From contig JBLDXI010000032.1 in NCBI GenBank assembly GCA_047495785.1, forward strand, positions 4,439,782 through 4,503,781: a DNA stretch of 64,000 bases, given 5' to 3'. How positions within the stretch are numbered: the stretch's first letter is position 1; each line of letters begins with the position of its first letter. Positions 1 to 64,000 of this stretch are shown here, in pieces. A model generated the notes under the pieces. That model was not told the DNA's origin. It worked only from the letters and a program-made list of their open reading frames with translations, and did no database searches. The translations under genes were made by a program, and so were the position numbers. This stretch comes from Lepidodermella squamata (lineage: Eukaryota; Animalia; Gastrotricha).

Positions 1-1579
1 CCTCTTTTATAGTGTTAGGCCTGCGAAAAAATCTAGAATTTTTTCTGCGTCGAGCCACTGGTCGAGCGCCGCGAAAATCAGGTTACAATGCCGTACAGTT
101 GACAGGGTTTCGAGGAAAGATGATAGATCGAATCTACTCTGGCCAGTGGCGGAAAAATTTGCGCTGCATTCTGAGTTGAAGCCCTGAGTTTTTTCAGACC
201 CTCGCCTTGTGTTCGCAGCTCCGAAGCCATTGGCGCACCCCTTAGAACCTAACGAGAGTTTACGGTACAATGTTTACGCTCGCACCTCCCAGTGCACATT
301 CAACGGCGCCCGCGCTTTTTTTCGGCCAACTTGATGGCTATCTAAACTCGGTGACTCGTGGAGTGTTAATCGTGACCACCTGTAATGTGTCTATCAGTCG
401 CGATTAGTCGTGTGTAGTCTTGGAAACTTGAACAAAGGAATGCGGTCACCGGCCACCAACATAAAAAAAAATCGCCGGCATTAACACAGAGATACACACA
501 CACACATACACACAAGTTAAGAAAGATGGATGCATAAGTAGTTTAGTTTATAGACTAATTAGTTTCTTCTACATAGCCTATACGGAAAAGCTATAATCTT
601 ATTCATGTCAAGTCTGGCTAGATGCATGGACGCTTTTCATCAATTCGTCATATCGTTTTTTTCCATAGACAAGAGGCTATCTATTTTGATTAAAAAAAAG
701 CAAATATAGACAGCTTTTATTGTCGATGAAATAAATAATCGAAGTTCAAAACGATAGTATTTCAACGTAGTGAAGTTCCGACGCCGATCATACAGCCTGC
801 TCATCGAGCCTCTTGTTGTCAACAGCAATATGAATAATTGGATAAGAGAAAGTTAACCGATGTTGTTTTTCTATGCAGGCCCTGCTTCTAATTCTAGCAG
901 AGCCAAATCCGAACCGAAAGTGGAATGATCAGTTAGTATGCGTCTCGTCCACAGTTTTCGAATTTCCGGGTTCATGGTTAGGTCCAGTTCGGAAGTTGTG
1001 CGGGATTTTCCGTGTATAAGGCCTCATCATGACATTGAGAACAATGCGTAATCATTATTCGATACACTTATTCGAAAAAATAACCCAAGGCTGCATCTGG
1101 TGCGGAATTGTTGGATTTTGGCACACCAAACGGTTTTGGTTTTCCGCCATAGGTAATTTTATCGCAATTGGCTACAATTACTCCGGGAAAAGGTAATCTG
1201 GTGATACATGAAGCTGCTTCTCTTGCATCAAAATACAAAAATTCCAAACTTGTTCATGCCTTGTCTTTTATTTGATGATTTTTTCTTTTCTTTCTCGAAA
1301 TCATTTGCATGTTGATCTCATTTTGTTGACATTTTTGTGTTGTAGAGACACAAGCCGGCAGTCGGCATCAGTTAATTAATCGATCGAAGAAAAGATGAGG
1401 TAGAGAAAAAACAGAGAAAAAACAGATCAGGCGCGGAAAAATAAGGGACGAATCGGATGATAATATTATATTACCGTCGAGTAAATAACACCATCAAAAC
1501 CCGAAAGCAAACACAATGGACGTGTTAAGAGGTGACGAGAGACAGGGGTAGAAAGAGACAAGGAATCAGCGCCGACTCT

Positions 1580-2651
1580 TCAGAAGAAGAAGCCGCGGCC
1601 ATAGCCAAGGCCGTGGACACCGTTGTTGCCCCAGTTCCAGCCGTTGCGAGCATAGCCAAAGCCAGGGTAGCCGAAGCCGAAACCGTTGCCATAGCCGTTG
1701 CCGTAGCCCAATCCGTAGCCGTGGCCGACGAGGCCAGCACCGAAGTTGTTAGCCTGACCAGCGTTAGCACCGAATCCAGTAGCCTGGGCGCCAGAAGCCT
1801 GACCGCCGACGAAGTTGCCGAAGCCACCGAAGCCAAGACCAGCACGGCCAGCTTAGGAATAATCGATTCAGATTAATTATTGACTCGAAAAAGAGAGTTT
1901 TCGGAAACTTACCACCAGCACCGTAGGCTCCGAAGCCAAGACCATGACCAAGGCCAAGACCGACACCGCTGTTGTAGCCAAGACCAGCATGACCAGCACC
2001 GAAGCCATTTCCGTAGCCGAGGCCGTAGCCGCCGAATCCGTGACCACCGAAGCCAGCGAAGCCACCGTAGTAGGGAGCATAGCTGACCTGAGGAGCAACC
2101 TGCTGTTGCTGAGCAGCAGCGTGGTTGGCACCCTGAGCGGCAGCCTGGTTGAAGCCCTGAGCACCACCAGCTTGGTGAGCACCCTGTTGGCCAGCAGCCT
2201 GGGCAGCGCCGAAGTGGCCAGCGGCACCCTGGGATCCCTGAGAGCCCTGGGCGCCCTGAGCACCACCGTAGGCGAATCCGTTGTCGTAGTCACCAGCGGC
2301 CTGCTCGGCGGCAGCGGAGGTGCGCTCCGAGGCGGCGAGGAGGGAAGCGGCGTGGTCGTAACGGCCAGCAGCCTGCTGGGCATCGGCGTGCTGAGCACCC
2401 TGACCGAAAGCGCCGGCATGGTGAGATCCCTGAGAGCCCTGAGCGTGTTGACCGGCAGCAGCCTGAGCGGCAGCCTGGTGGCCGGCGGCTCCAGCGGATC
2501 CCTGGCCGAAATGAGCTCCACCGTTAGCAGCACCCTGGGATCCCCAAGCGCCATTGGCAGCACCAGCTGCACCTCCGAATCCGCCGAACGCTGGGACGAA
2601 ACCAGCGTTGGCTACGGCCAAGACTGTTGCCAAGACAGCGGCGGTGTACAT
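1580..2651 (-). CDS. Secreted Gly/Ala/Gln/Tyr-rich structural protein, cluster gene 1 (~336 aa; coding exons 2651-1913, 1851-1580)
   Basis: Signal peptide MYTAAVLATVLAVANA; core ADAQQAAGRYDHAASLLAASERTSAAAEQAAGDYDNGFAYGG; a phase-1 GT-AG intron (1912-1852) joins a Gly/Tyr-rich exon ending GRGFFF-stop; 5'UTR intron ~2654-2715; TATAAAA at ~2792-2798. Confidence 0.9.
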
Positions 2652-3929
2652 TTCTGTATAAAATAAATGGTTAGGTATGTATATTCAAGAGATCATTAAA
2701 GTAAGCGGGTCGAACCTTTCTTGAAGGAATGTATAGTGAGTTGAGTCGAGAAGGCAAATGTGACTTGAGAGGATGGCCGCGGTTGGCTGGCCTTTTATAG
2801 CCGGCCAGTCGAGCGGCAGTGCACAAGCCGTCGCAAGTCAGAGCCGAAGCCGCGCCAAGGGCTCAGCTGTGTCACTTCCAAACAACACAACTCGAGTCGA
2901 ATTACCTCGCACATCAAGCACATTCGAAAATTTGATCCACAGCCACACCGTTCAATCAAATTACGCCAAACAATAGCCAATTTTCAGCCCAGAATTAACC
3001 GAAGTGACGAGGTTTTTTTATTTCAGATGTTGTCAACAGTGACAGCCATGCGATTTTTTCGAGCAGATACGGCCAATGTACCGCGGAACGCACCGAAAAG
3101 CGATTCTCATCGGCGACTACGGTGAGCAAGTGTGAAAACAACAAGGCTGTTATTTTGGTAATACGCGGCGAGTAATAGGCACAACACAGCGCGCGCAGTG
3201 GATCAACTATTTTTTATTGCCTTGTTGTTTGTAATTGAAACAGCCTGACGAGCAGTCGAAATTGCGCGCGTGTGCACCTTGTCAATGCGAGACATGTTTT
3301 TAGCCTATGCATTTTGCATGCATGAGGCAAGTGCGAAATTTAGTTTTTCGTTTTTTGTTTATCAACAAATGTAGAAAAGGTTGTAGGTATTATATGTATA
3401 TTGTGTGAGACGCTTCGTAAGGACAAGCGCTACACCCTTGGGATAAGCGCTGTTACATCTATTAGCACCTTACAGCCCAGTGCGACACGAAATCTTGAAC
3501 GCGTCGAGTGCGATACATAAAAGTTGTATATTAAAAAGTCGAGTATATGTGATCATTGCCAAACAGAATTTATTCCTTCTTTTTGATCGCCGTTTCGGGC
3601 GAGAAAAAATACGTTCATCATCATTTCCATGTTGATCTCATATCGTCCACAAGACACGTTCCGGTGCCGTCCAAAAAGAAAAAATGTTTTGGGACCTCAG
3701 TAAATAAAAATAGTAAGTGCATGGGAGAACATTAGGAAATCCAAGTGATCAGTGCAGAATTCATGCACTAGTGCAGAAAATCGAACGCGCTAACGTTAAT
3801 GTCTTTCACATTGGCAGTGATCGGTTAGCGGGTTGATTTGAGCGCCGGTTTTCCGCATTTCATGCATGAATCGAGTTGAAGTGCAGGAGTTGTGTTAGGG
3901 GCCTAGGGGAGTGCTGATAATCGCGTGAT

Positions 3930-4968
3930 TTAGAAGAAGAATCCGCGGCCATAGCCGAGGCCAAGACCGTTGACGCCATTGACACCATTGAAGTTCCAGC
4001 CGTTGTTTCCGTAGCCGAAACCAGCACGGTTGACACCGTTGAGGCCATTGAGACCGTAGCCCCAGCCAAGACCGTTGCCCCAGCCAAGACCAGCGTTGTT
4101 AGCCTGACCAGCGTTGGCACCGAAGCCAGTAGCCTGAGCACCAGAGACGCGGTTGCCGACGAGGCCAGCGCCAAGACCGTAACCGGCGACGTTACCAGCA
4201 CCAATGCCAGCTAAAGGTAGAATTATATTTAGCTACCATTCAGTGGCGATAGGTGATTCGACTTTACTTACCACCGAGGCCATAGGCACCATTGCCCCAA
4301 CCGTTTCCGTAGCCCCATCCGTTACCATAGCCAAGACCACGACCAGCAAGGCCGTTGTAGCCAGCGAAGCCACCGTAGTAGGGAGCGTAGTAGACCTGGG
4401 GAGCAGCCTGGGCCTGCTGGGCAGCGGCCTGCTGGGCACCCTGGGCGGCAGCCTGGTTGAAGCCCTGAGCACCAGCGGACTGCTGGGCACCCTGTTGACC
4501 GGCAGCCTGGGCAGCAGCCTGCTGGGCAGCGGCAGCCTGGGATCCCTGAGAACCCTGGGCGCCCTGAGCACCACCGTAGGCGAATCCGTTGTCGTAGTCA
4601 CCAGCGGCCTGCTCGGCGGCAGCGGAGGTGCGCTCCGAGGCGGCGAGGAGGGAAGCGGCGTGGTCGTAACGGCCAGCAGCCTGCTGGGCATCAGCGTGCT
4701 GGGCACCCTGGCCGAAAGCGGCAGCCTGTTGCGATCCCTGAGAGCCCTGAGCGTGTTGACCGGCAGCAGCCTGAGCAGCAGCCTGGGCAGCGGCAGATCC
4801 AGCAGATCCCTGACCGAAGTTGGCACCACCGTTGGCGGCACCCTGGGCACCCCAGGCACCGTTGGCAGCTCCAGCGGAGCCTCCCCAGCCTCCGAGGCCT
4901 CCGAAGTTGCCGAGGAACTGAGCGTTCGAGACGGCGAGGACGGCGCAGAAAACAGCGGCGGCGTACAT
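3930..4968 (-). CDS. Secreted Gly/Ala/Gln-rich structural protein, cluster gene 2 (~325 aa; exons 4968-4272, 4210-3930)
   Basis: Signal peptide MYAAAVFCAVLAVSNA; same core motif; phase-1 intron at a position equivalent to gene 1; ends GRGFFF; TATAAAAA at ~5036-5043. Confidence 0.9.
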
Positions 4969-7819
4969 TTTCTCAAAACTGATTTGATTTAACAGAAGAA
5001 ATCTTCAGTCGAATAGTTACGTGCGCAAGGCTGCTTTTTTATACCCTCGCCCAGGTGTGAGAAAAAAACGTTCGGTCTTTCTCGAAGGATTGTTGCCACG
5101 TGCAAATAGGCCAAGTTCTGCGGTCGTCTATTCGCAGATCTGTTTATACTTCTTTGATCAATTTGTATTGTCAGGCTCTTCTTTTGCCATGCTCACGATA
5201 TCCCACCCTTCCTTATCCGATTGTTGTTCTTAAAATATGCGTGATTATTTCGGAGAATTCCGAGAGGAAATTCTGCACGAAACTTTCGAGCAGCTACGGT
5301 TGGCCGAAAAGCAATTTCCATTTTTTACGTGGCGGTCATTTTTTGCGGCTATCGCTCTCGTTCGAGCGGCAGTCGGCTGGCGAGAGGCAGAACACCTGCT
5401 TTTTTGCTTTTATGACTGTTTAGTTTTCTCTCGCGCCATTCGCGACGATATGCTCAAGGCCTGGCTTTGTTTTATGAGCATACGTGCTTCAATGGTCGGC
5501 TGTTTCTAGGCCGCCCTCGCCATGAATGCTTCGTGCTACAATTGAAGGCGACTTCTCACTCGCACTTGTGGCCATTTTTGTAGCCGTGTGCTTGGACACG
5601 TCGCCGTTTTGCATCCAAGTTTCCCACACATCATAGTTCGAATAATCCTCAAAATAAATGTTCAAGGTCAATGCCGAGAAATTTCATCCGAGTCGCCATA
5701 AATACGATGATGGATCAATCCACCGAGAAAACGAAAATCCGTTGTTCAGTTGCTTTCAGCTTGATCGAGTTGTACATGCAAAATCAGATATAAAAGTTAC
5801 CAACCAATCGCATCAATCTTGATTGGTAATACATTGTATCTACGGTATAAAACAATTTATAAGCATTAAAAACCGGCGATCTCGCGCGCAAAATGGATTA
5901 CAAATGAGTTATTTGAATGGAGATAAGGAGCCAGTTTGATGTTGAAAACTACCATGAATATAAGCTTATACAAATGTTTGGGCTCTATTGTACGTAAGCT
6001 CAAACTGAGAAAATTCGACTCATCCATTGGACGGAGCCTATATTTACTTATTTCGCTGCTGCGCAAAGTCGGAAGACGGCCCTTGGTATAATTTGTTACG
6101 AGGGGCGTGTTAGTATTCGAAAATCACCCTCATTAGCCAAGAGCTAATAAAGAAGTTGGTGACAAGTGACAAGCAATTGATTTCGACTGCGCTTATACTG
6201 TTGGTTAGCCGAAGAAACATTTATTGATAGATTTATCATATCAGGAAGCTTGAAACATTCATTCTTTTTAATAAAAGGTTGTATATCTTCTTATAAGCCA
6301 GAAATTGTATGCATTAAAATAATTGCAAACGCAACCTAAGGTCACCCGTGAAGCAGTAATACCCGCAGCCTTTGTTGTGACCAACACTGGCCAACCGCTT
6401 GTAGCAATACACGCATTCTTGCTGGCCGCTCGCCGGTGCCAGTGTTAACTTTTTTGATAAGCTGAATCATCTCGAACCGGCTAACTTGGTCATGCTGGCA
6501 TATTTTTCGAGCTTGCTCTCGCCAAACCTGAGGCACTAACTAAATTAGCGCAATTCAACAATTTGACATTCGTGAATGGACAATTTCATATTATATCTTA
6601 TTTTTTCTCAAAAAGCACCTATAGCGGATTCTCCTTTCTAAATTCAGCGGTTCAGATTTGTGAGCAAAGAAATTGCAAATGAAATATGGATAGACAGTAG
6701 ACAATATACCTATTAAGCAGAAATTATTACGAAATTATTTCTTTATCAAAAAAATCAGAATCCTAGAACATCCGCTAATTTCTTCCCGAAATATTCATAC
6801 CGCTCTATTTGGCTTCAATGAATAAAGAATAAAGCTAGTACACCTACCTAAAGTGCGACAAGGGTTCTAGAATTGTGTATAATTGATATAATTGACAAGG
6901 AAATGGTCTTCGTGGCCAATGGTGGCAAGATGCGTGGTGTGGTCATTCGAACTTTCGTTGTTCATGGATGTGCTGAGGAATGGCTGGAGCTCTGAAGCAG
7001 GCATAATGTCACAGAGATCCCAGGGCATTAAAGAAATAAAACATACTTGAAATTCTGCAGCGTTTGGATTTCGCAATGATTTGAAGAGAATTCTTTAGTT
7101 AATTACATTACTCAATAACACAGCATTCGTGGCTACAGCTACATACATTCAAATTGCTTGGCAAATAATCATTTTTGCGCGCCTGGTAACTTCAGCAGGA
7201 ATTATATAATCCTTTCATGACCAAAATGTCCTCCATGGGAAATTATTTCATATACTTACTTATCGTCCTCTTATGACCATATCATAACTTCATGAAAATT
7301 GCGTGTTTCAGGGACGTGCTGGATGGCCAGCTATCAGCTTCCGGATCGGAATACTCGACGGCTAACAACTCCTTGCCTTAATATGGATTCGAAAATTGTA
7401 TTACAGAATATTGCTCCCCAACCATCGAGCGATAATTCCGCTAATTGAAAGTCCACACTTTCCGCAATTTTGGTGGATTTATACGCATGGATTTTTGGGA
7501 CTTTAGAGCGGAAACTAAAATAACATCAGATATGAATAGGAAGGCGGATTTTGGGGCAAATCAACCACCCCTCGATGACTGCTGTGTACACCGATGGGTA
7601 AATCGGTGTATTATGGGTTGTGAAGTAACGAACGAATTTTGCCAACGAGCCACTTTTATTGCGGACCCTTTAATCCGAGTTTCAATGTAAAAAAATAACA
7701 CTTCGCAGTCAGACGGTTCCGCGAGTATAAGCTTCCATTCCACTGTTGTTTCCTCCGAGAAAGATCGATGATAAGCAATTCGTCTATTTTATCTAGATCA
7801 CTATATCAGCTTGAGTGCC

Positions 7820-8605
7820 TCAGTGGAACCTCTGGCCGAACTGGCGACCGAATCCAACGTTCCCAAAATGACCAAAACCACGGCCGAAACCCAGACCAAG
7901 ACCGAGCCCGTTTCCGAAGCCATTGCCGACGGCGCCGAAAGCTCCGTAGCCAAGACCAGCGCTGTTAGCCTGACCAGCGTTGGCGCCGAAGCCAGTAGCC
8001 TGAGCACCAGAGACGCGGTTGCCGACGAGGCCAGCGCCAAGGCCGTAACCGAAGCCGCCATTGCCGATGTTGGCGACGTTACCAAAGTTGTTATTGAAGC
8101 CATTTGATGCCGCCTGGTGGCCGCCATGTGCTGCAGCGGCGTTGTGTGCACCTTCCTGGCCGGCAGCCTGGTTGGCAGCATGATGGCCAGCAGCGGCTTG
8201 AGAGCCTTGTGAGCCCTGGGCGCCCTGAGCACCACCGTGGTTGTATGACGACGAATGCTGACCAGCGGCTTGTTCAGCGCCGGCTGAGGTCCGCTCCGAG
8301 GCAGCGAGGAGGGAAGCGGCGTGGTCGTAGCGACCAGCAGCCTGCTGGGCATCGGCGTGCTGGGCACCCTGAGAGTATGCGTGAGATCCCTGAGACCCTT
8401 GTGATCCTTGCGCTTCCGATCGATGAGCACCTGCAGCCTGCGCGTGATGACCGGCTGAACCTGCCGCCGCATTGTTCGCATGAGCGCCCGCTACAGCACT
8501 TGCATGTTGGCCATGCTGCGCATGTTGAGCCACATTCCGACCTCCAAGACCTACAGATGCGCTGGCTGCGGCAACAAGACCGCACAAAACAACTGCCTTG
8601 AACAT
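7820..8605 (-). CDS. Secreted His/Ala/Gly-rich paralog, cluster gene 3 (~261 aa)
   Basis: True start MFKAVVLCGLVAAASA at 8605 follows a 5'UTR intron acceptor; core AAGRYDHAASLLAASERTSAGAEQAAG; second shared motif RVSGAQATGFGANAGQAN. Confidence 0.88.
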   Translation of the reverse strand: MFKAVVLCGLVAAASASVGLGGRNVAQHAQHGQHASAVAGAHANNAAAGSAGHHAQAAGAHRSEAQGSQGSQGSHAYSQGAQHADAQQAAGRYDHAASLLAASERTSAGAEQAAGQHSSSYNHGGAQGAQGSQGSQAAAGHHAANQAAGQEGAHNAAAAHGGHQAASNGFNNNFGNVANIGNGGFGYGLGAGLVGNRVSGAQATGFGANAGQANSAGLGYGAFGAVGNGFGNGLGLGLGFGRGFGHFGNVGFGRQFGQRFH

Positions 8606-9500
8606 TCTAACAAATAAAACGAAGTATTGAATCGATTTGAAATGGAAAGCCTGAAAGTGCAAACCTTGCTCGTTAATTGGTTTGATTTAAAGGAGCTTTG
8701 CTCTAGACTGGTTAACTTCGGCCTTAACTTCATCATTTATATGTAGTCACAATGTTTGTTATCCTGCGAGTGTGAGTACAAGGGCCCGGTAAATTAAAGC
8801 ATTCGGGAGCAAAACGTAATTTTGATGGAACACAGTTAAGGTATAGCTTCGATGCAGTGAAGTACTTTAGATGAAAATCGGACCATCATTTATATTAATA
8901 TGATGTATAGTTACTTCCTTCGATTTCCCAAAAAATGCATGTCGCAAAGCATGATGACACGATAGATGACTTAACGAGTATTTACGGTAATATGCGGGCG
9001 CCGTTGACGATCCTCAGCCGCAACAAAGCAACTCGGGGCTTGTATTTGTTGAGCTCACACTCGCTCACACGGTAGCACTGCATGCCTCGCTTTTTTCCGT
9101 GTCGGAAGTATGTGATAGCGTTGTTATGCGAGTGCTGCACTGGAAATTACCAGATTGTTTGTAAACAACAAGGTGCAAAGAACTTTGCAAATAAGTCTTG
9201 GCTGGATCTTCTTTATTATTTTTATTACTTTATTCTTATACCATTTGTTATTTGTTATTCTTCTTTATTCTCTAACATCCACTCTCGATTTCTGCTTCTA
9301 GAATTATATAACTGTCTTTACTCTTTATTCGTTCGCCATCAGATTTCGCCATTGAATTCTCGGATACGCCGGTTCGGGACTTTTACAGAAAAAAAATAAG
9401 AAAGAGAAAAATGTGATAAAAATGAGGAACAAAAACTAATTAACAAAAATAATGGTGAATAGTAGACATTGTATTTTCGCCAGGCCTGTAAACAATACAT

Positions 9501-9762
9501 GCTCAGGCTGTTCAAGGTTATCGGATTATTGCTCTAACTAATATAAGATAGTCTGAATTCATTGATTTCGGTTGCCCAAGGTTCTTTCCGCCTGAAATCT
9601 TGCGGTCAGCAGCAAGCGTCCGACATAACACAATGAGGAGCAACTGGTTATGGAAACGGTTCCGCGAACGCCGGAGGTTATTATTACCCTGGCCGCGGTC
9701 ATGGCTACGTCATACTACGACAACGTACTACGACGGCTTCTAAGCCCCGACTCTCTGCTCCA
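9501..9762 (+). pseudogene. Inverted, degenerate copy of the 3' end of cluster gene 10 (end of exon 3, intron, exon 4, start of 3'UTR)
   Basis: Reads QGSFRLKSCGQQQASDITQ*GATGYGNGSANAGGYYYPG versus gene 10 QGAFRQGSRGQQQAAGAAQGGATGYGNGYADAGGYAYPG; in-frame TGA at 9634-9636; acceptor decayed to GTTG; matching terminus TACTACnACGGCTTCTAAGCC...CTCTGCTCCAC. Confidence 0.8.
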
Positions 9763-10011
9763 CTACTGTTCTAGATCATGATCCTGTACCTACTAAATAA
9801 TTATCAATTTCTTACAACTTGTTTAAAAAAGACACCGTCATTTACGATTGCCACGTGTCGAAGGTATTTATTACCTCTGCTTTTTAGCATTGACAATAAA
9901 ACATTCATACACAAAAAGGGGGTGCGCGAACAACAGCAGTGTAAAAGAAGGTTGAGAAGGGGTTACGGGAAAAGGGAAGAAAGGCAGTGGTGTGATTCGA
10001 TCTTCAGCTGT

Positions 10012-11013
10012 TTAGAAGAAGAATCCGCGGCCATAGCCAAGACCGTTGACGCCGTTGAGGCCATTGTTGAAGTTCCAGCCGTTGTTGGCGTAGCCGAAAC
10101 CGTTGCCATAGCCAAGACCGTTGACGCCACCGACGCGGCCAGCGTTGACGCCGTTGAGGCCAGCACCGTAGAAACCAGCGTTGCCATAGCCGAGGCCAGC
10201 GTTGCCGTAGCCGAGACCAGCACCATAGCCGAGGCCAGCGCCGTAGCCGAGGCCAAGACCAGCAGTGCCGACGTTGCCGACGCGGCCAGCGTTGACACCG
10301 GTGAGGCCAACACCGTTGAGGGCAGCACCGTTGTAGCCAGCGCCGTAGTAACCGTTGTTGAAACCGTTACCGTAGCCAAGACCACGACCGGCAAGGCCGT
10401 TGTAGCCAGCGAAGCCACCGTAGTAGGGAGCGTAGTAGACCTGGGGAGCAGCCTGGGCCTGCTGGGCAGCAGCCTGCTGGGCGCCCTGAGCGGCAGCCTG
10501 GTTGAAGCCCTGAGCACCAGCGGAGTGCTGGGCACCCTGTTGACCGGCAGCCTGGGCGGCAGCCTGCTGGGCAGCGGCAGCGGCGGATCCCTGAGAGCCC
10601 TGAGCGCCCTGAGCGCCACCGTAGGCGAATCCGTTGTCGTAGTCACCAGCGGCCTGCTCGGCGGCAGCGGAGGTGCGCTCAGAGGCAGCGAGGATGGAAG
10701 CGGCGTGGTCGTAACGGCCAGCAGCCTGCTGGGCATCGGCGTGGGTGGCACCCTTTCCGTAAGCACCGGCGAACTGGGATCCCTGGGAACCCTGAGCCTG
10801 TTGGGCAGCAGCGGCATGGCCGGCAGCCTGGTGGCCAGCAGCGCCAGCAGATCCCTGACCGAACTGAGCACCACCGTTGGCGGCACCCTGGGCGCCCCAA
10901 GCACCGTTGGCAGCACCAGCGGAACCTCCCCAACCTCCGAGGTGGCCAGCTCCGAGGAACTGGGCGTTGGCGGCAGCCGCGAAGAGAGCGCAGACAAGGG
11001 TTGCGGTGTACAT
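10012..11013 (-). CDS. Secreted Gly/Ala/Gln/Asn/Tyr-rich structural protein, cluster gene 4 (333 aa, intronless CDS)
   Basis: Signal peptide MYTATLVCALFAAAANA; core motif; GLGYG and GVNG repeats; ends GRGFFF; TATATAA at ~11104-11110. Confidence 0.92.
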   Translation of the reverse strand: MYTATLVCALFAAAANAQFLGAGHLGGWGGSAGAANGAWGAQGAANGGAQFGQGSAGAAGHQAAGHAAAAQQAQGSQGSQFAGAYGKGATHADAQQAAGRYDHAASILAASERTSAAAEQAAGDYDNGFAYGGAQGAQGSQGSAAAAAQQAAAQAAGQQGAQHSAGAQGFNQAAAQGAQQAAAQQAQAAPQVYYAPYYGGFAGYNGLAGRGLGYGNGFNNGYYGAGYNGAALNGVGLTGVNAGRVGNVGTAGLGLGYGAGLGYGAGLGYGNAGLGYGNAGFYGAGLNGVNAGRVGGVNGLGYGNGFGYANNGWNFNNGLNGVNGLGYGRGFFF

Positions 11014-12802
11014 GGTAGTGTGGTGTATGAGGCTTGAAGAAAGAGTGATTTGAATGTTTAAGACTCTGAGTTAAGACCTGAATACATGGAAAAATTCCAC
11101 CGCTTATATAGCCAGTGGCCGCGGTGTGGCCACCTTCCATACGTCTAGAAACAACCATAGGTGCTCGGAGTGGTTGTCATCGTTCGATTTACCTCGAAAT
11201 AACTGTAAATGTCTTTCTTTACAATAAATTTTTAATGCTATGCTTCGAAGCATCGCCGATAGCCCAGCTCAATGTTTGCGATGCCCATGTTTATCTCCGA
11301 CTAAAAACTTCATCGCGCATTTACTCCGGCGTTGCGCCATTTAGTCGAGTTGCGACGGTAATGGGCGTTATGGTTTTTTTTTATGTGATGAGATGTTATC
11401 TGTTCGCTCATGCCCACATACGTGTAATTATCTTTTTGTTATATTTCAACCAATGCACGCAATGGTCATCATCACGGCTACGTGTCACTTGTTGCCTGCA
11501 TTCAACCGACCACAGCATCTAAGTACTACCCAAGAAGCGCCACTGATGGGCAGCGTCGAAAAGTCTGGAAGCTTTTTCTTGCTTTTCATGGCGCAATTAT
11601 GCTTGCCAAAGCCTATGGCCTGGTCTTCCTGGACATTGTCGGTTTTCGACCGTCGCAAATAATCTCCTGTTTTAAAAAATACTGCAATTATCTGCAAGTG
11701 TTGCAGTTTGTACGAATGTCATGTCAGATGTGTCAATCAGCTGCCTTTTGCAAACCATGTCGAGTAATATCGGGCGATTGGGCCATATTTTACGATTGCG
11801 GTTAAGCTCCGCTTTCTATCCCCAAGACGTCTGGGCCCCTTGGCTCAGCTCCACGGAGAGAGAGAGGGAGAGAGAATGTTTACAATTATCGGCCGTTGAA
11901 TCAAAAAACGACCACGCTAATATAGTAATTGCTCGGATGAATTTGACATGCGTTGACTATTATGAGGACTTTTTGGAGCAAACCTACACTCCTGAGCCTT
12001 ATCACGCGTTAGTTTGATCGTTGATCAATCGAACGTCTTGTGACAGCTTGTAACGGATAAAAAACGGGTTATAACCATGACAATCCAAGGGTTATTAGAT
12101 TGTGCTTTTATTTTAATTCTTCACATGGCTCCGGTCATGGTTGGACTATATCTCTTAGCAGCGGCGAGAGGTGTCGAATACGGAAAGGAGCGCTAAATGT
12201 TCATTGTCGTCCAAGTGATTTAACATTCATATCAATAGATCTACTCGTAATACAAGCCTTAGAATTCCTACACATGTGCGTGCATTCAAGAAAAAACCGT
12301 AAAAAAGGTTTGCTAGCTAGGAGGATTAAGGTAAGCCTGACTTATGACGATTAATAAACCGTTTTCATTTGGTTTTTTGTTGGTCATTTGGAAAATAATT
12401 ATGAGTGAAAGTCGAGAAAGAAAGGCGATGAATCAGGAATTTGACCGCCTTAACAAAAAGTTAAAGTTAAAGTTAAGTGACCTATTCTGTCACAATTTTG
12501 CACAATTTTTTCGGGGCCAGATTTAGGCTAACCTAAGGCTTCCCAGTCCGAGAGTCCGGAGGATTCGATGAATGCATCGCAACTTTTCATCATTCATCTC
12601 CCAGCATTACAGAGCCGAATATAAAACGTCGACAAAAACTCAGTTATTTCTGAACGTGCCATTTGTGTCATCTTTATTTTATCAGTCATCGTCACATTTT
12701 GTAAAAGTCTTTCCAATAAGGGTATACACATGAGGTTATCTATGAGTCTATATCTATATTTCACCCTGACCAGCCACGCTAATTAACATGAGATGCTGAA
12801 TC

Positions 12803-13972
12803 TCAGTAAGGACTGCGGAATCCGTTGCGGATACCCCATTGCCCGTTGACAGGTGGTGCGATGGGATGGATTCCCCAGTTTTTCACACCGGCGGGCACAG
12901 CGTAACCAGCAGAGCCAGCGCGCGCACCAACATTGTTCAGTTGCACACCGTTGCTGCCAAGGTAATTGGCACCGCCGTAGATGTTGCCGCCATATCCATT
13001 GACGCCGCCGTAGTAGCCGATAGGTGATGGTAAGCCTTGGTTGACGGCGTATCCTGGGTTAGCTGAGAGGTATTGCGTCGAAGCGACGGGAGCGAGGTAC
13101 AGATTCTGTTGGCTTGCAACGGGGGCTGCGTAGCCGTAGCCGGCGACTCCGCCATAGCGAGCTGCTCCAGCGGAAAGCGGCACTTGCGCAGCGTAGCCAC
13201 CTACAATTAGTAAGATGAAGCTTCAATTAGCCGTATAGTGTAAACTGTCTTACGGTAGACAGGGGCGGCATAATAATTCGCGGCGGGACCTTGGCGGACC
13301 TGCTGGTCGTTCACCTGGAATTGCTTGCCACCTTCCTCAGCGCCGTTGCTCGCAGCAGCCTGGAAGCCTCCTTCCCCAGCCCCGCTAAAGCGACCAGCAC
13401 CAGCTTGAGCGCCTTGAGCGCCCTGGGCTCCTCGGGCACCACCGTAGGCAAAACCATTGTCATAACTGCCGCCAGCCTGCTCGGCAGCAGCAGAGGTGCG
13501 CTCAGATGCAGCCAAAATGGATGCTCCATGTTCATAACGTCCAGCTGGCAAAAATTAAATTGGTAAATTTATTGCCCAGATTCAAAAACAACTAACCGGA
13601 TTGATCAGCACCAGCTCGCTCGCCACCATTTGAGTAAACATAAGCTCCTTGTAAAGAAACCCAAATAAATTAAGTTTTAGATGAATCATATAATTTTGCC
13701 CACCTTGCGAGCCCTGTGCACCTTGGGATTGTTGTTGCCCCACACCGTTGCCTTGAACCTATACGTAGATATAGCGGATATATGCATCGCTAAAAATTGT
13801 GTTTTGAACTAACACGATAGCCAGCGTCGGCCGCCGCGGTGTCAAATGCGTGTTGGCCGGCATCGACGGCAGCTTGTTGGCCAGCGACGGCTTGTTGTCG
13901 AGGGATGAGGTAGTATTGAGCGTTTGCAGCAGCAAACAGCCCTACGACGATAAGTGATGTCGAATAATACAT
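12803..13972 (-). CDS. Secreted Gly/Ala/Tyr-rich paralog, cluster gene 5 (five coding exons)
   Basis: Signal peptide MYYSTSLIVVGLFAAANA; short exons near 13758-13704 and 13647-13598 splice in frame to AGRYEHGASILAASERTSAAAEQAGGSYDNGFAYGG; last exon ends GIRNGFRSPY; TATAAAA at ~14084-14090. Confidence 0.82.
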
Positions 13973-15799
13973 GATATAAAATAACTGTTTTGTTTCTAAA
14001 ATATATTTCGACTTTATAAGTATTTAAAATAATGAAATAGGAAGGAGATAGTTGATGAAAGCGATGCGGTTTTAAATTCTGCGTTTTATATCGATAGCCG
14101 AATGCAAAGAATGCTCGTGCTAGACGAGAACATGTAAGGCTGGCTAATCACTGGCCGCGATCAGGTAGCCAACTCATGCCACGTGCAGTCTCGTGCATTA
14201 CACAAGTTTCTCAATTAGATGTACATTAATAATCTACCGGTCAAGTCGCAGACGATGATTCACATGCAGGGTCGTTTGTTCTGAGCTCGAAGCGCTCTGA
14301 TATCGCAATTGTGAGACACTTTCTGCGATGTTTAGGACATCGGCTAAAAACAAATAAGTATTTGAATATCGGCAACACCGGAAACATGTGCAAGCTAGCA
14401 GGATATCGTCGACTGAAGGTTGGTGCGAATTATTAGCGTAGCTACGGCATCTGATTGCCTTGCCGTCCAGCCAACCTAATAGCGTGGTTAGGTTGGCTAG
14501 ACTGTTAATGAAAAAACACTCATCGCGTCAACAAAAGCCAAAGGGCATTATACCCGGTGCTAATGTAGGCAGGAGGCGTTATGAGCGGCCGGCGGTAAGA
14601 TGCGCCCCTTCACCTTTACACGTCAATCGTGCCGACCATTTTATTATATTATCACTGCGCTTAATAGCCCGTTGTAGACAATGCGTTGAGCTCTGAGCTG
14701 TGGTTTGTGTGTCAATCCTATTAAAAAATGAATTATCCTATTCTTTACGAGGCTATCATGTTTCCACAAGTCAATTAAAAAGGTGGCCAGAATTTCGCTT
14801 CAATTATATCTGCAGGTCAGAAAGCTAACCTGCTATATAATTAAAACCGCCAACTGCACTCCTGGAAAATGGCAATAAAATGGCAATCTTTCCTTTCTCA
14901 TCAATGAATTATTTGTCAAAGGACAAATTGACGTTCAGAAGATTCTTCTTTATTCTCTATTCTTTCAAAGCCTTCTGAAATTCTGGGTCTGGGATATCTG
15001 TTGTAAGAAATTGGAAATTAAATTTGAATATGAAGTATGAATACGAAATGACTGAAATGATTAGAAAATTGGTTTTTTCAGTTTGTTCAGTTTCTGCTTC
15101 TCAATAAGCTTATCTCAATGCAGTTTCCTGCTCTCGCCAAATTATGCCGAAAACAAAAAAAACAATAGAAATACAGTGTGATTTTAGTGAAGTAGCTGAT
15201 TGTCTTTCCGATCGAACTTATAGGCTTATGTTTCTATGAAGGTTCGTTATCGATAATAATTTGCAGTATTCACGGAGATTCACCCATTAAATCTTGGATC
15301 TCGCGTTGAGAAAATTCGACAACGAAATATTGCTAACACAATTTCCGAATACAATTCTGCCTATTTTTATGAGTAGGCAAAACTTGGATCAATGGATGGA
15401 ACGAAGTTTTGATTAACTTTCATGATTCAGCTTTGTGTGGTATTGCACTCGACCAAATGTCTATTTGGCAAACATTCGATTTTAGACTATGCGTAGAGCA
15501 ACAATTACAGGATCTCATTTCGCCATTGTATACCTGAGTCAACGCTAACACGAGGTAAACTACGACAGATGAGTTGCCAAAATGATTTATTTTCTCTCTT
15601 TGCTCAGACAAGAGCTTGTATTAAAACCAATTGAAAATCGCCTCACGCTTGTCTTCTCTGAAGAAAGCTGAGGTTCACCGTTTACCTCACCGTTCAACTT
15701 TAGCTTTCGCTTCAGTTGCGCTGAGATAACATTGTGCTAATTCATCTGAATAGAGGATTTTATTTTTTTATGGCAGTGTGGATCGCTAGGAAAGAACGC

Positions 15800-16700
15800 T
15801 TAGTAGGCGAAGCCGTAACCAGCGTAGCCAAGACCGTTGACGCCATTGAGGCCAAGGCCGAGACCGTTGACGTTGTTGTAGCCACGGGCGTAGCCAGTCT
15901 GGTAGCCATAGCCAAGACCGTTGACACCGTTGAGGCCAAGACCGAGTCCGTTGACGCCGTTGACGCCGTTGACACCGTTGACGCCGTTGAGGCCAAGACC
16001 GTTGACGCGGTTGAGGCCGAGGCCAAGACCGAGTCCGTTGACGTTGTTGACGCCGTTGACGCCGTTGACACCGTAGACGCCGTTGACGCCGTTGACACCG
16101 TTGAGGCCGAGGCCAAGACCAAGACCGTTGACGTTGTTGACGCCGTTGACACCGTAGACACCGTTGACGTTGTTGACACGGTTAAGACCGAGGCCAAGGC
16201 CAAGACCGTTGACAGCATTGACACCGTTGACGCCATAGACACCGTTGTTGAGGCCGAGGCCATTCAGACCGTTGAGGCCATTGAAGCCAAGACCCTCGCG
16301 CTGACCAGCCTGAGCGCCGAAGAGGCCAGCCTGGGCACCAGAGGCCTGGTTAAGACCGAAGCTGTAAAATTAAACCGTTTGTTAATATTAAAGCTTGGAA
16401 TAAGAATGCAGCAGTATGCTGACAAAATCATATTCATGTGCCAAACCATGCAAAATTGGCCGATAAATTGTTAGATCAAAAAAACGATAAATTGTCGAAC
16501 CCCGAGTAACGTCATGATGAATTTTGCAAGTTTTCCATGATTTAACACAATCAACCAAGTACTTACTTGGTGTAAAGGGGAGCATAGCCATGGCCAGCAC
16601 CACGAACACCGAAGTTGTTTCCGTAGAAACCGTTGTTAAGACCAAGGATGTTGGCCTGGGCATAGCCGAAAAGGGCGACGGCGACGAGGAACTTGTACAT
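15800..16700 (-). CDS. Secreted (Gly-Val-Asn)n / GLG repeat protein, cluster gene 6 (~231 aa; exons 16700-16567, 16361-15800)
   Basis: Signal peptide MYKFLVAVALFGYAQA; phase-2 GTAAGT...TTTACAG intron; exon 2 (absent from the ORF track in this frame) reads NFGLNQASGAQAGLFGAQAGQREGLGFNGLNGLNG...GVNGVNGVN...GYAGYGFAY-stop; TATAAAA at ~16783-16789. Confidence 0.88.
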
Positions 16701-17674
16701 TTTGGACTGAAGGCTTAAGAGTCGTGAAAAGATGTCAGATGGGCGAAAATGCTGATGGCTAGGCTGTCGCGTTAATACGTTGCTTTTATACCGGCCGAGG
16801 TGGCTCGTATAACCGATGGGGGGCCCTGGCGCGTGCCGAAACGTGCCATGAAGCAATTTAATTTGCTCGCGCCATCAATACGGCAAACCGTTAACCTCCC
16901 GCTTTTATCCTCAAGCAAGTTCGGGATAACTTAGAATTCGGTATTGCCATAGCCTTTGCTGATGTAAGGTATGAAAGACCAAGCCGGAAATATTCCGTCG
17001 GCGTGGTGCGAGGTCACAATCCATAACTGGAGAGGCCGGTCGGAGCTTTCGGGTGGCTACGGTCGTCAGTTTGGTCATCACATGTACGCATGGCTAGCTA
17101 GTCTGATGTACATTTTTTATTGACCAACTTTTTGCATTATTTTCTTTCGGACGTTCTCACGTCATACTCGCGTTGCCAGGAGGTGTTGATAGTCGCGCTC
17201 TACCTCTATTACCACCGCAGCCCCCGCACGATAGCCAATGCTCGTGTTGTTTTAACGTTTTTTCATCATCGCTCTCCTTCACAAGTGAAATTATGACGTT
17301 TTTTATTCGTATTATTGCTATCTCGAGGTGTCGCAGCCGGCATATACATCTAAACCTTGGAGAGACATGTTTTCGAGAGAGTTCCATCTACCTCGGCTGC
17401 TTGATAAAAAGGCTTGGCCAGCATGTATCTCAATGCAAATCTTTATTGCTTTTGCTAAACATGGAATTACATATTATAAATTATAATGAGTATAGCATTG
17501 TGCCGCACATCGGCCGAAAAGAATGATGGGAAGAATGAAATATAAATTGGAAACAAGTGTCTCATGGAAATGCTTCCCGGAAGAATTTCATTGCGATGTA
17601 ATATTCAGTTTCTTTATTCTTCTTCTTTCACGTCCGTCTACTTCTTTATAATTCTGCGCCGGTTTGGTACCACT

Positions 17675-18475
17675 TCAGTTGCGCCCTGCCTGTCGTCTAT
17701 CAGAATTCCAATCCCGTCTCCTGGTGTTGCTGGGTTTCCGATTGTTATAATCATCGTCATCGCCTTCGTAGTAATAATCATAGTCGTCGTCGTCGTTGTC
17801 CAACTGATTGCTTCCGCGCCGACTATTCTGATCAGTCCTGCTTGCGTAACGATCGTTGCTATTGGAATTTCTCCTGCTCGAACTCGGAGAATTGGAATTT
17901 CTGCTCAAAAGAAACTCCATGAACTGTTCCCACAATTCTTGGGGATTCGTCGGCATCCAACTGACTCGATTAGTCGTTTGTGGTCTTGAGGTACTGGTGG
18001 TTTGCGGTTGTTGAGGGGGTGGTGGCGGTGGCGGCCGTTCAGGTCTCCGCGACCGGTCGCCCCGCCTCCAAGGCCCATATCCCTCGTCTTCACCTTGATC
18101 ATTATCATCACCGAACCACCGTCCGAAAAAGCGTTCATTGTTATCGTTATTCCGTGATTGCGGCCGTGCCACAGTTGTTGTAGGTACAGTGGTTGCAGGC
18201 GCTGTAGTAGTTACAGATGCGACCGTGGTCATCTTCACGGTGGTGCTAGAGGTGGGCGTATCTCTTGACTGATTTCTCGTCTGAACAGTAGCCGCTTTTC
18301 CGCGATTGCGTCTATCTCGTTGGTTGTATTCCTCATCGTCGTCCTCATCGTCGTAATAGTTGTAATTTTGTTGCCATCTTCTACTTCCTCGGTCATGTCG
18401 CTGGCGTTGGGCTCTCGCAACAGCAGCTATAAACAGCAAGCCGAACAGAGATAACACTAATTTATTATAATTCAT
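17675..18475 (-). CDS. Secreted disordered Arg/Asp/Asn/Thr-rich protein, cluster gene 7 (~266 aa)
   Basis: Signal peptide MNYNKLVLSLFGLLFIAAVARA; alternating acidic Tyr-rich (YYDDEDDDEEY), basic, Thr-rich and poly-Pro blocks; one amphipathic segment QELWEQFMEFLL. Confidence 0.8.
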   Translation of the reverse strand: MNYNKLVLSLFGLLFIAAVARAQRQRHDRGSRRWQQNYNYYDDEDDDEEYNQRDRRNRGKAATVQTRNQSRDTPTSSTTVKMTTVASVTTTAPATTVPTTTVARPQSRNNDNNERFFGRWFGDDNDQGEDEGYGPWRRGDRSRRPERPPPPPPPQQPQTTSTSRPQTTNRVSWMPTNPQELWEQFMEFLLSRNSNSPSSSRRNSNSNDRYASRTDQNSRRGSNQLDNDDDDYDYYYEGDDDDYNNRKPSNTRRRDWNSDRRQAGRN

Positions 18476-19056
18476 TCTAAACAAGATAAAAACATGAACA
18501 AGCGATGAAAGACAGGTTAAAAAAGAGCATATATGCTTTCCCGATTTGGAATAAGCCTACGCAGCAAAACGAAAGTTGTATCTAGATATGGCAACAGCGG
18601 CCAGCGCATATCGTTCGTTCCATTTCATGCTTTTTTGTTGATTCCCATCGACACGGTGCAGATTGGCCGAAACAAAACTAATTTAAAATCAAGGTTATCT
18701 AAGAACAATTAAATAAATAAATAAGAATGCTTAGGGTTTATTTAGCTGGGTTTTAACATTTTATTAGCTAAAATCGTTATGATTTTCGGTGCTAGTTCAC
18801 CTCAATAAGATCGTCAAGATTTTACAGTATTTCAAAGATATCTATCTACATTTGTTTCTGTGCAACAGATTTTTCAAAACGAAATGTTAAGGTAAAGGGA
18901 GAGAGCTGGGAGAGAGTAGGGCATATTTCAAGAAAAGAATCAACTTCAAGTTGATGGGTTGGCACACATTAGACGGTTTTTTCCCAGAAAAACCTTGACA
19001 AAAGCTAAGATTTGTCTCTTTCTCATACTTTCAAGTCGAATTTGTGTGCAACATTT

Positions 19057-19711
19057 CTAGTTCCAATCGTCACCGCGACCCCAGCGGTTTTGACGGTTTC
19101 CAGCTGGCGAACCGTAGCTTCCGCCACGACGACCACTTGGGTTGCGGTTATCATCATAGCCACCGCGGCCCCTTGATTCATTGTCAGGGCGCTCCCAGCC
19201 CCTGCGACCAGCAGGTTGGCGGTCGCGCTTGGCTTGCTCTTTGCGCTGTTGCCACTTTTGATACTGCTTGTACTCATCGGCGAAGCGCATGTGAAGCCAT
19301 TTAAGAAACGGTTTCATCCACGAATCGTCATCGGCTTTCTTAGTTTCATTCTTCGCGGTTCCATTAACGGAATGCCCGGCTGTTTCGTTACTCGGCCTTG
19401 AGTGACGTTTCTCGCCTCCTTTGTTGTCGTGACCACCGCGATTACGCCTGCGGAATTCAAAAAGTAAAAAAAGAGTGGATCATGAATCAGTTCGTTCTGG
19501 GTAAAAAAAAAACCCACGGGCCATCGTCGCCGTCATCATCGCGGTTACGACGCCAGTCGCCACTTGGCTTGCCCCAACCACCTCGAGCTCCACGGCCCCA
19601 ATCATCATCAGAAGCTTCATCTTCGTCATCCCAATTGCGATTTCTATGACCGCTGACTTGAGCTAGTTCGATGAGTACTAGCAGACCAGCAACAACAAGC
19701 CAAAGTTTCAT
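19057..19711 (-). CDS. Secreted Arg/Gly/Asp/Trp-rich protein, cluster gene 8 (two coding exons)
   Basis: Signal peptide MKLWLVVAGLLVLIELAQVSG; intron ~19517-19448 (GTGGGT...TTCCGCAG) joins in frame to RNRGGHDNK...DDSWMKPFLKWLHMRF...RWGRGDDWN. Confidence 0.82.
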
Positions 19712-19915
19712 TTTCAGATATCAAGATGATTTGAAAATTCTATAGCTAGGAAGAAGACAAATAAGAAATTATAATGTGACAATGATCATAGCAAAAGGAG
19801 TGCAATATATCTAAGCGCGACATTTCCCAGCGAGTAGAACAGGCAATTGAAAGGAGTTAGTATGCGGAGTAATAGTTAGTTTGCCTTACAGTAGGCGCCT
19901 GCCTGCTCCTTCAGT

Positions 19916-20029
19916 CTCCCCGCACATGTCCCACTGATGTCTCTCTAAACGTAGCGAGCCATCAGTGGGGCATACGGGGGGAGTAGCCCGCACCTTAGAT
20001 TCTCGAAGTTCGAGAATCTAAGGTGCGGG
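19916..20029. repeat. Two adjacent inverted repeats (imperfect ~68-nt hairpin and a perfect 21-bp-arm palindrome)
   Basis: CTCCCCG..ATGTCCCACTGATG / CATCAGTGGGGCAT..CGGGGGAG at 19916-19983; CCCGCACCTTAGATTCTCGAA-G-TTCGAGAATCTAAGGTGCGGG at 19987-20029. Confidence 0.85.
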
Positions 20030-20377
20030 TGCCGGATACTTTGAAAGCTCAAAAAATCACCAAGTTCAAATTGCGGGTGCTCATCTCTTTATTTTGCGCT
20101 ATAAAAATGCATAGTTTAGAAAGGGTGTGGTCAATCTCAGAGATTGATATCGCAATACCGAAGAATCAATAAATCAAGTGCAATTTCCCAGAAACTTAGA
20201 AAAACCATCATGGTTCACAATAAAAGTAAGTTACTTTCGCAACTTTCCGTGCTACAGAAAGATACAAATGGCGATTGAATTCGGCTTGCGAAAACAAAGA
20301 AAAGGGGAGGAATATTGTCAGTAAATAGATAGCTGTTCGTTTGCTGGGCTTTGGCATTAATGGCCTGAGGTCACAGT

Positions 20378-21131
20378 TTAGTTATCACCCCAACGGCCCC
20401 ATTGTCCGCGACCACCGCGATTCCAGCCTCCGTGGCCACCCTCACGGCGATTGTTCCAGCGACCTCCACGGCCTCCACGGCCTCCACGGTGGTCCTTGCG
20501 GCCCTTTCCTTCCCATTTGCCACCCCTGCGACCTCCACGGCGACCCTTGCCCCACTTGCCGCCCTTGCCGCCTTTACCGCCCTTGCGTCCACCGTGACGG
20601 CGGCCGAATGCACCATGACGGCCTCCGAATGGGCCCATGCCGCCGAATCCACCATGACGGCCACCGAATTGGCTCATGCCACCGAATCCACCATGACGGC
20701 CTCCGAATGGGCCCATTCCACCATGGCGGCCACCGAATCTGCCGGGACGGCCTCCGAAGGGACCTGGGAATCTACCATGGCCTCGTGAAAGACCTTTCTC
20801 ATCGGAATCGTCCTATTACAGAATGATAAATCTCAATTTTACAGCCAAAATATCAAGACACCTGACTTACATCGTCATCATCGCTGTCATCGCTGCTGTC
20901 ACTGCTGTCGCTGCTATCGCTATCATCGTCGCTATCGTCGTCGTTCCTATTGCCTCCACGACGGCCACCGAATCGACCGCCGAATCCTTTACCGCCAAAT
21001 GGACCGCCCCATGGGCCACCGCGGCCAACTTCGTTCTTTCCTCGCCATTCGTCGCCTCCACGACGACGTCCTGGCTCAGCCAAGGCGACTGCGAAGAGCG
21101 CGACAAGGATAGCAACTACGGCAAAGCGCAT
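20378..21131 (-). CDS. Secreted Gly/Arg/Lys-rich protein with an Asp/Ser block, cluster gene 9 (two coding exons)
   Basis: Signal peptide MRFAVVAILVALFAVALA; DDDSDDDSDSSDSSDSSDDSDDDD block; intron ~20870-20813; repeats GPFGGRHGGFGGM, GGK and RGG; TATATAA at ~21204-21210. Confidence 0.85.
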
Positions 21132-22307
21132 GTTGGAATTAGTAGTAGATTGATAGGGATATTCTCGATGAGACTGGTTTGAATTCCGCTCATTTCGCTC
21201 GGCTTATATAGCCTCTGTGCTGGGTCGAATCCCATTCTGCCACCCATGAAACTTTGGCTGCGGCAAGCGTCGTGTGATTGCCATAATGCACGGGCAATCA
21301 ACATCACAAGGTAATATTGAAAAAATGCATCAAATGTGCGTTGAGCTACATTTGTACGAATTCAGTCTACTGACTTAAGATTGATTGCCTTATTTATTGA
21401 TTTGTTCGATCTGAGATCGCCGATTGGTGAGATCTTCGCTTTTCTGGTAGCTACGGTGTCGTGCTAATCCCCTGCGCTTCTTACACGCCACAACCCGGTT
21501 AAACCCAACGTTGTTTTTCGCAGTCAACCGATTTTTTTCTGTATCCATGTGATGATCTCCCACGTCATAAGTTCTTTTGTGTTCCTTGATCATTATTAAA
21601 ATTACCAGGGAAAAGGTAGCTAATTGCTTGATGGCACTACACCTACGAGAGCACGACAGATGCTCAACCTTTCGAGCCTTTACTCTCGTGCTCACTAGAA
21701 AGTAATTAGTTGAAACCGCATGACTCTCGTGTATATGCTAAATTTTCAGCTGCCAGATCAACCACTGAGAAGCATAAGCTTGTAGCAAAATTTGATTGTT
21801 GCCTGCTTGCTACAATTTGCGAACATCATTCCAGCTAACTTATCCTTTTTGCTACCAAATGGACGCATTCTACTCTACTTTACTCTCTTCTGATTTCTGA
21901 GACTGCCAGATAACTTTCTCCTGTCACCTGTAGCTTTGCAGTCAGAACGTAACTTGACTCGGAAGGCAGCATTGTAGATATTATGTAGAAGTAACAGATA
22001 ATACATCAAATCTTGCCTTTTAATTCAATCACTTGCATTTATTCAATGCTATCATTCAATTTTGAATGGCAGTGCTAGTTTTTGCGCCAAGTCATGCGTA
22101 AAATCACGATCCCCTGACGAGCGGATACGGATAGATGACCAAAATGCATTGTATCAAAAACATCGAAGAGCCTAAACGCGGATATTGATGAAAATCTACA
22201 CGGCGAAATAACTCCTAGGATATGCTTATGCATATGATCATCTTAAAATAAAGTAACAACGGGTATTTCGTCGGACATATCATTGATGAGTGGAGCAGAG
22301 TCAAGGC

Positions 22308-25136
22308 TTAGAAGCCGTTGTAGTACGGCGCATAGCCACGACCAGCACCGGCAACAAGGGGACCAGCGACAGCACCATTCAGGCCAACACCGTTGTTGAA
22401 GCCGCCAACAGGGCCGTAGCCGTAAGAGCCGTAGCCAGGGTAAGCATAACCTCCAGCGTCGGCGTAACCGTTTCCATAACCGGTTGCTCCTCCTTGAGCT
22501 GCGCCGGCAGCTTGCTGCTGACCGCGAGAGCCCTGGCGGAAGGCACCTTGGCCTACCAAAAGTGACGAATTATTGTCTGATATTAAATTAATGTGAGAAT
22601 CTAATTACCCTGGGCAGCTGCGCTACCCTGAGCAGCCTGAGCGCGGCCGAAGTTGGCAGCGGAGGCACGGCTGGCGGCGGCGGCTTGCGCACGAGCGTGT
22701 AATTCTTCCTCGGCGGCAAGAACGGTCTGCTCCTTGTCGTAGCCAGCAGCCTCGTGTTCACGACGACCGGAAAAACGACCTGCGCCAAACTGGGCAGCTC
22801 CTTGTTCACCAGCGGAGAACCCACCTTGAGCAGCCGACGACTGTTGACCCTGAGCCGCGGAGCCCTGAGCAGCGGCGGCAGCAGCGGCACCATTAACTTT
22901 ACCACCGGCTTGACCGGCAGCCTGGCCAGCGGCTTGGGCAGCAGCACCTTGTTGACCATTGAAGCCGTAAAAGCCTGGGGCTTGGAAACCATTCGAAGCA
23001 GCGCCGTTAGCGGCAGCATTGCCACCGAAACCCGCAGCCGCGGAACCAGCAGCCTCTGTAGAAAAAAATATGTTGTTATTGAAATAACGGTAAAAGGGTT
23101 CAGCGTCCGATATAGGCTATAGTGAGTGGAATTAAAAAGGAGCGCAAGCCAAAAGTCAAAGCGAAACCCTTATCAGAGTTTCGACACTGATTGCCTCTGA
23201 TCATTCATAAAAACTTGGGGTGCGCGAGAATGTCTAATTCTGCTCCCTATTAAACGAGCAAGAAACGCGGCCGATAGAGCACGAATCTCGAATTGATTAA
23301 AAATGCTACTAAAATGACAAGGTCAAACTCTGCAAAAACCCGAGGAAATTCCGAGCTCAAAATATGTTTGCAAAGCCTCGAACAGTTCCTTGCAATCTTC
23401 TCAGTGAATACGTCGGGGTTAATCTACATAGCCGCAGATACCGAACAGATGCGAATATAATGCGAACAGATAAATAATGTTCTTCCGCTTCTTGGTCGGG
23501 AACGGCTATGGGCTTAATGTGGTCAACTCTATTTATATTTTTCCATGAAACAAGAAATTATCTGAGCTATTAAGCGAGTTCTTCAAGCATAGATGTGATG
23601 AAATATCTGAAGACTCTTTTCTCGCCTCAATGTTTTCTGTGGTTTCCAACTCTGGTACCGAGCGTCTCCCAGCAATGCTCAAAACCCGATGCTCTCTTCA
23701 TGATACGAGCGAACCAACGGTCGACATAACGTACGTACGATGACCATTAGATGCTAATGATCGATTTGTATACAATCCCTAAAATGTGATCCGATGGCTG
23801 AATGTCTTCAAGCCATTGCGAGCAGTTAAATAAATACTTTGGGACTACTAGTCACTGGCAATAAGAAAATAGGACAGTTTCAAATCAGGAACATATTTCA
23901 GATTCCGGGCAAGTCGAGGAAATGTTATGGACCTGTTCTATAAACGACCACTGAAAACCTCGTGTCTGTAATATCGACGAGACAACGAACTAGATTGAGA
24001 TTTGATTAGATAATTGCTACTACTGAATCGATGCTTGGAATTCCCGTAAGCAGGTACATTTAATAGGCATAATGAGCAAATGTAGCGACAGTCATTATTC
24101 CCGGTGGATCCAATAAATGACTGCAAATCAGCATAATGCATCCATGACTAATATCTCTGGAAGGTGCATATCGTTAGCATCGCGCCAAAACAACGACTTT
24201 AGTATTTATCGATTTTTATGGAAAGTATATACGTTCGACCAGTAAACTTAAATTCAAATTTTGATCATTACTATCAGTGTTCAAAGAAGCCGAACGTGCT
24301 TAATCATTACGTTGAGCTCCTTGAAGTTCGATCGAATGAGTCATCAAAGTGGTTGTCTTGGCGCGTCGCTTGCGATATCTGTTCTAGTTCTGTCTTTCCT
24401 TGATAATAATTTCCTCTACGTAATTTCCCTCATAGATTAGTCCTGGCCTATTAATTGAACGTGATTAAAATCTACACGCCCTAAGCTTGACAGCGATCTA
24501 CAGGGGCGATAACAAAAACCTTGGGCAGCAAATGCTCGCTAATAATGGTTAATTTCTAAAATCTATATGAGGAGAAATTAAAACAACGATATTGTAAGTA
24601 AAAACTATGTTCACTTACGCTGGCCTTGGATGTTAGAGTTTTGACCCTGGGCGAATCCAGAGCCCTGTCCCTTCTGGAATCCACCGGCAGCCGAATTGCC
24701 ATACGAGCCAGCAGCAGCGGTCAACGAGCCAGCCTCAGCGACCTTGTCACGTACACCAAACGCCTGGTCACGGTTGTAACCGAAAAGCACTGACTGGCGG
24801 CGGTAGAACGAGCCAGCTTCAGAAGCAGCGGCTTCGCGATCACCAGCATTGCCGTATTCCTCCTCCGCGTTGCGACCGTTGCGAGCGTCGGCGTAGCCAG
24901 CACCACCTTCAGATCCCTGATCGTAGCCAGCCGATCCGTCGTAGCCCTGGCCGTAACCCTGGCCGTAATTGCCAGCATAGCCATTTGCGGCATTCCCACC
25001 GTAAGCAGGACCGTACAAGGAACCAGCTAGTATAATCAAAGACTTTAGATGTTGGAGGAAGCGGAAGGCATTGTCGACGATGGCACTTACCGGCCGCGTT
25101 CGCGATCAAAGCGCAGACAACGACTGCAGTGTACAT
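22308..25136 (-). CDS. Secreted Gly/Ala/Gln/Tyr-rich protein with a divergent core, cluster gene 10 (four coding exons, one ~1.56-kb intron)
   Basis: Signal peptide MYTAVVVCALIANAAA; exons ~25136-25091, 25027-24619, 23056-22609, 22552-22308 splice in frame at GT-AG sites; divergent core EHEAAGYDKEQTVLAAEEELHARAQAAA. Confidence 0.8.
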
Positions 25137-26826
25137 GGTTGGGGCTTTCAAGTTTTAATGTCTATGATAATACAATTTGTTCCACACAGTAATTTTTCTA
25201 CGAATAAGCCGTTGAAGATTGCTAATACTATAGTTACTACTGTAAAGTTTAACAAGCAGTTGGATTTGCGAAGCTTTGACCGCCGGACAGCGTATAGAAA
25301 GCAGAAATACCTAGGCAAGCTGCATCAGGCGCAAGTACTTTTTAAGCCTGTTTCTGCCGATGAGCATACAACGATTTGAAGAACATCCTCATTTTTCTCG
25401 AAGTGGCGCAGTTATCGGCCCCATGTAATTTTGACGAGCTTCTACGACACTATTGCACCTAGGCCAGCAGGCTGGCTAGTTTTTTCCTCAGGTATCCCGT
25501 CATGTGTCGCGTGTTTTTGTTGCGCGCACCGCTCGGCCGTCATCAATTGCCGGGCTGCGTGAATACAAAGAATTACACACGTGGCAAAGGCAACAACAAT
25601 CCCATGTTATCATCGCAATTAATGATTCATTAGCGTAAATAGCCACGGCAGCAGCAGTAATAGCAGCAGCAGCAGCGGTGACGACGACCGGCTATCAACA
25701 TATACTACTTCTTCTTCAACACGCTCTTCATTACTTCATGTCGCTGTCTTGTAGCCACAACTTGGGAGAGCGCGATGATTCTAGAAAAAAGCCGTTGTGT
25801 GTAAGCCTCTGGCTAACCAACTAAGCACGATAGGTTAAATATACATAGAATTATCGGATTATGTTATGCCCAACGCATTTATAATGGCGTGAAGCTGAAC
25901 GAAATTTCACACACCACAATTGACCGTTCACATATGTATTATAATGCGGCTGAGAGATCATATGTCTCTGCGATGACGCGGTTTCTCGTGTTATTTTTAC
26001 GGCAAACGCTAATGCTGAAAAGTATTCCTGAATCATTGAAATTTGTTAATATCGTAAAACCAAAAATCGTGAAATATTGGCAAATTTCTTTCAACAATTT
26101 TATTAGAACAATTCAACTCGACGTTATTGGGTGACCCGGTGAGCCGAATAAAATTTGGTAAACACGTGGCTGGTCGGCGAGGCAAAATTTAGCGAAGCTC
26201 CGAGTTAATTGAGGTGCCATTCCGCTGGCTAGAACTAAAGAAAAATATGCCAAATTATTAAGGAACATTATTCTCGCTCACTTCTTCCTATGTCGTCAAA
26301 CGTGAGTTTGTTCTGTTTCATCAAAGCAGTCACCCATCGTGAGCATGGCGTATTTTTGTTCGTTAAGAGCTGACTGACAGTTTCGGTATTTCGGGATGAG
26401 CCTTGATCGCATGAGGAGAACATAATTAGCGGGTTCATTAACATAGCGAGAAGCATCGCGACCAGCAGCGATGACTTGGCATTCAGCCTAATGTCCGGCA
26501 TTTTTATATAATATTGTTGTGATAAAATTAGCACTCTAATATAAAAGTGTTATAAAATCGGAGCTCAAGGGACAACAAGGGCGGGGTGTGGTTCTTGTAT
26601 TTCATCAAAAGGAAGCATTTAATGCATGCGACAATTATGGCATGCGATCTGCTGGAAAATGATTTTGAATTAAACAATTGCACGCATTTTAAGAACAGCC
26701 AAGCGCAATTCACCAGGAGAAGAGTGTAAGTGTAAGAATGCAGAGCGAAAAAGACAGTAGCAGGTAGAAACAGACAGTTTTTCGCGAAAAATTCAACCTT
26801 GAGCAGCTCGACACCAAGTTGACAAA

Positions 26827-27837
26827 CTATTTTTCGGTGAAGTGCCCCCAAAATGTCAGCGCAAAATGTCAGTTTTTCTTCCTTCTTTCTAGAATTCTCC
26901 TCCGCTTTGGGATTTTTGCTGGTTGCAGCATTATTACCCTTCAATAAAACAGTAAAATGCGTTGCTGTTTTTAAAATAGGCACTAATGCGCGCGTGTGAT
27001 ATTGCAGCTGCGGCTGACATTATTTTATTAGATCAAATCATCTTTTAAATTTCATATCCCGGTACTCTAAATAGTAAATGGTGTTTTAATCGAAACTAGT
27101 GCAAAAATGCGCCCCGAACCTTAGGCCTACACCCTAGGAAATCGGCCAATTGCCGATTTCTCGCGGGTCCGCCACGGGTCCGCCACGGGTCCGGGGCGCG
27201 TCTGTGCGCTAGTTTCATACAACAAGCGGATAAGCGTCATAACTACGAGCTAGACAAGAGTAAAACTGTGCCAAAAAAATCACAGAACCACCTCTTTGGG
27301 TGAAGCGAGGATCCCCGCGCTGTCTGTTGCAGAGGCAAAAATGCATGAAAACATCGACAACAACAAGCAATAATATAGGTCTGCGCACAAACTCGTATAA
27401 AAAATGGTTTTGTGCGAAAAAAGCAAGCGAAATAAGAGCAATGATATAAGAGCAATGACATGACGAACAAAACGAAATAAGAGCAACGAGATAAGAGCAA
27501 GATGACATAAGAGCAATTATATATATTGGATTTACACTGTGAATGTATGACTTAAGAGCAAGCGAAAAAAGAGCAGCGATATGAGAGCAAACGAAATAAG
27601 AGCATAACGAGATAAGAGCAATTTAATAAAAATAGCTATTATTGGTACATTGATATGGCAAAAAATGGCGTCAAGCACGCGATGTTGCTCATTATTTTTC
27701 ATTAGCAGCCCCAGAGCCAACCAATAAAGCGGGTTTCGCTGCCAATTCTTCGATTAAAAAACTGATTGGGCGCGTGCGAACTTATGGTAGTGGGACAAAA
27801 GCTATTTTTCGGTGAAGTGCCCCCAAAATGTCAGCGC
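26827..27837. repeat. Composite repeat: 36-bp direct repeats flanking an (ATAAGAGCAA)-cored minisatellite; probable transposon remnant
   Basis: CTATTTTTCGGTGAAGTGCCCCCAAAATGTCAGCGC at 26827-26862 and 27802-27837; about ten degenerate ATAAGAGCAA units at 27420-27622; tandem GGGTCCGCCAC at ~27165-27192. Confidence 0.65.
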
Positions 27838-28824
27838 GCAGTCGATGCGCCACTTCCGAAACGATAACCGTCCATTCAAGTGTACGATAAATCTCAGCAG
27901 TCGCGGCTTTCAGGAACACGCCTCTTGACTTCAGATTTACTATATTCGCCACCCCGCGAGTCCGCTCTGCGCTCTGTGTCACTTCCTCTACATCGGGTTC
28001 GCGACTGTGTGATGATGGCAGATAAGCCTTGTTGTTTATTCCCCGATGAGGCGAATGTTTACAACAGCTCTACAAATAATAAATACGCTAAAATTAATAT
28101 TTGATTGTAGTAGCTGATTTTTATTAAAAATTACTCATTACAAATACAAATTTTCGAATCGACCAGCAGAGAATCCTGCTGCGAAGACCCTCGATGAGCG
28201 CTAATGCATTTTAATTTCAAAAAGTCTTGCTGCCAAGATCATACACGCATGAATACTACTTTTATTGCAAGCGAAAACTCGATTATCTAATTTAATCTTA
28301 TAGAGATATTATTATGTTTTCTTTTTGTATCCATCATGCAATTCTGCTGCCTGCTGCTGCTGCCTTCTTTACTCTTTCTCTTCTCCATAAACGGATTCTT
28401 CAATTAAGAAGAACTTTAAGAATAGGTACTTTGCTACGTTAAATAGTGGATTTGCCCTCTAACCCATCCAACAGTGAGGATTCCTGTGTGACCTGGCCAT
28501 GGAAAAAATATGAATGAACAATTACAATATACATTCTTTACTCGAAAGCACCGATTCTACAGCGACTTTTCCGCTGATGAATTATAGAGTATAGAAAACT
28601 AATTGTAAAGAAGTTTCAAATATCGCGTGGCATATGATTGATCCTTTTCATCCTGCCACCAAAGGCATGACACTAATATCATGACCATGATCATAAACAG
28701 AATTGCTTTCCTCTTAAAAATATCGAAAATATTGTTTGATAAATTTTCCGTTCACACCTTGCAGCATCGAACGCGATAACTGGCGTAAAACGAATAGCAT
28801 GATCGCAGCATGAACCATTTGAGC

Positions 28825-31802
28825 TCAGTTAATATTCGCAAACGATAGCAATTGCCTGATAAAAATGAGGGCCGAGGCTTCTTTATAGGCAAAAAAGAAT
28901 AAAGTAACAGCAGGTCTCGATCCTGAAGATGTAGCTGGATGATCGGGCATTGTAGACGGTTGCTTCGCCGCCTTTGCGGATGCAACCGCGGCAGATTCGA
29001 TCAGCTCATTCGGCTTCGGTCCGAGACGCAGGATTTTAGCAGAATTGGGCAGTACCTGAAGCTCTTTCGATACATCTGCGATTTCTCGTTGCAATTTTTG
29101 TTGTAAGGCAGCCAGATCTTCGTCCGGACTAGTCACATTTGCCTTTGCGGAGCCCAGAGGCGAATCATCGTGCGGCAAATCTTGATGCGACAAATGTTCA
29201 TATCATATATGTCAAATGTCAAATTGAAGCTGATAGCCAGAGTATTGCAAATAAATTATTATAGTGACTCACGTTTATCGACGACAGATTTAAAAAAGTC
29301 GGTCGCTGCTTTTTCTGGCGGTGCCACTGATGTGATCGATGTACCTGTTGTCGCGCTCACCATGGTCGTTGAAAAGTAATTCCTACGCGAAATCGCCACA
29401 TCCTCTGACTGAGTTACGCTCGGGTCAAAATGACTCGAATCAAACTCAAAGCCAGATGGTTCCGCTTGCGATGGCGTAGTGGTATCCATAATTCGTGCGG
29501 ACACTCTCATCACGGTTGATTTAGCGTAGTTAACCTTGCCGTTATTGAAGCTGACCACGTTAGCTGAGGTCGTTGGAGAACTATTTGTATCTAAATGCTG
29601 CTCACCGTTGCGCTCAGATGATTTTGAACCCAATGATTCATTCGTAGAAATGGTCAACGATGACAGAAGGTGCGATAGCGTGAAATCGACCGTTCCCATC
29701 GAGCTGTCTGTTGTTTGTGTAGCATTTGATTCGGCGGTCAAATTTTCGACTTCGAGGTCGAGTAAGCCGTTAGGAAACATGTTCAACGTGTTTTTCTGCG
29801 ACACCACTGTAGTCGCCTCAATCGCAAGAGCTTCTGTAACCGATCGGTCGTCATATTCTCGAGCAATAATAGGAGCATCAGTTGAATCCCTTTCTTCACC
29901 AATGAACACTTGGGCTAACGTTGACGCTGTGTATCTTTCGACCATTTTCTCCGCAGATGAGGTAGAATCGCCGGTAATAGTTTCCGTTTCCGAATTTTCT
30001 GGGTATGATAACATAACATTATTAGCACAAAAACGGGTATAATACTCACCTTCCTTCAGGCTGAATTGTCCAGCTAGATAGCTGACGTTGTTTCGAAAGT
30101 GCAGGTATATGTTGTAGTCTCCCTGCAGCTCGGAAGCTTCATTCAGCTCTTCATCAAGATTTTCGAAATTGAAATCGATATTCAGGTTGAACGTGCCATT
30201 AGTCGTCGATAGCTCAGCAGCCTGGCTTACCACTTTTGACGCCCTAGCGCGATTCCAGCCAATGGCTGCTGATGTCATTGGTTCAATCGTGTAAGCAGCT
30301 TTTTCGGCACATCGTTGGCCTGCAGAGTCGATGCAGCCAACTAACGAGTCGATAATATCACAGTGAAGCTCGAGCGAATGAGCTGAATTGCGGCGTAAAT
30401 AAATAACAGGAGTCATCAAATGTTGACTTGCTTGGTCAAGCATGCTGCAGTCGCGCACCAGATCGCGTCCATTTTCAAGATAAATTTCTTTCAGCACGAT
30501 TTGATCCGTTGAAGATACGCAGCGATATGCGCGACGTGTTGTCTCGGCCGCGTTCTCGAAATCAGCTACGTCAAATGTTTCGAATGCCCCGCTTTCGTCG
30601 TTGTAACGCATCCATTCGCCACGCTCATTGCCGTGGCGGAAGTCGAGACAGGAAGTGGGAGCGGATTTGCGAGAAGGAGCCAAAGCAATGCGAAGCCGGG
30701 CAGGTCCAGAAGGCGCTGCCGGAGATATTTCGCCATTCGGTAACAGCTGGTGGCCAAGCCGAGCGCACCGCCACCACTCAGCGTTGGCATGAGCGTTTGG
30801 CCGGCACCCGAATTCGAAGCCTTTTGCCGGCGCCGGAAGGGTGAGCAAAAATGGCTGACACCCCTCGCTGCAGCGCCCTCCGTCTTTTATGCTTCTGTTC
30901 CCGGAAGCAGCGTAATAATGCGCTGCCCGCTCCAGGTCATCGCCATGACCGTAAATCTGATGATCGCTACCCTCGGATGCAATTAGCTGGACAAAACCTC
31001 GAACGATAGTAGGTGTCGGCTGATCGCCGTCGTATCCGACATCGTCAGAAAAATCATCGTCGCTACCGTGATCAGCAGATGACGCAGACTTAAGACTTGC
31101 GCAGTGCGAAGTTAAACCGGGAAAAGATTCACTAATTGTTCCATTAACATTGACATTCAAGGAAATGACTGGTAGCTCTGCGAGATCGTCGCCTGTCCAA
31201 CTTTGTAAGCGCCATACAACTGCTTTCGAAGAGGCAGGGAGCTCGTGCCGGAATACAAAGTCATTATTTCCAGCCGATGCTTCGCCATTTGGCATCTTAC
31301 AACTGACTTTAAATGCGTCTAATAGCGCCCGGCTTATTGAAAATGTTAAATGGCTGGAATCGATTAGCGACAGCTTTATTTCGCCTTGCAAAGTAGTTTC
31401 TGGTGGTATGGCAACCTATAACCGTAAGAAAAATAACAACAATAACAAAATAAGTCGATTATTAATAACGATTTAGGTATATATATAGCATCTTTACGAA
31501 TAATCAGACATCAGACTATTTCAAAAATGATCCAAAGCGCAAACCTGTATCGGAAAAGTTATCTGAATAGATAGCCCAGGTTTCAAAATGATGGCGACAG
31601 TTTTCAGCGCGCTATTGGCGTTGAGTTGAAGTGCGATTTCTGATGAAGCCCACGTTGGTTCAGGCGGCGAAGTGAGTTTTATCAGATTAATTTGGCCGTA
31701 AGCCCCAAGCAGCGCCACCTCGTCACCAATAGCCATTCCCATGGGAACCAAAAAACCGCCTAATAGCCATGTTGCGGCGAACAACCGAATACCGCTGACC
31801 AT
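28825..31802 (-). CDS. Uncharacterised secreted or cell-surface protein (~900 aa, three exons)
   Basis: Signal peptide MVSGIRLFAATWLLGGFLVPMGMA; 2.1-kb open central exon with Cys clusters and a Ser/Thr-rich stalk; coiled-coil-like segment and hydrophobic C-terminal tail; no family recognised. Confidence 0.72.
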
Positions 31803-34800
31803 TGTTACGTTTTGTTGCCGGTAGAGCAGTTTGTATGCAGCAAGGTCGATAATGGCGAGATTCCGGCGTTAAATATGGACGAAATTTGCATCGCATTGAA
31901 GCAGCTCATTTTACGCCTCGACGCGATTGCATACTGATAACGAAAGGTGAAAGTATCACGGTCGCTGCAGCAACTTCATCATATGATAGTTCAACGAATA
32001 CGTGAGAGGGAGGATAGGTGCCGCTGTTTTACGCTGATGATGCTGATGACGAGGGAGGAGGGTGGTGATGTACTGAGTAATTGATAGTATTAGGCTCCTG
32101 TGTGTAAGTCCGCTCTTCGCCTTGCGTTGAAAATGTATGAACTTCTACTTTTTCTAAATAATTGTTAAAAATATTAGGTGTCCGAAGTATAAACGTTACT
32201 TCACTAAGAATACAAAAGGAGGTAGAGATGTCTTCAAAAAATATTTTGCAAGAGCATGGGGTGGCGATCGAAAAAATTACGTTAGTAGCAAACAGACCCA
32301 CATAGTAGGCGAAGTGGCTTATTTTGTTGGCTATTAATATCATCTGCTTTGTTTTCTCTAAACAATTAAGTGGTGCCCACTGAGAGTCTCTCAGCAAGTA
32401 ACAGAGATTGAGCAAAGGGTAAATAGCAAAAGCCACGCTCTTCCTGTCTCCTCTCGCTGCCGCCACTGCAAATGGCAAGGATGAACGTGAGTTGGCGCGC
32501 GAAAGAGGTGGGCGTGCGCTGATTCGAAACCAAGCCTCCCGCGCTCGCTTTTTTCCTCACGGGCGTCGGATGCGTAGCGCGTCGGCGAAAAGAAAACACA
32601 GGCGATACTATATTAGAGCGAGATTGTTATTTCGTCGCTCGACGGCTGTATTAGTAGTAGCTGTAGTAGCGTAAAGCGTAAGCAGAGCCATTCATCGGAG
32701 CAGTAGCAAAGCAAACGAGAGCAGGCAATCTGCGCTGCTGATACAGAGTAATTCGTGTTATCATTTGTAAATAAAACTGCTGCTTTTTCAGCATCATCAT
32801 CATCGGCATCATCGACGCCATCTACTCACTACTATACACTCCGCGGCAGCATAATACGTTTAGCGGACAGAGCAATTATTTACGGAAAAGAGCCAATCTC
32901 TTTTTTAAGGTTGGCGCGCGCGCATGCCCCGATGGCCGCGGGCATTTTCTTTCTCGCGGCTCGCACTTCATGGCCCAGCTTTTGTTCACACGCTCCAACA
33001 CTAACATCAGCTGGCCGTGTTAATTTAAATTGTTTTGTCAGTTTTTGGAAATTAACGCCGAAATAATAAACATCCTGTTGCTGCATTTTCTCGCTATTTA
33101 CGCCCGGCCGACTGCATTTAATCAAAGCGCGAGCTTGCTGTCTCCCTTTAACATATAGTTGTAATAAATACATGCACCCCTTCTCTGACTCTGTTGCAGA
33201 GAAAAAACAAGGTTTCCGTTCGCGCGCTTAAAAAGCAACAATTAACAAAATAATAATAATACTTTCTAAGGCTCATCCAGATTAAACGAACGGCGCCATA
33301 AATCGCAAGTTGGCGGACGATGCGTGCACCAATGATCGCACACGCACAGCTTGATAAAAAGAAATTCGCTGGTACAAAACGTGAGGAAAAAAAGAAAAAC
33401 TGTCACTGTTGTTATAATTTACCGGTCTAGGTGTGATGATTACTAAAGTATTCCGTCAATAGGTAGGTGCAAATAATAGTACTGCAAAATGAGCGATTTC
33501 CCCGTCAGGAAATCCTACACGGCAAAAGATTAGACTCGGCACTAAAATAGTTCCCTTCAGTAGCTATACAAAAATAATGAACATAATAATGAAAAAATAA
33601 TGAACGAAAAATTCTGAGGTGCAGATGCCGTATCGTATAAGGCAATCCCGCCAATGGCCGATAGAGATATCTCAATGAGCAATCCGAAAGTCAGCCTTCA
33701 TGTTATTGAATTATAATCTATCACATGTTGAAGAGCCCGAATAGCCCTATCGATTGGTCTGCTAATAGATTAACAAAGAGTTTAAATGGACCGAGAAGGC
33801 CAGAAGACAGTTACAGTGAAAATACGCTAGCTTTTTAAAAACTCATAAAAAACATTGTTCTCGTCTCTTACTTTTTCTTCCTTTCTTCTTCTTCTTCGTC
33901 CAATATTCTTCTTCGGCCTGCTGATTATCATCTGAAACATAGCAGCATTATAAGATCGAGGTTTACGTATGGCCGTATTCGTTTTGATCAGAGATACCGA
34001 ATTATATATGCAGTCAAGTTATAAAATAATTTGATTTCTAGTCTTGAAAAATTTTCGAGAAGTAGCTGTCCTTGATCGTTACAAAGTGAAATAGTGGTAA
34101 CTAGCCTAAAATGTGGGAATCAAGAAAATCAGTTGATAGTCAGTAATAAATCAATCATTATTTTGTCCTTCTACCTTCGGCGTTATTTGTGAATAATGAA
34201 TTAATCAAAGCGCGAGTTTGCTGTATCCCTTTAACACAAGTAAACACTTCGACGTAGAGCACTTTCAACGTAAAACCGATATGATTCTTGCCCTGCGAAT
34301 TCGAAATATTGACCTGGTAATGGACGCTGTGTTGATTCGTCAATTTATTAAACGAAAAAATCCCCACTGAATCAGAACGAGAAATCACCACCAGCACACC
34401 TGATCGAAGTGCTCTCAAATCAGTAGGTCAAATTGGTATTCTTAAACCAGTCCTTGATTTCAATCCTGTCTCCCTTGAAAAAAGAAGAATATTTGGTATC
34501 CTCAAATAAATGAGATCAGGTGGCCAGTTCGCGTTATTGCTTCTTACAAAACATCATGTATGCAATAGGCCAGCAGTTGCGTGTACTTGCGGCAGTGAGT
34601 CTTTAAGGTGAACAACTTGTGCAAAAAGTGCAGCCACGATACCTACCTGTTACGGCGCGGCTGAGCATTACACGCAGGTCGTTCATCATCGCTAACATAA
34701 AGAGCCGGCTACACGAATACCAGTGGCTAATCGTATCACGGGCAAACAAGCCGGCATCCAAACTATTAATGACATTTGTTTATTGTCGGCTACGTGTTAT

Positions 34801-34966
34801 ACATCTTTGCACCCGGCAGTGACCAGCGCCCATCGCCCTTTCGGCTTGTTAAATGCAATATTAAAAGTGTGCGCGTGTGAGAGTGAACGAGGGGCCTTTT
34901 GTAAAACACTGAAATTTTGGTATATACAAAATAATCCAAATTTCTAGGCGATTTTGCTCAGTTGCA

Positions 34967-36383
34967 ATGACACGCTTTCTGGTTGGATTCATTTCAGCAG
35001 TGCTCTTTGCGGGTGCTATCGGTTAGTTGAAATAATATATATCGCCCTTCGAATCGGCAGAGATTAAACTTTTCCGAAAACGATTTATAGATGCTGAAAA
35101 TGTCGTGAAGCAGGCGATGGGTGGTCGCATGCCACAGCAGCAGCAACAACAACAGTTCCAGCCGCAGCAATTCCAACAGGTTCCCGTGCAACAGCAGCAA
35201 TTCCAACAGGCCCCGATGCAGCAGCAGCAACAGCAGCCTGTCTATTACCCGGATTTTGATGGAAGCTCGGTCGATCCTTCGATGATGCAACAGCAACAGC
35301 CCCAACAACAGCAGCAAATGTCGCCAGATCAGCAGCAGCAAATGATGATGATGCAAGACCCATCGATGCAGCAACAGAATGCCGGACCCATGGGTGGTTT
35401 CCCTGCATTCGGCTTCAACGGGGGACAGATTGGAGGTTTGGGCCAGCAGCAGCAGGGCAACGGCCTGTTTGGTAACGGTGGATTTGCGCTTGGCCTCATT
35501 CAGAACATTGCCGGTGGTCTCGGCTTTGGTGGTCAACAACAACAACAACAACAGCCGCAGCAGCAGCAAATGATGGATCCGCAGCAACAAGCATACCTCC
35601 AACAACAAGCCTACCTCCAGCAACAGCAACAACAACAGCAGGCTCAACGCCGCCCCGTCCAACAACAGCAGCCTCAGCAGCAGCAAGTTCAGCAGCTGCC
35701 CCAGGGCGCCGCCAGTATCAACCAACCCGCTCGTGTCGCTATTCAACAAAACCCTCAACAACAAGTGCAGATTATTTCCCCCGATCAACTTCAGCAGCAA
35801 CAGCCGGTGTTTGCCCCCGCGCCAGCTCCAGTTCCAGTCTCCGCTCCAGCGCCAGCTCAGGTAACCTTTCCAATTGGACACTTGTTGGTATCAAATCGTA
35901 ATAAATTTAAAACAGCCTAGCACTGCTGAGCTGATCCTGCAACAACAGCAAGCTCGTCAGCAGCAACAACTGCCCTTCCAACAGCAGCAAATCATGCCGG
36001 TCTACGTTCCCCCGAACCAGGGTGGCCGCATTCCAGCATTCGTCAATCCCAATGCTCAGATTCCGATGGCTCAAGGTCAGCAGCCTGTCATTCAGCAAGC
36101 CTCCATGCCGGTTCAATCTTTCGTCATTCCCACTGTCCAGCAGCCAGTGTCGCTGCAACAGGCGCCTCCTTCCCAGGTTCGACAAATGCAGCAGGCACAG
36201 CAGTTCCAGGAAGTTCCCGTCATGTCGCAGGCTCAGCCGCAACAAGCCGGCCCTACCCGCATGATGTGGGGACCCTCGCAGCCAGTCAACCAGCCATCGC
36301 TGCCTGTTGACGCCAACGGCAATCAGCTTCAGCTTCAGCAGCCGCCAGCTGGAACATTTCCTGGCGTCGTCGGAAAGAATTAA
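34967..36383 (+). CDS. Secreted Gln/Pro-rich low-complexity protein (~430 aa; exons 34967-35021, 35091-35860, 35916-36383)
   Basis: Spliced signal peptide MTRFLVGFISAVLFAGAIDA; GT-AG introns keep the frame; poly-Q/PQQ/MDPQ repeats; TATA-like TATATA at ~34921 and TCAGTT initiator at ~34958. Confidence 0.85.
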
Positions 36384-37197
36384 GAGGAAAAACATATCAT
36401 TATCGAAAAGAAAGCGCTTTGTTGAAAAATAATAATAGTGTGAAAGAAATAATTTCCTATTAACTTTTATCAATCGCTTCCCGACTGCGTTGACGCAGAG
36501 GAGTACATTTTCTTATCCTTTGAGGATCCGCTCCCAAAGCAGATTTCTCTCTTCTCTCGCTTCTGAGAATTTTACCTTAGAATTCTTCTTTGTTCTTTAT
36601 TCTTTTTTCTTAAAGAATTCTGCGCCGGTTTGGGAGATTTCTGGTGAAGGAATTTGCGAATTTAATGTGAGCAGAAAAAATAATGAGCAGAAATTGGGAG
36701 TAAATAATTTCTGAATTATGTTAACAGAAATAGTAGAAGTGAATAGCAGGAATCAAATTATCGCAGCTTGGACTCATCTGAGTTATTTGGCTCGCATCAG
36801 TGACTCAAAACACCGTAACGCAAATAGTATTGTAGTTACTTTCTTCTATTCGCAACAGAACCAATAGCGAATCATCAAAGTGAATCAATAGCGCGCATCT
36901 GTATTACTATAGTTACCTGAGTGTGAAACTTCCCAAGTGTCCGGTTAACCGCCCGATATTGAGGATATCCGGGCGATAAATTTACACGCAGCAACATTTT
37001 GTTCCATTAATTATGCAAATTTTCTTTAAAAAAATAGGAAGCAAGAAAGTTGTGCGTGAAAAATATTCGCGGAGAGATTCCTGTTTCTTGTTTATTACAA
37101 ACAATTATGAAGTGATTTCAAATTGTTGCTCCGTGTTTTCATATCCTTAAGCTACTTTTATTCATTTTCATTCGCTTTCATTAACCTACTTCATTAC

Positions 37198-37536
37198 TCG
37201 ACACTCGACACTAGGTCAGGCCCAGAGTCAAGTGATATTCATTCCGATTGTCTAAGTATCTGGGTGTGTATATCGTAAGCGACGCGCCAAAACAACCACT
37301 CATTCGATCGTACTTTAAGGAGCCCAGCGAAATGATTAAGTACGTGTTCGGCTTCTTTGAGCACTGATCGTAATTTGAATTTACGTTTACTGGTCGAACG
37401 TATTTTCCATGAAAAATCTATTAATAGTAAAGTGGTTGTTTTCGCGCGTCACTAACGATAAGATACACACCCAAATACTTGGACAATGGGAATAAATATC
37501 ACTTGACTCAGGGCCTGACCTAGTGTCGAGTGTCGA
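37198..37536. mobile_element. MITE/foldback-like element with ~100-bp imperfect terminal inverted repeats
   Basis: TCGACACTCGACACTAGGTCAGGCCC...AAAACAACCACT (37198-~37300) is the reverse complement of ~37430-37536 with scattered mismatches; no ORF; no clear TSD. Confidence 0.7.
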
Positions 37537-38716
37537 CTGTAAATCTCAAATTCTCTCTTGCAAGCAGCATTTCTTGGTCAAGTAATTTGTGACGAAATTC
37601 GAAATTCCCAAGAGTTCTAGAACTAGATGAATTCATCCGAATAACGAAATTAAAGTTAGTCAATTTCTTCTGTGACGCCAATAAAACACTTATTTCTACT
37701 TTATTTCTATAATCTACTTCATATAGGTACGTCAGAATTCAATATAATATGTTGAACTTGACCATTATGCCACGCAGTCTTGGTGTTCTCTTTTCCATAT
37801 ATCTCATTTTTGTTTGAATATTCAGTTCCAAAAAATGATCTAATACAGTGGTGACTTATTAGATTTTGGATGGTTGTCATGCTTTTTCATATATAATAAT
37901 AATAATAATACACAAATAATTATGATTTGGTCGCCGCATCAGTACTGATGTACAGTTATTGGAAGACTCACTTGACGCCGCGCGCATCGATCAGCTATAC
38001 TGACATTTCGAAATCAGCGCAAGTGTTTGCCAAGTCGAGCAGAGCAGATGAGCAGCTGATTCTTTCTTGGTTTTTGATTAGCATTGGCACCGAGGCGTAG
38101 CAGTTGCGCAGGAGCAATCTCAGCTTTCCACACTTTGTAATCACAAGAAATAACGGCAAAAAATGGCGCGAAATGCGAGGCATTCGCAATCCCGCAGGGC
38201 TCATCACTTGCCACTATCCGCAGCTTCTTACATATTATATCAAGAACTGAGTATACTTATAGTATACTATTTTATACTACAGCCTAGTATAAAAACGAGC
38301 ACTAGTGTTTTCTGTTAATTGCTTCTTTATATATTTTTCTTTCTTTTCTTCACTTTCTTCAGTCTTCCATAGCAATCAGAGATCAGGTTAATCTGATCTC
38401 TATGACGTCTTTATAGGATAGTCGCGTTTATGGGCGCACCCTGTATAGATTATAAATCCAGCCTCGAAAACCGCACTTGTGTAAAAAAAAGTTCTAGGTG
38501 TATTATATCTCAGGTGAGTAATCACTGACAACAACTAAATGCTGGTTTTCACAATGATTCTTTTGGTACAATCGGCAATCCCTTTTGTGCTATATTAAAT
38601 AACAGAAGCGAATGCGTCAAAAAGCGTAAAATTGACAAAATCCGCCATTTATTTGCTCTGCGGTTCTTCGATATTAATTCGATATTCTTTCTCAAAAATG
38701 AGAACTTGGTCGTCGA

Positions 38717-41700
38717 ATGAGAAGTAAATCATTGGCCGATGTTTCTTCCGATCGTCCGATCTGTCGAAATCACTATCTGATCTCACACTCATCCCCAGCA
38801 GCAGTCTTCTCGATCGGAATCGAAGAGAAAGACGTCAAAAAATCATCAGATGGACTTCTGTTTGCAAGCATTGACGAGCCAAGAGCGGACGACTGCTTGC
38901 AGACGACTACTTTATTTGCTGAGCATGCGGCACTTACTGCTTGTAGTAGCAACTGTACTGCGGACTCTGTGGCTCGCCTGCGATTCATCGACTGTAGTAG
39001 CCAAGAACAGCCTAGTTCAACTGGCGAAAATGATAAGGCTGCAACACACGCAACACCTGATGAATGTCATCAATTCGCCGATGTTTCTTGCTCAGTGTTC
39101 ACTAGAGATAATCCCCTTCGCAAGGCCGCTGTCAGTCTCATCACATGGAAGTAAGTGTGTTCTGTCATTATAGCTGTCAACGAAATATTGTGATAACATA
39201 TAGTCCTAAGATTCGATAATAATATAACAACATTATAATTATATACAGGTGGTTTGAACGGTTGTCCATCGGAGTCATCGTGTTGAATTGCATCGCTTTG
39301 GGAATGGCGGACCCATGTGATATAAGCTGCTCCAGCCAACTCTGCCATATACTCCAACTCGTTGAACATGGCATCTTTGCATTTTTTGCAACCGAAATGC
39401 TCATGAAAATGGTTGCGATGGGTGTATTTGGCAAGACAGCCTACTTGGGCGATGGCTGGAACTGCTTCGATTGTTTTATCGTCCTGGTTGGAATCATCGA
39501 ATACATATTCATCAACGGCGAAATTAATTTCTCTGCTATCCGAGCTTTCAGGGTGTTCAGACCGCTCCGTGCTATTAACCGGATTCCTGGCCTTAGACTT
39601 TTAGTTACGCTTCTTCTTGACATACTTCCGATGCTCGGAAATGGTAGGAACATGATCGATTACATTGATATGTAAAATATCCTAAACTTGCCTTTATCCC
39701 ACGCAGTCTTGGTGTTCTGCTTTTTCATATTTTTCATTTTTGGAATCGGTGGCGTTCAGCTATGGTCAGGCACACTTCGCCACCGCTGCTTTTTTCCGAG
39801 GAACATTTCCGCTGGCCTCGAACCGCCCGGTTTTATGCCGCCTTACTATCGCACATCGCTGGCTGACTTTGTATGCTCTCCTGATAGCGGAATGTTTACC
39901 TGTGATCAAATCATGATTTTTGAGTGAGCCAACTTGAATCTTGTCACTTATAATAATGATGAAGCTTTTTTTCTCATCGATAAAATTTAGGACTAATCAT
40001 GAATCGATGTGCATGGAGCTATTCGACGGGCATCCTCGAGAATTTTCCGAGTGCCAACGCTGGGTTGGGAATTACACAGATTGTCGCGCCGAAGGCCCGA
40101 ATCCTCTTCAGGGCACCCTGAGCTTCGATAACATCGGATTCGCATGCATCGCAATATTTCAGGTGATATCACTCGAAGGGTGGGCTGAAATTATGTATTT
40201 GATGATGGTAATATATATATCAGAATAGCTTTCATTTGATAATAATGTTGGTTATCAATCAGGATTCTTACTCGTTCTGGGTATGGACTTATTTTGTGGC
40301 ACTGATCATGATCGGCTCTCAATTTGCCGTCAACCTTTGTCTCGTTGTGATTGCAACTCAATTCTCTGAAACAAAAAAGCGGGAGATGTCGAAAATGCGT
40401 CTCGAACGCCGCGCGAAAGCACTATCATTGTCAAGTATGGGCGATAGCAGTGTTATAGAGGAATCATCCACTTACAATCAAGTGCTTAACCTCATCAAAC
40501 ATTTCGCTCGCTTGAGTTATCGCCGCACTTTGACAGCTCTTAAAATCCGGCGATTAAACGCGCGCAACTCAGATTCAGATGGACAAGGCAAGCCATCACC
40601 GCGTAATACTGATCCGACCGTCGACCGCGATCAACAAGGAAATGACCGTTGCTCAATTCGAATGGAAGGTTTTTATTAGAATTTCGAATTTATTGACTTA
40701 ATTTATGTGGATTATGTGAATCGTCTTTAACGTTGTTTTAACGTATGTCATGTTAATTTTGTTTGTTCAGGCAAAAATTTTCAACTGCGAATGATGCTGC
40801 GAAGAGTCATCGAGCACAACATTGGCGTTGGCTTCATCGCTGGGGCGATTCTCGTAAACACTATTGTAATGGGTGCCGAACATCACAATCAGCCCGAGTC
40901 CTTTGCTCGGGCCATAGATATTTTGAACCTATTCTTCACCGTCTTTTTTACGGCAGAACTCATTGTGAAGCTTTACGCTTACGGGTTTTGCGGATTCATT
41001 CACGACGGATTCAACATGCTGGATTTGATCATAGTGATCTTAAAGTAAGCATTGCTGATTGTATCTGTTTTCATCTATCATCATTGATCTGAAATTCCAC
41101 AGCCTCGCAGAATTGCATCAGGGCAGTGATTCTCATCTATCAGTATTGAGGACATTTAGACTGGTGCGTGTGGTTAAGATTATTCGATTTCTACCATCGC
41201 TACAGCGCTCGCTAGTCGTCATGATGCGCACAGTCGATAACATAGCACCATTTTTCGTTATGCTGAGCTTCTTCCTCTACATATTCGCTCTTCTCGGGAT
41301 GTCGCTGTTTGGGTGCAAGTTCTGCCCTCAAGCCTCCTTACTTAACAACAATAACGCTTCTGATGTTGAGCGATTGGGTGAAATGATGCCGCATTCGATA
41401 AAGTGTCACTTGGCAGTTTTGCAGAATGAAAACCAAATCAACGATACAGTGATGCAAAACGCGTTAAAAGGCCACAGTTACAATTCACCTGCCATAATGC
41501 TCCAACAGCCTTGTCCGCGGTCGAATTTTGATTCTTTGCTTACCTCGTTGTTTACCGTTCTGCAAGTGTTCACTCAAGACGCTTGGTCGGCAGTTCTAAA
41601 GGACGGCATGAGAAATACTAACGATTACGCCAGTCTTTACTTTGTGGCACTCGTGACAATAGGAAACTACGTCATTTTCAATCTACTTGTCGCTATTTTG

Positions 41701-44700
41701 GTAGAAGGATTCGCGTCAGAAAACGTATGTGAATAAAACTTATAATATTTCGAGAACATTTTTAAAGCTAGCTGAATCTTTAGGACGCTGGGAGCCTCTC
41801 AGAGTTCACCGTCGATGTTCATTCCTTGTCAGTCTCGCATCGCGGATCGATAAGTGGATTAGAACGACATCAGCCGAGATACAAGAAATCAGGCGCTTTA
41901 TCTGGGAGAAAAAAGTTGAAGAAGCGTCGGAAGTCTCCTCCAATAATAACTATACAGGTGAGTCAGTATTTGTTTGTCATAATATGAGACCCATTTCACT
42001 TTCGAAACAACACTTTTACATACAGAACTTTGATAATCCAAGCGAGGAAGTCACCGTTTTCCATCCTAGAATCAGCGCAACATCATCAGCGACCACGCCT
42101 TCTTCACGTTCCGAGCCCTTTACTATAGCTCAGTTTGCCAGAGAAACACGCTCCAGAATCCTCGCTGCCATATTTCGTGTACAGCAAGTGATTCATGAGC
42201 GCAGAGATTACTCGCTTTTTCTCCTTTCACCTGAGAACAGTTTAAGAGCTTCACTTGTAGCGATGATCCAACATCCAGCATTTGACAACACAGTGCTTGT
42301 GTTCATTCTAATTAACTGCTGCCTCATCACTATCGAGCGTCCTTCTATTTCACCTGATAGTCTTGAAAGGCGAAATTTGGATGTTGCCAACTACGTTCTC
42401 AACTTCGTATTTGCAATGGAAGCAGCTGTTAAAATAATAGCTAGCGGTTTTGTCCTCTCGAAAGACTCGTATCTTCGATGTGGTTGGAACATTTTGGACT
42501 TCACGTTGATCAACTGCTCTACCATCCATACTGTTCTGACTCTGACCTCCTCTTTGGGCTCAGCTGAAACAAAAATATTAGAGATCTTCAGAGTGCTTAG
42601 AATTCTCCGCGCACTTCGTCCTCTTCGAGTTGTGAACAGAGCTCCCGGTTTGAAAATTGCTCTGGAGACTTTGATGGTTTCGATAAAACCAATAGGCAAC
42701 ATAATAATAATAACGATCGCATTCTTCTTCGTATTTGCGGTTCTTGGCTTGCAATTGTTCCGCGGCTGTTTCCACCAATGTCAGATACCTGAACTAGCAC
42801 CACACAACTCTTCGACTCCGCACATAACTAGTACTCGCAGTCATGGTGGCACGGTCGTCCCAAATAACGAAATCAATCAAGTAACACTACCAAATACAGC
42901 AACTGTGATGCCAGACGACAATGTTGGCGGACATACTGCTGATAAGAATTCGCTTGAACACAACTTCGACTTGCTGCAATCCGTGCGCAATAGAAGTGAT
43001 TGTGATAGTCTTGGATTCAATTGGGTTAATGAAGGATTCAATTTTGACGACCTGGCTAATTCACTGATGACCCTATTTGTTTTCGCAACTTTTGATGGCT
43101 GGGTTGAGATTACGTGGAATGGTGTTGACTGTGTTGGCGTCGACCAGCAGCCTATCGAAAACTACAATGGCTGGCGCGTGATATACTTCATCTCTTTTCT
43201 TCTTATCGTCTGCTTCTTTGTATGATTGCACAAGTACCGAAAATGCCATATTGGTAATGCTCTGTATTTCCAGATGCTCAACATGTTCGTTGGAGTTGTG
43301 GTTAACAATTTTCAAAAAGTTCAAAAGCGAGTTCATGCCGAGATGGAAGCAAAGCGAGAGGCGATACGTAAAGAGAAACTTTTGGCCCGGTTAACTCAGA
43401 AGAACCAGCGAACAAGAAGAGGTGAGTAGTTTTTCTTCTTCCTCCCTCTTATCTGTCTTTTGGACGCGCATGATTGATGTGACTAGCACTATGCAGCGAA
43501 GAATACTATTGAAATCGGTTAGTGTTGTTCCCCAATACACGGAACACGAAATTCCTTAAACGCTGCAACTCATGTACAAGTCATGCGAGTATTTTTTGAA
43601 ATTCTTTTGACAATTGAATATTTTTGTCAGAAATGTTCATTTCGATATTTCGGCGCAACCCTCGCAACCCATCTACTGCTACCAGCAACACGATGCCACT
43701 GACCACAGCAGATCAGAGCATTACCTATGCCGTTGTCCACGGCCAAGACGCCGATACGACTTGTCACGGGGACAGCTCATATTACCTGAGGTACCCACGG
43801 TGGCGAAGACTTCTGCATACGGTTGTCGTGTCTCGTTCGTTCGAGTTTGTAATAACATCGATAACTATAGCAACTATGGTGACTATGGCCATGGAGTTTC
43901 ACGCAATGCCGCATGAGATGCAGACAGCCATGCGAATTATTGCCTATATTTTCACGGGTTTTATCGTTACTGAATGCATTGTCAAGATTGTCGCACTCGG
44001 CCTAAAACACTATTTTGCGGACAGATGGAATAAGCTCGATTTCATGATTGTTGTTCTTTCGCTAGCCGGAATTGTCGTGGAGGAAATGTTGGACTTCAAT
44101 CCAACAATGATTCAACTGATACGAATTCTCCGCATTATTCGAGTATTGAAGCTGCTTAAATCAGCAGATGGCATTCGTCGACTGCTGAACACTGTATCCG
44201 AAGCACTGCCACAAGTAAAGCGAATTTCATATCCTCACTAAATTTCTTGAATTTTGTCATTTTCATTAGGTCGGAAACCTGGCTCTTTTGTTTTTGCTTC
44301 TTTTCTTCATCTACTCAGCTGTAGGCGTTGAGCTATTCGGCAAATACGACTGCAATTACATAATGTGCGAGGGATTGTCGCGTCATGCTAATTTTCAGCA
44401 TTTCGGGATGTCTCTACTGACGCTCTTTCGCATTTTCACCGGTGACAATTGGAATGGCATACTTAAAGACATGCTTAATTTCTCGAGCGATGAGCAATGC
44501 ATAGACATGATGAGGCCGCACATGGGCAGCAAACCAAATCAGGAGCAGAACGGTGTCAAGATCGAATGCGCCATTATTCACGTTCTCTCGCCGTTCTACT
44601 TTGTGTCCTTTGTTCTCATCTCCCAGTTTATTCTCATCAATGTCGTCATTGCTGTTCTGATGGGCTCCCTAGAAGGATCTCATTACTTCGAACGGGTTAA

Positions 44701-45807
44701 TGCAAAGAAAATTGGCGACGAAATTACAGAAAAAGTCGCTGTTCTAGAGGGAGTGCTAGCATCGGTTTGCCCGGAACTGGTATGTATATTTTAACCATTT
44801 CTTTCTTCTTTCCACTCTTTCATTTTGTCTCTGGTTTCGTGCATAGCCGTATAGTCGTGTAAGATAGCCCCGAATTTGCTTTTTCTAGCCAGCCATAGTG
44901 TCTATTGCCATTTGTACTCAGGTAACTACAATTTTGAACAGGAGGTACTATTTTGGACATTCCACGCATATTCTAAACGACGATATTATCTTTTTGCTTG
45001 TTAATCAAAATGGATATAGGATTATTGGAGAATTATCGTGAACAGTTGCGTGCGTCAAGTTTGATGAACAGGATATACATTGGCATTTCTTGAACTTGGA
45101 TTTATAAAGCTTTTTGTTTTCAGGTTGAGCGTTTGCAGAGCCAACTGCGAACCACACGAGACGAAGTTATCAGCCTAGTTTCAACCGAGTACGCCCTGCG
45201 GACCCCAATGTTGGGCGAAGTCCCGCGACATAACACGCTTCTAGCATCCATGGAAGAAATTCCTCAGCTCGAATCTAGTCACCAATCATTAGCTTCTAAT
45301 AGGAGCGGGCGACACTCACAGGCTTCTATTCATAATAGTACCACTGTCGGCGGTACCAACTCGCATGTTTCAAGTCAAATTGCTATCGATCAGAGCATAC
45401 TCGAAGAAGTGTTCGAAGATCTTTATCACGAGCTTACTTTTCCGGATCGAAGAATTCGAATCTCTGACCAAACAAGCGTTACTAGCCGATTTGTTCAAAT
45501 GAGAAGGCAGTCGTCGGTTGCATCAACCACCCTTGATAACAGCCGAGCGAACCGTCATCGAGAGCTGTCATTCAGCAGGTCTTGTTCTTCCGAAGCTCCG
45601 ACCGAACCTACTACAGCAAGACATCGAAGAAAACAAATGATTAGGAAGAAGCACGCTATTTTGGAGCCGAAGTTGTCTCTAAATCCCTCGCCTTCTAATC
45701 GTCAGCGAGAGTCACTTAGAAGGACACAAAGCGAGCCCGCTTCAGATCATTACAGCTCTTATTCAAGAGTTCTGCCAAAGCGCAAAAGCTGGGCAGAACA
45801 TTCATAA
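38717..45807 (+). CDS. Cav3: T-type voltage-gated calcium channel alpha-1 subunit (Cav3 family; multi-exon)
   Basis: Four S1-S6 repeats with S4 segments ([68 protein letters not shown]); Cav3-typical [18 protein letters not shown] and gating-brake helix; pores SLEGW, TQDAW, TFDGW, TGDNW; GCKFC...RSNFDSLL; [13 protein letters not shown]. Confidence 0.95.
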
Positions 45808-46146
45808 TAAATATAATTTTTCATGATGATACGAAATAAAACTGTGCGCACCAATAACTTTATTTTTAGACAGGATTCCCCGTAAGATGAGATGATGATA
45901 ACTTTTTCATTTTCTAGTCCGGAATCGCATTTTTCTGCGGCTTTGACTTTGCCAAAAAAATTTGAAGATAACTTTTTCCATTTAAAGCCGGAAAACTCAT
46001 TCTTTGACTTGCTGTGGTGTATGTGTGTATCTCTGATTTCACTCAATTTTTCAACGAATTCCTCATTGTCAGCCGGTTACGTTCATAAAATCAGGGCACC
46101 CGTGATAGGCACACACCAGTCACGAGAATAGAGGTTCCGCAAGGCT

Positions 46147-46256
46147 ATGCGAGCGGAGCGAGCATGCCCAACTTGACCTCTATAGTTCGTCTGGAAATTA
46201 GCTGATTTTCGAAGAATGATATTAGGCCACGTTGGCCATGCTCACTCCGTTCGCAT
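46147..46256. mobile_element. Small MITE-like inverted repeat
   Basis: ATGCGAGCGGAGCGAGCATGCCCAACTTG versus reverse complement of the right arm ATGCGAACGGAGTGAGCATGGCCAACGTG (~30-bp arms). Confidence 0.6.
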
Positions 46257-46846
46257 TGGCATGGTGGTTAAGGATTGTCATCGTGTATGTGTGTGTTTGC
46301 TTATCCGAAATCATACATCCATGCCGTCCCTGAGATGCGGAGTCAGGTGTTCTTGCTCCATATTAAGCAAACAATGGCATGAAATGTTAGCGGAAAATGT
46401 AGTTGAAATCGAAGACACCATTATTGCAGCAATAAAGTAATAGAGTAATAAGCAATAAAAGTTCAATTACTATTCACATGGATTTCAGCAAATTTTTAAA
46501 AAAAGTTAGAAAATTAGAGCATAGTTGAATCTGAACTAAGTGCCTGCCAAACTTGCTCGTTGATGCTTATGTTACAAAAAATCAGTTATCAGTGTGTTTT
46601 TTTGTTACTTGAACGCGTGCCAGAAATCGAATATCCACTGCGCAGTGGTGATTCATATTCTAAAATTAGACTGACCGAGGCGATAAAATATGATAGAATT
46701 AGACATAAATAAATTGTAAACATTTCAACATAAGTCTACTGCCTAGGAACAGTTTCATAACTTTGAAAAAATTACTTAGGTAATATTCCTCAAACGTTGA
46801 AGCAAAAGTTATGAAGGGTTTTACACTAGTGTCCTCAAACTTACTA

Positions 46847-46931
46847 TAGGGTTAGGGTTAGGGTTAGGGTTAGGGTTAGGGTTAGGGTTAGGGTTAGGGT
46901 TAGGGTTAGGGTTAGGGTTAGGGTTAGGGTT
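46847..46931 (+). repeat. Telomeric repeat tract 1, (TTAGGG)~14
   Basis: Perfect TTAGGG hexamers with the G-rich strand running rightwards. Confidence 0.98.
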
Positions 46932-47267
46932 TTTAACTAATTTAATACAGACGAGCTGTAACCGGGGTTTCTCCTAAGAGAAACCAGCCGGGCCCTACCA
47001 TTACTCCTTTCAGGGCTGTTTCAGAGGTCTTGGCCGCAGAGATAATATTTGATAGAATCCTTGATTGGATTCTATGTTAAGTAAATGCAAGGCAATGCCT
47101 TGATTTGTAAATGAATGCAAGGCATTGCCTTGATTTATGAGTGATTTATAGGCCTCGGCCCATCACTTAGGAGCCTATGAAGGCTGAGATCACCATTAAG
47201 AGTGATCTGGTTTAACAAAAGTCCATAAAGGCTTTTTGTGATATCTCTCAGTGGTGTGGAAAACCAG

Positions 47268-47333
47268 GAGGTAGCCAGTTATCAGACGCGTTTCGCTACT
47301 TGGCTAAGGTAGCTCTTCAGTGATTTTTACCTC
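47268..47333 (-). ncRNA. Type I hammerhead ribozyme A
   Basis: gaggtaaaaATCA-CTGAAGA-GCTAC-cttagccaa-GTAGC-GAAA-CGCG-TC^TGATaactggctacctc; intact core; predicted cleavage between 47285 and 47284. Confidence 0.92.
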
Positions 47334-47345
47334 ACAAAATGAGAG

Positions 47346-47381
47346 AATGATTTCAGTCCTATATTATAACCTCTTTAAATA
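47346..47381 (-). promoter_or_regulatory. Putative Pol II core promoter of element A
   Basis: TATTTAAA at 47381-47374, 33 nt upstream of the initiator-like A in TGAAATCATT (47355-47346); same layout as element B. Confidence 0.6.
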
Positions 47382-47521
47382 GGGTCGTCGTTTGCCTTGT
47401 TGTTTATGTTTTATCGTACCAGATGTGGTGTCACGTGCATTTTCAATTGTGTATGTCCACGTGTTGTTCACGCTGAGCGAAGTTCAAAGTTATTTTTGTC
47501 ACTTCTTTGTTGTCCTGATTT

Positions 47522-48248
47522 GATCGATCTGGAACCTTTGTCATTGGCCGTACATGTTTTTTGACCACATATTCGTGATAAGCAGACTCGATTTGACTAT
47601 TTCCATGTGATTTATCGAGAAATGCCTGGAGATCCGAAGAATTATGAAATTATTTGAAATGCCAAACGGCAAATTTCGGAACGCAAAATAGGTCATTTGG
47701 GATCGATCTGGAACCTTTGTCATTGGCCGTACATGTTTTTTGACCACATATTCGTGATAAGCAGACTCGATTTGACTATTTCCATGTGATTTATCGAGAA
47801 ATGCCTGGAGATCCGAAGAATTATGAAATTATTTGAAATGCCAAACGGCAAATTTCGGAACGCAAAATAGGTCATTTGGGATCGATCTGGAACCTTTGTC
47901 ATTGGCCGTACATGTTTTTTGACCACATATTCGTGATAAGCAGACTCGATTTGACTATTTCCATGTGATTTATCGAGAAATGCCTGGAGATCCGAAGAAT
48001 TATGAAATTATTTGAAATGCCAAACGGCAAATTTCGGAACGCAAAATAGGTCATTTGGGATCGATCTGGAACCTTTGTCATTGGCCGTACATGTTTTTTG
48101 ACCACATATTCGTGATAAGCAGACTCGATTTGACTATTTCCATGTGATTTATCGAGAAATGCCTGGAGATCCGAAGAATTATGAAATTATTTGAAATGCC
48201 AAACGGCAAATTTCGGAACTGAAAATAGGTCATTTGGGATCGATCTGG
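47522..48248. repeat. 179-bp tandem satellite, four copies plus 11 bp
   Basis: Units begin GATCGATCTGGAACC at 47522, 47701, 47880, 48059 and (truncated) 48238; only a 2-nt difference seen, in copy 4. Confidence 0.97.
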
Positions 48249-48268
48249 GGTTAGGGTTAGGGTTAGGG

Positions 48269-48309
<41 letters not shown>

Positions 48310-48320
48310 GGTTAGTTAGG
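48248..48320 (+). repeat. Telomeric repeat tract 2, (TTAGGG)~11 with one TTTAGGG variant
   Basis: Direct reading; merges into GTTAGGGTTAGTTAGG, the start of element B. Confidence 0.97.
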
Positions 48321-48918
48321 AGAGAATTACCAGACAGGTAGCCTAAGCACCCCGGCAGTTAGCTCTAATGCTACTAGAGAGCCAGGCCTGCATTTCAATA
48401 GCTTTAGCCCTATCCGAGGATAGGGATAGGGATAGGGATAGGGATAGAGATGGAGATGGAGATAGAGGTGCAGGTTAAATTCACGGTTTTAACCGCCTCT
48501 GACATGACACTGTGCTATTCAATAGCAAGAACTCAATTACCGTCTCAAAAGGGTACACTTCTGATGTAGGGATGAGATGAGGTCGTGATAAAGATTCGAT
48601 TTATCAAGTCTCATGCCTCAACAACGCGTTCAATCCTTTCCCTTTTGGCTTCATTCAATGAGCCACAATTGTAAATTCTTTTATTACCATCTCGTAAATC
48701 TCTGGTAGGTAGGTGGATGGTTACAACTCACTAAACATTGTAAAAGCCACCCCTATAGGGAAGCAAATTACAAATGGCAACCCATATAGGGAAGCATGAC
48801 TGGAAAGGCCACCCATGAAGGGAAGCAGATACAAATAGCAGCCTTTGCAAGGCTCTCGATGTGGTTAATCGAAAATAATAAGCAAACACCCTGTAAACAG
48901 TGATCATTAATGACAAAT

Positions 48919-48990
48919 AGCAACAACCCGAAAAAAACGTCAGACCGGTTTCGCCTGTGGGTAGCAGGCTCATCAGTGACTTTCGTTGCT
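48919..48990 (-). ncRNA. Type I hammerhead ribozyme B, copy 1
   Basis: agcaacgaaaGTCA-CTGATGA-GCCTG-ctaccca-CAGGC-GAAA-CCGG-TC^TGACgtttttttcgggttgttgct; predicted cleavage between 48943 and 48942. Confidence 0.93.
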
Positions 48991-49017
48991 TTCTTTGCTA
49001 GAAATAAAAGCTGGATA

Positions 49018-49052
49018 AATGATTTCAATGCAGTTTTTAGTGTGCTTTTATA
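49018..49052 (-). promoter_or_regulatory. Putative Pol II core promoter of element B (repeated in every unit)
   Basis: TATAAAAG at 49052-49045, 32 nt upstream of the A in TGAAATCATT (49027-49018); upstream AAAATGGCGG and GCCACGTGGC. Confidence 0.65.
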
Positions 49053-50523
49053 ACAGAAGTAGCACCGCCATTTTTTTCCCTTTCTACTAGCGCCACGTGG
49101 CATTAAGGCGCGAGAATTCGACCTTGGACTTTGACCTTGCTCTATTTTATAGCTATAGAGATAGAGATAGAGATAGGGATAGGGATAGAGATAGAGATAG
49201 AGATATGGTTAGAGATGGGGATATGGATAGGGATAGAGTTAGGGATGAAACCCTAAAAACTCTCACATGTCGATCCGATGTTTCCTTTCGCGTGAATATC
49301 AAATAAGATCAGATCAATGGCTAGTTCACTCAGAGTTCTCCACGGTGTCGTGCACAATAACAGCAATGTTTATTTGCTTTACAACGATGATACCAGTTCG
49401 ATTCCAACAGCGAATCTCTCCACCCTTGTATTGTCTTCAGATATTTCCCTTGTTGTTGACCGATTACTAAATCACTCTCCGCGGAGTTGATTATCACAAC
49501 GCTGCATTTCCACGTCAGCAGTTAAGAACATGCTGACACTGATTAATCGTTTTGACCACTAATAGCAAAACAATAATTCTTCCGACGGCAAGTCACCGGA
49601 CTAGATCCGAGAAAGTATGTTCTAAGCTAGCTATCGTTGATCTTTTACGTCCAACGGGGATCCCTGATCACGTTCCGAGTCTAAGATTCCTGAGAAACGT
49701 GTTCATTCGAAGCGATGGAGTAGGCGATGCAACAAAGGAACTAGTAGAAGTTCATACGATTTAAACATGAGAATGCCACTAACTAAATTTAGGGCTCAGA
49801 ATGTGTGCCTGTCAGGAAATAAACTTGCAGCAGAAGGGAGGACCCATACGTTTCATTGAAAGTAGGCAAGGCCGCTCGTTTGCACCGTACTCATGACTCG
49901 AGCTCAAATGTTAGGGTTAGTTAGGAGAGAATTACCAGACAGGTAGCCTAAGCACCCCGGCAGTTAGCTCTAATGCTACTAGAGAGCCAGGCCTGCATTT
50001 CAATAGCTTTAGCCCTATCCGAGGATAGGGATAGGGATAGGGATAGGGATAGAGATGGAGATGGAGATAGAGGTGCAGGTTAAATTCACGGTTTTAACCG
50101 CCTCTGACATGACACTGTGCTATTCAATAGCAAGAACTCAATTACCGTCTCAAAAGGGTACACTTCTGATGTAGGGATGAGATGAGGTCGTGATAAAGAT
50201 TCGATTTATCAAGTCTCATGCCTCAACAACGCGTTCAATCCTTTCCCTTTTGGCTTCATTCAATGAGCCACAATTGTAAATTCTTTTATTACCATCTCGT
50301 AAATCTCTGGTAGGTAGGTGGATGGTTACAACTCACTAAACATTGTAAAAGCCACCCCTATAGGGAAGCAAATTACAAATGGCAACCCATATAGGGAAGC
50401 ATGACTGGAAAGGCCACCCATGAAGGGAAGCAGATACAAATAGCAGCCTTTGCAAGGCTCTCGATGTGGTTAATCGAAAATAATAAGCAAACACCCTGTA
50501 AACAGTGATCATTAATGACAAAT

Positions 50524-50595
50524 AGCAACAACCCGAAAAAAACGTCAGACCGGTTTCGCCTGTGGGTAGCAGGCTCATCAGTGACTTTCGTTGCT
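50524..50595 (-). ncRNA. Hammerhead ribozyme B, copy 2
   Basis: Same sequence as copy 1, +1605. Confidence 0.92.
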
Positions 50596-52128
50596 TTCTT
50601 TGCTAGAAATAAAAGCTGGATAAATGATTTCAATGCAGTTTTTAGTGTGCTTTTATAACAGAAGTAGCACCGCCATTTTTTTCCCTTTCTACTAGCGCCA
50701 CGTGGCATTAAGGCGCGAGAATTCGACCTTGGACTTTGACCTTGCTCTATTTTATAGCTATAGAGATAGAGATAGAGATAGGGATAGGGATAGAGATAGA
50801 GATAGAGATATGGTTAGAGATGGGGATATGGATAGGGATAGAGTTAGGGATGAAACCCTAAAAACTCTCACATGTCGATCCGATGTTTCCTTTCGCGTGA
50901 ATATCAAATAAGATCAGATCAATGGCTAGTTCACTCAGAGTTCTCCACGGTGTCGTGCACAATAACAGCAATGTTTATTTGCTTTACAACGATGATACCA
51001 GTTCGATTCCAACAGCGAATCTCTCCACCCTTGTATTGTCTTCAGATATTTCCCTTGTTGTTGACCGATTACTAAATCACTCTCCGCGGAGTTGATTATC
51101 ACAACGCTGCATTTCCACGTCAGCAGTTAAGAACATGCTGACACTGATTAATCGTTTTGACCACTAATAGCAAAACAATAATTCTTCCGACGGCAAGTCA
51201 CCGGACTAGATCCGAGAAAGTATGTTCTAAGCTAGCTATCGTTGATCTTTTACGTCCAACGGGGATCCCTGATCACGTTCCGAGTCTAAGATTCCTGAGA
51301 AACGTGTTCATTCGAAGCGATGGAGTAGGCGATGCAACAAAGGAACTAGTAGAAGTTCATACGATTTAAACATGAGAATGCCACTAACTAAATTTAGGGC
51401 TCAGAATGTGTGCCTGTCAGGAAATAAACTTGCAGCAGAAGGGAGGACCCATACGTTTCATTGAAAGTAGGCAAGGCCGCTCGTTTGCACCGTACTCATG
51501 ACTCGAGCTCAAATGTTAGGGTTAGTTAGGAGAGAATTACCAGACAGGTAGCCTAAGCACCCCGGCAGTTAGCTCTAATGCTACTAGAGAGCCAGGCCTG
51601 CATTTCAATAGCTTTAGCCCTATCCGAGGATAGGGATAGGGATAGGGATAGGGATAGAGATGGAGATGGAGATAGAGGTGCAGGTTAAATTCACGGTTTT
51701 AACCGCCTCTGACATGACACTGTGCTATTCAATAGCAAGAACTCAATTACCGTCTCAAAAGGGTACACTTCTGATGTAGGGATGAGATGAGGTCGTGATA
51801 AAGATTCGATTTATCAAGTCTCATGCCTCAACAACGCGTTCAATCCTTTCCCTTTTGGCTTCATTCAATGAGCCACAATTGTAAATTCTTTTATTACCAT
51901 CTCGTAAATCTCTGGTAGGTAGGTGGATGGTTACAACTCACTAAACATTGTAAAAGCCACCCCTATAGGGAAGCAAATTACAAATGGCAACCCATATAGG
52001 GAAGCATGACTGGAAAGGCCACCCATGAAGGGAAGCAGATACAAATAGCAGCCTTTGCAAGGCTCTCGATGTGGTTAATCGAAAATAATAAGCAAACACC
52101 CTGTAAACAGTGATCATTAATGACAAAT

Positions 52129-52200
52129 AGCAACAACCCGAAAAAAACGTCAGACCGGTTTCGCCTGTGGGTAGCAGGCTCATCAGTGACTTTCGTTGCT
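52129..52200 (-). ncRNA. Hammerhead ribozyme B, copy 3
   Basis: Same sequence as copy 1. Confidence 0.92.
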
Positions 52201-53733
52201 TTCTTTGCTAGAAATAAAAGCTGGATAAATGATTTCAATGCAGTTTTTAGTGTGCTTTTATAACAGAAGTAGCACCGCCATTTTTTTCCCTTTCTACTAG
52301 CGCCACGTGGCATTAAGGCGCGAGAATTCGACCTTGGACTTTGACCTTGCTCTATTTTATAGCTATAGAGATAGAGATAGAGATAGGGATAGGGATAGAG
52401 ATAGAGATAGAGATATGGTTAGAGATGGGGATATGGATAGGGATAGAGTTAGGGATGAAACCCTAAAAACTCTCACATGTCGATCCGATGTTTCCTTTCG
52501 CGTGAATATCAAATAAGATCAGATCAATGGCTAGTTCACTCAGAGTTCTCCACGGTGTCGTGCACAATAACAGCAATGTTTATTTGCTTTACAACGATGA
52601 TACCAGTTCGATTCCAACAGCGAATCTCTCCACCCTTGTATTGTCTTCAGATATTTCCCTTGTTGTTGACCGATTACTAAATCACTCTCCGCGGAGTTGA
52701 TTATCACAACGCTGCATTTCCACGTCAGCAGTTAAGAACATGCTGACACTGATTAATCGTTTTGACCACTAATAGCAAAACAATAATTCTTCCGACGGCA
52801 AGTCACCGGACTAGATCCGAGAAAGTATGTTCTAAGCTAGCTATCGTTGATCTTTTACGTCCAACGGGGATCCCTGATCACGTTCCGAGTCTAAGATTCC
52901 TGAGAAACGTGTTCATTCGAAGCGATGGAGTAGGCGATGCAACAAAGGAACTAGTAGAAGTTCATACGATTTAAACATGAGAATGCCACTAACTAAATTT
53001 AGGGCTCAGAATGTGTGCCTGTCAGGAAATAAACTTGCAGCAGAAGGGAGGACCCATACGTTTCATTGAAAGTAGGCAAGGCCGCTCGTTTGCACCGTAC
53101 TCATGACTCGAGCTCAAATGTTAGGGTTAGTTAGGAGAGAATTACCAGACAGGTAGCCTAAGCACCCCGGCAGTTAGCTCTAATGCTACTAGAGAGCCAG
53201 GCCTGCATTTCAATAGCTTTAGCCCTATCCGAGGATAGGGATAGGGATAGGGATAGGGATAGAGATGGAGATGGAGATAGAGGTGCAGGTTAAATTCACG
53301 GTTTTAACCGCCTCTGACATGACACTGTGCTATTCAATAGCAAGAACTCAATTACCGTCTCAAAAGGGTACACTTCTGATGTAGGGATGAGATGAGGTCG
53401 TGATAAAGATTCGATTTATCAAGTCTCATGCCTCAACAACGCGTTCAATCCTTTCCCTTTTGGCTTCATTCAATGAGCCACAATTGTAAATTCTTTTATT
53501 ACCATCTCGTAAATCTCTGGTAGGTAGGTGGATGGTTACAACTCACTAAACATTGTAAAAGCCACCCCTATAGGGAAGCAAATTACAAATGGCAACCCAT
53601 ATAGGGAAGCATGACTGGAAAGGCCACCCATGAAGGGAAGCAGATACAAATAGCAGCCTTTGCAAGGCTCTCGATGTGGTTAATCGAAAATAATAAGCAA
53701 ACACCCTGTAAACAGTGATCATTAATGACAAAT

Positions 53734-53805
53734 AGCAACAACCCGAAAAAAACGTCAGACCGGTTTCGCCTGTGGGTAGCAGGCTCATCAGTGACTTTCG
53801 TTGCT
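53734..53805 (-). ncRNA. Hammerhead ribozyme B, copy 4
   Basis: Same sequence as copy 1. Confidence 0.92.
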
Positions 53806-55338
53806 TTCTTTGCTAGAAATAAAAGCTGGATAAATGATTTCAATGCAGTTTTTAGTGTGCTTTTATAACAGAAGTAGCACCGCCATTTTTTTCCCTTTCT
53901 ACTAGCGCCACGTGGCATTAAGGCGCGAGAATTCGACCTTGGACTTTGACCTTGCTCTATTTTATAGCTATAGAGATAGAGATAGAGATAGGGATAGGGA
54001 TAGAGATAGAGATAGAGATATGGTTAGAGATGGGGATATGGATAGGGATAGAGTTAGGGATGAAACCCTAAAAACTCTCACATGTCGATCCGATGTTTCC
54101 TTTCGCGTGAATATCAAATAAGATCAGATCAATGGCTAGTTCACTCAGAGTTCTCCACGGTGTCGTGCACAATAACAGCAATGTTTATTTGCTTTACAAC
54201 GATGATACCAGTTCGATTCCAACAGCGAATCTCTCCACCCTTGTATTGTCTTCAGATATTTCCCTTGTTGTTGACCGATTACTAAATCACTCTCCGCGGA
54301 GTTGATTATCACAACGCTGCATTTCCACGTCAGCAGTTAAGAACATGCTGACACTGATTAATCGTTTTGACCACTAATAGCAAAACAATAATTCTTCCGA
54401 CGGCAAGTCACCGGACTAGATCCGAGAAAGTATGTTCTAAGCTAGCTATCGTTGATCTTTTACGTCCAACGGGGATCCCTGATCACGTTCCGAGTCTAAG
54501 ATTCCTGAGAAACGTGTTCATTCGAAGCGATGGAGTAGGCGATGCAACAAAGGAACTAGTAGAAGTTCATACGATTTAAACATGAGAATGCCACTAACTA
54601 AATTTAGGGCTCAGAATGTGTGCCTGTCAGGAAATAAACTTGCAGCAGAAGGGAGGACCCATACGTTTCATTGAAAGTAGGCAAGGCCGCTCGTTTGCAC
54701 CGTACTCATGACTCGAGCTCAAATGTTAGGGTTAGTTAGGAGAGAATTACCAGACAGGTAGCCTAAGCACCCCGGCAGTTAGCTCTAATGCTACTAGAGA
54801 GCCAGGCCTGCATTTCAATAGCTTTAGCCCTATCCGAGGATAGGGATAGGGATAGGGATAGGGATAGAGATGGAGATGGAGATAGAGGTGCAGGTTAAAT
54901 TCACGGTTTTAACCGCCTCTGACATGACACTGTGCTATTCAATAGCAAGAACTCAATTACCGTCTCAAAAGGGTACACTTCTGATGTAGGGATGAGATGA
55001 GGTCGTGATAAAGATTCGATTTATCAAGTCTCATGCCTCAACAACGCGTTCAATCCTTTCCCTTTTGGCTTCATTCAATGAGCCACAATTGTAAATTCTT
55101 TTATTACCATCTCGTAAATCTCTGGTAGGTAGGTGGATGGTTACAACTCACTAAACATTGTAAAAGCCACCCCTATAGGGAAGCAAATTACAAATGGCAA
55201 CCCATATAGGGAAGCATGACTGGAAAGGCCACCCATGAAGGGAAGCAGATACAAATAGCAGCCTTTGCAAGGCTCTCGATGTGGTTAATCGAAAATAATA
55301 AGCAAACACCCTGTAAACAGTGATCATTAATGACAAAT

Positions 55339-55410
55339 AGCAACAACCCGAAAAAAACGTCAGACCGGTTTCGCCTGTGGGTAGCAGGCTCATCAGTGAC
55401 TTTCGTTGCT
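55339..55410 (-). ncRNA. Hammerhead ribozyme B, copy 5
   Basis: Same sequence as copy 1. Confidence 0.92.
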
Positions 55411-56943
55411 TTCTTTGCTAGAAATAAAAGCTGGATAAATGATTTCAATGCAGTTTTTAGTGTGCTTTTATAACAGAAGTAGCACCGCCATTTTTTTCCC
55501 TTTCTACTAGCGCCACGTGGCATTAAGGCGCGAGAATTCGACCTTGGACTTTGACCTTGCTCTATTTTATAGCTATAGAGATAGAGATAGAGATAGGGAT
55601 AGGGATAGAGATAGAGATAGAGATATGGTTAGAGATGGGGATATGGATAGGGATAGAGTTAGGGATGAAACCCTAAAAACTCTCACATGTCGATCCGATG
55701 TTTCCTTTCGCGTGAATATCAAATAAGATCAGATCAATGGCTAGTTCACTCAGAGTTCTCCACGGTGTCGTGCACAATAACAGCAATGTTTATTTGCTTT
55801 ACAACGATGATACCAGTTCGATTCCAACAGCGAATCTCTCCACCCTTGTATTGTCTTCAGATATTTCCCTTGTTGTTGACCGATTACTAAATCACTCTCC
55901 GCGGAGTTGATTATCACAACGCTGCATTTCCACGTCAGCAGTTAAGAACATGCTGACACTGATTAATCGTTTTGACCACTAATAGCAAAACAATAATTCT
56001 TCCGACGGCAAGTCACCGGACTAGATCCGAGAAAGTATGTTCTAAGCTAGCTATCGTTGATCTTTTACGTCCAACGGGGATCCCTGATCACGTTCCGAGT
56101 CTAAGATTCCTGAGAAACGTGTTCATTCGAAGCGATGGAGTAGGCGATGCAACAAAGGAACTAGTAGAAGTTCATACGATTTAAACATGAGAATGCCACT
56201 AACTAAATTTAGGGCTCAGAATGTGTGCCTGTCAGGAAATAAACTTGCAGCAGAAGGGAGGACCCATACGTTTCATTGAAAGTAGGCAAGGCCGCTCGTT
56301 TGCACCGTACTCATGACTCGAGCTCAAATGTTAGGGTTAGTTAGGAGAGAATTACCAGACAGGTAGCCTAAGCACCCCGGCAGTTAGCTCTAATGCTACT
56401 AGAGAGCCAGGCCTGCATTTCAATAGCTTTAGCCCTATCCGAGGATAGGGATAGGGATAGGGATAGGGATAGAGATGGAGATGGAGATAGAGGTGCAGGT
56501 TAAATTCACGGTTTTAACCGCCTCTGACATGACACTGTGCTATTCAATAGCAAGAACTCAATTACCGTCTCAAAAGGGTACACTTCTGATGTAGGGATGA
56601 GATGAGGTCGTGATAAAGATTCGATTTATCAAGTCTCATGCCTCAACAACGCGTTCAATCCTTTCCCTTTTGGCTTCATTCAATGAGCCACAATTGTAAA
56701 TTCTTTTATTACCATCTCGTAAATCTCTGGTAGGTAGGTGGATGGTTACAACTCACTAAACATTGTAAAAGCCACCCCTATAGGGAAGCAAATTACAAAT
56801 GGCAACCCATATAGGGAAGCATGACTGGAAAGGCCACCCATGAAGGGAAGCAGATACAAATAGCAGCCTTTGCAAGGCTCTCGATGTGGTTAATCGAAAA
56901 TAATAAGCAAACACCCTGTAAACAGTGATCATTAATGACAAAT

Positions 56944-57015
56944 AGCAACAACCCGAAAAAAACGTCAGACCGGTTTCGCCTGTGGGTAGCAGGCTCATCA
57001 GTGACTTTCGTTGCT
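56944..57015 (-). ncRNA. Hammerhead ribozyme B, copy 6
   Basis: Same sequence as copy 1. Confidence 0.92.
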
Positions 57016-58548
57016 TTCTTTGCTAGAAATAAAAGCTGGATAAATGATTTCAATGCAGTTTTTAGTGTGCTTTTATAACAGAAGTAGCACCGCCATTTTT
57101 TTCCCTTTCTACTAGCGCCACGTGGCATTAAGGCGCGAGAATTCGACCTTGGACTTTGACCTTGCTCTATTTTATAGCTATAGAGATAGAGATAGAGATA
57201 GGGATAGGGATAGAGATAGAGATAGAGATATGGTTAGAGATGGGGATATGGATAGGGATAGAGTTAGGGATGAAACCCTAAAAACTCTCACATGTCGATC
57301 CGATGTTTCCTTTCGCGTGAATATCAAATAAGATCAGATCAATGGCTAGTTCACTCAGAGTTCTCCACGGTGTCGTGCACAATAACAGCAATGTTTATTT
57401 GCTTTACAACGATGATACCAGTTCGATTCCAACAGCGAATCTCTCCACCCTTGTATTGTCTTCAGATATTTCCCTTGTTGTTGACCGATTACTAAATCAC
57501 TCTCCGCGGAGTTGATTATCACAACGCTGCATTTCCACGTCAGCAGTTAAGAACATGCTGACACTGATTAATCGTTTTGACCACTAATAGCAAAACAATA
57601 ATTCTTCCGACGGCAAGTCACCGGACTAGATCCGAGAAAGTATGTTCTAAGCTAGCTATCGTTGATCTTTTACGTCCAACGGGGATCCCTGATCACGTTC
57701 CGAGTCTAAGATTCCTGAGAAACGTGTTCATTCGAAGCGATGGAGTAGGCGATGCAACAAAGGAACTAGTAGAAGTTCATACGATTTAAACATGAGAATG
57801 CCACTAACTAAATTTAGGGCTCAGAATGTGTGCCTGTCAGGAAATAAACTTGCAGCAGAAGGGAGGACCCATACGTTTCATTGAAAGTAGGCAAGGCCGC
57901 TCGTTTGCACCGTACTCATGACTCGAGCTCAAATGTTAGGGTTAGTTAGGAGAGAATTACCAGACAGGTAGCCTAAGCACCCCGGCAGTTAGCTCTAATG
58001 CTACTAGAGAGCCAGGCCTGCATTTCAATAGCTTTAGCCCTATCCGAGGATAGGGATAGGGATAGGGATAGGGATAGAGATGGAGATGGAGATAGAGGTG
58101 CAGGTTAAATTCACGGTTTTAACCGCCTCTGACATGACACTGTGCTATTCAATAGCAAGAACTCAATTACCGTCTCAAAAGGGTACACTTCTGATGTAGG
58201 GATGAGATGAGGTCGTGATAAAGATTCGATTTATCAAGTCTCATGCCTCAACAACGCGTTCAATCCTTTCCCTTTTGGCTTCATTCAATGAGCCACAATT
58301 GTAAATTCTTTTATTACCATCTCGTAAATCTCTGGTAGGTAGGTGGATGGTTACAACTCACTAAACATTGTAAAAGCCACCCCTATAGGGAAGCAAATTA
58401 CAAATGGCAACCCATATAGGGAAGCATGACTGGAAAGGCCACCCATGAAGGGAAGCAGATACAAATAGCAGCCTTTGCAAGGCTCTCGATGTGGTTAATC
58501 GAAAATAATAAGCAAACACCCTGTAAACAGTGATCATTAATGACAAAT

Positions 58549-58620
58549 AGCAACAACCCGAAAAAAACGTCAGACCGGTTTCGCCTGTGGGTAGCAGGCT
58601 CATCAGTGACTTTCGTTGCT
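58549..58620 (-). ncRNA. Hammerhead ribozyme B, copy 7
   Basis: Same sequence as copy 1. Confidence 0.92.
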
Positions 58621-60153
58621 TTCTTTGCTAGAAATAAAAGCTGGATAAATGATTTCAATGCAGTTTTTAGTGTGCTTTTATAACAGAAGTAGCACCGCCA
58701 TTTTTTTCCCTTTCTACTAGCGCCACGTGGCATTAAGGCGCGAGAATTCGACCTTGGACTTTGACCTTGCTCTATTTTATAGCTATAGAGATAGAGATAG
58801 AGATAGGGATAGGGATAGAGATAGAGATAGAGATATGGTTAGAGATGGGGATATGGATAGGGATAGAGTTAGGGATGAAACCCTAAAAACTCTCACATGT
58901 CGATCCGATGTTTCCTTTCGCGTGAATATCAAATAAGATCAGATCAATGGCTAGTTCACTCAGAGTTCTCCACGGTGTCGTGCACAATAACAGCAATGTT
59001 TATTTGCTTTACAACGATGATACCAGTTCGATTCCAACAGCGAATCTCTCCACCCTTGTATTGTCTTCAGATATTTCCCTTGTTGTTGACCGATTACTAA
59101 ATCACTCTCCGCGGAGTTGATTATCACAACGCTGCATTTCCACGTCAGCAGTTAAGAACATGCTGACACTGATTAATCGTTTTGACCACTAATAGCAAAA
59201 CAATAATTCTTCCGACGGCAAGTCACCGGACTAGATCCGAGAAAGTATGTTCTAAGCTAGCTATCGTTGATCTTTTACGTCCAACGGGGATCCCTGATCA
59301 CGTTCCGAGTCTAAGATTCCTGAGAAACGTGTTCATTCGAAGCGATGGAGTAGGCGATGCAACAAAGGAACTAGTAGAAGTTCATACGATTTAAACATGA
59401 GAATGCCACTAACTAAATTTAGGGCTCAGAATGTGTGCCTGTCAGGAAATAAACTTGCAGCAGAAGGGAGGACCCATACGTTTCATTGAAAGTAGGCAAG
59501 GCCGCTCGTTTGCACCGTACTCATGACTCGAGCTCAAATGTTAGGGTTAGTTAGGAGAGAATTACCAGACAGGTAGCCTAAGCACCCCGGCAGTTAGCTC
59601 TAATGCTACTAGAGAGCCAGGCCTGCATTTCAATAGCTTTAGCCCTATCCGAGGATAGGGATAGGGATAGGGATAGGGATAGAGATGGAGATGGAGATAG
59701 AGGTGCAGGTTAAATTCACGGTTTTAACCGCCTCTGACATGACACTGTGCTATTCAATAGCAAGAACTCAATTACCGTCTCAAAAGGGTACACTTCTGAT
59801 GTAGGGATGAGATGAGGTCGTGATAAAGATTCGATTTATCAAGTCTCATGCCTCAACAACGCGTTCAATCCTTTCCCTTTTGGCTTCATTCAATGAGCCA
59901 CAATTGTAAATTCTTTTATTACCATCTCGTAAATCTCTGGTAGGTAGGTGGATGGTTACAACTCACTAAACATTGTAAAAGCCACCCCTATAGGGAAGCA
60001 AATTACAAATGGCAACCCATATAGGGAAGCATGACTGGAAAGGCCACCCATGAAGGGAAGCAGATACAAATAGCAGCCTTTGCAAGGCTCTCGATGTGGT
60101 TAATCGAAAATAATAAGCAAACACCCTGTAAACAGTGATCATTAATGACAAAT

Positions 60154-60225
60154 AGCAACAACCCGAAAAAAACGTCAGACCGGTTTCGCCTGTGGGTAGC
60201 AGGCTCATCAGTGACTTTCGTTGCT
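60154..60225 (-). ncRNA. Hammerhead ribozyme B, copy 8
   Basis: Same sequence as copy 1. Confidence 0.92.
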
Positions 60226-61540
60226 TTCTTTGCTAGAAATAAAAGCTGGATAAATGATTTCAATGCAGTTTTTAGTGTGCTTTTATAACAGAAGTAGCAC
60301 CGCCATTTTTTTCCCTTTCTACTAGCGCCACGTGGCATTAAGGCGCGAGAATTCGACCTTGGACTTTGACCTTGCTCTATTTTATAGCTATAGAGATAGA
60401 GATAGAGATAGGGATAGGGATAGAGATAGAGATAGAGATATGGTTAGAGATGGGGATATGGATAGGGATAGAGTTAGGGATGAAACCCTAAAAACTCTCA
60501 CATGTCGATCCGATGTTTCCTTTCGCGTGAATATCAAATAAGATCAGATCAATGGCTAGTTCACTCAGAGTTCTCCACGGTGTCGTGCACAATAACAGCA
60601 ATGTTTATTTGCTTTACAACGATGATACCAGTTCGATTCCAACAGCGAATCTCTCCACCCTTGTATTGTCTTCAGATATTTCCCTTGTTGTTGACCGATT
60701 ACTAAATCACTCTCCGCGGAGTTGATTATCACAACGCTGCATTTCCACGTCAGCAGTTAAGAACATGCTGACACTGATTAATCGTTTTGACCACTAATAG
60801 CAAAACAATAATTCTTCCGACGGCAAGTCACCGGACTAGATCCGAGAAAGTATGTTCTAAGCTAGCTATCGTTGATCTTTTACGTCCAACGGGGATCCCT
60901 GATCACGTTCCGAGTCTAAGATTCCTGAGAAACGTGTTCATTCGAAGCGATGGAGTAGGCGATGCAACAAAGGAACTAGTAGAAGTTCATACGATTTAAA
61001 CATGAGAATGCCACTAACTAAATTTAGGGCTCAGAATGTGTGCCTGTCAGGAAATAAACTTGCAGCAGAAGGGAGGACCCATACGTTTCATTGAAAGTAG
61101 GCAAGGCCGCTCGTTTGCACCGTACTCATGACTCGAGCTCAAATGTTAGGGTTAGTTAGGAGAGAATTACCAGACAGGTAGCCTAAGCACCCCGGCAGTT
61201 AGCTCTAATGCTACTAGAGAGCCAGGCCTGCATTTCAATAGCTTTAGCCCTATCCGAGGATAGGGATAGGGATAGGGATAGGGATAGAGATGGAGATGGA
61301 GATAGAGGTGCAGGTTAAATTCACGGTTTTAACCGCCTCTGACATGACACTGTGCTATTCAATAGCAAGAACTCAATTACCGTCTCAAAAGGGTACACTT
61401 CTGATGTAGGGATGAGATGAGGTCGTGATAAAGATTCGATTTATCAAGTCTCATGCCTCAACAACGCGTTCAATCCTTTCCCTTTTGGCTTCATTCAATG
61501 AGCCACAATTGTAAATTCTTTTATTACCATCTCGTAAATC

Positions 61541-63983
61541 TCTGGTAATTCTCTCCTAACTAACCCTAACATTTGAGCTCGAGTCATGAGTACGGTGCAA
61601 ACGAGCGGCCTTGCCTACTTTCAATGAAACGTATGGGTCCTCCCTTCTGCTGCAAGTTTATTTCCTGACAGGCACACATTCTGAGCCCTAAATTTAGTTA
61701 GTGGCATTCTCATGTTTAAATCGTATGAACTTCTACTAGTTCCTTTGTTGCATCGCCTACTCCATCGCTTCGAATGAACACGTTTCTCAGGAATCTTAGA
61801 CTCGGAACGTGATCAGGGATCCCCGTTGGACGTAAAAGATCAACGATAGCTAGCTTAGAACATACTTTCTCGGATCTAGTCCGGTGACTTGCCGTCGGAA
61901 GAATTATTGTTTTGCTATTAGTGGTCAAAACGATTAATCAGTGTCAGCATGTTCTTAACTGCTGACGTGGAAATGCAGCGTTGTGATAATCAACTCCGCG
62001 GAGAGTGATTTAGTAATCGGTCAACAACAAGGGAAATATCTGAAGACAATACAAGGGTGGAGAGATTCGCTGTTGGAATCGAACTGGTATCATCGTTGTA
62101 AAGCAAATAAACATTGCTGTTATTGTGCACGACACCGTGGAGAACTCTGAGTGAACTAGCCATTGATCTGATCTTATTTGATATTCACGCGAAAGGAAAC
62201 ATCGGATCGACATGTGAGAGTTTTTAGGGTTTCATCCCTAACTCTATCCCTATCCATATCCCCATCTCTAACCATATCTCTATCTCTATCTCTATCCCTA
62301 TCCCTATCTCTATCTCTATCTCTATAGCTATAAAATAGAGCAAGGTCAAAGTCCAAGGTCGAATTCTCGCGCCTTAATGCCACGTGGCGCTAGTAGAAAG
62401 GGAAAAAAATGGCGGTGCTACTTCTGTTATAAAAGCACACTAAAAACTGCATTGAAATCATTTATCCAGCTTTTATTTCTAGCAAAGAAAGCAACGAAAG
62501 TCACTGATGAGCCTGCTACCCACAGGCGAAACCGGTCTGACGTTTTTTTCGGGTTGTTGCTATTTGTCATTAATGATCACTGTTTACAGGTGTTTGCTTA
62601 TTATTTTCGATTAACCACATCGAGAGCCTTGCAAAGGCTGCTATTTGTATCTGCTTCCCTTCATGGGTGGCCTTTCCAGTCATGCTTCCCTATATGGGTT
62701 GCCATTTGTAATTTGCTTCCCTATAGGGGTGGCTTTTACAATGTTTAGTGAGTTGTAACCATCCACCTACCTACCAGAGATTTACGAGATGGTAATAAAA
62801 GAATTTACAATTGTGGCTCATTGAATGAAGCCAAAAGGGAAAGGATTGAACGCGTTGTTGAGGCATGAGACTTGATAAATCGAATCTTTATCACGACCTC
62901 ATCTCATCCCTACATCAGAAGTGTACCCTTTTGAGACGGTAATTGAGTTCTTGCTATTGAATAGCACAGTGTCATGTCAGAGGCGGTTAAAACCGTGAAT
63001 TTAACCTGCACCTCTATCTCCATCTCCATCTCTATCCCTATCCCTATCCCTATCCCTATCCTCGGATAGGGCTAAAGCTATTGAAATGCAGGCCTGGCTC
63101 TCTAGTAGCATTAGAGCTAACTGCCGGGGTGCTTAGGCTACCTGTCTGGTAATTCTCTCCTAACTAACCCTAACATTTGAGCTCGAGTCATGAGTACGGT
63201 GCAAACGAGCGGCCTTGCCTACTTTCAATGAAACGTATGGGTCCTCCCTTCTGCTGCAAGTTTATTTCCTGACAGGCACACATTCTGAGCCCTAAATTTA
63301 GTTAGTGGCATTCTCATGTTTAAATCGTATGAACTTCTACTAGTTCCTTTGTTGCATCGCCTACTCCATCGCTTCGAATGAACACGTTTCTCAGGAATCT
63401 TAGACTCGGAACGTGATCAGGGATCCCCGTTGGACGTAAAAGATCAACGATAGCTAGCTTAGAACATACTTTCTCGGATCTAGTCCGGTGACTTGCCGTC
63501 GGAAGAATTATTGTTTTGCTATTAGTGGTCAAAACGATTAATCAGTGTCAGCATGTTCTTAACTGCTGACGTGGAAATGCAGCGTTGTGATAATCAACTC
63601 CGCGGAGAGTGATTTAGTAATCGGTCAACAACAAGGGAAATATCTGAAGACAATACAAGGGTGGAGAGATTCGCTGTTGGAATCGAACTGGTATCATCGT
63701 TGTAAAGCAAATAAACATTGCTGTTATTGTGCACGACACCGTGGAGAACTCTGAGTGAACTAGCCATTGATCTGATCTTATTTGATATTCACGCGAAAGG
63801 AAACATCGGATCGACATGTGAGAGTTTTTAGGGTTTCATCCCTAACTCTATCCCTATCCATATCCCCATCTCTAACCATATCTCTATCTCTATCTCTATC
63901 CCTATCCCTATCTCTATCTCTATCTCTATAGCTATAAAATAGAGCAAGGTCAAAGTCCAAGGTCGAATTCTCGCGCCTTAATG
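61541..63983 (+). mobile_element. Inverted arm of the element B array (~1.5 units)
   Basis: Reverse complement of the array, starting at the TCTGGTA microhomology (61541-61547); 1-bp deletion near 62590; diverges into other sequence at 63984. Confidence 0.9.
62490..62561 (+). ncRNA. Hammerhead ribozyme B, copy 9 (inverted arm)
   Basis: GTCACTGATGAGCCTGCTACCCACAGGCGAAACCGGTCTGAC read directly on the + strand; predicted cleavage after 62537. Confidence 0.93.
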
Positions 63984-64000
63984 ACTCTCACGAGATGTGT

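What the first reader, a model, noticed from the sequence alone, without database searches (positions are those of the whole stretch)
46847..63983. Chain of non-coding, hammerhead-bearing elements stacked on telomeric repeats: candidate telomere-targeted retrozyme system
Seen: telomere tract, element A, satellite, telomere tract, element B x8+. A and B each carry a minus-strand type I hammerhead and are oriented so that the RNA runs into CCCUAA-type sequence; neither has a protein ORF. Established: endonuclease-less Penelope-like elements (Athena, Terminons) attach to G-rich telomeric overhangs in this polarity via CCCUAA-type tails and carry hammerheads in their pLTRs; retrozymes are non-autonomous hammerhead repeats that form circular RNAs. 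Inference: these are non-autonomous RNA elements that extend chromosome ends using an RT supplied in trans, alternating with telomerase-added tracts. A 1.6-kb telomere-phased non-coding unit is longer than the few-hundred-bp animal retrozymes I know of.
Basis: partly seen in the sequence, partly recalled or inferred. Interest (0 to 1): 0.93.

Follow-up and report, generated by a model that had tools for sequence, protein, structure and literature searches.

The report
Hammerhead-bearing non-coding repeats stacked on telomere tracts
Beyond the last gene of an animal chromosome arm lie two TTAGGG tracts, each followed by non-coding repeats carrying a self-cleaving hammerhead RNA motif, an arrangement that looks like protein-less passengers of the telomere-attaching Penelope-like retroelements known from bdelloid rotifers.

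Summary
After the last gene, a T-type calcium channel, come (TTAGGG)14, element A (590 bp), a 179-bp satellite x4.1, (TTAGGG)11, then 8.25 identical 1605-bp B units. A and B each carry a complete type I hammerhead on the minus strand: 2 in 49.9 kb against 0 in 200 shuffles. Its helices covary, and helix III is a 2-bp palindrome that can only form in a dimer. Neither element has a credible ORF.

- At 61541-61547 the array flips head-to-head at a 7-nt microhomology.
- All B-B junctions are identical, so B was not built by separate additions alternating with telomerase.
- B looks like a composite of three modules, each led by a G-rich hexamer tract.

Best reading (0.6): these are non-coding or truncated units of the Penelope-like (Athena/Terminon) kind. 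They were copied from read-through or circular RNA onto the telomeric G-strand, starting at an internal CCCUAA-type motif, by a reverse transcriptase (RT) supplied in trans.

No RT lies in this window. Terminal position, transcription and cleavage are untested. DNA-level subtelomeric recombination remains a live rival (0.25).

Other first-stage notes of this scan, unchecked, report endonuclease-less Penelope-like RTs at other TTAGGG ends of the same genome.

The parts
46847..46931 (+). Telomere tract 1, (TTAGGG)14. It is joined directly to unique DNA about 1 kb after the last gene.
46932..47521 (-). Element A, 590 bp and non-coding. Its sense strand is the minus strand, and its 3' end (...UUAGUUAAAAA) runs into the CCCTAA complement of tract 1.
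   Evidence: RNA from the cleavage site to the 3' end folds into a chain of near-perfect hairpins (z = -8.0 sense, -6.4 antisense).
47268..47334 (-). Hammerhead of A. Helix Ib is GAGGUA/UACCUC, helix Ia AUCA/UGAU, the core CUGAAGA, helix II GCUAC/GUAGC, followed by GAAA-CGCG-UC. The predicted cut is between 47285 and 47284.
47346..47383 (-). TATA-like boxes and the shared 10-mer TGAAATCATT (initiator-like TCATT), which starts 35 nt upstream of the hammerhead core of A.
   Evidence: compare the pseudo-LTR TATA + initiator in PMC3846280
47522..48248 (.). 179-bp satellite x4.1, lying 5' of A in the sense orientation. It has no hammerhead. Its last, partial copy ends at ...GATCGATCTGG, directly followed by tract 2.
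48248..48315 (+). Telomere tract 2, (TTAGGG)11 with one GGGTTTAGGG variant. It runs in phase into the first B unit.
48306..61547 (-). B array: 8.25 units of 1605 bp, 100% identical, with the sense strand on the minus strand. On the + strand each unit starts with TTAGGGTTAGTTAGG. The last unit is 5'-truncated after 402 nt.
48919..48990 (-). Hammerhead of B, first copy, repeated every 1605 bp up to the copy whose core begins at 60211. Helix Ib is AGCAAC/GUUGCU, helix Ia GUCA/UGAC, the core CUGAUGA, helix II GCCUG/CAGGC, followed by GAAA-CCGG-UC. The predicted cut is between 48943 and 48942.
49018..49052 (-). TATAAAA (49052-49046) and TGAAATCATT (49027-49018), the latter starting 51 nt upstream of the hammerhead core of B.
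48418..48467 (+). Degenerate G-rich hexamer tract (GGATAG/GAGATG)n inside B, with the same polarity as the telomere G-strand.
49155..49246 (+). Degenerate G-rich hexamer tract (ATAGAG/ATAGGG)n inside B, 15 copies without indels. It ends in GTTAGGGATGAAACCCTAA.
61541..61547 (.). Inversion junction: the 7-nt microhomology TCTGGTA shared by the truncated forward unit and the start of the inverted array. The arrangement is head-to-head (5' to 5'), with a 366-nt asymmetric spacer between the arms.
   Evidence: I16
61541..63983 (+). Inverted B array of 1.52 units with the sense strand on the + strand. Its hammerhead core is at 62504. It differs from the forward units by one deletion in a G/C homopolymer.
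63984..64000 (.). 17 nt that are not B. What follows cannot be seen from this window.

Best explanation
This is a chain of non-coding sequences of the Penelope-like (Athena/Terminon) kind, laid down distal to an original telomere.

Proposed mechanism:
1. An RNA is transcribed from the minus strand. A TATA/initiator-like cassette sits just upstream of a dimer-dependent type I hammerhead.
2. That RNA pairs through a CCCUAA-type motif with the 3' G-rich telomeric overhang.
3. A reverse transcriptase (RT) supplied in trans extends the overhang, so the element ends up antisense on the G-strand with its 3' end towards the centromere.
4. A plus its satellite was added to tract 1, was 5'-truncated inside the satellite, and was healed by telomerase (tract 2).
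5. B was then primed at its internal CCUAACUAACCCUAA motif on a template longer than one unit, either a read-through multimer or a circle. This gave 8.25 scar-free identical units in one event, or in a few events followed by amplification.
6. Synthesis ended in a snap-back at a 7-nt microhomology, which produced the head-to-head inverted copies.

Shown: the anatomy, the polarity, the phased junction, the hammerhead motifs and the absence of ORFs.
Inferred: the RNA templating, the trans RT, and the order and number of events.
For: (1) Both real TTAGGG tracts are on the + strand, and both elements have their hammerhead strand on the minus strand.

(2) The first B unit begins exactly at the unit's own TTAGGGTTAGTTAGG, in phase with tract 2. 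That motif covers 15 of 1605 positions, so a chance start there has a probability of about 1%.

(3) Two complete hammerheads are found against 0 in 200 shuffles. On an alignment of A, B and an unrelated metagenomic copy, 97% of cells pair and 4 pairs show compensatory changes, against 18-39% paired when the partners are slid. Helix III is ACCGGU or ACGCGU, a 2-nt loop that cannot close in a monomer, and cofolding uses it between two copies (ddG -7.3 and -8.9 kcal/mol). This is the architecture described for metazoan and PLE hammerheads that act as dimers (PMC4209133).

(4) A and B share no similarity except TGAAATCATT, which starts 35 nt (A) and 51 nt (B) upstream of the hammerhead core. TATA-like boxes lie 6-19 nt further upstream. 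About 0.003 such co-located 10-mers are expected by chance. PLE pseudo-LTRs carry a TATA box plus an initiator-like sequence (PMC3846280).

(5) Head-to-head inverted, 5'-truncated copies at a palindrome or microhomology are typical of PLE insertions and are ascribed to self-priming (PMC8557442; PMC3846280).

(6) A purified PLE RT initiates inside RNA transcribed from tandem copies and uses uncleaved RNA (PMC11167929). PLE pseudo-LTRs can mobilise unrelated sequence in trans.

(7) The DNA of A+satellite and of B continues without scar 5' of the cassette and across the hammerhead cut site. The template was therefore not a monomer started or cut there.

(8) Unchecked scan notes report endonuclease-less PLE RTs at other TTAGGG ends of this genome.
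Against: - There is no RT or any PLE protein in the 64-kb window, and no sequence link to a coding partner could be tested.
- The hammerheads fail Rfam gathering scores.
- The hammerhead lies 353 nt (A) and 637 nt (B) from the 3' junction, rather than next to the C-rich tail.
- Whole-unit B RNA is not unusually structured (z = -0.6). The hairpins of A fold equally on both strands, so they do not mark an RNA strand.
- Identical units and junctions, and a phased start at a telomere-like motif, could equally come from DNA recombination.
- The window does not reach a terminal tract, and the distal part is inverted.
Confidence: 0.6

Rival explanations
1. Ordinary subtelomeric repeat DNA. A, the 179-bp satellite and B are subtelomeric repeats that derive from old PLE or retrozyme sequence. 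They are now moved and amplified only at the DNA level, by unequal sister exchange, break-induced replication between chromosome ends, or ALT-like copying. This resembles yeast Y' elements, which are separated by short internal telomere tracts. The hammerheads would be relics.
For: - The units and all eight junctions are 100% identical, as expected for recent DNA amplification.
- The short TTAGGGTTAG motif at each junction could serve as a recombination or microhomology site.
- The foldback inversion with 7-nt microhomology and a 366-nt spacer is the classic product of repair of a resected chromosome end.
- Multimeric retrozyme arrays are enriched at chromosome termini in Xenopus, where expansion by unequal crossover is proposed (preprint 10.64898/2026.07.22.740005).
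- B RNA is not notably structured.
Against: - Two unrelated elements keep intact, covarying hammerheads with the same upstream cassette, which argues for ongoing selection on an RNA function.
- Both lie in the one polarity predicted for overhang priming.
- The whole chain lies distal to a perfect telomere tract that abuts unique DNA.
Confidence: 0.25
2. Assembly or amplification artefact. The elements are real, but the copy number, the perfect identity and above all the inversion at 61547 come from repeat collapse or expansion, consensus polishing, chimeric long reads or whole-genome amplification chimeras.
For: - Perfect identity over 13 kb, followed by an inverted junction near the end of the window.
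- The only difference in the inverted arm is a homopolymer indel, typical of long-read error.
- The sequence changes again 17 nt before the window ends.
Against: - The junction is not a zero-loop palindrome, as missed-adapter or template-complement reads would give. It has a 366-nt asymmetric spacer and a 7-nt microhomology.
- A 13-kb array is within the span of single long reads.
- The proximal part (tracts, A, satellite, first B junction) does not depend on it.
Confidence: 0.08
3. One reading: each B unit was added separately to the chromosome end, alternating with telomerase.
For: Each unit carries a short telomere-like motif at its proximal end.
Against: - All eight junctions are identical and hold only the 15-nt motif.
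- There is no variable telomerase tract, no 5' truncation and no sequence difference in any internal unit.
Confidence: 0.04

Closest known systems
Athena elements and Terminons of bdelloid rotifers (endonuclease-deficient Penelope-like elements; Gladyshev & Arkhipova 2007; Arkhipova et al. 2017, as summarised in PMC8557442 and PMC7761336)
   Same: - They attach to G-rich telomeric overhangs through short reverse-complement telomeric repeats, with the 3' end towards the centromere.
- They carry type I hammerhead motifs.
- They form chains of units separated by short telomeric stretches and have a modular make-up.
   Different: - There is no RT or any other ORF here.
- The host uses TTAGGG, not the bdelloid TGTGGG (PMC7943196), and is not close to any named species in the protein search (best named hits 37-43% identity for a calcium channel; best overall 49%, unnamed).
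- The hammerhead is 353-637 nt from the telomere junction rather than adjacent.
- B forms an array of identical units.
Animal non-LTR retrozymes (Cervera & de la Pena 2020, PMC7229834; Li et al. 2026 preprint)
   Same: They are non-coding tandem repeats with a type I hammerhead in every unit. Helix III is short and palindromic, so the ribozyme acts as a dimer. They are proposed to be mobilised by PLE or Terminon RTs.
   Different: - The B unit is 1605 bp against about 150-450 bp.
- B RNA is not highly self-paired (z = -0.6).
- B is phased on a telomere tract.
- A is a single copy.
- Circular RNA is untested.
Canonical endonuclease-bearing Penelope-like elements and their pseudo-LTRs (PMC3846280, PMC11167929)
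   Same: - The pseudo-LTR carries a TATA box plus an initiator-like promoter, and a hammerhead.
- They form tandem or partial-tandem organisation.
- Head-to-head inverted 5'-truncated copies occur at microhomologies or palindromes.
- Reverse transcription initiates internally on multimeric RNA.
- Foreign sequence can be mobilised in trans.
   Different: Those elements insert inside chromosomes with target-site duplications, using a GIY-YIG nuclease. Here the junctions are with telomere repeats and no ORF is present.
Drosophila HeT-A/TART/TAHRE and yeast Y' elements
   Same: They form head-to-tail arrays at chromosome ends with 3' ends facing the centromere (HeT-A; my own knowledge). Y' elements are subtelomeric units separated by short telomere tracts and amplified by recombination (my own knowledge).
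   Different: Those elements encode proteins, lack ribozymes, and belong to unrelated families.

Membership tests
Hammerhead ribozyme, type I | Conserved core CUGANGA ... GAAA ... UH with helices I and II flanking it, helix I open, and helices II and III closed | tested here: met
   a full motif in A and in every B unit, 0 in 200 shuffles. Covariation in helices I and II is shown.
Hammerhead ribozyme, type I | Score at or above the gathering threshold of an Rfam hammerhead model | tested here: not met
   Searches gave no match. One search gave only 18 bits (RAGATH-1-hammerhead, threshold 56.3) and 13.5 bits (HH9, threshold 52). The shortfall is expected because helix III is minimal.
Hammerhead ribozyme, type I | Self-cleavage | not testable with these tools
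   This needs in vitro transcription of monomeric and dimeric constructs.
Endonuclease-deficient Penelope-like elements (Athena/Coprina) and Terminons | PLE-type reverse transcriptase ORF without a GIY-YIG domain | tested here: not met
   There is no ORF over 111 aa in 46847-63983, and none of the ORFs scanned reaches a Pfam cut-off. None of the ten large ORFs scanned elsewhere in the window is an RT. These sequences are therefore at most non-autonomous or truncated relatives, not members by the RT criterion.
Endonuclease-deficient Penelope-like elements (Athena/Coprina) and Terminons | The 3' end carries reverse-complement telomeric repeats and abuts G-strand telomere tracts, with the 3' end proximal | tested here: met
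   A runs into tract 1. B starts in phase with tract 2 at its own TTAGGGTTAGTTAGG.
Endonuclease-deficient Penelope-like elements (Athena/Coprina) and Terminons | Hammerhead adjacent to the C-rich 3' repeats | tested here: not met
   The cut sites lie 353 nt (A) and 637 nt (B) upstream of the junction. In B, degenerate C-rich tracts lie about 180 nt upstream of the hammerhead.
Endonuclease-deficient Penelope-like elements (Athena/Coprina) and Terminons | Location at chromosome termini | tested here: inconclusive
   The chain is distal to the last gene and to a telomere tract, and the G-strand polarity points off the right end. However, the window ends in inverted B plus 17 unknown nt.
Animal non-LTR retrozymes | Tandem non-coding repeats, each unit with a type I hammerhead | tested here: met
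   Met for B. A is a single copy, and the 179-bp satellite has no hammerhead.
Animal non-LTR retrozymes | Unit of a few hundred bp whose RNA is highly self-paired | tested here: not met
   The B unit is 1605 bp, and its monomer fold has z = -0.6. Only the 357-nt stretch from the cut site of A to its 3' end is strongly paired (z = -8).
Animal non-LTR retrozymes | Expressed as circular RNA | not testable with these tools
   No transcriptome data are available here.

The most novel reading that the evidence does not exclude
B is a 1.6-kb hammerhead-processed circular (or endlessly read-through) RNA that acts as a giant telomerase-like template. The telomeric G-overhang pairs with its internal CCUAACUAACCCUAA motif, and a trans-acting endonuclease-less Penelope-like RT copies it by rolling-circle reverse transcription. 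This extends an animal TTAGGG chromosome end by many identical units in a single event. It would be a non-coding retrozyme that parasitises, or assists, a telomere-attaching retroelement system outside the rotifers.
Probability: 0.2. Interest if true: 0.85.

Novelty: new variant of a known kind. Interest (0 to 1): 0.62.

Why it matters
Two open questions in this field are what hammerheads do in Penelope-like elements and how protein-less retrozymes are mobilised.

This locus shows two unrelated non-coding elements with the same promoter-plus-hammerhead cassette, sitting on telomere tracts in the polarity expected for overhang priming. One of them forms scar-free identical multimers that begin exactly at a telomere-complementary motif. 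Together these give concrete, testable predictions: internal priming on a multimeric or circular RNA by an endonuclease-less RT.

Among animals, the papers read here describe telomere-attaching PLEs only in bdelloid rotifers, with one mention of endonuclease-deficient PLEs in a shrimp. If confirmed genome-wide, this would therefore extend that biology to an animal with canonical TTAGGG telomeres. It would also bear on the proposed kinship between Penelope-like RTs and telomerase.

Tried and rejected
- Rfam at gathering score on the whole window and at E<=10 on 46000-52000 gave no hammerhead. Only a 121-nt local scan gave sub-threshold alignments.
- Minimum-free-energy folding of the isolated hammerhead regions is not distinctive (z = -0.4 and -0.15). 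The energy model forbids the 2-nt helix III loop, so monomer folding cannot be used as a test.
- An exact look-up of the 111-aa ORF of B in the assembly collection found nothing on record.
- A look-up of B by sequence in the scan's notes came back blank.
- The hammerhead pattern shared by A and B found only two environmental contigs in the metagenome collection, from a different, ORF-bearing tandem element. It found nothing in the viral contigs.
- No tRNA-like part is present.
- A against B, and both against the rest of the window, show no meaningful similarity. A and B are therefore not variants of one element, and nothing proximal is related to them.
- The hairpins of A as a marker of an RNA strand: rejected, because the antisense strand folds nearly as well.
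- The weak hammerhead-like hit at 42089-42046 inside the channel gene is chance. Its helix II has 4 bp that need a G-U pair, and it fails the full-motif scan.
- The two key papers, Arkhipova 2017 and Gladyshev & Arkhipova 2007, are not held. What I say about them comes from other papers' summaries and my own memory.

Full report
**Setting.** The window is from an animal. ORFs at 41059-45807 encode a four-domain voltage-gated channel (Pfam Ion_trans). Its best named relatives are T-type calcium channels of many phyla at only 37-43% identity, and the best unnamed hits reach 49%, so the host has no close named relative in that database. Bdelloid rotifers, the classic hosts of Athena and Terminons, use TGTGGG telomeres (PMC7943196). 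This genome uses TTAGGG, so it is not a bdelloid. About 1 kb after the channel gene, unique DNA is joined directly to a perfect (TTAGGG)14 tract.

**The observation.** Tandem Repeats Finder, the repeat finder, direct reading and a pattern search (21 matches against 0.18 expected, all on the + strand, in two places only) confirm this chain:
- tract 1, 46847-46931
- element A, 46932-47521
- a 179-bp satellite x4.1, 47522-48248
- tract 2, 48248-48315
- a 1605-bp unit B, repeated 8.25 times from 48306 to 61547 at 100% identity

The longest ORF in A or B is 111 aa. None of the nine ORFs of 55 aa or more that I scanned reaches a Pfam cut-off.

- At 61541-61547 the array flips. The ninth unit stops after 402 nt. 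Across a 7-nt microhomology (TCTGGTA) the sequence continues as the reverse complement of B for 1.52 units, up to 63983. The two blocks are head-to-head (5' to 5'), with a 366-nt asymmetric spacer between the arms.
- The final 17 nt of the window are not B.

**The hammerheads.**
- Rfam does not call them. A local scan aligns the core to two hammerhead models below threshold.
- A scan for the full motif (helix I of at least 4 bp, CUGANGA, helix II of at least 4 bp, GAAA, short helix III, UH) finds exactly two in the non-redundant 49.9 kb. Both are on the minus strand, one in A and one in B. None is found in 200 dinucleotide shuffles.
- Both have the same architecture with different letters: helix Ia of 4 bp, an internal loop, helix Ib of 6 bp, helix II of 5 bp, then GAAA-C-(CG or GC)-G-UC.
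- On an alignment of A, B and an unrelated metagenomic copy, 97% of cells pair and four pairs carry compensatory changes. Only 18-39% pair when the partners are slid.
- Helix III is a palindrome (ACCGGU, ACGCGU) whose 2-nt loop cannot close in a monomer. Cofolding two copies uses it intermolecularly (ddG -7.3 and -8.9 kcal/mol).
- This is the architecture described for metazoan type I and Penelope-like-element (PLE) hammerheads that work as dimers (PMC4209133).
- A 4-bp complement between loop 2 and the internal loop of helix I exists in both (ACCC/GGGU in B, GCCA/UGGC in A). By my estimate this is only weakly significant (about 0.02 jointly).

**Shared cassette.** A and B have no similarity apart from the hammerhead and a 10-mer, TGAAATCATT. 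It starts 35 nt (A) and 51 nt (B) upstream of the hammerhead core, and TATA-like boxes lie 6-19 nt further upstream. A 10-mer match somewhere between the two elements is expected by chance (about 0.9). One placed within 60 nt upstream of both hammerheads is not (about 0.003, judged post hoc). PLE pseudo-LTRs are described as carrying a TATA box about 20 bp from an initiator-like TCACT (PMC3846280).

**Junction logic.** The two real tracts and both elements have the polarity expected if the G-rich 3' overhang primed cDNA synthesis on an RNA whose 3' part carries CCCUAA-type sequence. The element is antisense on the G-strand, with its 3' end proximal.

The first B unit begins in phase with tract 2, exactly at the unit's own TTAGGGTTAGTTAGG. 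That motif occupies 15 of 1605 positions, so a chance start there is about 1%.

However, all eight B-B junctions are identical. They contain only this motif, with no variable telomerase tract, no truncation and no substitution.

The DNA also runs without scar across the predicted hammerhead cut site and 5' of the promoter-like cassette, both in every B unit and in A+satellite. If RNA was the template, it was therefore neither a hammerhead-cut linear monomer nor a transcript started at the unit's own cassette. It was a read-through multimer or a circle. This agrees with biochemistry on a purified PLE protein, which initiates reverse transcription inside RNA made from tandem copies and uses uncleaved RNA (PMC11167929).

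For A, the same logic suggests that A+satellite is the 3' part of a longer element, truncated inside the satellite and then healed by telomerase. The last satellite copy stops at ...GATCGATCTGG, followed directly by GGTTAGGG.

**Composite B.** On the + strand B carries three G-rich hexamer tracts of telomere polarity:
- TTAGGGTTAGTTAGG at 48306-48320
- (GGATAG/GAGATG)n at 48418-48467
- (ATAGAG/ATAGGG)n at 49155-49246, ending in GTTAGGGATGAAACCCTAA

They divide B into modules of about 100, 690 and 660 nt, and only the middle one has the hammerhead. B therefore looks like a fossil chain that has become one amplifiable unit. By my recollection of Arkhipova 2017, this recalls the modular build of Terminons.

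**RNA structure.** The RNA from the cut site of A to its 3' end is a string of near-perfect hairpins (z = -8.0). The antisense strand folds almost as well (z = -6.4), so this does not mark a strand. The 3' part of B gives z = -2.8 and the whole B monomer z = -0.6. That is unlike the highly self-paired 170-400-nt retrozyme circles (PMC7229834).

**The inversion.** Head-to-head inverted, 5'-truncated copies with a palindrome or microhomology at the junction are a hallmark of PLE insertions and are ascribed to self-priming (PMC8557442; PMC3846280). The same structure is the classic outcome of fold-back repair of a resected chromosome end, and of some amplification chimeras. It is not a zero-loop palindrome, which argues against a simple read artefact. 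I cannot decide between these from one window.

**Relatives elsewhere.** The hammerhead pattern shared by A and B found two environmental contigs. They carry tandem 1.55-1.8-kb units, 83-96% alike. Each unit has the same hammerhead subtype, CCCTAACC motifs upstream, and an ORF of 238-341 aa with no Pfam match. Kilobase-sized tandem units with this hammerhead are thus not unique to this genome. Nothing was found in the viral contigs.

**Other notes of this scan.** First-stage notes on other pieces of the same genome, unchecked by me, describe endonuclease-less PLE RTs, hammerheads and TTAGGG chains at several other chromosome ends. One followed-up case has element copies joined to the telomere at an internal telomere-complementary 10-mer. 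The scan has therefore found this system before on other DNA of this genome. These notes are leads for the missing RT partner, not evidence.

**Verdict.** The most likely explanation (0.6) is RNA-templated, overhang-primed addition of non-coding or truncated units of the Penelope-like, Athena/Terminon kind, by an RT supplied in trans. B would have been copied from a multimeric or circular template. DNA-level subtelomeric amplification of PLE-derived repeats is the main rival (0.25). An artefact could explain the array length and the inversion, but not the proximal chain (0.08).

By the RT criterion these sequences are not members of the Athena/Terminon family. By size and folding B is not a classical retrozyme. 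They work like a telomere-attached, non-coding variant of both.

Noticed in passing
L001:1-3119 and L002:1-1677 (metagenome contigs Ga0075030_100061259 and Ga0194135_10134631): Tandem units of about 1.55-1.8 kb, 83-96% alike. Each has a hammerhead of the same subtype as A and B (GUCA-CUGAGGA...GAAACCGGUC-UGAC), CCCTAACC motifs 100-200 nt upstream, and an ORF of 238-341 aa with no Pfam hit. This is possibly a coding relative of large hammerhead-bearing tandem elements in an unknown eukaryote.
   Followed up: partly
window 41059-45807 (+): A four-domain T-type-like voltage-gated calcium channel gene with long exons and gaps of about 50 bp between ORFs. It is the last gene, about 1 kb before the first telomere tract, so the unique subtelomere is extremely short.
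   Followed up: partly
window 1700-13600: A family of repeated segments (at about 2050, 4360, 8020, 10400 and 13350; 62-96% alike) overlapping ORFs rich in short GC-rich tandem repeats on both strands. They look like a tandemly duplicated low-complexity protein gene family. The one member scanned against Pfam (9778-11037) has no hit.
   Followed up: no
window 29259-31391 (-): A 710-aa ORF with no Pfam match at E<=1.
   Followed up: no
window 63984-64000: The inverted B array stops abruptly, and 17 nt of different sequence follow. They share only 8 nt (ACTCTCAC) with a B segment next to the 49155-49246 tract. Either another junction or the edge of an assembly problem lies here.
   Followed up: no
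window 49240-49262 (+): GTTAGGGATGAAACCCTAA: a short hairpin made of one telomere repeat and its complement, sitting at the distal edge of the degenerate hexamer tract inside B.
   Followed up: no

Follow-up and report, generated by a model that had tools for sequence, protein, structure and literature searches.

Endonuclease-free Penelope-like elements attach to the G-overhangs of chromosome ends through reverse-complement telomeric repeats plus a hammerhead (PMC8557442, PMC6431247), and in Terminons the hammerhead directly adjoins the telomere-complementary repeats (PMC6431247). Where helix III is short and palindromic, Penelope-like and newt-type hammerheads work as dimers (PMC4209133, PMC7229834, PMC6765202), including the newt and axolotl satellite hammerheads of Forster 1988 and Lunse 2016 as relayed by PMC6765202, and in vitro the Penelope-like ones cleave weakly, even when dimeric (PMC4209133). 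Animal non-LTR retrozymes are noncoding repeats in tandem, every one carrying a type I hammerhead, for which processing to unit-length, circularisable RNA and mobilisation by a Penelope-like reverse transcriptase have been proposed (PMC7229834; bioRxiv 10.64898/2026.07.22.740005). Hammerheads often have pseudoknots joining stems I and II and need them for speed, and a contact between the stem II loop and stem I is predicted for about 40% of them, across all three types (PMC3088659). Palindromic helix III, dimer action, families set apart by compensatory changes, and stem I/II pseudoknots are all already published.

The window (the whole 64,000-nt stretch of Lepidodermella squamata DNA that was analysed) carries two hammerhead-bearing elements, A and B, joined to telomeric tracts, with the following features:

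46847–46931, plus strand: (TTAGGG)14 tract, situated about 1 kb past the last ORF of a host ion-channel gene, with element A joined to it
46932–48247, minus strand: element A, 1316 bp, no ORF over 68 aa
47268–47333, minus strand: hammerhead A, extended motif of 66 nt, C17 at 47285, predicted cut between 47285 and 47284
48248–48315, plus strand: (TTAGGG)11 tract, capping element A, with array B joined to it
48316–61547, minus strand: array B, a 1605-bp unit repeated head to tail 8.25 times with 100% identity, no ORF over 111 aa
48919–48990, minus strand: hammerhead B, extended motif of 72 nt, C17 at 48943, predicted cut between 48943 and 48942
50524–60225, minus strand: hammerhead B seven more times, identical in sequence, once in each 1605-bp unit
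61541–63983, plus strand: inverted 1.5-unit copy of array B, beginning at the telomere-proximal unit end
62490–62561, plus strand: hammerhead B once more, identical, within the inverted part of the array

In both elements the hammerhead lies on the C-rich strand, which is the sense strand and has its 3' end joined to a TTAGGG tract (junctions at 46931/46932 for A and 48315/48316 for B) and its 5' end toward the chromosome tip. Both elements follow (TTAGGG)n tracts and are oriented as endonuclease-free Penelope-like elements should be after addition to a telomere, a setting that the earlier note had missed. Read in RNA sense, element A consists of 4.1 copies of a 179-bp satellite (47522–48248), about 190 nt, hammerhead A and a final 353 nt; it is cut within the satellite at its 5' end, where TTAGGG repeats form a cap from 48248, and ends 3' in AUUAAA...AAAAA adjoining the telomere tract. 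In array B, a short telomere-like motif (GTTAGGGTTAG on the plus strand) persists at every unit junction, the unit retains an internal telomere-complementary motif (CUAACCCUAAC), and the hammerhead lies 626 nt upstream of the junction motif in RNA sense. Hammerhead A is thus separated from its telomere junction by 353 nt and hammerhead B by 626 nt. No second hammerhead core was found beside either junction; a GAAAC near 46975 was considered as one and rejected, as it belongs to a plain hairpin. There is no reverse transcriptase gene in the window: the ORFs within elements A and B reach at most 111 aa, and the large ORFs nearby are those of the ion-channel gene.

Like Athena, Coprina and Terminon elements, A and B are chained head-to-tail on chromosome ends with the C-rich strand as sense, have 5' ends capped by short telomeric tracts (A at 48248), show a reverse-complement telomeric motif at the 3' junction, and carry the hammerhead in the 3' part of the element. 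Unlike them, A and B are without a reverse transcriptase ORF, the repeat is TTAGGG and not TGTGGG or TGAGGG, the hammerheads lie 353–626 nt from the telomere-complementary end, and B forms a long array of identical units. With animal non-LTR retrozymes, B shares its noncoding, tandem organisation of eight direct units, whereas A is single copy; however, the B unit measures 1605 bp as against 170–400 bp for retrozyme units, which are expressed as linear and circular RNA, and array B begins at a telomere tract, on the internal telomere-complementary motif.

Both hammerheads have a complete type I core (C3 U4 G5 A6 N7 G8 A9, G12 A13 A14, A15.1-U16.1 and a non-G at position 17), flanked by stem II and an open-ended stem I, with G10.1-C11.1 closing stem II and N7 being A in motif A and U in motif B. 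Motif A combines a proximal stem I of AUCA/UGAU, the core CUGAAGA, a stem II of GCUAC/GUAGC closing the 9-nt loop CUUAGCCAA, GAA, the helix III palindrome ACGCGU and then C17, and its predicted 3' product starts at 47284. The corresponding parts of motif B are GUCA/UGAC, CUGAUGA, GCCUG/CAGGC closing the 7-nt loop CUACCCA, GAA, ACCGGU and C17, with a predicted 3' product starting at 48942. Past an asymmetric internal loop, stem I continues in a distal 6-bp helix (GAGGUA/UACCUC in A, AGCAAC/GUUGCU in B). All sequence features listed in the earlier note were recovered on the minus strand at their given places, and both of its hammerheads are indeed complete type I motifs; what the note missed is that B is no single site and recurs every 1605 bp. 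The seven further direct copies have core starts at 50553, 52158, 53763, 55368, 56973, 58578 and 60183, giving eight direct copies with minus-strand core starts from 48948 to 60183, and one inverted copy starts at 62504.

A and B resemble the hammerheads of Penelope-like elements and of newt and axolotl retrozymes (Cervera and de la Pena 2014, PMC4209133; 2020, PMC7229834) in being type I with an intact core and G10.1-C11.1. Like the Penelope-like and newt hammerheads, they have a helix III cut to 1–2 bp plus a palindromic loop, which implies double-hammerhead action, and they form several families in one genome set apart by compensatory changes, B being tandem. The palindromic positions 15.2-16.2 and loop 3 of the Penelope-like motifs are present in both ACGCGU and ACCGGU. 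The "min-HHR" consensus has a helix II of 7–8 bp and a bulge, an unpaired base between positions 9 and 10.1, whereas in A and B stem II is 5 bp long and position 9 is followed directly by 10.1. Among the motifs of Cervera and de la Pena (2014, PMC4209133), it is the "less atypical" variants, those whose palindromic helix III is small, that A and B match. They further differ from the Penelope-like and newt hammerheads in a stem I made of 4 bp, an internal loop and a 6-bp distal helix, and in host elements that encode nothing and sit on telomere tracts; nor do they lie, as Penelope-like-element hammerheads do, in the terminal repeat of an element encoding a Penelope-type reverse transcriptase. 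Both motifs are genuine type I hammerheads of the dimer-dependent kind found in metazoans, with catalysis predicted from the sequence. They belong to a kind familiar from Penelope-like retroelements, are ordinary examples of it, and reveal no new ribozyme class or principle.

The motifs exceed chance expectation. The pattern CTGANGA..GAAAC has 10 matches in the window against 1.3 expected, and a strict descriptor (the core, G10.1-C11.1 in stem II, an A....U palindrome of 6 nt, any base but G at 17, and four base pairs in stem I) also has 10 matches, of two distinct sequences, against none in 300 dinucleotide shuffles. Rfam gave no match at gathering score over the whole window, RF00163 and the other models of clan CL00010 included, and at E<=10 over 3.3 kb returned only chance matches to miRNA, snoRNA and riboswitch models. 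When about 100 nt were searched, Hammerhead_1 aligned end to end with motif A at 10.5 bits against a gathering score of 34, Hammerhead_3 reached 14.7 against 48.5 and RAGATH-1-hammerhead 18 against 56.3; the matches of motif B to the Rfam hammerhead models were weak and far under threshold. Single-strand minimum-free-energy (MFE) folding did not recover the hammerhead in either motif (z-scores −0.01 and −0.36), and cofolding placed the double-hammerhead fold 7–10 kcal/mol above the dimer MFE. That nearest-neighbour folding does not favour the hammerhead fold is usual for hammerheads, and it gives no support here. The read, pattern and collection searches used flanking sequence, with the TTAGGG tracts excluded. 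A pattern scan of metagenomes gave 15 loci, all rejected as chance matches without stems on apparently bacterial contigs, and the same scan for further copies in a viral collection gave none. The ORF of 111 aa overlying hammerhead B has no entry on record. A run search for this stretch returned a single DNA run (X1), probably the source of the assembly, and no RNA run.

Within one molecule, helix III consists only of A15.1-U16.1 and a palindromic tetraloop, which falls short of a stable one-molecule helix III. Between two molecules, each palindrome pairs with itself over 6 bp (A:A −8.9 and B:B −9.7 kcal/mol) and not with the other (A with B, −1.8 kcal/mol), a point absent from the earlier note. 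The dependence on dimers that the earlier note had proposed is consistent with this anatomy, 1 bp within a molecule against a 6-bp self-duplex, and with the literature. Its suggestion of tandem copies in one transcript suits B, with eight direct copies 1605 nt apart, but not A, which is solitary here; as the A palindrome does not pair with that of B, A would need a second A RNA. Loop II is also complementary to the 3' strand of the stem I internal loop, as GCCA/UGGC in A, extending to 6 nt (UAGCCA/UGGCUA), and as ACCC/GGGU in B. The pairing described in the earlier note is therefore present, and it occupies one register in both motifs, lying 1 nt from loop II's 3' end and abutting the distal helix; its co-variation is only moderately supported, by two sequences. 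The pseudoknot-stabilised hammerheads of Perreault et al. (2011, PMC3088659) likewise have a Watson-Crick contact of at least 4 bp from the stem II loop to stem I. A and B depart from those in that loop II would pair with an internal loop, on its 3' strand, within an open stem I, and in a domain-swapped dimer the predicted contact would form in trans.

All 12 stem pairs are standard in each sequence, and 5 of the 12 differ between A and B, always on both sides, with no one-sided change and no broken pair; for stems I and II alone, all 9 pairs are standard in both and 4 have changed on both sides. When pairing partners were slid by 1–3 columns as a control, 18–30% of cells paired. The hammerhead, with 74% identity over 47 nt, is the sole similarity between the two elements. 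Moreover, at least 10 other contigs of run X1 match just 48939–48991, with 2–5 differences and unlike flanks. Compared beyond the match by 30-nt loose ends only, the B-like copies keep both distal stem I strands (AGCAAC, GUUGCU) and the adjoining GGGU, and an A-like copy keeps GGCUACCUC. The motifs could instead be decaying relics that look conserved from young copies alone, and the nine B copies, being 100% identical, carry no information on selection. However, although A and B differ by 26% inside the motif and cannot be aligned beyond it, compensation accompanies each change in the stems and the core has stayed intact, and the other contigs have just the motif in common; we therefore find the relic reading very improbable. 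The earlier proposal that selection keeps the hammerhead fold is supported by this comparison (similarity confined to the motif, 5 of 5 changes compensated, X1 contigs sharing the motif alone), and there is good comparative evidence for such selection in telomere-stacked, protein-less retroelements. The loop II complement is a closer case. It may not be a tertiary contact at all but a chance 4-mer in B and, in A, an internal direct repeat offering a competing inactive fold, a reading to which we give somewhat short of an even chance. Against random flanks the complement has P of about 0.016 in A and about 0.09 in B, rising to 0.34 in B with a shuffled loop, and there are just two independent sequences. 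In A, GCUACCU occurs twice, and both the monomer and the dimer MFE use UAGCCA/UGGCUA as an ordinary helix that replaces the hammerhead fold. The stem I 3' strand of A can pair with the stem II 3' strand as well, so the 6-nt complement may be a competing fold and not a tertiary contact. On the other hand, the register is identical in A and B, 2 of the 4 loop pairs have changed on both sides with none broken, and B-like copies with a diverged linker still keep GGGU beside the distal helix. The topology, too, is that of a normal H-type pseudoknot stacked on stem II, and cross-family pairing is weak (−4.4 and −1.6 kcal/mol, against −8.3 and −6.2 within families).

In our view, the hammerheads of A and B are probably the one conserved module each of different protein-less retroelements, copied onto a chromosome end in the manner of endonuclease-free Penelope-like elements, the motifs being genuine, type I and dimer-dependent. 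Two RNAs or tandem copies of the same family would pair via the self-complementary helix III into a domain-swapped double hammerhead, and the 4-bp Watson-Crick contact from loop II to the 3' strand of the stem I internal loop would help keep stems I and II parallel. Cutting after C17 at each site would release unit-length RNA with 5'-OH and 2',3'-cyclic phosphate ends, and the 1605-nt units of B may be ligated into circles or left multimeric. A reverse transcriptase acting in trans would then copy B RNA, with a telomeric G-overhang priming on the internal CUAACCCUAAC motif, which would explain why array B starts there. Points that count against this reading are the Rfam scores far under threshold, the weak in vitro cleavage of Penelope-like hammerheads (PMC4209133), the result that the window has no reverse transcriptase gene, and the 353 and 626 nt between hammerheads and telomere junctions, unlike in Terminons (PMC6431247). 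Alternatively, the hammerhead could serve as a structural tag, a 3'-region fold by which a Penelope-type reverse transcriptase recognises the RNA or the RNA is presented to the telomere, with cleavage incidental or rare. About 960 nt of element A lie upstream of the cut site, so that reverse transcription went through its own hammerhead and the template was uncut, and every internal junction of array B was likewise copied through a hammerhead. Furthermore, the in vitro cleavage of Penelope-like hammerheads is poor (PMC4209133), and Arkhipova and Yushenova see the fold as exposing telomere-complementary repeats (PMC6431247). However, the catalytic core nucleotides and C17 are all intact in both divergent copies, which speaks against a mere protein-binding fold, as this would not need them, and the motif here does not adjoin the telomere-complementary 3' end. 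A purely structural role therefore seems unlikely to us, and we retain the preferred reading of a dimer-dependent module copied onto the chromosome end.

The two families provide a clean natural comparison, unrelated save for an extended hammerhead of about 70 nt in which every stem difference is compensated, and their host is an animal with TTAGGG telomeres. For bench work, they suggest as hypotheses family-specific dimerisation via the helix III palindrome and a pseudoknot possibly formed in trans. A more speculative extension, which we consider doubtful, is that each family has a private address, made up of its helix III (ACGCGU or ACCGGU) and its own-family pseudoknot, such that cutting occurs within the family only and B passes through a circle copied by rolling-circle reverse transcription. 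If true, one rolling-circle event, G-overhang-primed on CUAACCCUAAC, would lay down all 8.25 identical B units, and retrozyme circles would be linked to telomere-primed, endonuclease-free reverse transcription of the Penelope type. The perfect identity of the units could also stem from amplification at the DNA level, which weighs against our preferred explanation. The direct and inverted parts of array B join at a 7-bp overlap (61541–61547) that contains CTGGTA.

The observation made in the earlier note, that the window carries two divergent type I hammerhead ribozymes, is confirmed: both are complete and lie on the minus strand, with all of the listed stems, cores and palindromes in place. 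The 5' ends predicted for the downstream products, 47284 (A) and 48942 (B), agree with the predicted cut-site nucleotides (C17) at 47285 and 48943. Read from the sequence, the two motifs are composed as follows.

Hammerhead A, 47333 down to 47268, minus strand, 66 nt: distal stem I helix GAGGUA/UACCUC; internal loop with AAA on the 5' side and AACUGGC on the 3' side; proximal stem I AUCA/UGAU; core CUGAAGA; stem II GCUAC/GUAGC, closing loop CUUAGCCAA; 3' part GAA, then ACGCGU, then C17 at 47285.
Hammerhead B, 48990 down to 48919, minus strand, 72 nt: distal stem I helix AGCAAC/GUUGCU; internal loop with GAAA on the 5' side and 14 nt on the 3' side; proximal stem I GUCA/UGAC; core CUGAUGA; stem II GCCUG/CAGGC, closing loop CUACCCA; 3' part GAA, then ACCGGU, then C17 at 48943.

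Hammerhead motifs occur in the window far beyond chance. The bare core pattern matched 10 times against 1.3 expected, and a fuller descriptor, which adds a 4-bp stem I, a stem II that includes G10.1-C11.1, a palindrome of 6 nt (A....U) and any base but G at position 17, found the identical 10 sites in the window and none in 300 dinucleotide shuffles. With the minimal motifs aligned, 12/12 standard pairs form in A and in B; at five of them both bases differ (stem II contributes three, stem I one and the palindrome centre one) and 0/12 differ on one side only, while in a control with partners slid by 1–3 columns just 18–30% of cells pair. The sole alignment between the repeats that carry them, element A and array B, joins 47282-47327 with 48940-48983 (74% over 47 nt), and the hammerhead is the only thing common to both. 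Only one public run, of DNA, contains this stretch; it is probably the assembly source and therefore not independent. Against its contigs the B unit gives one homogeneous contig, interrupted only at microsatellites, and at least 10 further contigs match 48939-48991 only, with 2–5 differences and both flanks unlike. Three of these contigs retain, in 30-nt loose ends, the distal helix's 5' strand as far as 48990; in other such ends, one B-like copy has UGAC followed by a changed 7-nt linker, GGGGU and UGUUGCU, and one A-like copy retains GGCUACCUC. From these matches and loose ends, the conserved module is the extended hammerhead, whose limit is set by the distal helix of stem I.

Both repeats adjoin telomere tracts, the first of which lies ~1 kb beyond the end of a cation-channel gene, and neither element A nor the array B unit has an ORF >111 aa.

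41059-45807, plus strand: four-domain voltage-gated cation-channel gene (five long ORFs, together four Ion_trans domains)
46847-46931, plus strand: (TTAGGG)14
46932-48247, plus-strand coordinates: element A
47522-48248: 179-bp satellite forming the 5' part of element A (4.1 copies at 99% identity)
48248-48315, plus strand: (TTAGGG)11
from 48316, plus-strand coordinates: start of array B after (TTAGGG)11
48305-61547: array B, head-to-tail 1605-bp units, 100% identity
61541-63983: inverted copy of array B, 1.5 units, beginning at the unit's telomere-proximal end

Hammerhead B is not single: identical copies are spaced 1605 bp apart, eight in all on the minus strand, with one more in inverted orientation. 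The array turns into its own reverse complement via a 7-bp overlap (61541-61547) containing CTGGTA, and beyond 63983 unrelated sequence runs to the window end. Penelope-like elements typically show an inverted truncated copy beside a tandem (PMC8557442), and the inverted copy could be a real one of this type; a template switch or folding back in the assembly could also account for it. A short telomere-like motif is kept at every B unit junction, and in element A the telomere tract at 48248 ends the satellite mid-unit. Because both hammerheads sit on the C-rich sense strand, element RNA would terminate in telomere-complementary sequence attached to the G-strand, its 5' end facing outward. This layout, including the capping of a 5'-truncated element, is that of endonuclease-free Penelope-like elements, which have a telomere-complementary end on the G-strand and the 5' end outward, and whose 5'-truncated elements are capped by new telomeric repeats (PMC8557442, PMC6431247).

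The earlier note's interpretation, that selection maintains catalysis and that cleavage may depend on tandem copies, is partly supported. In a single molecule, helix III is limited to A15.1-U16.1 and a palindromic tetraloop (CGCG or CCGG), a weakness shared with newt and axolotl satellite hammerheads and many Penelope-like element hammerheads, whose cleavage is poor in the monomer and improves in the dimer (PMC7229834, PMC4209133, PMC6765202). When two copies meet, the palindrome forms 6 bp, with computed energies of -8.9 kcal/mol (A:A) and -9.7 kcal/mol (B:B); A with B reaches only -1.8 kcal/mol, since the two central positions clash. Domain-swapped and fully nested, the double hammerhead has a nearest-neighbour energy of -27.3 (A) and -35.3 (B) kcal/mol, 7–10 kcal/mol above the cofold optimum; as such models omit core tertiary contacts, these values count neither for nor against it. 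Cleavage through tandem copies in one transcript would suit B, with partners 1605 nt away, but A is solitary in the window and would need a second A RNA.

For the co-varying pairing of loop II with stem I, the complements are present, GCCA/UGGC in A and ACCC/GGGU in B, and the statistics are moderate. The A complement reaches 6 nt, UAGCCA/UGGCUA (P 0.016 against random genomic flank, 0.007 against shuffled loop), and that of B 4 nt (P 0.09 and 0.34). The register is identical, with one A between the loop tetramer and the stem II closure and the tetramer's partner adjoining the distal stem I helix, in B when a G-U pair is counted; in this register both bases are replaced in two of the four pairs (G-C to A-U, A-U to C-G), and all four pairs stay intact. 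Duplexes within a family reach -8.3 kcal/mol for A and -6.2 kcal/mol for B, those across families -4.4 and -1.6 kcal/mol. The A 3' strand repeats GCUACCU of stem II, which lets these bases pair in competing helices, and minimum-free-energy folds use UAGCCA/UGGCUA as a plain helix. In topology the pairing matches a standard H-type pseudoknot, with stacking on stem II; stem I–stem II pseudoknots, predicted for ~40% of hammerheads, are published and have been tested by mutation (PMC3088659), and even if real the contact is of an already known kind.

The motif and its conservation, the tandem array, and the telomere junctions with their orientation are directly evident, and a mechanism can be proposed around them. 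The C-rich strand would be transcribed, same-family copies would pair through helix III, cleavage after C17 would yield unit-length RNA, and a Penelope-type enzyme supplied in trans might reverse-transcribe it with the telomeric overhang as primer. Array B starts at an internal telomere-complementary motif, away from the cut site, and every junction reads through the hammerhead, so the template was either an uncut multimer or a circle; this also supports a rival reading in which the fold is chiefly a structural tag.

Among known systems, core and stems fit the type I hammerhead of Rfam, and neither A nor B reaches the gathering scores of its hammerhead models. Palindromic helix III and G10.1-C11.1 recall the 'min-HHR' of Penelope-like elements, whereas the absence of a base between 9 and 10.1 and the 5-bp stem II do not. 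Telomere attachment and capping resemble Terminons, yet both elements are without reverse transcriptase, and the hammerhead lies 353 (A) or 626 nt (B) from the telomere-complementary end rather than adjacent to it (PMC6431247). Non-coding tandem units with a hammerhead in each are also seen in animal non-LTR retrozymes, although the unit here is 1605 bp compared with 170–400 bp (PMC7229834). A and B would work in the manner of the dimer-dependent type I hammerheads known from Penelope-like elements and animal retrozymes, and are best grouped with them.

The RNA-sense end of element A (46932-46960) has AUUAAA and, 8 nt on, AAAAA immediately abutting the CCCUAA tract, resembling a poly(A) signal with a short tail; B instead has its own telomere-complementary motif. 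Between hammerhead A and the element's 3' end, a perfect inverted repeat has arms of 15 nt that stand 15 nt apart (47088-47132) and are nearly palindromic themselves (CAAGGCA.TGCCTTG). This repeat may fold as a hairpin or offer another site for RNA-RNA dimerisation, and causes weak miRNA-model matches in Rfam. Each B unit holds microsatellites of GGGATA/GAGATA type (48418-48467, 49155-49246), one base off the telomere repeat GGGTTA, and three 31-bp repeats lie within the unit at 48749-48840. Elsewhere in the window, a GC-rich segment of ~500–600 bp recurs at 78–89% identity (2051-2576, 4319-4926, 8109-8372, 10364-10968), with overlapping ORFs on both strands.

Follow-up and report, generated by a model that had tools for sequence, protein, structure and literature searches.

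How Penelope-like retroelements come to form tandem copies, and what role their hammerhead ribozymes play, are open questions, and both are raised by a chromosome end at which identical ribozyme-bearing units follow directly upon telomere repeats. If the start of copying was fixed there by a telomere primer, the phase of the template is known, and different templates would leave different marks. Cleaved linear monomers would give 638-bp stubs ending at the ribozyme cut site, circles would give clonal arrays of any length, uncleaved multimers would transmit the order of variants in a master array, and expansion at the DNA level would generate gradients of divergence along the array. The units in question form array B, located in a 64-kb window (the whole stretch of DNA analyzed). 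The reading preferred here, with a probability of about 0.6 given the sequence features described below, is that array B is related to Penelope-like elements but non-autonomous and non-coding, that it resembles a retrozyme, and that it was copied onto the chromosome end through priming by the telomeric G-overhang. Most known chains of ribozyme-bearing retroelements attached to telomeres come from bdelloid rotifers, fungi, and protists; on this reading the locus would extend such chains to non-coding dependants and to a host whose telomere repeat is TTAGGG.

Anatomy of the chromosome end

The inner telomere tract (46847..46931, + strand) consists of 85 nt of TAGGGT/TTAGGG repeats and follows unique, gene-bearing sequence. 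As TTAGGG reads 5' to 3' toward array B, the array lies distal to the tract, and genes are found only on the opposite, proximal side of the tracts. The neighbor of the telomeric chain is a gene for an animal-type four-domain voltage-gated channel; a 678-aa open reading frame of a neighboring gene had no match in the contig collection.

Between the inner tract and array B lies element A (46932..48247, RNA sense on the − strand), which is non-coding and gave no match in a Pfam search. It is composed of a 590-nt 3' module that carries a hammerhead and folds with a z-score of −6.6, followed toward the RNA 5' side by 4.1 copies of a 179-nt repeat (47522-48247) in which no tRNA-like units were found. 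Element A is truncated at 48247 and re-capped with new telomere repeats from 48248 onward (ctgg|ggttaggg), these forming the second telomere tract (48248..48304, + strand). The sequences of A and B are unrelated apart from the ribozyme, and neither has fragments elsewhere in the window outside its own copies.

The forward part of array B (48305..61547, RNA sense on the − strand) is made up of 8.25 units of 1605 nt. Self-comparison of these units over 13,243 nt at period 1605 gives 0 mismatches, an identity that holds even in microsatellite tracts, in line with the impression of an earlier, sequence-only reading of this DNA that the units are identical. The unit codes for no protein: its longest open reading frame, of 111 aa, had no match in the contig collection, and a Pfam search returned low-complexity noise only, with no family match. 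Exact-pattern scans of metagenome contigs, one with the 29-mer that follows the motif described next and one with the hammerhead and a free loop, likewise gave no match.

Each unit contains one copy of the motif GTTAGGGTTAGTTAGG, as had been claimed; nine copies lie on the + strand and two on the − strand, in the inverted tail of the array; the chance expectation for the motif is 0. The first copy (48305..48320, + strand; CCUAACUAACCCUAAC in the RNA) recurs every 1605 nt. Within it lies the sole telomeric match of at least 11 nt in the B unit, a feature that appears in only 4 of 2000 shuffled units. The array starts as GTTAGGGTTAG(TTAGG), right after the TTAGGG tract. Its periodicity begins exactly at 48305, since base 48304 is a telomeric G and the equivalent base of the unit, 49909, is a T; the telomeric register of the second tract nevertheless runs on to 48315, within the first unit. 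Together these observations indicate a seamless fusion with a breakpoint that is ambiguous within 48305-48315. The sequence-only reading had described a seamless fusion to a pure TTAGGG tract, of which the seamlessness is borne out and the purity is not, because one extra T at 48289 makes the tract read as 41 + 27 nt. The junction is given as assembled; the sole public run with the B unit (X1, DNA-like) is stored as k-mer contigs, in which 48239-48321 is skipped as repeat.

Nor does the array keep a single orientation up to the end of the window, the strand flipping at 61547|61548. The joint (61541..61547) is a 7-nt microhomology, TCTGGTA, whose complement is found at 61170-61176, 366 nt upstream. 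The inverted piece that follows (61548..63983, RNA sense on the + strand) comprises 1.5 units with one hammerhead (core at 62504) and a CCC run near 62589 that is one C shorter, which reduces the spacing to 1604. Its outer boundary corresponds to unit phase 49101, away from the motif. Unrelated sequence (63984..64000) then continues past the window edge, so that the distal end of array B is a strand flip followed by unrelated sequence, with no telomere.

The predicted hammerhead ribozymes of the two elements

In the first B unit, the predicted minimal hammerhead occupies 48939..48980 on the − strand, with C17 at 48943 and a predicted cut at 48943|48942. It combines helix I (GUCA/UGAC), the core CUGAUGA (48976-48970), helix II (GCCUG/CAGGC), GAAA, and a palindromic helix III (ACCGGU). 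There is one per unit: core starts fall at 48976 + n × 1605 (n = 0-7), giving eight in forward units and one more in the inverted piece. The hammerhead of element A (47281..47324, − strand) has the core CUGAAGA, helix II GCUAC/GUAGC, and a palindromic helix III ACGCGU, with a predicted cut at 47285|47284, 353 nt from the telomere junction. Between the A and B hammerheads, covariation is seen in all three helices, and cofolding of the B hammerhead as a dimer forms a 6-bp intermolecular helix III.

These assignments come from a hand-written structural descriptor with shuffle controls, which finds 10 matches in the window, all of them in A or B, and 0 in 20 shuffles. An Rfam search over 44-64 kb (E ≤ 1) reported no hammerhead; when the Rfam hammerhead models were applied to a 111-nt stretch, the cores could be aligned but scored 15-18 bits, below threshold, and helix III was deleted. 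Judged by sequence and predicted pairing, both ribozymes are of the Penelope-like minimal type, in that each has the core CUGANGA...GAAA, the G10.1-C11.1 pair, helix I, and a palindromic 15.x/16.x stretch permitting dimer formation, with no helix III hairpin. In the monomer defined by the B ribozyme, the motif occupies nt 623-638, placing it 622-637 nt from the predicted cut, close to the separation of about 640 nt estimated earlier, and the descriptor finds no hammerhead core adjoining the motif.

Proposed priming at the overhang and the shape of the template

In the mechanism that would best account for this arrangement, the single-stranded TTAGGG overhang pairs with the only telomere-complementary site in the RNA, 5'-CUAACCCUAAC-3' within CCUAACUAACCCUAAC, and a reverse transcriptase supplied in trans extends the paired overhang. 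The enzyme would most likely be an endonuclease-less, telomerase-related member of the Penelope-like group encoded elsewhere in the genome. The first motif copy (48305..48320) would then mark the place at which the G-overhang paired, over 11 contiguous bp, and copying began. Because this start is internal to the monomer and the product is scarless across eight ribozyme sites, the template is likely to have been longer than one unit, whether as an uncleaved multimeric transcript, a circularized monomer, or a series of end-to-end template jumps. Unequal exchange may later have altered the copy number.

Several features favor overhang priming. The G-strand repeats read toward the array, and the hammerheads and the C-rich motif of both A and B are carried by the strand that is the complement of the extended G-strand, which is the polarity that such priming requires. 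The array starts at the unit's sole telomeric 11-mer, a coincidence with a chance of about 1 in 100 were the phase random. The order of tract, element A cut short at a random point, healing telomere tract, and array B matches the layout of Athena/Terminon chains (PMC8557442, PMC6431247). In the contigs of run X1, at least two other families have the motif region together with about 35 nt on the RNA 3' side of the start site; a module common to other families fits internal initiation on a recognized module, a mode of initiation demonstrated by biochemical means for one Penelope-like element (PMC11167929). Inverted, 5'-truncated copies placed head to head typify Penelope-like insertions (PMC8557442), and the inverted B copy, which resembles one, counts for assignment to such elements. 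The zero differences across 11.6 kb of repeated copying are compatible with a polymerase error rate of up to about 1e-4. Other features count against priming. No reverse transcriptase was found in the 64-kb window, the ribozymes lie 622 nt (B) and 353 nt (A) from the telomere-complementary site, unlike those of Athena/Terminons, and the array finishes with a strand flip and then unrelated sequence, the outer boundary of the inverted piece lying off the motif. Moreover, a DNA-based event could likewise have been guided by 11 nt of homology.

The sequence-only reading went further in proposing that the hammerhead cuts once per unit, that the 1605-nt monomer circularizes, and that the overhang primes rolling-circle reverse transcription producing the whole array in one event. 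Its priming component, that of a G-strand on minus-sense RNA, is in agreement with the polarity, phase, and chain layout; its circular template sits poorly with the uncleaved RNA of element A and with the predicted fold, and is considered unlikely. A circle would explain the perfect, scarless periodicity over eight cut sites with no variation among units even in microsatellites, as well as the start site internal to the monomer. The route from hammerhead cleavage through circular RNA and more-than-unit reverse transcription to tandem copies was proposed for Penelope-like elements in 2014; a single minimal hammerhead requires a partner for cleavage, which would make a circle of one monomer stable (PMC4209133), and hammerhead repeats of animals do yield circular RNAs, some of more than 1000 nt (PMC7229834). 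In run X1 the unit has a k-mer depth of about 232 and a related 4.9-kb contig one of 36, which is also weakly in favor of a circle in that nothing points to a second large master array. Nevertheless, a circle, an uncleaved multimer, and a later amplification of DNA would look alike in the sequence. The copy of element A passes its own ribozyme site into repeats without a ribozyme, from which it appears that A was reverse-transcribed through its hammerhead from uncleaved linear RNA, and that such RNA was thus used as a template at this same chromosome end. Minimal Penelope-like hammerheads cleave poorly in vitro (PMC4209133), and an anole element is templated, again in vitro, mainly by unprocessed RNA, with RNA-seq lacking cleaved ends (PMC11167929). 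Known retrozyme circles are highly self-paired (PMC7229834), but the predicted folding of the B RNA stays at the level of shuffled sequences, with z-scores of −0.25 for the circular form and of −1.2 and +0.8 for the two halves, and without the compact fold of viroid-like or retrozyme-like RNAs, and the B unit is 4-10 times the typical length of an animal retrozyme. The phase of array B is equally predicted by an uncleaved multimer with internal initiation or by serial template jumps, and equally by a single retro-addition with unequal exchange or by break-induced copying from the 11-nt homology. A linear, uncleaved multimer is a tentative choice for the source of the eight-fold tandem state; one short retro-addition followed by expansion at the DNA level is a somewhat doubtful one, and circular RNA is more doubtful still.

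Explanations that dispense with an RNA template for the array must also be considered. A TTAGGG 3' end, eroded or normal, might have invaded an already existing B array or an extrachromosomal B DNA circle at the 11-nt site, initiating break-induced or rolling-circle replication, or a single unit might have been expanded by unequal sister-chromatid exchange, as in yeast Y' elements; a DNA circle or unequal recombination was also the alternative named in the sequence-only reading. Either would predict the same phase and orientation of the junction; a recent DNA-level amplification would leave identical units, and the fold-back at 61547, with its microhomology of 7 nt, has a form typical of replication-based rearrangement. 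Break-induced replication is, moreover, thought to be promoted by Terminon chains (PMC6431247). Yet a homology of 11 nt would be very little for strand invasion, the first B copy would still have to reach a telomere, the k-mer depth of the unit gives no hint (weak as this is) of a second donor array, and an origin in DNA leaves unexplained both the polarity of ribozyme and C-rich motif in two neighboring elements, as overhang priming needs, and the location of the motif in a module conserved across other families; this origin is accordingly judged improbable. An artefact, in which a small template, circular or repeated, was concatenated during whole-genome amplification or the units were collapsed, expanded, or homogenized in assembly and polishing, with chimeric joins at microhomology for the junction and the flip, is much less probable again. 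An inverted join with microhomology and a short spacer is the classic form of a multiple-displacement chimera. The join here shows a 7-nt microhomology and a short spacer, the absolute identity of 8.25 units is unusual, the single homopolymer-length difference is confined to the inverted piece, and the sole run with the B unit may be the source data of the assembly. On the other side, a depth of 232 is within about 1.5-fold of that expected from 9.75 assembled copies, if the related contig of depth 36 is near single copy; assemblers do not join on 11 nt, so that the junction must be crossed by one read or more; and a chain in which element A was truncated and then healed by telomerase makes biological sense. 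Telomeric retroelements are known to form head-to-tail arrays (PMC6431247), which could suggest that a full-length linear element with the motif at the end of its RNA was added in eight separate events, each time onto the previous copy. This is scarcely credible: the eight junctions do not differ by a single base, neither 5' truncation nor variable telomerase-added repeats occur between units (the real tracts here are 85 and 68 nt), and the end of the previous unit (..CAAAT) is not complementary to the motif.

Comparison with known systems

Under the preferred reading of overhang priming, the closest relatives of this arrangement are telomeric Penelope-like elements. Those deficient in endonuclease form telomeric chains and head-to-tail arrays (PMC8557442, PMC6431247). 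Like Athena, Coprina, and Terminon elements, array B joins G-strand telomere repeats with its RNA 3' end proximal (the junction at 48305 lies within GTTAGGGTTAG), has a short reverse-complement telomeric stretch as a pairing site, and carries a minimal hammerhead on the RNA-sense strand. Their 5'-truncated copies re-capped with telomere repeats find a counterpart in element A but not in B, which ends in a strand flip. The reverse transcriptase that they encode is of the Penelope clade and has no GIY-YIG endonuclease, whereas A and B code for neither a reverse transcriptase nor any other protein, which leaves B at most the role of a non-autonomous dependant. Further, the Athena/Terminon ribozyme lies immediately upstream of the telomere-complementary stretch (PMC6431247), rather than at the 622 nt of B or the 353 nt of A; B units are separated by the built-in 16-nt motif alone, without added telomere repeats; and the host repeat is TTAGGG, the complements reported from rotifers being (ACACCC)n/(TCACCC)n.

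Animal non-LTR retrozymes, which have type I hammerheads and circular RNA, share with B a non-coding, tandem organization with one hammerhead in each unit. They are thought to derive from Penelope-like terminal repeats and to be mobilized by Penelope-like/Terminon enzymes (PMC7229834, PMC7761336, bioRxiv 10.64898/2026.07.22.740005). The B unit, at 1605 nt, is longer than their roughly 150-450 nt, its hammerhead is of the minimal, helix III-less rather than the canonical type I form, and its RNA lacks the strong self-pairing of retrozyme RNA; a defined telomere-complementary start and a telomeric location are features of B described for retrozymes in none of the literature examined. The PAc element offers a different parallel. 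Its copying starts, as that of B would, within the template RNA rather than at the 3' end, the template extends past the start, a tandem organization is transcribed through, and most copying is from uncleaved RNA (PMC11167929). PAc possesses an endonuclease and a start site lacking homology to its target, whereas the primer for B would be the natural chromosome end, to which the start site is complementary.

Yeast Y' elements are subtelomeric tandem units with very short telomere-like tracts between them that can amplify by recombination or circles. They have a helicase open reading frame, variable internal telomere tracts, and no ribozyme; in B there is no helicase open reading frame, the unit junctions are all identical, and a hammerhead is present.

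The copying proposed for B would resemble that of telomerase and the rolling-circle reverse transcription carried out by the bacterial defense enzymes DRT2 and DRT10, in that a telomerase-related enzyme repeatedly copies one RNA into tandem DNA. It would differ from them in the 1605-nt length of its repeat and in taking mobile-element RNA as its template. At 11 nt, the pairing site CUAACCCUAAC is as long as the template of a telomerase. Were a hammerhead-processed, circularized 1605-nt RNA to have served as an endless, overhang-primed template for a telomerase-related Penelope-like reverse transcriptase, an unlikely case, the result would be a telomere-targeted retrozyme, in effect a naturally occurring telomerase whose circular template measures 1.6 kb, joining ribozyme circles, the formation of Penelope-like tandems, and chromosome-end extension in a TTAGGG animal.

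Layout of the chromosome end

Ordinary genes, one of them represented by exons of a four-domain voltage-gated channel, occur in the first 46.8 kb. They are followed by an inner telomere tract of 85 nt of TTAGGG-type repeats (46847-46931), by element A, a minus-strand hammerhead element (46932-48247), by a second TTAGGG tract from 48248, and by array B (48305-61547), which comprises 8.25 tandem units of 1605 nt. As TTAGGG reads 5' to 3' rightwards, the chromosome must have ended on that side, with every block distal to the preceding one. The tract before B, described as pure in the sequence-only reading, is largely so, except for one extra T between runs of 41 and 27 nt. At 1-21000, several ORF-rich stretches carry short coding repeats of the Gly/Leu/Asn type (periods 9-90 nt, e.g. 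15827-16271 and 20590-20722) and resemble a family of repetitive protein genes adjoining the chromosome end, whose products are probably secreted or structural.

The period of array B holds over 13,243 nt with zero mismatches, and the identity extends into (GATAGG)n/(GATAGA)n tracts and 31-nt repeats inside every unit. Every unit has a single copy of a telomere-complementary 16-mer, GTTAGGGTTAGTTAGG, for which 0 occurrences in the window are expected and which is absent outside the units; its first 11 nt are the unit's sole telomeric match of at least 11 nt, and such a match was found in 4 of 2000 shuffled units. The periodicity starts exactly at this motif, and base 48304 is a telomeric G where the unit has a T, so that unit 1 is joined to the telomere tract within the motif. 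A random array phase would fall there with a chance of about 1 in 100. The observation is solid, and the identity of the units, the motif in each of them and the fusion at the motif all stand as first described. The longest ORF of B is 111 aa, and a protein-domain search of B gave no match.

The 11-nt RNA pairing site, CUAACCCUAAC (48305-48315), agrees in length and register with the vertebrate telomerase RNA template region; one in six registers would match by chance. The GATAGG/GATAGA tracts (48418-48467, 49155-49246 and in later units) read CCCUAU/CUCUAU in RNA, one base off the telomere complement CCCUAA, and a small inverted pair TTAGGG...CCCTAA lies at 49238-49256. Both may be remnants of telomere-complementary stretches that have decayed.

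Array B has no terminal telomere within the window. At 61547/61548 the strand flips via a 7-nt microhomology, TCTGGTA, whose complement lies 366 nt upstream, and 1.5 inverted units follow, in which a CCC run is shorter by one C. The inverted piece breaks off at unit phase 49101, away from the motif, where it joins unrelated sequence (63983/63984), and the window ends 17 nt on. The flip fits snap-back self-priming of the nascent strand, an end-to-end fusion, an amplification or assembly chimera, or a head-to-head inverted truncated copy, of a kind typical of Penelope-like insertions (PMC8557442). The 48305 junction, the copy number and the flip are as in the assembly; the k-mer contigs of run X1, a single public run containing B, skip the junction as a repeat. 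K-mer depth in that run is 232 for the B unit versus 36 for a related 4.9-kb contig. If that contig is near single copy, the depth of B roughly matches the 9.75 assembled copies and gives no hint of another large array.

Hammerhead ribozymes and element A

A descriptor for helix-III-less hammerheads (CUGANGA, helix II of at least 4 bp, GAAA, a palindrome, H and a 4-bp helix I) identified 10 sites in the window and 0 in 20 shuffles: one per B unit (minus strand), one in the inverted tail (plus) and one in element A (minus). The predicted cut in B falls between 48943 and 48942, which makes the motif nt 623-638 of the ribozyme-defined monomer and bears out the distance of ~640 nt proposed earlier. 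Sequence comparison of A and B revealed nothing in common beyond the hammerhead, which covaries between them in all helices (B versus A: helix I, GUCA/UGAC and AUCA/UGAU; helix II, GCCUG/CAGGC and GCUAC/GUAGC; helix III palindrome, ACCGGU and ACGCGU). Dimer cofolding of the B hammerhead gives a 6-bp intermolecular helix III, and Rfam hammerhead models align the cores with helix III deleted and scores far below threshold. The motif is a hammerhead of the minimal, dimer-dependent kind known from Penelope-like elements (PMC4209133).

Many other run X1 contigs, of many families and with different flanks, match within 48906-48990 and have the 50-nt hammerhead core of B with a few changes; the depth of this core, about 1380 versus 232 for the B unit, points to a ribozyme family that is spread widely through the genome. 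On the minus strand, 70-180 nt upstream of the hammerhead, two TATA-like boxes in RNA sense, GCTATAAAATAG (~49143-49154) and GTTATAAAAGC (~49045-49056), may form an internal promoter whose leader would be removed by the ribozyme.

Element A, a second non-coding hammerhead element unrelated to B, is attached to the inner telomere tract. Its RNA-3' module (46925-47330, minus, from hammerhead to telomere junction) folds as a series of near-perfect hairpins, with a minimum free energy of -128.9 kcal/mol versus -92.7 in shuffles (z -6.6); B has nothing comparable. The last of its 179-nt repeats shows a 2-nt difference at 48220-48221. The element is cut off at an arbitrary point (..gatctgg/ggttaggg) and TTAGGG resumes at 48248; the truncated end was healed by telomerase before B was added.

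Proposed priming and candidate templates

The start phase, the strand polarity and the anatomy of the chain are best explained, with a probability of about 0.6, by telomere-primed reverse transcription, as the sequence-only reading had proposed; it would have begun at a telomere-complementary site that is both internal and conserved. In run X1 at least two other families (depth 36 and 72; B, 232) have the motif region 49875-49939 with a few changes, and what they share reaches ~35 nt beyond the start site towards the RNA 3' end. A conserved module spanning that site fits internal initiation, which has been demonstrated biochemically for an anole Penelope-like element (PMC11167929).

The logic of the sequence-only reading holds up to a certain point: priming at the motif on a cleaved linear monomer would yield a 638-nt copy only, so the eight seamless cut sites need either a longer-than-unit template or later DNA amplification. 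The circular B RNA invoked in the same proposal would supply such a template. It belongs to a set of three or four sub-models still in play, has a low probability, and is singled out by no observation. Copying of element A, at the same end, went on past the ribozyme site of A and into a ribozyme-free 179-nt repeat (4.1 copies), so that its template was uncleaved linear RNA; the anole element likewise used mainly unprocessed RNA, with cleaved ends absent in RNA-seq (PMC11167929), and minimal hammerheads cut poorly in vitro (PMC4209133). Animal retrozyme circles are reported to be highly self-paired (PMC7229834), and the 3' module of A is strongly structured (z -6.6), but B RNA folds no more stably than its dinucleotide shuffles (z -0.25 for the circle, -1.2 and +0.8 for the halves). 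The same phase and orientation would result if a strand invaded at the 11-nt homology and break-induced copying ensued, or if unequal exchange expanded a single short retro-addition. That 11.6 kb of repeated copying shows no difference is compatible with an error rate of up to about 1e-4 (P = 0.31), and the identity of the units argues against a sloppy enzyme only.

Ribozyme cleavage, circle ligation and more-than-unit reverse transcription into head-to-tail copies were proposed for Penelope-like elements in 2014 (PMC4209133), and the same cleavage-circle-tandem scheme has been repeated for animal retrozymes (bioRxiv 10.64898/2026.07.22.740005). No paper describing a telomere-primed version was found in the literature searched, and that version would be new. 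At the B locus the question of the template becomes testable.

Comparison with telomeric Penelope-like elements

Endonuclease-deficient Penelope-like elements (Athena, Coprina and Terminons) use short telomeric stretches in reverse complement, together with hammerhead motifs, to attach to G-rich overhangs that are exposed, and their copies are typically 5'-truncated, telomere-recapped and arranged in chains and head-to-tail arrays (PMC8557442, PMC6431247). The A-B chain has the same anatomy and layout, the ribozyme-sense strand of both A and B being complementary to the extended G-strand. It departs from them in that B encodes no reverse transcriptase and in that the ribozyme, adjacent to the pairing site in those elements, lies 622 nt from it in B and 353 nt from the telomere-complementary site in A. 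On this combination B and A are read as non-autonomous dependants of an endonuclease-deficient Penelope-like enzyme. In this reading B, non-coding and retrozyme-like, depends on telomeric Penelope-like elements of a host with TTAGGG telomeres and is a new variation on a known type.
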